Origin: Oscillospiraceae bacterium
GTDB taxonomy: Bacteria > Bacillota > Clostridia > Oscillospirales > Acutalibacteraceae
Length of the DNA: 32,000 bases
Direction of reading: 5' to 3'
Assembly (NCBI GenBank): GCA_022650485.1
Contig: JALCPP010000002.1
Location: 248,007 to 280,006, forward strand
Position 1 is the first letter of the stretch; the number at the start of each line of letters is the position of its first letter. Shown here one piece after another: positions 1 through 32,000 of the stretch. A program made the position numbers and the translations under genes. Under the pieces are notes generated by a model. It saw only the letters and a program-made list of their open reading frames with translations. It searched no databases and was not told where the DNA came from.

Positions 1-81
1 ATTATAATTAAAGTAATTATTTCAATGTAAAATTGGCAGTATTAGCTTAGAAACGATGCAGACACCTACTTGAAAAACGCA

Positions 82-124
82 TAAAAAGCAGCGCATTCCA
101 AAGGGGGAATGCACTGCTGAAAAA
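82..124 (-). terminator. Rho-independent terminator downstream of the lysA-like gene
   Basis: Hairpin AGCAGCGCATTCC (87-99) / GGAATGCACTGCT (106-118) with one mismatch and a 6-nt loop. The A-run at 82-86 reads as a U-tract on the minus strand. It lies about 30 nt past the stop at 150. Confidence 0.65.
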
Positions 125-149
125 GATATTTAAAAGAAAGATGGGTAGG

Positions 150-1409
150 TTACGACCGCTTCGGCAGCCCTGGAAAATCGAGTGTTGCAAAATAATCGGC
201 AGGGGTTTCGGCACGGCGAATCTGGTCGAAGGAACCGTCTTCGTGAAGAAGAACCTCCGCACTGCGCAGCTTGCCGTTGTAATTGTAACCCATAGAGTGT
301 CCGTGTGCGCCTGCGTCGTGAAGAACCAGCAGATCACCGATGTCAATTTTCGGCAGCATTCGGTCGATGGCGAACTTGTCGTTGTTTTCACACAGGCCGC
401 CGGTGATGTCATACTTATGGTCACAGGGCGCGCTTTCTTTTCCCATGACGGTGATATGGTGGTAAGCGCCGTACATTGCGGGGCGCATCAGGTTTGCCGC
501 ACAGGCGTCAAGCCCGATATATTCTTTATAGATATGTTTGACGCGAATGGCTTTTGCGACGAGAATGCCGTAGGGACCCAGTAGAAAGCGGCCCATTTCC
601 GTGTAAATGGCAACGTCTCCCATGCCGGCTGGCACCAGGACTTCTTCATAGACTTTTTTGACCTGACGGCCGATTTTGAGAATATCCGGCGGCGTTTGAT
701 CGGGGCGGTAGGCGACGCCTACTCCGCCGGACAGATTGATAAAGGAAATATGCGCGCCGGTTTCCCGGTGCAGGTCCACCGCCAGCTGAAACAGAACTTT
801 GGCAAGGGCGGGGTAATATTCATTTCCGGTTGTGTTGCTGGCGAGAAACGCGTGAATCCCGAAGTTCTTTGCGCCGAGCTTCTGAAGCTTTTTAAATCCT
901 TCTGTCATCTGTTCGCGGGTAAATCCATATTTGGATTCACCGGGGTTGTCCATGATGGCGTTGCTTGCCTTAAAGACTCCGCCGGGATTGTAGCGGCAGC
1001 TGATTGTTTCCGGAATACCGGCAAGGCGGTTCAGAACATCAATGTGGGTAAAATCATCCAGATTGATGGTGGCGCCCAGCTTTGCGGCAAGGCGAAAATC
1101 GTCGTCCGGTGTGTCGTTGGAAGAAAACATGATTTCCCTGTTCTTCAGGCCGACTGCATCCGACAGCATCAGTTCCGTCAGCGAAGAGCAGTCGGCACCG
1201 CAGCCTTCCTGTTTGAGCAGTTGAAGCAGATAAGGGTTCGGGGTTGCCTTTACCGCGAAATATTCCCGGTAGCCGGGGTTCCAGGAAAAGGCTTGCTTAA
1301 TTTTCCTTGCATTTTCCCGAATGCCCTTTTCATCATATAAATAGAAGGGAGTTGGAATTTTCTTTTCAATTTCTTTTAGCTTGTCCAGTGTTACAAAAGG
1401 TTTTTTCAT
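150..1409 (-). CDS. lysA: Fold-type III PLP-dependent decarboxylase, diaminopimelate decarboxylase-like (419 aa)
   Basis: Full-length ORF. N-terminal TPFYLYDE, PLP-lysine context FAVKATPNP, GVGVAY, and C-terminal active-site GGLCENNDKF are typical of the Orn/DAP/Arg decarboxylase family. The start overlaps the upstream gene's stop (ATGA). Confidence 0.8.
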   Translation of the reverse strand: MKKPFVTLDKLKEIEKKIPTPFYLYDEKGIRENARKIKQAFSWNPGYREYFAVKATPNPYLLQLLKQEGCGADCSSLTELMLSDAVGLKNREIMFSSNDTPDDDFRLAAKLGATINLDDFTHIDVLNRLAGIPETISCRYNPGGVFKASNAIMDNPGESKYGFTREQMTEGFKKLQKLGAKNFGIHAFLASNTTGNEYYPALAKVLFQLAVDLHRETGAHISFINLSGGVGVAYRPDQTPPDILKIGRQVKKVYEEVLVPAGMGDVAIYTEMGRFLLGPYGILVAKAIRVKHIYKEYIGLDACAANLMRPAMYGAYHHITVMGKESAPCDHKYDITGGLCENNDKFAIDRMLPKIDIGDLLVLHDAGAHGHSMGYNYNGKLRSAEVLLHEDGSFDQIRRAETPADYFATLDFPGLPKRS

Positions 1410-2131
1410 CCTATTTGCCCCTTTCCCTTGGTCAGTTCAATCAGCCTGATTTCATTTTTTAAATCCTCTTTAAACAGGCTGACCAGATTATCTTTGCTGG
1501 AGTACAGGCAGGTCGAGTGCTCCCCGTCATCCAGGTCACCGGTCAGAACACAGCTGGAATCGACGATCAGCCGGATCTGTTTCTGCTTTTGTTCGGTACA
1601 GTAAATGATTGCGCCGGGCAGGTCTAACGGCCGGTCGGTGATCACGACGACTTTTCGCCCGCACTTGACCATCTGAAGCAGTTCCGGCAGGATGCGCTGC
1701 GTCAGCTCTGCCGACATGGAAGCGTACACCCGCTCCGAGGCACCAAGCAGCAAATTCCGCATCTTTAATAAAATGTGTTTTTCCCCGGTAATAGTGATAT
1801 ATCCTCCGGAATCTTTTTTGCGTGCCGGCTGCAGGTGATTGAGTGCTTCCGCATCTTTTTGAAGCATGTAAATGCAATTGCCGCAAAATTCTTCAATCGG
1901 TACCGGTGTGTAGCGGGTGGCGGTACCTTCCACCAGTCTGGCGGCGCCTTTTTCCACCAGACCGGATAGTGCGGAATAGGTGTTGGAGCGCGATATCCCC
2001 GTTACCTTTGCCGCTTCATAGCCGGTAAGACCGCCATGTGAAAACAGGGTCAGGTAAATTCGTGCTTCCTGCTGAGTCAAACCAAAGTGAGTCAGCAGTG
2101 TGACTGCGTCCGTATCCCCACCCTCTTTCAA
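1406..2131 (-). CDS. TrmB-family transcriptional regulator (241 aa, TTG start)
   Basis: N-terminal winged-HTH pattern LGLTQQEARIYLTLFSHGGLTGYEAAKVTGISRSNTYSALSGLVEKG is typical of TrmB/Lrp-like regulators, followed by a C-terminal effector-type domain. There is a 4-nt overlap with the lysA-like start. The SD is weak and the start codon is non-ATG, so the exact start is uncertain. Confidence 0.7.
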   Translation of the reverse strand: MKEGGDTDAVTLLTHFGLTQQEARIYLTLFSHGGLTGYEAAKVTGISRSNTYSALSGLVEKGAARLVEGTATRYTPVPIEEFCGNCIYMLQKDAEALNHLQPARKKDSGGYITITGEKHILLKMRNLLLGASERVYASMSAELTQRILPELLQMVKCGRKVVVITDRPLDLPGAIIYCTEQKQKQIRLIVDSSCVLTGDLDDGEHSTCLYSSKDNLVSLFKEDLKNEIRLIELTKGKGQIG

Positions 2132-2156
2132 TAGTGTTTCTTTATAGGAACACTAT
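2131..2156. promoter_or_regulatory. Inverted repeat ATAGTGTTTC-N6-GGAACACTAT, candidate autoregulatory operator
   Basis: 10-bp arms with one mismatch and a 6-bp spacer. It overlaps the -10 (TATAGT) and the predicted TSS and start codon of the TrmB-family gene. Confidence 0.45.
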
Positions 2157-2180
2157 AATAAAATACCGGGTGCTTGTCAA
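2152..2180 (-). promoter_or_regulatory. Sigma-A-type promoter for the trmB-like/lysA-like operon
   Basis: On the minus strand: TTGACA (2180-2175), 17-nt spacer, TATAGT (2157-2152). Confidence 0.55.
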
Positions 2181-2217
2181 GCCGGAGATGGAAAATACGG
2201 AAAGATTTTGAGATTTG

Positions 2218-2232
2218 TGTGATTTAATCACA
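2218..2232. promoter_or_regulatory. Perfect 15-bp palindrome TGTGATTTAATCACA upstream of trxA
   Basis: Every position pairs around a central T. TATAAT lies at 2254-2259, which puts the palindrome centre about 41 bp upstream of the predicted trxA TSS. Confidence 0.4.
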
Positions 2233-2312
2233 TACAGCCCCGCAGGGAATGGTTATAATAATAATAACAAAAATAAAAATATGAAAGAAAAGACAGAAAG
2301 GAAGAATAGAAT

Positions 2313-2627
2313 ATGGCAGTTGTAACAGTGACAGATGATAATTTTGAATCCAAAGTTTTAAAGTCTGATAAGCCGGTCCTTGTGGACTTTTGGGCAACCT
2401 GGTGCGGTCCGTGCCGCATGGTTTCCCCGATTGTTGACGAGATTGGCAACGAGTCCGATGGCAGGTACATGGTGGGGAAAGTTAATGTGGACGAACAGCC
2501 GGATATTGCGGCGCGCTACAATATTATGAGCATTCCGACGCTGATTGTGTTCAAAAACGGAGAACCCGCACAGACCACGGTCGGTGTGCACAGCAAACAG
2601 GACATTCTGTCCATGCTGGACAGATGA
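2313..2627 (+). CDS. trxA: Thioredoxin (104 aa)
   Basis: Canonical WCGPC active site, FWATWCGPCRM context, and the IPTLIVFKNGE motif. An SD (GAAAGGAAG) lies upstream of the ATG. Confidence 0.95.
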   Translation: MAVVTVTDDNFESKVLKSDKPVLVDFWATWCGPCRMVSPIVDEIGNESDGRYMVGKVNVDEQPDIAARYNIMSIPTLIVFKNGEPAQTTVGVHSKQDILSMLDR

Positions 2628-2647
2628 TTGCAGATTAGGCCATGGGA

Positions 2648-2696
2648 AGATCCGAAGGAACCGGCAGCCGCCGGCTCTTACGGGTCTTTGTTTTTT
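2648..2696 (+). terminator. Rho-independent terminator after trxA
   Basis: Long imperfect hairpin AGATCCGAAGGAA...CTCTTACGGGTCT enclosing CCGGC-AGCC-GCCGG, followed by TTTGTTTTTT. Confidence 0.6.
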
Positions 2697-2725
2697 AAAA
2701 GGGAAAAAATGAACGGAGGCTGACC

Positions 2726-3235
2726 ATGCTGAAGATTGTGATGGGCGATATTACCAAACAAAAGGCAGATGCCATTGTAAACGCTGCCAATTGCTCTCTG
2801 CTGGGCGGCGGGGGAGTGGACGGTGCGATTCACCGTGCGGCCGGGCCGGAGCTGCTGAAGGAATGCCGGGGGCTTCACGGATGTCAAACGGGAAAGGCAA
2901 AAATCACCGGGGGGTATCGCCTGCCCGCAAAATATGTGATTCATACCCCCGGGCCCGTCTGGCGCGGCGGAACAGCCGGGGAAGAAAAACTGCTGGCGGG
3001 CTGTTACCGCGAATGTCTTTTTCTCGCTTCCCGGTACGGCTGTGAAACCGTTGCGTTTCCCTCCATCAGTACGGGGGTCTATCATTTTCCCCTTGACCGT
3101 GCGGCCCATATTGCGGTACAACAGATTTTGTCATTTTTAAAAACAGACCGGGTGGTGCAGTCCGTTGTGATGGTTTGCTTTGATGCTGGCACAAAAGCAG
3201 CGTATGACGCGGCGCTGACGGAACAGACAGGCTGA
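2726..3235 (+). CDS. ymdB: Macro-domain protein, O-acetyl-ADP-ribose deacetylase type (169 aa)
   Basis: [46 protein letters not shown] and [13 protein letters not shown] closely follow the YmdB/macro-domain signature as I recall it from E. coli YmdB. SD is ACGGAGG. Confidence 0.85.
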
Positions 3236-3336
3236 CGGTTTTAAAAAATCCGCACCAAATAGCAAATTCGGTGATAAAAAATAATTTTTTAGGCATTATA
3301 TTTGTCTATGATGTGATGATTAGAGAAAAAAATTCA

Positions 3337-3365
3337 TTGAATTTTTACAGAATTCAGTCTATAAT
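3337..3365 (+). promoter_or_regulatory. Sigma-A-type promoter for hppA
   Basis: TTGAAT (3337-3342), 17-nt spacer, TATAAT (3360-3365), about 45 nt upstream of the hppA ATG. Confidence 0.6.
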
Positions 3366-3409
3366 AGAGCTGTAAAATCATCATAAATGACAAATTAAGG
3401 AGGAATATT

Positions 3410-5530
3410 ATGGAAGTCACCATTTTCGCGCCAATCGGAGCGGCTGCGGCGCTTCTTTTCGCCTGGTTCCTTGCCGCCAGAGTACTGAGGGCGGATGAGG
3501 GCAGCGAGCGGATGAAAAAGATTTCTCTGGCGGTACGCAGGGGCGCAGACGCATACCTGAAGCGGCAGTACACCGGTGTTGCAATTTTTTTCATCGTGAT
3601 GTTTGTCGTTCTGCTGGCAATGGCACTGGGCGGTTACCTGAGCATTTTCGTTCCGTTTGCTTTTTTAACGGGCGGATTTTTTTCCGGCCTTTCGGGTTTT
3701 ATCGGGATGAAAATTGCGACAAATGCCAATAATCGCACGGCCAGTGCGGCGCAGCACAGCCTGAATGCAGGTTTGCATATCGCATTTTCCGCGGGTGCCG
3801 TGATGGGCTTTGTAGTAGTGGGCCTGGGAATTGTCCATATTTCTCTGTGGTATTACTTTTTGAAGTTCTGGTTTTCAGACCCTGCACATCTGGTCTTGGC
3901 TGCGGGACAAACAGCTGAAAACGCGCAGGTTCAGGCCATTACATCCGCACTGCTGACCTCCGGCATGGGCGCTTCCGCCATGGCGCTGTTTGCACGTGTC
4001 GGCGGCGGAATCTTTACCAAAGCGGCCGATGTAGGCGCGGATCTGGTCGGTAAAGTGGAAGCAGGTATACCGGAAGACGATCCACGCAACCCGGCCGTCA
4101 TTGCGGACAATGTCGGCGACAATGTCGGCGATGTTGCCGGTATGGGTGCCGATTTGTTTGAATCCTATGTCGGCTCTATTATTTCCACCGCATCCCTCGC
4201 GGTTGCTGCGGGGTTGGGATTTGCGGGTGTCGGTGTGCCGATGATTCTTGCTGCGGTGGGCATTTTTGCCTCTATTGTCGGCTCGTTCTTTGTTCGCACC
4301 AAAGAGGGGGCAACCCAGAAAAATCTGCTTTCTGCGCTGCGGCGCGGAACATGGATCAGCGCACTGCTGATTGCAATTGTTGCTTATCCTGTGATTTATT
4401 ACAGTCTTGGCAGCGGCCATACGGGACTATATGTTGCCGTGTTGTCCGGCTTACTGGCGGGTATTCTGATTGGTATCACCACGGAATACTTTACTTCCGA
4501 TACTTATCGGCCGACGCAGGTCCTGGCGGAGGATTCCGCCGGCGGCCCCGCGACGGTGATGATCGGGGGGCTTGCCCTGGGAATGAAATCCACCATTTTG
4601 CCGGTCATTATTGTCGGCGCTTCGGTTCTGGTCAGTTACTTTGTTTCCGGCGGAACCGCCGATTTTAACGACGGACTGTACGGAATCGGCCTTTCTGCGG
4701 TCGGCATGCTTTCCACTCTGGGCATTACGCTTGCAACCGACGCTTACGGTCCCGTTGCGGACAATGCCGGCGGCATTGCTGAAATGTCGGAGTTGGGGGA
4801 AGAAGTGAGGGAAAGAACGGATGCGCTCGATTCCCTGGGAAATACGACGGCTGCAACTGGAAAAGGGTTTGCCATCGGTTCCGCTGCCCTGACGGCACTG
4901 GCGCTGATTGCTTCCTTTATTAATCAGGTCAAGATCCTTCGTCCGGACTATGTCTTTGATCTCAGCATTACCAATCCGACGGTTCTGGTGGGCCTGTTTG
5001 TCGGCGGTGCGCTTCCGTTCCTGTTTTCCGCTTTCACCATGAACGCGGTCGGCCGGTCTGCGCAGAGCATTGTTACGGAAGTTCGGCGGCAGTTCCGTGA
5101 AATTACCGGATTAATGCAGGGGGAAGCTGAGCCAGACTATGAAACTTGCGTTGATATCTGCACGCGTTCCGCTCAAAAAGAAATGATCCTTCCCGCCGTC
5201 ATTGGTATTGTGTCACCAATTGTTGTCGGGGTGATTCTGGGCGTCAACGGCGTAGCCGGAATGCTGGCCGGCGCCACCGTGACGGGCTTTGTGATGGCTG
5301 TGATGATGGCCAATGCGGGCGGAGCCTGGGATAACGCGAAAAAGTATATTGAAAGCGGAAAGCTTGGGGGAAAGGGCAGCGATGCGCACAAGGCGGCGGT
5401 GGTCGGCGACACGGTCGGCGACCCGTTCAAGGATACGTCCGGCCCGTCACTGAATATTCTGATTAAGCTGACGTCCATGGTATCCATTGTGTTTGCCGGT
5501 TTGATTTTGTCTATTTCGATTTTTCATTAA
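3410..5530 (+). CDS. hppA: Membrane-integral cation-translocating pyrophosphatase (706 aa)
   Basis: Polytopic protein with the diagnostic motifs DNVGDNVGD, GNTTAATGKGFAIGSAAL and GDTVGDPFKDTSGPS. A strong SD (AAGGAGGA) is present. Confidence 0.95.
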   Translation: MEVTIFAPIGAAAALLFAWFLAARVLRADEGSERMKKISLAVRRGADAYLKRQYTGVAIFFIVMFVVLLAMALGGYLSIFVPFAFLTGGFFSGLSGFIGMKIATNANNRTASAAQHSLNAGLHIAFSAGAVMGFVVVGLGIVHISLWYYFLKFWFSDPAHLVLAAGQTAENAQVQAITSALLTSGMGASAMALFARVGGGIFTKAADVGADLVGKVEAGIPEDDPRNPAVIADNVGDNVGDVAGMGADLFESYVGSIISTASLAVAAGLGFAGVGVPMILAAVGIFASIVGSFFVRTKEGATQKNLLSALRRGTWISALLIAIVAYPVIYYSLGSGHTGLYVAVLSGLLAGILIGITTEYFTSDTYRPTQVLAEDSAGGPATVMIGGLALGMKSTILPVIIVGASVLVSYFVSGGTADFNDGLYGIGLSAVGMLSTLGITLATDAYGPVADNAGGIAEMSELGEEVRERTDALDSLGNTTAATGKGFAIGSAALTALALIASFINQVKILRPDYVFDLSITNPTVLVGLFVGGALPFLFSAFTMNAVGRSAQSIVTEVRRQFREITGLMQGEAEPDYETCVDICTRSAQKEMILPAVIGIVSPIVVGVILGVNGVAGMLAGATVTGFVMAVMMANAGGAWDNAKKYIESGKLGGKGSDAHKAAVVGDTVGDPFKDTSGPSLNILIKLTSMVSIVFAGLILSISIFH

Positions 5531-5549
5531 GAAACAGGGCTTTTCCGTG

Positions 5550-5577
5550 TTGACTTTGCGGCTTGGAATGTTATAAT
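5550..5577 (+). promoter_or_regulatory. Sigma-A-type promoter (extended -10) for the MATE gene
   Basis: TTGACT (5550-5555), 16-nt spacer ending in TGT, TATAAT (5572-5577). Confidence 0.6.
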
Positions 5578-5620
5578 ACAATCGTTTTGTTTGTAAGCCG
5601 GAAATAACACGGAGGGGCTC

Positions 5621-6967
5621 ATGCAGGATATCGGACTCATTAAAAAACGAGGATATGTCTTTTCCATAACATGGCCGATTTTTGTGGAATTGATTCTGCA
5701 AATGCTGGTCGGCAATGCGGACCAGATGATGGTAAGCCATTATTCTCAAAGTGCCGTGGGCGCTATCGGCAACGCGAATCAGATGGTGGGGCTTCTGATT
5801 CTGTTTTTCAACGTTGTCAGTATGGCGTCCACCATTTTGATTACCCAGTACATAGGGGCGGGCCAATCGAAAAAAGCGGAAGAGATCTATTCGCTTTCCA
5901 TATTGGTGAATCTGCTGGCCGGTGTTGCGGTCAGTGTTCTGCTTATATTTGGCAGCCGTTCGCTTTACACCCTGATGAAAGTGCCGGAGCAGCTGATGGA
6001 TGAGACCTGCCGGTACTCTTCCATTATTGGCTGGGGCATGGTGTTTCAGTCCCTGTACTCCACGTTTGTCGCGCTGTTTCGCAGCAACGCGATGATGAAA
6101 GTAACCATGTTGGTTTCGGTGATTCTGAATGTGGTGAATATTGGGGGCAACTTTTTTTTAATCAGCGGGTTTGGGCCGATTCCGGCTTTCGGTGTTGCAG
6201 GTGCGGCACTGGCCAGCAATCTGAGCCGCCTGGTCGGGCTTTTGGTTTTAATAGTGCTGTTTCAAAAGTTGGTGGGGGTGCGGCTTTCTTTGCGCGTCCT
6301 CAGACCATTTCCGTTCCATCAGCTGGCAAAACTGATGCGCATCGGTATTCCCAGCGGGGGCGAGTCTATGTCTTACAGTCTGTCTCAGCTGGCGGTTCAG
6401 GCGATGTGCAACCTGCTTCCGGTGTTCGTTATCAATACCAAGGCATTCGCAAGCACGTTTGCCATGGTGTCCTATATTTTTGCGTCGGCAATTGCCCAGG
6501 CGACACAGGTTTTGGTCGGTTACCTGATGGGGGCCCGCCATGCGGAAGAGGCGGATCGGAGGGTGATGTCAACCTTAAAGCTGGCGATGGCGGTTTCAAC
6601 CCTGCTCGCCGCGATACTTTTCTTTTTCAGTGATCCGCTGTTTGGGCTGTTTACCAGTGACGCCGGTGTCATGCGGCTTGGAAAAAAGATTCTTGCGGTT
6701 GAAATCATCCTGGAAATAGGGCGGGCGATGAACATTGTTTTGGTCGGTGCTTTGCAGGCTGCCGGGGATATTCGGTTCCCGATTTACGTTTCGGTCATCA
6801 ATGTTTGGATCATTGCGGTTGGCGCCGGATACCTGCTGGGTGTCAGTATGGGCTGGGGGCTTTTCGGCATCTGGGTGGCGATGGCGGCGGATGAATGTAT
6901 CCGCGGCGTGATCCTTTTGGTGCGCTGGCGAAGAGGAAAGTGGAAATCGAAGAATTTGCTGGCCTAG
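5621..6967 (+). CDS. MATE-family efflux transporter (448 aa)
   Basis: About 12 predicted TM segments. N-terminal WPIFVELILQMLVGNADQMMVS and a duplicated-half architecture are typical of MatE/NorM-type exporters. SD is ACGGAGGGG. Confidence 0.9.
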   Translation: MQDIGLIKKRGYVFSITWPIFVELILQMLVGNADQMMVSHYSQSAVGAIGNANQMVGLLILFFNVVSMASTILITQYIGAGQSKKAEEIYSLSILVNLLAGVAVSVLLIFGSRSLYTLMKVPEQLMDETCRYSSIIGWGMVFQSLYSTFVALFRSNAMMKVTMLVSVILNVVNIGGNFFLISGFGPIPAFGVAGAALASNLSRLVGLLVLIVLFQKLVGVRLSLRVLRPFPFHQLAKLMRIGIPSGGESMSYSLSQLAVQAMCNLLPVFVINTKAFASTFAMVSYIFASAIAQATQVLVGYLMGARHAEEADRRVMSTLKLAMAVSTLLAAILFFFSDPLFGLFTSDAGVMRLGKKILAVEIILEIGRAMNIVLVGALQAAGDIRFPIYVSVINVWIIAVGAGYLLGVSMGWGLFGIWVAMAADECIRGVILLVRWRRGKWKSKNLLA

Positions 6968-7011
6968 CGGCGGCAGAAACGGACAACAACCATAACGGAA
7001 AGGTGGAACTC

Positions 7012-7686
7012 ATGATCCGGGCAGTAATTTTTGACATGGACGGTTTGATGTTTGACACGGAACGGCTTTACCACGATACCACGGTGCGGGCGGCGGAAGA
7101 GATCGGGTACCCCGGTGTTTCCGGCCTGGCCAATGAAATGATCGGTCTGAGGGAAGCGGAGTGCATTGCCATGTACCGGCAGCGACTTGGCGCGGACTTT
7201 CCCTATGCGCGGTTAGACGAACACAGGATGAGGATGATGGATGCGTTTCTGCGGGAAAAAGGCGTGCCTGTAAAGCCCGGGTTATTTCAATTGCTCGACT
7301 TCCTGAAACAAAATGGCTTTTTATTGGCGGTCGCAACTTCAACGCAGAGCCGACACGCGAGTGTGTACCTGAAAAAGGCCGGGGTTGCCCGGTATTTTGA
7401 CCGGATGATTTTTGGCGATATGCTGAAAAAAAGCAAACCAGCCCCCGACATTTACCTGAAAGCCGCGTTTGAACTGGGGGTTTCGCCTGCTGACTGCATG
7501 GCGTTGGAGGATTCGCCGCGCGGGGTTCAGGCCGCTTTTACCGCGGGGATGAGAGCCGTCATGGTGCCGGACCTTCTGGAACCGGATGAAGCAGTAAAAA
7601 AGATGGTTTACCGTTGTGTGCCCTCTCTTCTTGATGTAATTGATTTAATCCGGAACGAATCAGGGCAAAAGGAGAGCAGAACTTGA
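7012..7686 (+). CDS. HAD-superfamily hydrolase, beta-phosphoglucomutase-like phosphatase subfamily
   Basis: HAD motif I is FDMDGLMFDTE, motif II is ATST, and motif III/IV is K..PAPDIY...EDSPRG. I chose the ATG at 7012 (SD GGAAAGGTGG) rather than the track start at 6895, which overlaps the MATE gene. Confidence 0.85.
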   Translation: MIRAVIFDMDGLMFDTERLYHDTTVRAAEEIGYPGVSGLANEMIGLREAECIAMYRQRLGADFPYARLDEHRMRMMDAFLREKGVPVKPGLFQLLDFLKQNGFLLAVATSTQSRHASVYLKKAGVARYFDRMIFGDMLKKSKPAPDIYLKAAFELGVSPADCMALEDSPRGVQAAFTAGMRAVMVPDLLEPDEAVKKMVYRCVPSLLDVIDLIRNESGQKESRT

Positions 7687-8138
7687 AAATCTTGGTGGAT
7701 GCGGACGCATGCCCGGTGAAAGAAATCATTGTAAAAACTGCCAAAAGACATGGGATTCCGGTCACGATGCTAATGGATACCAGCCATGTTCTGGATGACG
7801 GTTACAGTACCGTTATCACCGTCGATAAAGGCAGGGACAGTGCTGATATCAGGCTTGTGAACCTGATTCATCCGGGTGACCTGGTCGTGACGCAGGACTA
7901 TGGCGTTGCGGCGATGTCGCTCGGGCGCGGCGCACGGGCGCTCAACCAAAACGGAATGGTCTATTGCGCGGAAAATATGGACCGGCTGCTGTTTGAGCGC
8001 GCTTTGGGGCAGAAAATCCGGCGCGCAGGCGGCAGAGCGGGAAAAAACAAAAAACGAACCGGGGAAGACAACCGTTCGTTTGAACGGGAACTGGAAAATA
8101 TGATTCGGACAACGGAACAATCGGAGGAAGTACTTTAA
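7683..8138 (+). CDS. yaiI: YaiI/YqxD-family protein (DUF188/UPF0178), 151 aa, TTG start
   Basis: MKILVDADACPVK...VTQDYGVAAM is the characteristic N-terminal and central pattern of UPF0178. The TTG start overlaps the HAD stop (TTGA). Confidence 0.75.
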   Translation: MKILVDADACPVKEIIVKTAKRHGIPVTMLMDTSHVLDDGYSTVITVDKGRDSADIRLVNLIHPGDLVVTQDYGVAAMSLGRGARALNQNGMVYCAENMDRLLFERALGQKIRRAGGRAGKNKKRTGEDNRSFERELENMIRTTEQSEEVL

Positions 8139-8139
8139 T

Positions 8140-9564
8140 ATGGAGCAATTTTATGATGTGATTGTTGTGGGCGCGGGTCCTGCGGGGATTTTTACCGCGC
8201 TGGAGCTTGACCGGCTGGCTCCGGAAAAAAGCATTCTGGTGGTGGATTCCGGCAGCGCGCTGGAGCGCCGTTCCTGTCCGGCACGCACGGGCGGGCGGTG
8301 TGCCCACTGTGCCACCTGCAGCATTATGAACGGCTGGGCGGGCGCGGGTGCGTTTTCCGACGGCAAGCTTTCCCTTTCTGAAGAGGTCGGCGGCAATATC
8401 ACCGACTATATGACCACGGAACAGGCGAAACAGCTGATTCATTATGCGGACGGAATCTATCTGCACTACGGCGCACCGGAGCAGGTGTATGGCCTAAACG
8501 ATAAATTCGCGGACCAAATTGCCTATGATGCGCGTCGGGAGAACATTCGGCTGATTCCCTGCCCCGTCAGGCACATGGGAACGGAGTATTCCTATAAAGT
8601 GCTGCTGGCCATGTACCGCTATTTATGCTCGCGCCCCAATTTTGAGTTTCGGGAGCGTACCGTCGCAGAATCCGTTTTCGTCGAAAACGGAAAGGTGGCG
8701 GGGGTTCGCCTTTCCGGCCTGGACGGAGGCCAGTTGGTGCGGGGGCACCATGTGGTGCTTGCCCCGGGCCGCGGCGGTGCGGGGTGGCTTTCCCGCGTCG
8801 CACGGGAAACGGGACTCAGCATTACGAACAACGAAGTGGATATCGGGGTTCGGGTCGAGGTGCCGAATGCGGTGATGGACCCGTTGACCCGGCATCTTTA
8901 CGAGGCAAAGCTGGTTTATTATTCAGATACGTTTGAAAATCGGGTGCGTACTTTTTGCATGAATCCGGGCGGGATTGTCAGCGAAGAGCATTACGACCTG
9001 GGCTCCGGCATTGCCGTCGTCAATGGGCATTCCTATGCGAATGAGGAACGCCACACGGAAAATACGAATTTTGCCCTGCTGGTTTCCACCAAGTTTACAG
9101 AGCCGTTTCGGCAGCCGATTGAGTACGGGCGGTACATTGCGCAGCTTGGCAATATGCTGACCGGCGGCGGCATTATGGTGCAGCGCCTTGGTGATTTGCT
9201 GCTGGGGCGGCGGACCGATGCGTCAAGACTTGCCCGGTCAACCACTGTTCCCACGCTGAAAAGTGCGGTTCCCGGGGATTTGTCGTTTGTGCTTCCGCAC
9301 CGGCACCTGACCAGTATTGTCGAGTCACTGCGTGCGTTCGACAAGCTGGCGCCAGGGCTTTATTCCAAAAATACGCTTCTTTACGGCGTAGAGGTGAAAT
9401 TCTATTCCTCGAAGGTGGCCGTTCAACCGAATTTTGAAACAGCGGTGGAAAATCTTTACGCGATTGGCGATGGGGCGGGTATCACGCGCGGGTTGATGCA
9501 ATCCTCCGTCACCGGCGTGGTGGTTGCGAGAGATATTGCGGGGAAAACGGATTCCTGCGGCTAA
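8140..9564 (+). CDS. FAD/NAD(P)-binding oxidoreductase of the uncharacterised COG2509 type (474 aa)
   Basis: N-terminal dinucleotide-binding motif DVIVVGAGPAGIF and C-terminal GDGAG. A Cys cluster C-x9-C-x2-C-x2-C (SCPARTGGRCAHCATC) is present. The ATG starts 1 nt after the yaiI stop. Confidence 0.8.
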   Translation: MEQFYDVIVVGAGPAGIFTALELDRLAPEKSILVVDSGSALERRSCPARTGGRCAHCATCSIMNGWAGAGAFSDGKLSLSEEVGGNITDYMTTEQAKQLIHYADGIYLHYGAPEQVYGLNDKFADQIAYDARRENIRLIPCPVRHMGTEYSYKVLLAMYRYLCSRPNFEFRERTVAESVFVENGKVAGVRLSGLDGGQLVRGHHVVLAPGRGGAGWLSRVARETGLSITNNEVDIGVRVEVPNAVMDPLTRHLYEAKLVYYSDTFENRVRTFCMNPGGIVSEEHYDLGSGIAVVNGHSYANEERHTENTNFALLVSTKFTEPFRQPIEYGRYIAQLGNMLTGGGIMVQRLGDLLLGRRTDASRLARSTTVPTLKSAVPGDLSFVLPHRHLTSIVESLRAFDKLAPGLYSKNTLLYGVEVKFYSSKVAVQPNFETAVENLYAIGDGAGITRGLMQSSVTGVVVARDIAGKTDSCG

Positions 9565-9579
9565 TCCACAATTTTCTGT

Positions 9580-9619
9580 AAAAAACAAAGACCTCTGCGG
9601 GTTCGCAGAGGTCTTTTTC
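9580..9619. terminator. Bidirectional rho-independent terminator
   Basis: Perfect 13-bp stem AAAGACCTCTGCG / CGCAGAGGTCTTT with loop GGTT, flanked by an A-run (9580-9585) and a T-run (9614-9618). It sits between convergent genes. Confidence 0.85.
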
Positions 9620-9629
9620 ATGTGATCTT

Positions 9630-10325
9630 TTATGCCATGGCGGTTTGCAGATGTTCAATCGTGCTTCCAATCACGTTTGAGATCAGACGGTGGCCTTCCT
9701 CATTTGGGTGAATGCCGTCTTCGCACAGCAGGCTTTGGTACTGATGTGTTTCTAAAAATGCACTGCTGATGTCGATGAGAGGTACTTGGCATTCCCTGGC
9801 AACCTGGCAGACGGCCAGATTGTACCGTTCGTGCCAACGGTAAATGTGGTCGATGTCTCCCAGCCAGTTCAGAATTGCGCGCGGGTTCAGTCCCTTTGAA
9901 ATCCATGCGAAATATCGCTTTGCATCAATCGGCGGCAGGGTGAGAAGAACCGGGTGGCTTCCGCATTGTTTGATGCGCGCAATTAATTCTTCATATTTTT
10001 GCTCAAACACATAAACCGGGGTTTTCGGGTTGTGGTTTTGTTCCGGTTCAGACGAAACCTCTGCCCAGTTATAGTCGCAGTCGTTTCCGCCGAATTCCAG
10101 GACGGTGTAATCGTAGCCGGAAAGCTCATTTTGATGCCGGCACAGCATTTCCATCCCTTTGGTAATGGTGCATCCGAATTTAGAATAATTTTTGATGATG
10201 ACCGGGAAACTGCTCTTGATCAGATTGGCAAAGCAGTCCCGCAGCAGGGTGTATTTTTTCAGTACACTGTCGAAAACCACGCCTTTCGACACGGAATCGC
10301 CAAAAACGCAAACAGACAAATTCAT
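9630..10325 (-). CDS. SGNH/GDSL-family hydrolase (231 aa)
   Basis: Block I is VCVFGDSVSKG (catalytic Ser), block III is GGND, and block V is DGIHPN (Asp/His). SD is AGGAAAGAGGAAG. Confidence 0.8.
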   Translation of the reverse strand: MNLSVCVFGDSVSKGVVFDSVLKKYTLLRDCFANLIKSSFPVIIKNYSKFGCTITKGMEMLCRHQNELSGYDYTVLEFGGNDCDYNWAEVSSEPEQNHNPKTPVYVFEQKYEELIARIKQCGSHPVLLTLPPIDAKRYFAWISKGLNPRAILNWLGDIDHIYRWHERYNLAVCQVARECQVPLIDISSAFLETHQYQSLLCEDGIHPNEEGHRLISNVIGSTIEHLQTAMA

Positions 10326-10542
10326 ATCAGCTTCCTCTTTCCTGCTACTTATAAAAATCGTATTATCTGCTTATAAAAACTATATCGCTCTGGGCATCAT
10401 AAGTCAATAGTTTTTGCCTAAAACTCAAAAAAATCATTCTGCTTTTTGCTGGTGGCGAAGTGCGTGCACGGGGAATTTTATGCTTGTGCGCATAGCCCGT
10501 TAAAAAAATCGAATCATAGAGCAGAAGGACGGTGAAATCACG

Positions 10543-11490
10543 ATGGTGAATGTAAGAAAATGCGCGATGATCGGGTGCGGATTTGTCGGTGCGGCCTCGG
10601 CGTTCAGCCTGATGCAAAGCGGTTTGTTTTCAGACATGGTTCTGATTGACGCCAACCACGACAAGGCGGAGGGCGAAGCGATGGATTTAAGCCATGGCGC
10701 CCCGTTTGCCCGGCCCATAGAGATCACGGCGGGAAGCTACGACGATATTGCGGACTGCGGGCTGATTGTCGTGACTGCGGGGGCAAACCAGAAGCCAGGG
10801 GAAACACGGCTGGATCTGGTTCATAAAAATGTTGGCATTTTTAAACAGATTATTCCTGAAATCAGCAAGAGAAAGTTCGAAGGAATTCTGCTGATTGTTT
10901 CCAATCCGGTGGATATTCTGACCTACACAGCGTTAAAGCTTTCCGGATTTCCGCCCGACCGCGTCATTGGTTCCGGCACGGTGCTGGATACCGCCAGACT
11001 GAAATATCTTCTTGGGCGGCATCTGGGCGTTGACAGCCGCAGTGTGCATGCTTACATCATCGGCGAGCACGGGGACAGTGAACTTGCTGTTTGGAGCAGT
11101 GCGAACGTTTCCGGTGTGGAACTGAATCGTTTTTGCGAACAGGACGGGCATCACAATCATAAACAGAATATGCAAAAGCTGTATGAAGATGTAAAAAATA
11201 GCGCGTATGAAATTATTCAGAAAAAAGGTGCGACCTACTACGGGATTGCGATGTCGGTGCGGCGGATTGCGGAGTGTATCATGCGCGACGAGCGCTCGAT
11301 TCTGCCGGTTTCCAGCCTGATCGGCGGGCATTATGGGCTGAATGGCATCTGCATGGGTGTTCCCACCATTGTGGGCAGCGACGGTGTGGAGCGGGTGGTG
11401 GATATCGGCCTTTCCGGCGACGAGCAGCTCAAGCTGATGCACTCTGCGCAGGAATTGCAAAAAGTGCTGGCCGGCATTGATTTATCGTGA
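10543..11490 (+). CDS. ldh: L-lactate dehydrogenase (315 aa)
   Basis: The NAD-binding IGCGFVGAASAF, LIDAN..KAEGEAMDL, VVTAGANQKPGETRLDL, substrate/catalytic IGEHGDS and SNPVDIL are all canonical L-LDH blocks. Confidence 0.95.
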   Translation: MVNVRKCAMIGCGFVGAASAFSLMQSGLFSDMVLIDANHDKAEGEAMDLSHGAPFARPIEITAGSYDDIADCGLIVVTAGANQKPGETRLDLVHKNVGIFKQIIPEISKRKFEGILLIVSNPVDILTYTALKLSGFPPDRVIGSGTVLDTARLKYLLGRHLGVDSRSVHAYIIGEHGDSELAVWSSANVSGVELNRFCEQDGHHNHKQNMQKLYEDVKNSAYEIIQKKGATYYGIAMSVRRIAECIMRDERSILPVSSLIGGHYGLNGICMGVPTIVGSDGVERVVDIGLSGDEQLKLMHSAQELQKVLAGIDLS

Positions 11491-11531
11491 AATTTTGCAG
11501 GTTTGGCATTGATTTTATCCGGTGGGGAAAA

Positions 11532-11569
11532 CAGCGGATGACCGGCCGGTTTCAGCCGGTGATTCGCTG
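11532..11569 (+). other. GC-rich stem-loop downstream of ldh (possible weak terminator)
   Basis: CAGCG-GATG-ACCGGC-CGGTTTCA-GCCGGT-GATT-CGCTG gives 5+6 bp of pairing. No U-tract follows, so terminator function is uncertain. Confidence 0.3.
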
Positions 11570-11704
11570 CCAGAACCGGTGAAATTAGATACATAAGCAA
11601 GAGCAGAAATTCCCGGGTTACAGGATTCCCACTGCGGCCAGGCGTGACCGGCGAAATGTCGGAAAATGTGGATGATACGGGGTGTAAAAACATTTTAATG
11701 TCCA

Positions 11705-11733
11705 TTGACAAAAGTCGCCGTCAGGAATAAACT
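11705..11733 (+). promoter_or_regulatory. Candidate sigma-A promoter for feoAB
   Basis: TTGACA (11705-11710), 17-nt spacer, TAAACT (11728-11733). Confidence 0.45.
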
Positions 11734-11739
11734 ATTAAT

Positions 11740-11759
11740 GTTAGTTAAGACTAACTTTC
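11740..11759. promoter_or_regulatory. Inverted repeat GTTAGT-N4-ACTAAC, candidate metal-regulator operator
   Basis: The dyad lies directly downstream of the putative -10. TTAGTTAAGACTAACTTTC matches 13/19 positions of the DtxR/IdeR consensus TTAGGTTAGCCTAACCTAA as I recall it. No convincing Fur box was seen. Confidence 0.3.
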
Positions 11760-11804
11760 CCCTGGGTAAAGGGGAAATTGGTTTATTTGAATAGGGGGAA
11801 AGAC

Positions 11805-12083
11805 ATGACGCTTGACCAGCTGCAAATTGGAAAAAGTTCCAGAATTCTGAAGGTCAGTGGGGAGGGTGCCCTGCGCCGCCGCTTACTGGATATGGGACTG
11901 ACTCCGCACACAACGGTAATGGTTCGTAAAATGGCGCCGATGGGCGACCCGATTGAGATCCATCTGCGCGGATATGAGCTGACCCTTCGGATTGATGATG
12001 CAAAGAAGATTGAGATTGAAGACCCCGGGAACTTTCAGGGGCACGGGCATCAGTATCGGCATCGAGGAGGAAATATTCTGTGA
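11805..12083 (+). CDS. feoA: Ferrous iron transport protein A (92 aa)
   Basis: The SH3-like FeoA pattern is LKVSGEGALRRRLLDMGLTPHTTVMVRKMAPMGDPIEIHLRGYELTLR. I chose the ATG at 11805 with SD AGGGGGAAAG. The stop overlaps the feoB GTG start. The C-terminal tail is His/Gly-rich (GHGHQYRHRGG). Confidence 0.9.
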   Translation: MTLDQLQIGKSSRILKVSGEGALRRRLLDMGLTPHTTVMVRKMAPMGDPIEIHLRGYELTLRIDDAKKIEIEDPGNFQGHGHQYRHRGGNIL

Positions 12084-14086
12084 TTTTCGCGCTTGCGGGC
12101 AACCAGAATTGCGGTAAAACAACGCTTTTTAACCAATTGACCGGCTCCAACCAGCATGTGGGAAATTTTCCGGGGGTTACGGTGGCAAGGAAAGACGGGC
12201 AGATTCGCGGCCATAAGGATGTGACGGTCGTCGATTTGCCGGGGATATATTCCCTTTCTCCCTATTCCAATGAGGAAATCGTGACGCGTGATTTCCTGCT
12301 TGAAAACCATCCGGATGCGATTATCAATATTGTGGATGCAACCAATATTGAGCGAAATCTCTATTTGAGTATGCAGTTGATTGAACTGGATATTCCAATG
12401 GTGATTGCTCTTAATATGATGGACGAAGTGCGCTCGAACGGCGGAACCATTAAGATGAAGGAATTTCAGGAGCAGATCGGTCTTCCGGTCGTGCCGATTT
12501 CCGCCAGTAAAAATGAGGGCGTGGATGAACTGATTGACACGGTGCTTGAAATTGCCGAGGCCAGACGCCGGCCCAAACGCCAGGATTTCTGCTCCGGCGC
12601 GGTGCATCGCACCATCCATTCCATCGCGCATTTGGTGGAGGACCACGCCCAGCGAATTCATGTTCCGCCCCGTTTTGCCGCCACTAAACTGGTGGAAGGG
12701 GACAAGCCGATGATGGAAGCGCTCCGGCTTTCTGAAAATGAAAAAGACATGGTAATGCATGATGTCACGGAAATGGAGCGGGAGCTGGGAACCGACCGTG
12801 AGGCGGCGCTGACTGATATGCGCTATTCTTTCATTGAAAATCTGTGTGAGCACGCAGTGGTCAAAATGGGGGAGTCCAAAGAACATAAAAGAAGCGTCGC
12901 AATCGACCGTGTGCTGACCGGAAAGCACTTGGCCATTCCTATTTTCCTATTGATTATGATGCTGATTTTCTGGCTGACGTTCGGCGTGCTGGGCAACGCG
13001 CTGAGCAAACTGCTTTCCCTTGGAATCACGTTTGTCACGAATGCGGCGGAAGCCGGACTGACAGCGTATGGGATTAATCCGATTGTCAAATCGCTGGTGA
13101 TAGACGGTGTGTTTGCCGGGGTGGGAAGTGTGCTTCAGTTCCTGCCGGTCATCGTGGTTTTGTTTTTCTTTCTGTCTATTTTGGAAGACAGCGGATATAT
13201 GGCGCGGGTTGCGTTTGTTATGGACAAGCTCCTTCGTCGCATCGGCCTTTCTGGGCGCAGCTTTGTGCCGATGCTGATCGGCTTTGGCTGTTCCGTTCCC
13301 GCAATTTTGTCGACCCGCACGCTTTCGAGTGAGCGGGACCGTAAGATGACGATTTTGCTGACGCCTTTTATGAGCTGCAGTGCAAAACTGCCGATCTATG
13401 CGGTGTTCACCGCGGCATTTTTTCCGCATTACGCGCCGCTGGTGATGATCTTGCTGTATGTGATGGGAATTTTAATTGGAATCGCAAGCGGACTTCTGAT
13501 GAGAGAAACGGTATTTCACGGAAATCCGGTTCCGTTTGTCATGGAACTGCCGAATTATCGCTTGCCCAGTGCCAAGAGTGTTTTATTGCTTATTTGGGAC
13601 AAGGCGCGCGACTTTTTAGTGCGGGCGTTTACCGTGATCTTTGTCGCGACGATAATTATTTGGTTTTTGCAGACTTTCGACCTGAAATTCAACCCGGTGT
13701 CGTCCAGTTCCGACAGCATGCTTGCGCTGATTGGACGTGCCATTTCTCCTGTCTTTGCTCCGCTGGGGTTTGGCGACTGGCGATCATCTACCGCACTGAT
13801 TACCGGTTTTACCGCGAAAGAAGCGGTTATCAGTACGCTGGCGGTTCTGACGGGTACGGATGTCTCAGGTCTGCCGCAGGCGCTTTCGGGATTATTTACC
13901 CCGCTGACGGCGTTTACCTTTTTGACTTTCACACTGCTGTATACACCCTGTGTTGCCGCCATTAACGCGGTTCGCCAAGAAATGAACAGTGCGCGCAGTG
14001 CGGTTGGCGTTGTCCTTTACCAGTGCGCCGTGGCCTGGGCGGTGTCCTTTTTAGTCTATCAAGTCGGCCGGTTGATTGCTGGCTGA
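12080..14086 (+). CDS. feoB: Ferrous iron transporter FeoB (668 aa)
   Basis: N-terminal G-domain (GNQNCGKTTLFN, DLPG, NMMD) is followed by a polytopic membrane domain with the gate motifs typical of FeoB. Confidence 0.95.
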   Translation: MIFALAGNQNCGKTTLFNQLTGSNQHVGNFPGVTVARKDGQIRGHKDVTVVDLPGIYSLSPYSNEEIVTRDFLLENHPDAIINIVDATNIERNLYLSMQLIELDIPMVIALNMMDEVRSNGGTIKMKEFQEQIGLPVVPISASKNEGVDELIDTVLEIAEARRRPKRQDFCSGAVHRTIHSIAHLVEDHAQRIHVPPRFAATKLVEGDKPMMEALRLSENEKDMVMHDVTEMERELGTDREAALTDMRYSFIENLCEHAVVKMGESKEHKRSVAIDRVLTGKHLAIPIFLLIMMLIFWLTFGVLGNALSKLLSLGITFVTNAAEAGLTAYGINPIVKSLVIDGVFAGVGSVLQFLPVIVVLFFFLSILEDSGYMARVAFVMDKLLRRIGLSGRSFVPMLIGFGCSVPAILSTRTLSSERDRKMTILLTPFMSCSAKLPIYAVFTAAFFPHYAPLVMILLYVMGILIGIASGLLMRETVFHGNPVPFVMELPNYRLPSAKSVLLLIWDKARDFLVRAFTVIFVATIIIWFLQTFDLKFNPVSSSSDSMLALIGRAISPVFAPLGFGDWRSSTALITGFTAKEAVISTLAVLTGTDVSGLPQALSGLFTPLTAFTFLTFTLLYTPCVAAINAVRQEMNSARSAVGVVLYQCAVAWAVSFLVYQVGRLIAG

Positions 14087-14105
14087 TGAAAGGGGGAACA
14101 TTCCT

Positions 14106-14258
14106 GTGGGACCAATCGATGTTATGATTCTATTGATTGTGGCGCTGCTTTTCTTTTTCGCCGCGCGTTATGCCTGGCGTCACAGACATCATTCGTGCGG
14201 CGGGGATTGTTCCGCGTGTCCATATCATCAAAAATGTGGCAAAAAAGAGAAAAAGTGA
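14106..14258 (+). CDS. FeoB-associated Cys-rich membrane peptide (about 45-50 aa)
   Basis: A single TM (MILLIVALLFFFAA) is followed by HHSCGGDCSACPYHQKCG. Position directly after feoB matches the small FeoB-associated Cys-rich family common in Firmicutes. The start is ambiguous: GTG 14106 after SD AAAGGGGGA, or ATG 14124. Confidence 0.65.
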   Translation: MGPIDVMILLIVALLFFFAARYAWRHRHHSCGGDCSACPYHQKCGKKEKK

Positions 14259-14260
14259 AG

Positions 14261-14299
14261 AATGGACCCCGGTACATCATCATGTGCCGGGGTCCATTT
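14261..14299. terminator. Long hairpin between convergent operons (bidirectional terminator candidate)
   Basis: AATGGACCCCGG...CCGGGGTCCATT is a 12-bp perfect outer stem with extra inner pairing. It is followed by TTTG on the plus strand, and a T-run lies a few nt beyond it on the minus strand. Confidence 0.6.
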
Positions 14300-14341
14300 G
14301 CACGCTGTGGTGCCATCTTTTCCGGACTGTTGATAAAAACA

Positions 14342-15106
14342 TCAGGATTCGTTAAAACGGGCTAAAAAGCTCTTGGTGCGTTCACTTTGTGTGTTGCCGA
14401 ACACCTGCGCCGGCGTACCCTGTTCCACAATGGTTCCATCCGCCATAAACACGACTTTATCGGCTACATCGCGTGCAAAAGCCATTTCATGCGTGACGAC
14501 GACCATCGTCATATGCTCGGCGGCAAGTTCGCGGATGACTTTTAGAATTTCGCCCGTCAGCTCCGGGTCCAGCGCGCTGGTCGGCTCGTCGAAAAACAGA
14601 AGTTCCGGGTTCATGGCGAGCGCTCTCGCAATGGAAACACGCTGCTGCTGACCGCCGGAAAGCTGGCAGGGGTAAGCGTCTTCTTTATCGGAAAGCTCCA
14701 TCTTTTTCAGTAATTTTCTGGCGTGGGTTTCAGCCTCCGCCTTTTTTTGCCCCAGAACGTGAACGGGAGCTTCTGTAATGTTCCGCAGAACGCTGAAATG
14801 CGGAAACAGATTGAAGTTTTGAAAAACAAGCCCGATTTGCAGGGCAATGCGGTTGCGGGCTGCCCGGTCGGCGTAAACGGCAGAGCGGCTTGTGCCGCTT
14901 TTGACAAGGGGCTCCCCGCAGATAGTGATTTCTCCCCGGTCGATGGTTTCCAGTTGAGTGATGCACCGCAGCAGGGTGCTTTTCCCGGAGCCGGAAGGGC
15001 CGATAATCGTGAGGACTTCGCCCTGTTCCACATCAAGGGAAATCCCCTTCAGTACTTCGGTGCCGTCAAAGTTTTTATAAACGTTGCGAGCGGTCAGAAT
15101 TGCCAT
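14342..15106 (-). CDS. Polar amino-acid ABC transporter ATP-binding protein (254 aa)
   Basis: Walker A GPSGSGKST, signature LSGGQQQRV, Walker B LLFFDEPTSALD, H-loop VTHEM. The GlnQ/HisP-like size and C-terminal FL..F motif fit. SD is AGGGGGAAG. Confidence 0.95.
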   Translation of the reverse strand: MAILTARNVYKNFDGTEVLKGISLDVEQGEVLTIIGPSGSGKSTLLRCITQLETIDRGEITICGEPLVKSGTSRSAVYADRAARNRIALQIGLVFQNFNLFPHFSVLRNITEAPVHVLGQKKAEAETHARKLLKKMELSDKEDAYPCQLSGGQQQRVSIARALAMNPELLFFDEPTSALDPELTGEILKVIRELAAEHMTMVVVTHEMAFARDVADKVVFMADGTIVEQGTPAQVFGNTQSERTKSFLARFNES

Positions 15107-15117
15107 AGGACTTCCCC

Positions 15118-15777
15118 CTAACGATAATAATTCAGGCGCTTTTCCGCCACGGTGAAGCAGCGGGTGACGACGGCGTTCATCGCCAGATAGAACACGGCGG
15201 CGATGGCGAACGGCGCCATGCTCACGGCGGAAGAGACCCAGTCCGACGTGACCCGCAGCAGCTCAGTCACACCGATGACCTGCGCCAGCGAGGTGTCTTT
15301 TACCAGATTAATCACTTCGTTGCTCATGGGCGGCAAAATCATTTTGCAGACCTGCGGCAGTACAATGCGGAAAAATGTTTGCTGTCTGGTAAAGCCCAGA
15401 ACCCGGGCTGCCTCATACTGGCCCTGCGGTACCGCGTCAATCCCGCCGCGAAAAATTTCGGCAAAATACGCCGCGTAGTTCAGCACAAATGCGACTTGGG
15501 CCGCAAGGACCCGGTCCAGCTGGATTCCGGTCAGCGGCTTCAGACCGTAGAAGATAAACAGAAGCTGAAGCATCAGCGGTGTGCCGCGCATGAACAGAAT
15601 ATAAAGCCGAACGGGCAGCTGAATGAATTTTACCTTTGTCCGGCGGCCCGCCGCTGCAAGCAGCCCCAGCGGAACGGAAAACAATAGGGTAACAAAGAAA
15701 ATACGCAGGGACATCAGAGAGGCTTCCAGCATTTGTGAAAGCAGCACGGAGTAATTCATCAGGGAGCAGTCCTCCAT
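15118..15777 (-). CDS. Polar amino-acid ABC transporter permease (His/Glu/Gln/Arg/opine family)
   Basis: EAA-loop region EAARVLGFTRQQTFFRIVLPQ and the N-terminal F.GTPL.LQL.F block are present. The start is either ATG 15777 or ATG 15759 (Met7, preceded by GGAGG). Confidence 0.9.
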   Translation of the reverse strand: MEDCSLMNYSVLLSQMLEASLMSLRIFFVTLLFSVPLGLLAAAGRRTKVKFIQLPVRLYILFMRGTPLMLQLLFIFYGLKPLTGIQLDRVLAAQVAFVLNYAAYFAEIFRGGIDAVPQGQYEAARVLGFTRQQTFFRIVLPQVCKMILPPMSNEVINLVKDTSLAQVIGVTELLRVTSDWVSSAVSMAPFAIAAVFYLAMNAVVTRCFTVAEKRLNYYR

Positions 15778-15822
15778 TATTTTTTCAAAAAAGAAATGGA
15801 TTTATCATTAGAGTTTGAGTCC

Positions 15823-16692
15823 TTATTTTCCGATGGTGGTTACATCGGCCTGAAACCATTTTTGGGAGATATCCGCAATGGCTCCGTCTTTTGTCAGGCC
15901 CTGCAGGGCGCCGTCTATTTTTTCCTTCAGGGCAAGGTCAGATTGGCGGAAGGCAATTACGTAGTCTTCGGTTGCCAGAGACACGTCTTTTCCATCCTTA
16001 TCCTGAAGGATAGCATAGGCTCCCGGTTCCTTCGTCAGGTAGTAGCGCGCCACAACTTCGTCAATGGCAATCGCGTCAATGGTGCCGTTTTGAATTTCCA
16101 GTACCGCTTTGCTGTAATCGTCAATCTTTACAACGCTTTTCAGCGAGTTTGTAAAATCCGGATTGTCTTTTAAGGCTGTTTCGGCGCTGGAATCCGCTTG
16201 TACGCCTACGGTTTTGCCCTGCAGACTTTCAAGACCCTTATAGTTCGAATCGGTTTTCACCAGAATAATCTGGTCGTTTTTCATGTAGGGAATGCTCAGT
16301 GCAAAGTCCTGTTCGCGTTTCGGTGTTTTGGAAAAACCGTTCCACAGGCAGTCCACATTGCCGTTGTTCAGTTCGGCTGTTTTATTGTCCCAGTTAATCG
16401 GCTGAAGGACCAGCTCAATCCCAAGCTTTTTGCAGGCTGCTGTCGCAAGGTCAATGTCGAAACCGACCAGATCGCCGGTCTGGGTGTCGACGTAGCCCAT
16501 GGGCGGGAATGCCTTGTCAAGGCCCAGCACCAGTTTGCCGGAGGATTTTACTTTATCCCAGGAAGTATCCGAAGTGCTTTGGGCAGAACCGTCTGCTGAA
16601 TCAGAGGAAGATGCAGGCTGTGGGGCGGCGGAACAACCTGCGAGTGCGAAGGTGAGCGCGGCGGTTAACAACAATCCTAAAACTTTTTTCAT
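15823..16692 (-). CDS. Amino-acid ABC transporter substrate-binding lipoprotein
   Basis: Signal peptide with lipobox LAGCSA, a Ser/Asp-rich linker, then a type-3 periplasmic-binding fold pattern (GFDIDLA...NGNVDCLWNGFS). I chose ATG 16692 (SD GAAGGGTGA, 6-nt spacing) rather than the track GTG at 16701. Confidence 0.9.
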   Translation of the reverse strand: MKKVLGLLLTAALTFALAGCSAAPQPASSSDSADGSAQSTSDTSWDKVKSSGKLVLGLDKAFPPMGYVDTQTGDLVGFDIDLATAACKKLGIELVLQPINWDNKTAELNNGNVDCLWNGFSKTPKREQDFALSIPYMKNDQIILVKTDSNYKGLESLQGKTVGVQADSSAETALKDNPDFTNSLKSVVKIDDYSKAVLEIQNGTIDAIAIDEVVARYYLTKEPGAYAILQDKDGKDVSLATEDYVIAFRQSDLALKEKIDGALQGLTKDGAIADISQKWFQADVTTIGK

Positions 16693-16736
16693 ATCATTCA
16701 CCCTTCAGTCATATTTACTCTTTGCAGTACAATACT

Positions 16737-16765
16737 ATATTAACGAATTAGCACGGTAAAGTAAA
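16737..16765 (-). promoter_or_regulatory. Candidate sigma-A promoter for the amino-acid ABC operon
   Basis: On the minus strand: TTTACT (16765-16760), 17-nt spacer, TAATAT (16742-16737). Confidence 0.4.
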
Positions 16766-17177
16766 GAGGAAACAGCAATTTTCCAATTGTTTTACAGAAA
16801 AAATTATTTGTCAGGTGTTTTCCGTGGGATTTATCCGTGCAAAAGAAAAGAGCCGAAAAGCGGTTGCTGTTAGGAAGAGTGTGGTATTTGCACCGTTTCC
16901 ACTGTGCAATGTGTCACAATTCTTTAAAATTAACCTGTTCAAAGTTATTTCATAGATTCTTCCTTTATTTTTCATCAAACTGTAACGCTTTATCAATATC
17001 GAACCGGTATGATAGAGCCATAGAAACAAAAAACACTGCATTACTTCCGGCGGCACAGACGGAATACCGAACCGCCGGACGGCAGACAAATTACAAGTTC
17101 CTCAAAGATGAGGATTTTCATAAACTTTTTCATAATACTTCCCCTTCTAACGGTTGCCTGGCACCAGGCAGCTCCGA

Positions 17178-17213
17178 TCACAAAGGGTCCGGTTTTCACC
17201 GGACCCTTTGTGA
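17178..17213 (-). terminator. Perfect 16-bp hairpin downstream of the 2-hydroxyacid dehydrogenase gene
   Basis: ATCACAAAGGGTCCGG / CCGGACCCTTTGTGAT with a 4-nt loop, 39 nt past the stop at 17252. No clear U-tract on either strand. A second short hairpin (TGCCTGG..CCAGGCA) lies at 17155-17172. Confidence 0.55.
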
Positions 17214-17251
17214 TTCTGTGTAGAATTTTAAAACTGCGTCGACGATGTTTT

Positions 17252-18202
17252 TTATGGATTGACCAGATTGACGGGGGCTCCCGCCAGATATTGCTTCAGA
17301 TTATCAACGGCAATATCCATCAGCCGCTGCCTGCTTTCTTTTGGCGCCCAGGAGATATGCGGCGTAATCAGGCAGTTTTTCGCGTGTAACAGGGGGTTGT
17401 CTTTGCGAATCGGTTCAGTCGAGACAACATCCAGCCCCGCGGCGTATACTTTGCCTGAGTTTAATGCTTCGCAAAGGTCTTTTTCAACAATCAAAGGTCC
17501 GCGGGAATTGTTCAGCAGGATAACGCCGTTCTTCATCTTCGCAATCGTGTTTTTATTGATGATCCCCTGCGTTTCCGGGAAAAGGGGGCAGTGCAGTGCA
17601 ATGACGTCTGACTTTTTCAGCAGTGTGTCCAGATCGACACATTCTTCGGCGCGGACGAATTTGTCATAGGCGATGACCTTCATTCCCAGTGCTTTCGCAA
17701 TGCTGCCGGTTTTTCGCCCGATGCGGCCGAATCCGATGATTCCCATCGTCTTTCCAGCAAGTTCGATCAAGGGGTAATCCCAGAAGCACCAGTCGGGGCT
17801 GGATGACCAGCGGCCGGCATGGACGGCTTCGCTGTGGTGGGCTGCGTGGTGGCAGATTTCAAGGAGCAGGGCGATTGCCATTTGGGCTACAGCGTCTGTC
17901 CCATAGGAAGGAATATTGCTGACCGAAATTCCTTTTTCCTGTGCCGCCGGCACGTCTACAACATTATATCCGGTTGCAAGAACGCCGATAAATTTGATTT
18001 TGCCGCACGCATCCAGCACATCGCGGCCTAGCGGTGTTTTGTTGGTATAAACGACTTCGGCATCGCCAATCCGGTCGATGACCTGTGCGGGGTTGTTCAG
18101 CGCGGTGCGGTCGTACACAGTCAGACTGCCTAATTTTTCAAAACCGCTCCAGCTTAAATCTCCCGGGTTTTCCGTGTAACCGTCAAGAATGACAATTTTC
18201 AT
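17252..18202 (-). CDS. D-isomer-specific 2-hydroxyacid dehydrogenase (glycerate/hydroxypyruvate/D-lactate dehydrogenase family, 316 aa)
   Basis: NAD-binding GIIGFGRIGRKTG is present. The catalytic Arg/Glu/His region (NNSRGPLIVE...ITPHISW) is typical of the family. SD is ACGGAGGGA. Confidence 0.9.
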   Translation of the reverse strand: MKIVILDGYTENPGDLSWSGFEKLGSLTVYDRTALNNPAQVIDRIGDAEVVYTNKTPLGRDVLDACGKIKFIGVLATGYNVVDVPAAQEKGISVSNIPSYGTDAVAQMAIALLLEICHHAAHHSEAVHAGRWSSSPDWCFWDYPLIELAGKTMGIIGFGRIGRKTGSIAKALGMKVIAYDKFVRAEECVDLDTLLKKSDVIALHCPLFPETQGIINKNTIAKMKNGVILLNNSRGPLIVEKDLCEALNSGKVYAAGLDVVSTEPIRKDNPLLHAKNCLITPHISWAPKESRQRLMDIAVDNLKQYLAGAPVNLVNP

Positions 18203-18217
18203 ATTAATTCCCTCCGT

Positions 18218-19228
18218 TTATAGGGACCGGCAGGAAAGGTGCTTCTTTTTCTTTTCCTGATACAGGATGCGGTCCGCCTGCATCAGAATCTTGTCTGCGG
18301 TGCCTTTTGCCGGAACCGATGAATCGCTAAAGCTGATGTCCGCCTCTTTGTTGTGCAGTAAAACATAGGCCCCAAAAAGTTCTTTCACTTCATCCAAACG
18401 CCGCGTCAGGTCTTTCCGGTCGCCGTAATAGATAATTGCAAATTCATCCCCGCCCCAGCGGCTGACAATGTTACGGCCAAACCCTAAAAACTGCAGGAGA
18501 AGCTCGGATAATTTTTGAAGGACTTTATCTCCCTCCGAATGGCCGTAGATATCGTTTGCCTTTTTAAAGTTATCCACGTCAATTAGAACCAGGTAAGGCG
18601 TAGTGTGCCGTTCTGCAGTAGCCCGCTCAATTGCGGTGTTGAACATTCTTCGGTTGTAAAGGCCCGTCAGCGGGTCAACGTTGGCGCATTGATCCAGCTG
18701 GTCGTTGACCCGTTCATATTCTTTTGCAAATTGCAGAATGATGAAAAAGGAAGCCAGCAGCAACAGCGGAATCTGAATCATGCGGTCAATAAACTGACTC
18801 CATTCCGTGTGTTTTACAATCAGGTCCGGGTGAAGATATTCCACGGCATGCAGTCCCGTAAATACGGCGGTTAGCCCAAAAACAAAAAAGTATCGCTGCC
18901 AGCCGGAAAACAGGTAGATAATACAGATTAAAACCAGAAAAGTGTATCCGATCGCGTTGTTGTTGCTGCCGCCGGAATTAAAAAAGGCGAAAGGAAGAAA
19001 CAGAAAGATGATAAACGCAAAAACCGCGAACATGGTATGAGCCCGGTACGTTTTATGGTGCGAAAAGAAAAGCGCCGCAGTACATACACAAAAAAGCCCA
19101 AACCATTTGAAATTTACCTGCAGAGGGAATGTGCCCAGGCAATTCCCCAGGATGCAAATCATGGACAGTCCCATTCCCGAAAGTAGAATTGCCTTATATA
19201 AACGGACCTGAATATCAGACCGCTTCAT
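18218..19228 (-). CDS. Membrane-anchored diguanylate cyclase (GGDEF domain)
   Basis: A multi-TM N-terminal half is followed by DPLTGLYNRR...LIDVDNFKKANDIYGHSEGDKVL...RWGGDEFAIIY with an intact GGDEF. No RxxD I-site lies 5 residues upstream. I chose ATG 19228 (SD GGTGGA) rather than the track ATG at 19255, which has no SD. Confidence 0.9.
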   Translation of the reverse strand: MKRSDIQVRLYKAILLSGMGLSMICILGNCLGTFPLQVNFKWFGLFCVCTAALFFSHHKTYRAHTMFAVFAFIIFLFLPFAFFNSGGSNNNAIGYTFLVLICIIYLFSGWQRYFFVFGLTAVFTGLHAVEYLHPDLIVKHTEWSQFIDRMIQIPLLLLASFFIILQFAKEYERVNDQLDQCANVDPLTGLYNRRMFNTAIERATAERHTTPYLVLIDVDNFKKANDIYGHSEGDKVLQKLSELLLQFLGFGRNIVSRWGGDEFAIIYYGDRKDLTRRLDEVKELFGAYVLLHNKEADISFSDSSVPAKGTADKILMQADRILYQEKKKKHLSCRSL

Positions 19229-19317
19229 AGTTCCACCATTCTTCCTTTTACGCATAAAAGTTAAGAGTAGAGCATTGTAGAATCTTATCTAAACTGCAAC
19301 ACTGATTTTCTACCTTA

Positions 19318-19346
19318 ATTATATCAAAAAGCCCGCGGCAATGCAA
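19318..19346 (-). promoter_or_regulatory. Candidate sigma-A promoter for the GGDEF/dehydrogenase operon
   Basis: On the minus strand: TTGCAT (19346-19341), 17-nt spacer, TATAAT (19323-19318). Confidence 0.5.
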
Positions 19347-19514
19347 AAAAAATCGGTGGCACAGGGCAAAAATAAAAACGCTGCCGAGCCATTCGCAGAC
19401 GGATGACCGGAGCGCTTTTCAGGTTGGAACAAGCCAGTGCATTTCCTTTCAAATTCCGCGGGGAAAGCGGACGGAATATCGGCAGGATTCCTTTCTCTTC
19501 CAGGGAAGATTGTC

Positions 19515-19542
19515 TTGTACTTCTTCGATTCTTTGATATAAT
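19515..19542 (+). promoter_or_regulatory. Candidate sigma-A promoter for the split yeeE-tusA operon
   Basis: TTGTAC (19515-19520), 16-nt spacer, TATAAT (19537-19542), about 40 nt upstream of the ATG at 19584. Confidence 0.5.
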
Positions 19543-19583
19543 GAAATCAAACTTTAAGAACAACAACAGAGAAGGGTGGTTTT

Positions 19584-20276
19584 ATGCCTTCAGATGGTCT
19601 GAATGATCTAATACAGGAAAGACAGAAAAGCCGGCATGCGCAGCGGAAAAATCAGGTTCCATATGCGATGATTTTGCTGGTTCTTTCCTGTGTATACGCG
19701 TTTTTTTTGTGGCGGGACGGGCGCGGATATACCGCTTTCTGGTTAGTGGGCATCGCGCTGGGCTTTGTCATGAGAAATTCCCGCTTCTGTTTTGCGGCGA
19801 CTTTTCGGGACGCGTTCCTGTTTAAAAACACCAAACTGATGCGTGCCCTGATTCTGTCGCTTATCATCGGGACTCTCGGATTTGCGGCAATTCAGTTTCA
19901 GTATCTTAGAAATCATCCGGGTGCGGGGTATGACGAAATTCCGGGAATTTTTGATTCGGTTGGTCTGCATACCGTGATCGGCGCGTTCCTTTTTGGCGTG
20001 GGCATGGTGATTGCGGGCGGGTGTGCCGCCAGTGTGCTGATGAGAATTGGAGAAGGGCATGCGCTGCCGCTGATTACTCTTTTGGGATTTTTTATCGGAA
20101 CTACGCTGGGTGCGAAAGATTATCCGAACTGGTACGGCAGCATGATTCAAAACACCGGCGTGGTCTATCTTCCGGAATATATGAACTTTGGTGCCGCCGT
20201 GTTTTTGCAAATCGCTGTTTTAGCGGCTTTATACCGTCTGGCGCTGTGGTTTCAAAATCGGAAGCCGGAGAAATGA
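19584..20276 (+). CDS. YeeE/YedE-family sulfur-compound transporter, N-terminal-half protein (230 aa)
   Basis: Polytopic. It carries two of the three Cys motifs of full-length YeeE: NSRFCFAATFRD and IAGGCAASVLMRIGEG. SD is AGAAGGGTGG. Confidence 0.85.
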   Translation: MPSDGLNDLIQERQKSRHAQRKNQVPYAMILLVLSCVYAFFLWRDGRGYTAFWLVGIALGFVMRNSRFCFAATFRDAFLFKNTKLMRALILSLIIGTLGFAAIQFQYLRNHPGAGYDEIPGIFDSVGLHTVIGAFLFGVGMVIAGGCAASVLMRIGEGHALPLITLLGFFIGTTLGAKDYPNWYGSMIQNTGVVYLPEYMNFGAAVFLQIAVLAALYRLALWFQNRKPEK

Positions 20277-20290
20277 TAGGGAGAGGTTTC

Positions 20291-20515
20291 ATGAAAGTCA
20301 GGGATTTGGATTGTTTATATGAGGTTTGTCCGATTCCTTTAATCAAAGCCGTGAAAGAGCTGAAAAAGATGAATTCAGGGGACGTTTTGGTTGTTCATTC
20401 GGATGAAAGCTGCGTTGGGGTGATGATGGAAGAATGGGCCAAGCAAAATCATTATTCCATTCAGATTGAAGAACCGAAGGACGGCGAATGGGAAATTTAT
20501 CTTCAGAAGCCGTGA
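20291..20515 (+). CDS. tusA: TusA/YeeD/SirA-like sulfur-carrier protein (74 aa)
   Basis: DCLYEVCPIPLIKAVKELKKMNSGDVLVVHSDE is the conserved Cys-Pro persulfide-carrier motif and fold pattern. SD is GGGAGAGG. The gene is hidden inside a longer out-of-context track ORF (20021..20515). Confidence 0.85.
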   Translation: MKVRDLDCLYEVCPIPLIKAVKELKKMNSGDVLVVHSDESCVGVMMEEWAKQNHYSIQIEEPKDGEWEIYLQKP

Positions 20516-20541
20516 ATTTTGGAAAGGACGGAACGGATGCA

Positions 20542-21060
20542 ATGAAACGATGGCTCAAAAAGCCCTGGCCTTACTGGGCGGGGGGTGTGCTGCTCGGCTT
20601 GCTGAATATTCTTCTGCTTGCTGTCAGCGGCACTGTGTGGCAGGTGTCCGGCGGATATTTGCTGTGGGCTGCCGGAATTTTGGAGCGGTTCGGCTTAAAA
20701 CCGTTTCAATGGGATTACTTCCAGTCTTTTCAGCCAAGGTATGCCGAAATTATTGCCACGCATTCTGTTTTTTTCAACCAATACACGATTCTGAATCTGG
20801 GTGTTGCTGCGGGTGCGCTGATCGCGGCTCTGCTGGCTTCTCAGTTTAAACTGGGAAAGATAAAAGGCTGGAAGCAGGCCGCGTTTGCCCTGCTTGGCGG
20901 CATCCTGATGGGGTATGGGTCCAGACTGACGGGCGGCTGCAACATCGGCGGCTTTTTCAGTGGAATTCCGTCTCTGTCGCTGCACGCGTGGGTATTTTGG
21001 ATTTTTGCCATGGCGGGCGCCTGGCTTGGAGCAAAACTGTTAATCCGGTTTATGACGTGA
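20542..21060 (+). CDS. YeeE/YedE-family sulfur-compound transporter, C-terminal-half protein (172 aa)
   Basis: Polytopic. It carries the third YeeE Cys motif, SRLTGGCNIGGFFSG. I chose ATG 20542 (MKRWLKKPW..., SD GGAAAGGACGG) rather than the track start at 20488. Confidence 0.85.
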   Translation: MKRWLKKPWPYWAGGVLLGLLNILLLAVSGTVWQVSGGYLLWAAGILERFGLKPFQWDYFQSFQPRYAEIIATHSVFFNQYTILNLGVAAGALIAALLASQFKLGKIKGWKQAAFALLGGILMGYGSRLTGGCNIGGFFSGIPSLSLHAWVFWIFAMAGAWLGAKLLIRFMT

Positions 21061-21066
21061 CCGGGT

Positions 21067-21957
21067 TCAGCAGAATCCGCGCTGGGTGGAATGAATAAAT
21101 TCGATAAAGTTTTTCTCCTGTTCCGACGGAACGGAATCTTTTCGGTAAGCCATGTTATAGTTAAAAACAATTTTCAGCTGATCGGTTTTGATCTGCTTTA
21201 AAGTGCCTTCTTTCAGCTCTTTTTTAATCATTAGTTTTGGTAAAAATGAAAATCCTTTTCCCGCTGAAATGGAGGATTTAATCGCTCCGGGGGAATCCAG
21301 ATTATAAATTACGTTTAATTGGTCTAAGCTGACGCCTTTTTTCTGCAGGGCTTCTTCCAGCAGGTACCTTGTGCCGGAAGTCTGTTCCCGCAGAATGAGC
21401 GGCAGCTTTTTTAGTTCTTCCAACGTAATTTCACCTTGACTGCCGTCTGCGCATCCGGCAAGAACAATCTCATCCGAAATGATGGGGCTTGCGACGATCT
21501 CATCCATCCGCGGGTGGTCCTGAATGATGCCCAGGTTGATGGTGTGATCCAGAAGTTTTTTAATCACCTCGGTGGAATTCATCAGCTTGATGTGAATGTC
21601 AACCTCTTCGTAAAACTTTTTAAAAATATAGAGGCTGCAGGGAAGAGCGTATTCCCCAACGGCGTAGCAGGAACCGATGATAAGCTTCGGGTGGCTTTCC
21701 TGAAGGCTTTTTAAATCCCTTTTGATATTGCCCTTCAGCGAAAGAATGGTGACGGCATAGTTGTAGACTACTTTTCCCTCTTCCGTCAGCTGTACCCCTT
21801 TGTTGCTGCGGTCCAACAGCTTGGTTCCCATTTCGTTTTCCAAATTTTTCAGCTGCAGGCTCAGCCCCGGCTGTGTCAGGTGCAGAGCGACGGCCGCCTT
21901 GGAAATATTGTTGTATTTTACGGCAGTGTAAAAAGATTCCAGGTATTGAAAGTTCAT
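21067..21957 (-). CDS. LysR-family transcriptional regulator
   Basis: The N-terminal HTH is MNFQYLESFYTAVKYNNISKAAVALHLTQPGLSLQLKNLENEMGTKLLDR, with a C-terminal LysR substrate-binding domain. I chose ATG 21957; the track TTG at 21972 adds 5 residues. It is divergent from tauCAB. Confidence 0.9.
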   Translation of the reverse strand: MNFQYLESFYTAVKYNNISKAAVALHLTQPGLSLQLKNLENEMGTKLLDRSNKGVQLTEEGKVVYNYAVTILSLKGNIKRDLKSLQESHPKLIIGSCYAVGEYALPCSLYIFKKFYEEVDIHIKLMNSTEVIKKLLDHTINLGIIQDHPRMDEIVASPIISDEIVLAGCADGSQGEITLEELKKLPLILREQTSGTRYLLEEALQKKGVSLDQLNVIYNLDSPGAIKSSISAGKGFSFLPKLMIKKELKEGTLKQIKTDQLKIVFNYNMAYRKDSVPSEQEKNFIEFIHSTQRGFC

Positions 21958-22045
21958 AAATGTCACATCCAAATAAAAATCACTTCTATTGTATCATTAC
22001 TTTGTTAAAAAATAAACCCGGCATTCAGAAGGGCATAGCGAACTC

Positions 22046-22058
22046 TTATGCAGGATAA
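22046..22058. promoter_or_regulatory. T-N11-A dyad TTATGCAGGATAA, candidate LysR-type regulator binding site
   Basis: TTAT-N5-ATAA fits the generic LysR T-N11-A rule, and a further TTAT lies 7 bp downstream. The site is about 12 bp upstream of the weak -35 of the tauC promoter candidate. Confidence 0.3.
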
Positions 22059-22069
22059 CAAATCCTTAT

Positions 22070-22098
22070 TAGAATTTTGGGCTACTGTGTATTATAAT
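22070..22098 (+). promoter_or_regulatory. Candidate activator-dependent promoter for tauCAB
   Basis: Perfect TATAAT (22093-22098) with a poor -35 (TAGAAT/TTAGAA, 17-18 nt spacing), as expected for a LysR-activated promoter. Confidence 0.4.
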
Positions 22099-22222
22099 GA
22101 CAATAGATTGAGATTTAATTAACAAGCACGCGAAATGGGGCGACAATCAGCGCTGCACCAGGTGCTCTGGGCGGGGCGGACTGAATGGAGGCGATGGGAC
22201 GATCATTACCAATCGAAAACGT

Positions 22223-22984
22223 TTGTTTGAAAAAGTACTGACATTCGGAACCATCGCCGTTATTCTGGCTTTGTGGTTTGCGGTTACGGGATTGCAGTTG
22301 GTTGACCCCAAACTGGTGCCGTCCCCCCAGTCCGTTTGGACTGCTTTTCTGGATATTGCGCAGAACGGATACCGCAACCGAACTCTTTTTCAGCATATTG
22401 GGGCGAGTTTGGGCCGGCTGATTGCGGCATTTCTACTTGCCGCAGCCGCGGCGGTCCCACTGGGCCTGGCAAGCGGGTTTAACGCTAAGATACGAGCGGT
22501 ATTGGAGCCGGTCATCGAGTTTTACAGACCGCTTCCGCCCCTTGCGTACTACACAATTTTGGTCTTATGGCTGGGAATTGGGGACCAGTCTAAGATTGCG
22601 CTTCTCCTGCTGGCCTGCTTTGCACCGGTTTATGTTTCCTGTGTTGCCGCGGTGATAAAAATTAATCAGGATTACCTGAACTGCGCGTATGCGGTGGGGG
22701 CCGGGCGGTGGCAGGTGTTCCTCCATGTGGTGTTCCCTGCCTGTCTGCCCGATGTGCTGACGGGACTGCGAACGGCTCTGGGGGTTGGATACACGACGCT
22801 GGTATCGGCAGAAATGGTCGCGGCGACCTCCGGACTTGGCTGGATGGTACTGGATGCCAGCCGCCTTTTAAGAAGCGACATCACTTTTTTGGGAATTATC
22901 ATTATGGGGATTACCGGGGTCCTGATGGACCGGGGCCTGCGGCTTTTGGAGCGCAGACTGGTTCCCTGGAAAGGAAAAGAATAA
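22223..22984 (+). CDS. tauC: Taurine/aliphatic-sulfonate ABC transporter permease
   Basis: EFYRPLPPLAYYTILVLWLGIGDQSKIALL, VFPACLPDVLTGLRTALGVGYTTLVSAEMVAATSGLGWMV and the C-terminal LERRLVPWKG closely parallel E. coli TauC as I recall it. The start is uncertain: the TTG at 22223 has no SD (see findings). Confidence 0.85.
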   Translation: MFEKVLTFGTIAVILALWFAVTGLQLVDPKLVPSPQSVWTAFLDIAQNGYRNRTLFQHIGASLGRLIAAFLLAAAAAVPLGLASGFNAKIRAVLEPVIEFYRPLPPLAYYTILVLWLGIGDQSKIALLLLACFAPVYVSCVAAVIKINQDYLNCAYAVGAGRWQVFLHVVFPACLPDVLTGLRTALGVGYTTLVSAEMVAATSGLGWMVLDASRLLRSDITFLGIIIMGITGVLMDRGLRLLERRLVPWKGKE

Positions 22985-23013
22985 AAGACACAAAGGGAAG
23001 GGGGATGTTTTTG

Positions 23014-24048
23014 ATGAAGTGCGGTAAATTGTTCCGTGTCCTTATCATGGCGCTTTCGGCAGCCTTGCTGTTTGCGGGCTGTTCCGCTGCAAAAAACGCG
23101 GGCGGTGCCGGGGATTCCGGCCAGCCGGAGGTTGTCAATATCGGAACCCAGCAGATGCCGAACGATGAAAGAATTGCGATTGCGAAAGACTACTTTGAAG
23201 AAGAACTCGGTGTAAAAGTGAACATTGTGGAATTTCAGGCCGGAGATATCCGGAATGCCATGATTGCAAAGAACATTGATTTTGCTCTGCTTGGTTCTGC
23301 TTCCGCCACCCTTGGAATTGCAAACGGGATGAACGTTGAACTGATTTGGGTTCATGAAGTCCTGGGGGATGCGGAGCAGCTGGCTGCAAAAAATGGTTCC
23401 GGCATTCGGTCCGTTCAGGACCTGAAGGGAAAGAAGATTGCAACCGCCTTTACCACGACTGCACATTACAGCCTGCTGAAGGCTTTGCAAAAAAATGGAA
23501 TTTCAGAAAAAGACGTTACGCTGCTCGATATGCAGATGCCCGATCTCTATGCGGCGTGGCAGCGGGGCAATATTGACGCGGCCTATGCTTGGGAGCCGAC
23601 CCTGTCTAAATTGTTAAAAGACGGGACTTCCCTCCTTTCCAGTGAAGATCTGGCGGCCAGCGGGGTTATCACTTCCAATGTGGAGATTGTACGAAAAGAA
23701 TTTGCTCAGCAGTATCCGCAGATTGTCACAAATTATGTGAAGGCTTTGAACAAGGCGGTCGAACTGTACCGCCAGAATCCGGCAGAAGCGGTTGGAACGG
23801 TTGCACAGGCTTTGAATCTTTCCGAAGAGGAAACGGCGAAACAGATGCAGGGTTCCACCTGGCTCAATGAGGAAGAACAACTGTCTTCCGATTATCTGGG
23901 TACCAGTTCCCAAAAAGGCAGGATTGTAAACTCCCTGAAAGATACGGCGGATTTTTTGTACGAACAAAAGAGCCTGGTTTCCGAACCAAAGCTCGAAACC
24001 TTTGAACAGGCCGTCAACCCAGCCTATGTTGAGAAAGCCCTGCAATAG
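23014..24048 (+). CDS. tauA: Taurine/sulfonate ABC transporter substrate-binding lipoprotein
   Basis: The signal peptide has the lipobox LFAGCSA. TTAHYSLLKALQKNGI and AAWQRGNIDAAYAWEPTLSKLLKDG match the TauA blocks TTHYSLLAALKHWGI and AAWQRGDIDGAYVWAPA as I recall them. The start is ATG 23014 (SD GGGAAGGGGG) or ATG 23005. The track ORF start at 22708 is an artefactual extension overlapping tauC. Confidence 0.85.
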   Translation: MKCGKLFRVLIMALSAALLFAGCSAAKNAGGAGDSGQPEVVNIGTQQMPNDERIAIAKDYFEEELGVKVNIVEFQAGDIRNAMIAKNIDFALLGSASATLGIANGMNVELIWVHEVLGDAEQLAAKNGSGIRSVQDLKGKKIATAFTTTAHYSLLKALQKNGISEKDVTLLDMQMPDLYAAWQRGNIDAAYAWEPTLSKLLKDGTSLLSSEDLAASGVITSNVEIVRKEFAQQYPQIVTNYVKALNKAVELYRQNPAEAVGTVAQALNLSEEETAKQMQGSTWLNEEEQLSSDYLGTSSQKGRIVNSLKDTADFLYEQKSLVSEPKLETFEQAVNPAYVEKALQ

Positions 24049-24069
24049 GGCGCGGTGGGAGGACTCTGT

Positions 24070-24879
24070 GTGAATCAATTAAGGCAAAAGCAGGAAGAAC
24101 CGCTTCTTGCGCTGAACCATATCAGCTTTCGGTACCCCGCAAAAAAAGACGAGATTACCGCCCTGCGCAGCCTGAGCTTTACCGTGGAAACGGGTGAGTT
24201 TCTCTGTGTCCTTGGCCCTTCCGGATGCGGAAAGAGCACCTTGTTGAGAATGATCGCAGGATTTCTCAAGCCGACTCAGGGAGAAATCCGGATGGACGGC
24301 CGGCGCATACAGGGGCCGGACTGGCACCGGGGTGTCATTTTTCAGGCGCCTACCTTATATTCTTGGCTGAATGTGCGGGAAAATATCGCTTTCGGCCTCA
24401 AAATGAGAAAAACAGCGAAAGACGAAATCCGTAATGTAACGCAGAGTTATATTGAGAGGGTCGGTTTAAAGGGCTTTGAAACAAAGAAGCCCTATGAACT
24501 TTCGGGTGGGATGAAGCAGAGGGTTTCGCTTGCCAGGGCTTTGGTAAACCAACCGGATCTTCTTCTGATGGATGAACCGCTTGGGGCGCTGGATGCGCTG
24601 ACACGGCAGGATATGCAGGCTTTGGTCCGTAAAATCTGGCACGAAACGGGAAACACGGTTTTGCTGGTTACGCATGACGTGGATGAAGCGCTGGCGCTTG
24701 GTACAAGAATTATGGTGCTGTCAAGCAGACCTGGCAGAATTCTGAATGAGTTTTATCCGGACTTTACCCGCCGGTTTCTCAGCGGTGACGGGGAAGAAGT
24801 TCAGTATTTACCCGAATATCTGGCAATGCGCAGAGAAATCATGAAGGAAATGATCCGCGAGAGCGGGCCGGCAGAATGA
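24070..24879 (+). CDS. tauB: Taurine/sulfonate ABC transporter ATP-binding protein
   Basis: Walker A GPSGCGKST, signature LSGGMKQRVSLARAL, Walker B LLLMDEPLGALD, H-loop VTHDVDEA. It belongs to the NitT/TauT family. The start is GTG 24070 (SD GGTGGGAGGA, 6 nt upstream) or GTG 24055. Confidence 0.9.
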   Translation: MNQLRQKQEEPLLALNHISFRYPAKKDEITALRSLSFTVETGEFLCVLGPSGCGKSTLLRMIAGFLKPTQGEIRMDGRRIQGPDWHRGVIFQAPTLYSWLNVRENIAFGLKMRKTAKDEIRNVTQSYIERVGLKGFETKKPYELSGGMKQRVSLARALVNQPDLLLMDEPLGALDALTRQDMQALVRKIWHETGNTVLLVTHDVDEALALGTRIMVLSSRPGRILNEFYPDFTRRFLSGDGEEVQYLPEYLAMRREIMKEMIRESGPAE

Positions 24880-24950
24880 TCCGAAAATCCGGGTTGAACA
24901 TGTGAAATAACCGGACAAAGGGCTACAAAACATAATGCTAAGTCAATTAG

Positions 24951-24968
24951 TTGTTAATTTATTAACAA
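24951..24968. promoter_or_regulatory. Rex-type operator TTGTTAATTTATTAACAA
   Basis: 8-bp perfect arms. All 14 specified positions match the clostridial Rex consensus TTGTTAAnnnnTTAACAA (established motif, recalled). The site lies 105 nt upstream of the yeeE2 ATG, with a TACAAT -10-like hexamer at 24978-24983. Confidence 0.55.
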
Positions 24969-25072
24969 TATTTTGAATACAATGATGGAATTAAGTTTTG
25001 CTGAAAGGTTGTGGTTGCGGACGAAATACGGTAAAAATCATCAGCCATTATGAAAAAGTTAGGAGTGGAGTT

Positions 25073-26359
25073 ATGAACAAGAAAGAACAGATTTTAGGGT
25101 TTGTGGTTGTGGTTTTATCGCTTTTGCTCGGCAAGGCGTTTTTACAGACGGATATTTTTCTTCGGCTTGCCATCGGGCTGGCACTGGGTTATTCCTTAAT
25201 GAGGGCTTACACGGGGTTTGCCGGCAGCATTAACCGCGCATATCGGACCGGGTCGACAAAGCTGATGCGGGCCTTAATGCTTATGTTTTTTGTTTCCAGT
25301 GTACTGACGGGCGCATTTTTGCTTAAAACAGATGCAACATCATATGGACTGTGGGTCAATCCGATTAACTTCGGTTTGCTGCTCGGGGGTGTGCTGTTTG
25401 GGTTCGGCATGGCACTGTCGTCCTGCTGTGCCACCGGTGTGATGACCGACCTTGTGGTTGGGCTGCCGCGTGCGTTTATCACATTGCTGTTTTTCGGAAT
25501 GGGCGTTTTTCTCGGCTTCCCGGTGCAGCATACCGCAGGTTGGGTGCAGAATTCCTGGTTTGCCACACCGACGGGGGAAAAGCTTTACGGCGGCGTATTC
25601 CTGCCGGACCTGTTCCGGGGTGACGGACTGAACGGTTACCTGGGAGCGCTGCTTTTGACGGGCCTGTTCTGCGGGATTGTGGTATATTTTTCTTACCGGT
25701 ATGAAAAATCGCGCAAACAAAACAATACATTTGTGGGTAACGAGACGGAAATCATGCAGGAAAAGTCCGATGCCTTCGACAGCAAGAATTATAAGCTTTT
25801 CAGCATGGAAACGGTTTACCGTGTATTCGCAAAGCCGTGGACTCTGGCGCAGGGAGCGATCGTGCTCAGCGTTCTGTTTGCGGTGCTGATGGGTACCACC
25901 AAGGAAGGCTGGGGAGCTTCTACCCCCTATGGCCTCTGGTTTGGAAAGCTGCTGATTGCTTTTGGCGTTTCGCCGGATGCCGTGGCGTCCTTTGCCCAGA
26001 TGAAACCGGATGCGTATGTGCTGCCGTTCTTCCAGCATGGGGTGTCTGTACAGAACTTCGGCATTATCTTGGGTACGATTTGCTACCTGCTGATTGCCGG
26101 TGTGTTTGGAAAGACATTCCGTGAAGGTCTGCACATCACGTTGCGTGAAGGATTGATTTTTGCACTGGGCGGCCTTTGCATGGGTGTGGGAACAAGATTT
26201 TCGAACGGATGCAATGTGGGCGCGCTGTACACGCCGATTGCGAATTTCTCACTTTCCGGCTGGGTGTTCCTGATCTTTTTGGTGCTGGGCGGAATTGTGG
26301 GCAACATATTTGGAAAGATGGTTGCTGCCAAAAAAGGAGCCGGCGGACTTTTGGGTTAA
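25073..26359 (+). CDS. YeeE/YedE-family sulfur-compound transporter, full-length divergent paralogue (428 aa)
   Basis: Polytopic, with motifs FGMALSSCCATGVMTD and GTRFSNGCNVGALY. The position of the first YeeE Cys motif reads MRAYTGFAGSINRAY, with no Cys. I chose ATG 25073 with SD AGGAGTGGAG; the track start at 24998 is an extension. Confidence 0.85.
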   Translation: MNKKEQILGFVVVVLSLLLGKAFLQTDIFLRLAIGLALGYSLMRAYTGFAGSINRAYRTGSTKLMRALMLMFFVSSVLTGAFLLKTDATSYGLWVNPINFGLLLGGVLFGFGMALSSCCATGVMTDLVVGLPRAFITLLFFGMGVFLGFPVQHTAGWVQNSWFATPTGEKLYGGVFLPDLFRGDGLNGYLGALLLTGLFCGIVVYFSYRYEKSRKQNNTFVGNETEIMQEKSDAFDSKNYKLFSMETVYRVFAKPWTLAQGAIVLSVLFAVLMGTTKEGWGASTPYGLWFGKLLIAFGVSPDAVASFAQMKPDAYVLPFFQHGVSVQNFGIILGTICYLLIAGVFGKTFREGLHITLREGLIFALGGLCMGVGTRFSNGCNVGALYTPIANFSLSGWVFLIFLVLGGIVGNIFGKMVAAKKGAGGLLG

Positions 26360-26400
26360 ACGGCTGAACATTTAATCAATGGAAGAGAGGAATCATTACT

Positions 26401-28098
26401 ATGGGTAAAAAGATCTTGATCGTCGGCGGAGTTGCCGGCGGAGCTTCTGTGGCCGCAAGGGCGCGCAGACTGGATGAATCGGCTGAAATCGTGATGTTTG
26501 AAAAGGGACCGCACGTTTCTTTTTCCAACTGTGCGCTTCCGTTTTTCCTGAGCAGAGTGGTGCCGGAAAGCGATAATCTGGTGCTGATGAGCCCGGAACA
26601 GTTTAAAAATCAGTATCATATTGAAGCCAGAGTGAACTGTGAAGTAATGAAAGTCAACCGTAAAGAGAAAAAAATTACGGTTCGGAATCTGGCAGGCGGC
26701 GAAGAATACGAAGAGTCTTATGACAAACTGGTACTGTCCCCCGGCGCGGTGCCGCTTCTTCCCAGAAGTATTGAAGGAATTGACCGCCCGAATGTTTTTA
26801 CGGTTCGCAATGTTGTTGATATCCGCAAACTCGACCAGTATGTCACAGAAAACGGAATTCAGGATGTCGCGGTGGTCGGCGGTGGATTCATCGGTGTTGA
26901 AGTAGCCGAAAATCTGCGCATGGCGGGCAAAAATGTCAGCCTGATTGAGGCGCTTGACCAGATTATGGCTCCGTTTGATTACGATATGGCCCAGATGCTC
27001 CACAAAGAAATGCTGGACCATGGCGTCAATCTGATTTTGAGCGACGGTGTGAAAAAGATCAATGAAGATTCCGTCGAACTGCAGTCCGGAAAAGTTGTTT
27101 CCGCCAAAGCGGTTGTCATGGCAATCGGCGTTCGCCCGGAAACAAGTCTTGCAAAAGACGCGGGGCTTGAAATCGGGGAAACCGGCGGCATCAAGGTGGA
27201 CCATAACTATGTGACCAGCGACCCGGATATCTATGCGGTCGGCGACGCAATTGAGGTTTATCATCAGCTGACCCATAAACCGACCCGGCTGGCTCTTGCC
27301 GGACCGGCCCAGAGGCAGGCCCGCGCGGCGGCCGATCATATGTATCGGATTCCGCATAATAATAACGGGGTGATCGGTTCTTCCGTCGTTCGAATTTTTG
27401 ATTTAAACGCCGCGTCTACCGGCCTGAATGAAAAAGCAGCAAAAGCGGCGGGAATTTCTTACGACTTTGTGTATATTATTCCTGTGGATAAAGTTGGTCT
27501 GATGCCCGAAAGCCATCCGCTGCACTTCAAACTGCTGTACGAATATCCGACCGGCAGGATTTTAGGCGCGCAGGCCATCGGAAAGGGAGATGCGGACAAG
27601 AGAGTCGACGTGATTGCCGCCATGATTTCTATGGGCGCGACGCTGGAAGATTTGAAAGAGCTGGAGCTGTGCTATGCTCCTCTGTTCGGCACCGCGAAGG
27701 ATGCCGTTAATCATGCGGCTTTGGTTGGCCTGAATCTTCTGTACGGCCGCTTTCAACAAGTGCCGGTTACCAAAGTACGCGAACTGGTTGAAAACAACGC
27801 GTTTATTATCGATGTCCGCGAGAAAAACGAATACGCAAACGGCCATCTGATTAACGCGGTCAATATTCCGCTCAGCGAAATCAGAGATCGTTTGGATGAA
27901 ATCCCGAAAGACCGGCCGGTCTATCTGCACTGCCGCAGCAGCCAGAGAAGCTACAATGCGGTGATGGCATTGGAAAACCTGGGGTATGACAATGTTTTCA
28001 ATATCTCCGGTTCCTACCTGGGAATCTGCTGCTATGAATATTATCAGGATCAGGTAACAGGAAGAAAAAAGATTGTTACAAAATATAATTTTGCCTAA
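26401..28098 (+). CDS. CoA-disulfide reductase-family flavoprotein fused to a C-terminal rhodanese domain (CoADR-RHD / NAD(P)H persulfide-polysulfide reductase type, 565 aa)
   Basis: FAD motif ILIVGGVAGGAS, redox Cys in SFSNCALPF, NAD motif VAVVGGGFIGVE, GDA motif YAVGDAI. The rhodanese domain has the active-site loop LHCRSSQRS. SD is GAAGAGAGGAA. Confidence 0.9.
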   Translation: MGKKILIVGGVAGGASVAARARRLDESAEIVMFEKGPHVSFSNCALPFFLSRVVPESDNLVLMSPEQFKNQYHIEARVNCEVMKVNRKEKKITVRNLAGGEEYEESYDKLVLSPGAVPLLPRSIEGIDRPNVFTVRNVVDIRKLDQYVTENGIQDVAVVGGGFIGVEVAENLRMAGKNVSLIEALDQIMAPFDYDMAQMLHKEMLDHGVNLILSDGVKKINEDSVELQSGKVVSAKAVVMAIGVRPETSLAKDAGLEIGETGGIKVDHNYVTSDPDIYAVGDAIEVYHQLTHKPTRLALAGPAQRQARAAADHMYRIPHNNNGVIGSSVVRIFDLNAASTGLNEKAAKAAGISYDFVYIIPVDKVGLMPESHPLHFKLLYEYPTGRILGAQAIGKGDADKRVDVIAAMISMGATLEDLKELELCYAPLFGTAKDAVNHAALVGLNLLYGRFQQVPVTKVRELVENNAFIIDVREKNEYANGHLINAVNIPLSEIRDRLDEIPKDRPVYLHCRSSQRSYNAVMALENLGYDNVFNISGSYLGICCYEYYQDQVTGRKKIVTKYNFA

Positions 28099-28114
28099 AA
28101 GGGCAGATGAAGAA

Positions 28115-28151
28115 AACGGACCGCCGGATTGCTTCCCGGCGGTTCGTTTTT
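28115..28151 (+). terminator. Rho-independent terminator after the CoADR-RHD gene
   Basis: ACGGACCGCCGG / CCGGCGGTTCGT is a 12-bp stem with one G-U pair and loop ATTGCTTC, followed by TTTTTT. Confidence 0.85.
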
Positions 28152-28195
28152 TATGCACCGGCACAGTATCGCTTGCAGCATACTGTTCCGGTGCA
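28152..28195 (+). other. Second, very stable hairpin immediately after the terminator
   Basis: ATGCACCGG-C-ACAGTAT ... ATACTGT-T-CCGGTGCAT gives 9+7 bp of perfect pairing. No U-tract follows, and the function is unknown. Confidence 0.35.
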
Positions 28196-28484
28196 TTTCT
28201 GCGTAAAACTTTGCCTTGTCCTTTTTCTGCTCTATCGTGTTTGGCATGCGGGTCTTTTACAATTATATTATCACGGCCGGGTACGTTTATAAAAAATTAG
28301 CATATTAGAATTTTTTAGTAGAAATATCCGACAAATTCTATATAGTAATTATTTATTAGAATTCCTATTATATAATAAATTGAACTTAATTTACTTTAAA
28401 AGATTATCAGCAAGAAAATTGCTGCATTTAACGCAGAAAACATACGTGAGTTGATGATGGCTGTTCTGAAGGGAGGTGTGAAGC

Positions 28485-28880
28485 TTGCAAAATGATCAAG
28501 AAGAAAAATCGGCTCAATCGGGGCTTGGCCAGTTCTTTTTGGGATTGATACTGCTTGGTGTGGGGCTTTTTCTCTTCAGCAGGCGTGTGATTGTCAGAAC
28601 GGATTATTTCTTCGGTGGTGGCCCGCTGCGGTATGCTGCTTCTCCGGGCCTTATGGTGCTTCCTTTCTTAGTTGGCGTTTTTTGGATGTTTTTTAATAAA
28701 AAATCCTTTTTAGCTAAAGTCGTTACGGTCTTGGGTATTGCACTGGTTGTTTTTTCGCTTATCATGAGCATTCGTATGACCTTTGTTTCTACTCCTCTTT
28801 ACGAGTACATTGTAATTATAGGGATGATTGCCGCTGGGAGCGGCCTGCTGTTTAAGGTGTTATTCAAATCAGATAAATAG
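28485..28880 (+). CDS. Small 4-TM membrane protein upstream of pspA (131 aa, TTG start), LiaI/LiaF-TM-like by architecture
   Basis: There are four hydrophobic segments (FFLGLILLGVGLFLF, GLMVLPFLVGVFWMFF, VVTVLGIALVVFSLIM, YIVIIGMIAAGSGLLF). SD GGGAGGTG lies 5 nt before the TTG, and a 17-nt gap separates it from pspA. The family assignment rests on size, topology and context only. Confidence 0.55.
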   Translation: MQNDQEEKSAQSGLGQFFLGLILLGVGLFLFSRRVIVRTDYFFGGGPLRYAASPGLMVLPFLVGVFWMFFNKKSFLAKVVTVLGIALVVFSLIMSIRMTFVSTPLYEYIVIIGMIAAGSGLLFKVLFKSDK

Positions 28881-28897
28881 TTTAGGAGGAAGAAAGA

Positions 28898-29569
28898 ATG
28901 GCAATTTTTGAAAGAATCGGTGACCTTGTAAAAGCAAATATCAATGATTTGATTGACAGAGCTGAAAATCCGGAAAAAATGGTCAAGCAGATTATTATCG
29001 ATATGGAGGAGCAGCTCAGAAAAGCGACACAGGGCCTCGGCTCCGCCATGGCAAGTCAAAATCAGGTGAACAAGCAGTTGAATAATGCCAAATCCCAGTC
29101 GGCGAAATGGCAGGAAAAAGCCAAGATGTGCCTGAAGGCAGGGAATGAAGAGCTTGCAAAACAGGCTTTGGCCAATAAGGTTCAGCAGGATAATCAGGTT
29201 GAGCAGTACGGAGCAATGGCGGCGTCTATGAACGCGCAGGTCAGTGAGCTGCGTTCTCAGGTTTCCATGCTGAAGGGAAAGCTTGATGAAGCCAGGTCAA
29301 AGCAGGCTATGCTGATTGCAAGGTCGAAGATGGCGGATGCGAGGTCGGACATGTCCAAAACCCTGGGGAGTATGGACAGTGGCAGCGCATTTGCAAAACT
29401 GGACAAAATGGAGCAGAAAATTTCTAATAAAGAGGCAAAAGCAGACGCTTTTGCACAGATTTCCGGTATGGAAACTGCGAGTGAAGATCCATTTGCCAAA
29501 ATGGAAGCGGATGTCGATGTCAATACCGAATTGGAGAAGCTCAAACAGGAATTGGGTTCAGCAGAGTAA
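28898..29569 (+). CDS. pspA: PspA/IM30-family protein (phage-shock protein A / LiaH-like, 223 aa)
   Basis: MAIFERIGDLVKANINDLIDRAENPEKM is the canonical PspA N-terminus, followed by long coiled-coil heptads. SD is TAGGAGGAAG. Confidence 0.9.
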   Translation: MAIFERIGDLVKANINDLIDRAENPEKMVKQIIIDMEEQLRKATQGLGSAMASQNQVNKQLNNAKSQSAKWQEKAKMCLKAGNEELAKQALANKVQQDNQVEQYGAMAASMNAQVSELRSQVSMLKGKLDEARSKQAMLIARSKMADARSDMSKTLGSMDSGSAFAKLDKMEQKISNKEAKADAFAQISGMETASEDPFAKMEADVDVNTELEKLKQELGSAE

Positions 29570-29584
29570 GGGAGGAAATTCTGA

Positions 29585-30376
29585 ATGCATCCAATACAGA
29601 TTGTGGCGATTCTTCTTATCATTGCGGGGCCGTTCTGCATCTTTTATATTCGGCCTAAGATGAATAACAGGGTCACAGAAATGAAATTTATGCAGACAAA
29701 GACAATTGCAGAACTGCGAAAGATGTTTGCGCAGATGGGCGAAAACGGTCTGCAGGACAGTTACAGGGAATACGTCGAACTGAAAGGTTCCGCCGTCTGT
29801 GACCAGCCGGTGGAAACCCCGTTTTCAAACCAACAGGCCGTTTACTGTGAATCGCAGCTGAGTCAGGTGACGGAGCAGCGCGAAAGATATCGGGATTCCG
29901 ACGGGCATTGGCAGGAAAGAATGGTGCGGCGCGAAAACATCATTTCCAATGAAAAATCAAGCCAGTATATATCCATGAAGGATTCGTCGGGCGATGAGAA
30001 GGTGGTTCTTGAAATCAATGCTCCCGGCTGTTCTCTCGACGTTCCGCAAACGTTTGATCGTTTCGAGCCGAGGGGAAATCTTTCAAGATACCGGTTTTTT
30101 AATTCTTTTTCCTTTGGGGGTTATGGCGCAGATACTTTGGGCTTTCGCATGAAAGAAAAGATCATTCGGCAAAATCAGCAGCTTTATGTTCTGGGTGAAG
30201 CATATCTATCTGGTGACGAAATCCATGTCAGTGCGCCGAACGACAAGAAACAACCGTTTCTGGTTACAACCAAGTCTGAAGATGATATGGTTAAGTCCAA
30301 CGAACGGAATTCTCAGGTAGCATTGATTGGCGGAATCGTATCGGTTGTTTTGGGCGTTTTGATCTTTTTTCTCTGA
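29585..30376 (+). CDS. Bitopic membrane protein with a GIDE-like central domain (263 aa)
   Basis: N-terminal TM (IVAILLIIAGPFCIFYI) and C-terminal TM (VALIGGIVSVVLGVLIFFL) flank about 200 aa. The pattern VELKGSAVCDQPVETPFSNQQAVYCE...SMKDSSGDEKVVLEINAPG...YVLGEAY resembles the bacterial GIDE / E3-ligase-like family (PF12483) as I recall it. SD is GGGAGG, with a 15-nt gap after pspA. The CDS call is solid; the family call needs an HMM search. Confidence 0.6.
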   Translation: MHPIQIVAILLIIAGPFCIFYIRPKMNNRVTEMKFMQTKTIAELRKMFAQMGENGLQDSYREYVELKGSAVCDQPVETPFSNQQAVYCESQLSQVTEQRERYRDSDGHWQERMVRRENIISNEKSSQYISMKDSSGDEKVVLEINAPGCSLDVPQTFDRFEPRGNLSRYRFFNSFSFGGYGADTLGFRMKEKIIRQNQQLYVLGEAYLSGDEIHVSAPNDKKQPFLVTTKSEDDMVKSNERNSQVALIGGIVSVVLGVLIFFL

Positions 30377-30402
30377 ATAATGTCCATACAAAAAACAGGC
30401 AG

Positions 30403-30431
30403 GCGTCCGATTGAGGTCGGGCGCTTTCTTT
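30403..30431 (+). terminator. Rho-independent terminator of the psp module
   Basis: GCGTCCGA / TCGGGCGC is an 8-bp stem with one G-U pair and loop TTGAGG, followed by TTTCTTTG. Confidence 0.75.
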
Positions 30432-30508
30432 GTATATATCCCAGTAATTCAAAATGTTTTTTCTCAGTCATATTTTATCATTTCCATTATTTTCAGACCG
30501 TTTTTTGT

Positions 30509-30538
30509 TTGAAAATTATAGACGATTTGCAATATAAT
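30509..30538 (+). promoter_or_regulatory. Orphan sigma-A-type promoter in the psp-opuC spacer
   Basis: TTGAAA (30509-30514), 18-nt spacer, TATAAT (30533-30538). The nearest downstream CDS start is 335 nt away. Confidence 0.45.
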
Positions 30539-30580
30539 CCCAATTATGTTATTATTTAATAAAATATATATTACTAGGAA

Positions 30581-30610
30581 AAAGCATCTTACTCTGAAGC
30601 AAGATGCTTT
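30581..30610 (+). terminator. 10-bp perfect hairpin, terminator/attenuator candidate
   Basis: AAAGCATCTT / AAGATGCTTT with a 10-nt loop. It is preceded by an A-run and followed by only a short T-stretch (TTTCG). Confidence 0.4.
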
Positions 30611-30657
30611 CGTTGTACCTTATTGACAGAGCGGTTATTAAATGGTAAGAGGTGATT

Positions 30658-30693
30658 GAAAAAGCGGAAGAAAAAGCGGAAGAAAAAGCGAGC
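30658..30693. repeat. 12-bp tandem repeat GAAAAAGCGGAA x3 (third copy degenerate)
   Basis: The copies are GAAAAAGCGGAA, GAAAAAGCGGAA and GAAAAAGCGAGC, read directly from the sequence. Confidence 0.85.
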
Positions 30694-30872
30694 TATACCC
30701 ATGCAGGTGGCTCATGGAGTTTATTTTTTCATGAAAACTGAACTGTAAAAAAGGATCTGCGTATTTGGATTGTACAGCTCTATTTTCCTATATAGCCTGC
30801 TGAACAACAAGGTGTTATACGGTGTCCTTTTCAGAATCATCGTAAATGCATGACACAAGGAGGTATAATCTG

Positions 30873-32000
30873 TTGATTGAATTTAAAGATGTAAGCAAAA
30901 CTTATGATGACGGTTTTGAAGCTGTTCAGTCTTTGAGCTTTAAAATAGAACCTGGAGAGTTAGTTGTGTTAATAGGCCCCAGTGGGTGCGGGAAAACCAC
31001 CACTATGAAAATGATTAACTGTCTTATACCTCATACTGAAGGGAAAATATTCATAGAAGGACAGGATATCGACAAGCTGGACCCCGTTATTCTCAGACGC
31101 AATATTGGGTACGTCATTCAGCAAATAGGTCTTTTCCCTCACTATACCATTGCAGAAAATGTTGGTCTTATTCCAAAACTGAAGAAGTGGGACCCGCAGA
31201 AAATAAAAGCCCGCACCAATGAGCTGATGAATATGGTTAATCTGGATCCGTCTTTGTATGCAAATCGCTATCCCAAGGAATTATCTGGAGGGCAGCAGCA
31301 AAGAGTAGGCGTTATTCGCGCACTGGCCGCAAACCCGGATATCATACTGATGGATGAACCCTTTGGAGCGCTTGACCCGATCACGCGGGGGCAGCTTCAG
31401 GATGAACTTCTCCGTATTCAGAGTACGATGCAAAAGACGATTGTCTTTGTCACCCACGACATTGAAGAGGCACTGAAACTGGGCGACCGTATCGCAATCA
31501 TGCAAAAGGGACACCTTTTGCAGATGGACACGCCCGATCAGATTCTGCTGAATCCCGCGCATGGATTTGTTGAAGAATTTGTGGGTAAAAACCGTATCTA
31601 TCAGAATCCGGCTTTGATTCCTGTTGTGGATATCATGAAGGAAAATGTCGCTGTGATAAGGCCGGAGTTTTCACTTTCCAAAGCGCTTAGTCTGATGCGC
31701 CAGAGAAAAACAGATACCCTTGTCGTTGTGGATAAGAGCAACGCTCTGCTGGGTATTCTATCGGCTTACGGTTTACATATCAAGCAGGATAGTGCCAACA
31801 CGGTGGAAAAATATATGAAACCCGCCAAACCGGTTCTTGACCGCTCCGCTTCAGCAAAAGATGCCTTTGTTCAGATAACACAGGCACCCTTCGGTATTAT
31901 TCCAGTTGTGGATCATTCCCGGAAAGTTCTTGGAATTGTCACAAAAGGGTCGCTGCTTTCCGCTTTTGCGAATCAGTGGACGGAAGAAGAGGAGGGAGAA
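30873..32000 (+). CDS. opuCA: Osmoprotectant (glycine betaine/carnitine/choline) ABC transporter ATP-binding protein with tandem CBS domains, 3'-truncated by the window edge
   Basis: It is absent from the ORF track because no stop lies in the window. The TTG start comes 8 nt after SD AAGGAGGT. The frame is open for 376 codons to the window end. IGPSGCGKTTTMKMIN, IGYVIQQIGLFPH, LSGGQQQRVGVIRALA, LMDEPFGALDPITR and FVEEFVGK, followed by CBS-pair sequence, track B. subtilis OpuCA almost block for block (recalled). Confidence 0.9.
   Translation, partial: MIEFKDVSKTYDDGFEAVQSLSFKIEPGELVVLIGPSGCGKTTTMKMINCLIPHTEGKIFIEGQDIDKLDPVILRRNIGYVIQQIGLFPHYTIAENVGLIPKLKKWDPQKIKARTNELMNMVNLDPSLYANRYPKELSGGQQQRVGVIRALAANPDIILMDEPFGALDPITRGQLQDELLRIQSTMQKTIVFVTHDIEEALKLGDRIAIMQKGHLLQMDTPDQILLNPAHGFVEEFVGKNRIYQNPALIPVVDIMKENVAVIRPEFSLSKALSLMRQRKTDTLVVVDKSNALLGILSAYGLHIKQDSANTVEKYMKPAKPVLDRSASAKDAFVQITQAPFGIIPVVDHSRKVLGIVTKGSLLSAFANQWTEEEEGE

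Follow-up and report, generated by a model that had tools for sequence, protein, structure and literature searches.

The locus lies at positions 19515-28151 of the window, i.e., the whole stretch of 32,000 nucleotides that was analysed, from a fermenting bacterium of gut/digester type, and comprises nine genes spanning 19584-28098, as identified by Pfam and NCBIfam profile searches, together with the following regulatory elements:

19515..19542, + strand: promoter of the yeeE-N/tusA/yeeE-C operon, read from the sequence
19584-20276, + strand: yeeE-N, N-terminal half of a split YeeE/TsuA-type channel, 230 aa (Pfam Sulf_transp)
20291-20515, + strand: tusA/tsuB-like sulfur carrier, 74 aa (Pfam TusA, E = 3e-19)
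20488-21060, + strand: yeeE-C, C-terminal half of the split YeeE, 190 aa (Pfam Sulf_transp)
21067-21972, - strand: LysR-family regulator, convergent to yeeE-C (Pfam HTH_1 and LysR_substrate)
22035..22069, + strand: two tandem LysR-type boxes, ATA-N9-TAT (regex scan)
22093..22125, + strand: -10 hexamer and candidate Rex-like operator before tauC (sequence)
22223-22984, + strand: tauC-like ABC permease, 253 aa (Pfam BPD_transp_1)
23005-24048, + strand: TauA-like lipoprotein substrate-binding protein, 347 aa (NCBIfam SsuA_fam)
24055-24879, + strand: tauB-like ABC ATPase, exact start codon uncertain (Pfam ABC_tran)
24951..24968, + strand: perfect clostridial Rex box TTGTTAATTTATTAACAA, 105 nt upstream of yeeE2
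25073-26359, + strand: yeeE2, full-length YeeE/YedE-family membrane protein, 428 aa (Pfam Sulf_transp)
26401-28098, + strand: CoADR-RHD/Npsr/CoAPR-type flavoprotein, 565 aa (Pfam Pyr_redox_2, Pyr_redox_dim and Rhodanese)
28125..28146, + strand: terminator-like hairpin followed by a T-run, at the end of the yeeE2/CoADR-RHD transcription unit (consensus scan)

All nine genes proposed by the sequence-only reading, an earlier inspection of the same DNA, are present and on the strands it had assigned. They can be termed sulfur-related by family membership alone, and the complete set of catalytic cysteines of the locus was found by means of motifs and alignments. The flanking genes are unrelated. 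As had also been proposed, neither desulfonation genes nor a cysteine-synthase gene were found in the 32-kb window; sulfite reductase, a sulfite exporter and a rex gene are likewise missing from it, and a search for an S-box, T-box or other riboswitch yielded none.

The first operon is preceded by a promoter of the form TTGTAC-N16-TGaTATAAT, with the -35 hexamer TTGTAC at 19515-19520, the first base of which gives the start coordinate of the locus, and the extended -10 element TGaTATAAT at 19534-19542. In relatives, this promoter has TATAAT-type -10 elements at the same place and is devoid of LysR boxes and of a Rex-like box. The products of yeeE-N, annotated by NCBI as a YeeE/YedE family protein for the exact sequence, and yeeE-C, for which a later start at 20542 is possible, cover positions 2-154 (E = 5e-29) and 164-310 (E = 2.5e-34) of the 310-position Pfam Sulf_transp profile, respectively. 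The equivalents of Spirochaeta thermophila YeeE Cys22 (in SRFCF) and Cys91 (in AGGCA) are kept in the N-terminal half (alignment to 6LEO), and that of Cys293 (in TGGCNIG) in the C-terminal half (alignment to 8J4C/6LEO). The tusA gene, which has an alternative ATG at 20273 that would form an ATGA overlap with the yeeE-N stop codon, encodes the CPxP cysteine within EVCPIP; its product can be aligned with the YeeD portion of the StYeeE-YeeD fusion (8K1R), and its top NCBIfam match is TsuB/YeeD (37.8 bits), better than its YedF score. With these three channel cysteines and a CPxP-containing TusA-like protein, the module resembles YeeE/YeeD (TsuA/TsuB) of E. coli and S. thermophila, which mediates thiosulfate uptake with YeeD as an essential partner that decomposes thiosulfate (PMC11073785). 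Unlike in that system, two separate genes encode the channel here, on either side of tusA, and the scores lie far under the NCBIfam cut-offs for TsuA and TsuB.

The importer encoded by tauC, tauA and tauB shares the three-component architecture of TauABC/SsuABC, which are also its best-scoring families, but differs in its C-A-B gene order and in the absence of tauD/ssuD. The best NCBIfam match of the permease is TauC, at 265 bits (cut-off 342), and the ATPase reaches 271 bits for TauB (cut-off 357); the tauB translation from 24055 has no identical database entry. The substrate-binding protein, which has a lipoprotein-type N-terminus, exceeds the cut-off of SsuA_fam (173.5 vs. 163.5 bits) and stays under that of the TauA equivalog (210.6 vs. 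304). Relative to E. coli TauA (6SSY; E = 2.6e-36), Gln30, Gly61, Gly79, Glu106, Thr132 and Trp176 are kept, while Asp205 is replaced by Asn and Leu204 by Ser. Among the pocket columns of 31 orthologs, Asp205 is Asn in all 30 sequences covering the position, Leu204 is mostly Ala or Ser (28/31), and 20 orthologs have Leu or Ile in place of Gln30. The roles of these residues in TauA are known, with Asp205 being needed for high-affinity taurine binding and selectivity (PMC6906117). Given this consistent Asn at position 205, the TauA-like protein is probably not a canonical taurine binder, and the earlier label of a sulfonate-type importer is not established.

A consensus scan found no terminator on the + strand between tauB and yeeE2, in agreement with the sequence-only reading. 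YeeE2 covers Sulf_transp profile positions 2-309 (E = 3e-48), and its orthologs (56-81% identity) are widespread in Clostridia, Bacilli and Halanaerobiales and occur in some Treponema and Fusobacterium. In the alignment to 6LEO, equivalents of Cys91 (Cys118/119 in SSCCA) and Cys293 (Cys380 in NGCNVG) are found, while Cys22, the first of the three YeeE cysteines, is absent; YeeE2 also carries a central insertion of ~90 aa, and its invariant columns were determined among 15 orthologs. Because YeeE2 lacks the first cysteine and scores far under the TsuA cut-offs (NCBIfam), its substrate may differ from thiosulfate. In addition to the missing Cys22 and the long insertion, YeeE2 is distinguished from YeeE/YeeD by its partner, which is a rhodanese-fused reductase rather than TusA. 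This reductase has its redox Cys44 in SFSNC and its rhodanese cysteine in LHCRSSQRS, and both cysteines align with those of Bacillus anthracis CoADR-RHD (3ICR; E = 2.5e-145), Shewanella loihica Npsr (3NTA; E = 1.8e-141) and Enterococcus faecalis CoAPR (8A56; E = 4.6e-127), with which it shares a single-cysteine CoADR domain followed by a C-terminal rhodanese domain.

Family alignments take in the LysR protein from residue 6 onward, which makes the ATG at 21957 its likely start; among 16 orthologs, Cys102 and Cys112 are invariant and the C-terminal Cys301 is nearly so. The two LysR boxes before tauC, ATAGCGAACTCTTAT (22035-22049) and ATAACAAATCCTTAT (22055-22069), abut a weak -35 region and are followed by the -10 hexamer TATAAT (22093-22098) and the candidate Rex-like operator TTGAGATTTAATTAACAA (22108-22125), which overlaps the expected transcription start and differs from TTGTTAANNNNTTAACAA at three positions, none of them in the right half. 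In relatives, this TTGAGA-N5-TTAACAA element occupies the same position, and in Clostridium loci it passes gradually into Rex boxes close to the consensus; its left half TTGAGA is consistently non-palindromic, and it may bind another protein. In the window, the composite promoter of two LysR boxes, -10 hexamer and Rex-like operator lies before tauC. In other loci, the double LysR box was found upstream of tauC and/or CoADR-yeeE2 by regex scan (L001-L004, L012, L020, L080, L082) or by relaxed scan and direct reading (L081, L083, L084), and in L004, L020 and L084 the composite promoter lies upstream of both. It also precedes tauCAB of Clostridium tetani, where these genes are unlinked, and in a scan of 1.46 Mb for the combined LysR/Rex-like promoter, each of the 20 matches immediately preceded one of the system's genes. 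The perfect Rex box before yeeE2 (consensus as published, PMC5367854) is the sole match in the 32-kb window at ≤2 mismatches. It is not conserved in the closest relatives (L001-L003, L012), yet Rex-like boxes (≤2 mismatches) within 400 nt upstream of yeeE2 were found in 11 of 80 loci, compared with ~1.2 expected from background density (~9-fold enrichment). Control by the LysR protein and Rex, as predicted from these sites, is plausible; the dual control suggested earlier is tightened by the conserved composite promoter.

In a set of 79 species-level genomes that each encode a relative of YeeE2, CoADR-RHD adjoins YeeE2 in 69. A third transporter accompanies the pair in 57 of these, namely a TauCAB-like importer in 30 and an APC permease in 27; its genes lie immediately beside the core in the same orientation, in several relatives behind the same type of composite promoter. 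The two transporters take the same position in different genomes, a further difference from TauABC/SsuABC, and never occur together (0/69; Fisher p = 3.5e-10); in one locus, from Crassaminicella, the slot is taken by a Na+/alanine-family (AGCS) symporter. The split-YeeE/TusA module is present in 18 of the 79 genomes, 14 of which also have the orthologous LysR linked to it, and the complete nine-gene set in six, in addition to two further loci found separately. In the Halanaerobium loci examined, genes for secreted rhodaneses adjoin the core. The modules are found together repeatedly, in many lineages and with varying gene order, so that their clustering exceeds chance. The association noted by the sequence-only reading is hence recurrent, but it is put together from modules and does not form a fixed unit of nine genes: YeeE2 and CoADR-RHD form the core, the third-transporter slot is interchangeable, and split YeeE, TusA and LysR are optional.

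Based on homology and genomic context, the best explanation, to which we give about an even chance of being correct, is that the locus is a jointly regulated system for the uptake of thiosulfate or sulfane sulfur and its reduction with NAD(P)H, serving above all as an electron sink in fermentation and a source of sulfide. The uptake-and-reduction design had already been proposed in the sequence-only reading and is supported, with the TusA and rhodanese cysteines intact. A similar combination of a YeeE-type importer and a CoADR-family NAD(P)H reductase was proposed as a cytoplasmic fermentative sink from thiosulfate or S0 to H2S in Thermotoga maritima, where the reductase NSR acts on thiosulfate and polysulfide and yeeE, clustered with dsrE and tusA, is induced 42-fold by thiosulfate (PMC9431562). 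In contrast to the present locus, the NSR and yeeE locus tags are widely separated in T. maritima, and the paper contains no occurrence of the word rhodanese and no mention of an ABC or APC importer or of a LysR/Rex promoter (PMC9431562). Moreover, E. faecalis CoAPR forms H2S from CoA persulfide (PMC9405070), a Rex-regulated TusA/CoADR operon was predicted in Caldicellulosiruptor (PMC8579813), and Halanaerobium converts thiosulfate to sulfide, with rhodanese proteins induced in the presence of thiosulfate (PMC5497025).

Defence against reactive sulfur is an unlikely alternative that nonetheless merits consideration. Here, CoADR-RHD would act as a CoA-persulfide reductase that shields the CoA pool when sulfide or polysulfide rise, the YeeE proteins would move the sulfur species, and the cysteine-containing LysR would sense persulfide stress. 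The close match to E. faecalis CoAPR, the invariant Cys102/Cys112 pair, and the observations that CoAPR is sulfide-induced, converts specifically CoA persulfide to H2S, and is accompanied by a rise of Rex protein after sulfide addition (PMC9405070) are in line with such a role. The two enzymes differ in genomic and regulatory context, with E. faecalis CoAPR belonging to a CstR-controlled cst-like operon with free rhodaneses (PMC9405070) and the present gene following yeeE2 and a TauCAB-like importer with LysR and Rex-type signals. Against a defence role, CstR, a persulfide dioxygenase and SQR are all absent. In addition, high-affinity importers, i.e., an ABC system with a binding protein and two YeeE channels, fit detoxification poorly, Rex-type control suits the disposal of NADH, and the secreted rhodaneses of the Halanaerobiales loci suggest the use of external sulfur.

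We consider it quite unlikely that the locus serves assimilation under sulfur limitation, in which thiosulfate and sulfonates taken up by the TsuA/TsuB-like and TauABC-like systems would feed cysteine synthesis, CoADR-RHD would free sulfide from the resulting persulfides, and LysR would be CysB- or Cbl-like. The E. coli counterparts YeeE/YeeD (PMC11073785) and TauABC (PMC6906117) are indeed assimilatory, the three essential YeeE cysteines are kept in the split YeeE and the CPxP motif in TusA, and CysB and Cbl are among the weaker matches of LysR. Against this, genes for desulfonation, cysteine synthase and sulfite reductase are all missing from the window, the taurine-selectivity Asp205 is replaced in all orthologs scored, and LysR reaches only ~67-82 bits for CysB/Cbl compared with 227.8 bits for LysR_Sec_metab (NCBIfam). 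Rex-like operators are also atypical of assimilatory genes, and because of Rex-type control and the lack of an S-box, T-box or other riboswitch, a role as NADH sink is favored over the release of sulfide for assimilation that the sequence-only reading had envisaged.

LysR_Sec_metab, the best NCBIfam match of LysR, is selenium-associated, and the two YeeE halves likewise have a selenium family, selen_YedE_FdhT, as best match (96 and 106 bits, compared with 69 and 56 bits for TsuA; NCBIfam), so that split YeeE, TusA and LysR could resemble a YedE/SirA-like/LysR_Se-type module for selenium uptake and regulation, with CoADR-RHD possibly reducing selenium compounds; archaeal YedE is split into two genes, and YedE, whose usual neighbour is a SirA-like gene, has a link to LysR_Se (PMC5322559). 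We nevertheless regard selenium trafficking as very improbable: every selenium-family score is under the curated cut-offs (350, and 250 for LysR), the YeeE halves run collinear to TsuA and have retained all three of its cysteines, and TusA is single-domain, in contrast to the two-domain YedF, and scores better for TsuB/YeeD. The module is furthermore consistently tied to CoADR-RHD and YeeE2, two proteins that are also found in Lactobacillales and Erysipelothrix, and no SelD, SelA or SelB was found among the annotated neighbour families, which cover a minority of single-locus neighbours, or in the Pfam tables of L080-L085. A chance juxtaposition of independent sulfur-related operons without functional coupling, which would accommodate the separate yeeE-N promoter free of LysR and Rex-like boxes, the differing module combinations and the unlinked tauCAB of C. 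tetani, is hardly credible and already largely refuted by the recurrent linkage in differing gene orders, the strict either/or replacement of TauCAB-like importer and APC permease, and the composite promoter common to the blocks, even to the unlinked C. tetani tauCAB.

In the favored uptake-and-reduction system, YeeE2 would import thiosulfate or polysulfide-type sulfur, and the rhodanese cysteine of CoADR-RHD would take over the sulfane sulfur, with sulfite as by-product when thiosulfate is the donor. Bound CoA would then pass the sulfur to Cys44 and the FAD for reduction by NAD(P)H to H2S. A point against this scheme is that NADH-driven thiosulfate reduction is thermodynamically unfavorable unless sulfite is removed, while the window encodes neither a sulfite reductase nor an exporter. 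The split YeeE with its nested TusA would form a TsuA/TsuB-type thiosulfate channel that feeds assimilation or the LysR sensor. A candidate parallel for the latter is Hyphomicrobium denitrificans SoxT1B-TusA-SoxR, in which a YeeE-like membrane protein and TusA are proposed to supply a transcription factor with sulfur (PMC11582611), with the differences that the regulator is of the ArsR type instead of LysR, and the context oxidative instead of reductive. A purely inorganic-sulfur model leaves the TauCAB-like importer unexplained; it would bring in a second substrate, which would bear an amino group and differ from canonical taurine. Expression would require both LysR, signaling that substrate is present, and release from Rex repression, signaling a high NADH/NAD+ ratio.

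The nine sulfur-related genes described in the sequence-only reading were confirmed in place by gene calling from an ORF listing combined with Pfam and NCBIfam scans. The window derives from an Oscillospiraceae metagenome-assembled genome (MAG), whose nearest cultured relatives are Caproicibacter and Caproiciproducens, and an NCBI MAG entry matches its YeeE2 at 100% identity. Each part of the locus belongs to a known family:

19584-20276, plus strand: yeeE-N, N-terminal half of Sulf_transp (Pfam)
20291-20515, plus strand: tusA; another possible start, the ATG at 20273, shares an ATGA with the yeeE-N stop
20488-21060, plus strand: yeeE-C, C-terminal half of Sulf_transp (Pfam)
21067-21972, minus strand: lysR, convergent
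22223-22984, plus strand: tauC
23005-24048, plus strand: tauA
24055-24879, plus strand: tauB
25073-26359, plus strand: yeeE2
26401-28098, plus strand: CoADR-RHD, CoADR-rhodanese fusion

The start that the sequence-only reading gave to the locus is the -35 element of the yeeE-N promoter, which is a good one. As that reading had also held, a terminator scan detected no terminator between tauB and yeeE2; a terminator-like hairpin lies 3' of CoADR-RHD, the last gene of the locus. Both flanks are unrelated, with a GGDEF protein, a 2-hydroxyacid dehydrogenase and a polar amino-acid ABC system upstream and PspA and a GIDE-domain protein downstream, and no rex gene was found within the 32-kb window. 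Neighbouring genes include:

3410-5530: H+-pyrophosphatase, unrelated
10543-11490: lactate/malate dehydrogenase, unrelated
12080-14086: FeoB, unrelated
14342-16701, minus strand: polar amino-acid ABC transporter, three genes (SBP_bac_3, permease, ATPase), 3 kb upstream of the locus
28485-30376: small membrane protein, then PspA and GIDE-domain protein, unrelated

Among the best NCBIfam matches of the ABC transporter at 14342-16701 is a cystine system (TcyN, 323 bits; cystine permease, 148; cystine SBP, 126; all below the cut-offs), and judged by these matches it may be an additional sulfur-related importer.

One genome per species was scanned with a YeeE2 alignment, yielding 79 loci with flanks of up to 10 kb, which were analysed by tblastn with the nine window proteins and by all-against-all ORF clustering. 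The linkage of the modules is far above chance and has been kept through rearrangements. CoADR-RHD adjoins YeeE2 in 69 of the 79 loci. A TauCAB-like importer accompanies this YeeE2/CoADR-RHD core in 30 of the 69 loci and a 440-aa APC-family permease in 27, and the two never occur together (0/69; Fisher p = 3.5e-10). Wherever loci were mapped, the APC gene is on the same strand beside the core, usually straight after CoADR-RHD, the TauCAB-like genes stand 5' or 3' of the core according to lineage, and in Crassaminicella a Na+/alanine-family symporter occupies the slot of the third transporter. The module of split YeeE and nested TusA is present in 18 loci, 14 of which carry the orthologous LysR with it. 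The complete nine-gene set was found in the loci L001-L004, L012 and L020 and, separately, in Clostridium fermenticellae and Pelotomaculum schinkii. Because the core is near-constant, the TauCAB-like and APC transporters are mutually exclusive and the module is present in a subset, the locus is modular, with a near-universal core, an exchangeable third transporter and an optional YeeE/TusA/LysR module. Of the earlier proposal that the nine genes form one unit, the recurrent linkage thus stands and the fixed nine-gene block does not.

Secreted tandem rhodaneses are added in Halanaerobiales and some other loci, and in the Halanaerobium loci examined their genes adjoin the core. Together with a PMT-like membrane protein, an ATP-grasp protein (L-amino-acid-ligase-like) and a second NMT1/SsuA-type ABC system, they recur near the core in varying subsets; the loci with these extra genes (L024, L026, L034, L051, L053, L062, L065, L070, L072 and L076) are mainly from Halanaerobiales, and several are MAGs placed only in Bacillota or Clostridia. 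Tandem YeeE2 duplicates occur in L021, L029 and L047, and a second CoADR-RHD copy in L061. In C. fermenticellae (L084, 1-3482), the nine-gene locus is joined by a NIR_SIR/4Fe-4S gene, taken to be AsrC-like, a second LysR gene and the gene of a 540-aa pyridine-nucleotide-disulfide oxidoreductase that has no rhodanese domain, and this gene content hints at a link to sulfite reduction. The nine-gene locus of P. schinkii (L085, 1236-10437) is full of insertion sequences: yeeE-N is interrupted and lysR flanked by rve and IS21-type genes, and tauB is separated from yeeE2 by an IS110 transposase.

The linkage of the genes is accompanied by a recurrent arrangement of putative regulatory elements, which in the window are:

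22035-22049 and 22055-22069: two ATA-N9-TAT boxes, lysR-tauC spacer
22093-22098: TATAAT -10 after a weak -35, lysR-tauC spacer
22108-22125: Rex-like element TTGAGATTTAATTAACAA, 3 mismatches to the clostridial Rex consensus
24951-24968: perfect clostridial Rex box TTGTTAATTTATTAACAA, before yeeE2

The composite promoter, consisting of two LysR-type boxes, the -10 and the Rex-like operator, is found 5' of tauC in L001-L003 and L012, 5' of both tauC and CoADR-yeeE2 in L004, L020 and L084, 5' of CoADR-yeeE2 in C. tetani and 5' of a symporter-CoADR-yeeE2 operon in Crassaminicella. Relatives retain the operator after the tauC -10, its left half being atypical. The 1.46 Mb of loci contain 20 composite matches, each directly 5' of a system gene, and Clostridium loci with the APC permease have a near-consensus Rex box at the equivalent position. 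The unlinked tauCAB of C. tetani (L083 5958-6051, versus L080 10799) is likewise preceded by the double LysR box, the -10 and a TTGAGATAAAATTAACAA element, which is regulon-level evidence independent of gene proximity. This common promoter type shows tauCAB to be, by its predicted elements, co-regulated with CoADR-yeeE2, and we infer that the boxes are bound by this LysR and by Rex.

The Rex box that the sequence-only reading had recognized before yeeE2 matches the published clostridial consensus TTGTTAANNNNTTAACAA perfectly (PMC5367854); the longer Rex consensus TTGTKAAN6TTMACAA gave no match, whereas the clostridial 18-mer did. It is not treated as ancestral, because in the alignment it is absent from the closest relatives (L001-L003, L012) and the tauB-yeeE2 spacer has diverged. 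Of 80 loci, 11 have a Rex-like box in the 400 nt before yeeE2, where about 1.2 would be expected. Three loci (L024, L034 and L051) have a rhodanese gene preceded by a Rex-like box, TTGTACTTT(T/A)TTTAACA. LysR and Rex-like elements are missing from the separate promoter of the yeeE-N operon, and LysR/Rex control of this operon was rejected, as neither the window nor most relatives have such boxes 5' of yeeE-N, one exception being Maledivibacter (L026), with LysR/Rex-type boxes at this position. Riboswitch or leader control was rejected on the Rfam null results (no match of any kind at gathering thresholds in the whole window, none at E <= 1 in 19200-25100) and on the folding of the 118-nt tauC leader, which is no better than that of shuffles (z = -1.1).

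Over its whole length, CoADR-RHD matches CoADR-RHD of B. anthracis, Npsr of Shewanella and CoAPR of E. faecalis (E = 1e-127 to 1e-145), and it contains a Pyr_redox_2 domain (Pfam, E = 4e-60) and a Rhodanese domain at residues 458-541 (Pfam, E = 7e-20). The single redox cysteine motif SFxNC is present as SFSNC (Cys44), aligned with SFANC of 3ICR and 3NTA, and the rhodanese cysteine of LHCRSSQRS is aligned with those of ITCQLGMRG (3ICR) and IFCQVGLRG (3NTA). The score against the CoA-disulfide reductase equivalog TIGR03385 (442 bits) is below the curated cut-off of 578.8; the protein belongs to the rhodanese-fused branch, not to the plain CoADR equivalog. No parts of a cst-like operon (CstR repressor, persulfide dioxygenase, SQR, free rhodaneses) were found in the window; the regulator of the window locus is a LysR, in contrast to the CstR repressor of such operons.

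Four precedents bear on the function of the locus. YeeE/YeeD imports thiosulfate, which is decomposed by YeeD (PMC11073785), a T. maritima CoADR-family enzyme uses NAD(P)H to reduce thiosulfate and polysulfide, in an organism whose yeeE is up 42-fold with thiosulfate (PMC9431562), E. faecalis CoAPR converts CoA persulfide to H2S by means of its rhodanese cysteine and a swinging CoA arm (PMC9405070), and Halanaerobium reduces thiosulfate to sulfide, with rhodanese proteins induced with thiosulfate (PMC5497025). These precedents support a reading in which imported thiosulfate or sulfane sulfur would be reduced with NADH as a fermentative sink, which we regard as about evenly balanced between right and wrong. 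Rex-type control would fit such an NADH-consuming pathway, and for Caldicellulosiruptor there is an earlier prediction of a TusA/CoADR operon under Rex (PMC8579813). Defence against persulfide stress would suit the CoADR-RHD enzyme as well, but it is at odds with the presence of high-affinity importers and is considered unlikely.

The third importer has a bearing on the choice between a sink and assimilation. The TauA-like protein, a lipoprotein, has its greatest similarity to E. coli TauA, whose ligand residues include Gln30, Glu106, Thr132 and Asp205, the last being responsible for taurine selectivity (PMC6906117). Mapping of the published ligand residues onto 31 TauA-like orthologs revealed that Gly61, Gly79, Glu106, Thr132 and Trp176 are unchanged, that Leu204 is mostly Ala or Ser, that Gln30, a Gln in the window protein, is Leu or Ile in 20 of the 31, and that Asn replaces Asp205 in the window protein and in 30/30 orthologs covering the position. 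Owing to these changes, with Asn at 205 throughout, the protein is assigned to a distinct TauA-like subfamily, and canonical taurine import is rejected as a membership claim; the ligand probably bears an amino group, with taurine not established. The scores for TauA (210.6 vs 304.25), TauC (265 vs 342) and TauB (271.2 vs 357) are below the NCBIfam equivalog cut-offs, and the TIGR01728 subfamily of the SsuA family, which is broad and without ligand assignment, is reached with 173.5 bits (cut-off 163.5). The sulfonate-type importer of the sequence-only reading hence belongs to the broad SsuA family, with neither a sulfonate nor canonical taurine established as its ligand. Sulfur assimilation matches the E. 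coli paradigms, but conflicts with the Rex-type signals, the missing desulfonation genes and the altered TauA pocket, and must be called quite improbable; the evidence favours a redox-sink role. Integrated uptake and reduction under dual control, as first envisaged, is thus largely upheld in gene content, linkage and cis-elements, with the assimilatory role less favoured.

In the alignment, the two halves of the split YeeE follow the order of S. thermophila YeeE (TsuA) and retain all three StYeeE channel cysteines, with the equivalents of Cys22 and Cys91 in yeeE-N (SRFCF, AGGCA) and that of Cys293 in yeeE-C (TGGCNIG). The TusA CPxP cysteine lies in EVCPIP, aligned with EVCPIP of StYeeD, the YeeD moiety of the YeeE-YeeD fusion structures. 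YeeE2 has only the Cys91 and Cys293 equivalents, without that of Cys22, together with an additional neighbouring cysteine and a long central insertion. In YeeE/YeeD (TsuA/TsuB), the channel is a single protein of about 330-350 aa, whereas the window has genes of 230 and 190 aa. Annotations differ in the tusA start (74 aa by NCBI, 89 aa by JGI), and the last 28 nt of tusA (20488-20515) also fall within the longest yeeE-C ORF; translational coupling is possible there and at the ATGA of 20273-20276. The TsuA scores of the halves (69 and 32-56 bits vs cut-offs of 400-645) and the TsuB score of TusA (37.8 vs 147.5) do not reach the NCBIfam cut-offs. The halves are permuted in their matches to the selenium YedE/FdhT model (yeeE-N to positions 178-383, yeeE-C to 2-158) and collinear in those to Pfam Sulf_transp and TsuA, which probably reflects the internal two-fold repeat of the fold.

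The published basis for weighing a role of split YeeE, TusA and LysR in selenium trafficking is PMC5322559, together with the NCBIfam top matches, and the lysR product scores 227.8 bits against the selenium-metabolism-associated LysR (NF040786; cut-off 250). This reading was down-weighted to very unlikely, since every cut-off is missed, the halves are TsuA-collinear with its cysteines, and no selenium gene occurs among the annotated neighbours, selD/selA/selB-type selenium-utilisation families being absent from the Pfam tables of the loci L080-L085 and from the annotated recurrent neighbour families. Chance juxtaposition of the genes is contradicted by synteny and common promoters and is scarcely credible.

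All 16 LysR orthologs compared share Cys102 and Cys112 (GSCYAVGEYALPC), and all but one of them (15 of 16) have the C-terminal Cys301. From this conservation, the three cysteines could be a redox or persulfide-sensing site, and by analogy to SoxT1B signalling (PMC11582611) it is conceivable that LysR senses sulfane sulfur via Cys102/Cys112. A two-input, two-substrate sulfur regulon of anaerobic Firmicutes is no more than speculative in our estimate, with a low probability of being correct. Split YeeE with nested TusA would act as a sensory channel that passes sulfane sulfur onto LysR Cys102/Cys112, a reductive-metabolism counterpart of SoxT1B-TusA-SoxR signalling. The third transporter (TauCAB-like with Asn205, APC or AGCS) would take in a new amino-organosulfur compound, candidates being thiotaurine, S-sulfocysteine and cysteine per- or trisulfide, from which CoADR-RHD would reductively free the sulfane or sulfo group as a Rex-gated NADH sink.

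Single components, the co-induction of yeeE and NSR in T. maritima and the Caldicellulosiruptor TusA/CoADR Rex target have been described before. In the accessible literature, outside which most subscription journals fall, so that absence is not proof, no earlier description was found of the YeeE2/CoADR-RHD core with an exchangeable TauCAB-like or APC transporter, of a LysR-linked split YeeE with tusA nested between its halves, or of the composite LysR/Rex-like promoter.

Production of H2S from thiosulfate or sulfur without respiratory reductases is common in fermenting anaerobes, such as Clostridium, Halanaerobium, the Oscillospiraceae of digesters and chain-elongation reactors, some Treponema and Fusobacterium, and its genes are known in part. 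The YeeE2 channel and the CoADR-rhodanese reductase define a widespread genetic unit, whose third importer is swapped for non-homologous transporters between lineages and whose common promoter appears to join substrate sensing (LysR) with NADH/NAD+ status (Rex). If confirmed, this unit would explain NADH-linked sulfidogenesis, with a bearing on gut H2S, reservoir souring and corrosion, would provide a physiological role for the poorly understood CoADR-RHD enzymes in anaerobes and would point to a new ligand class for TauA-like binding proteins.
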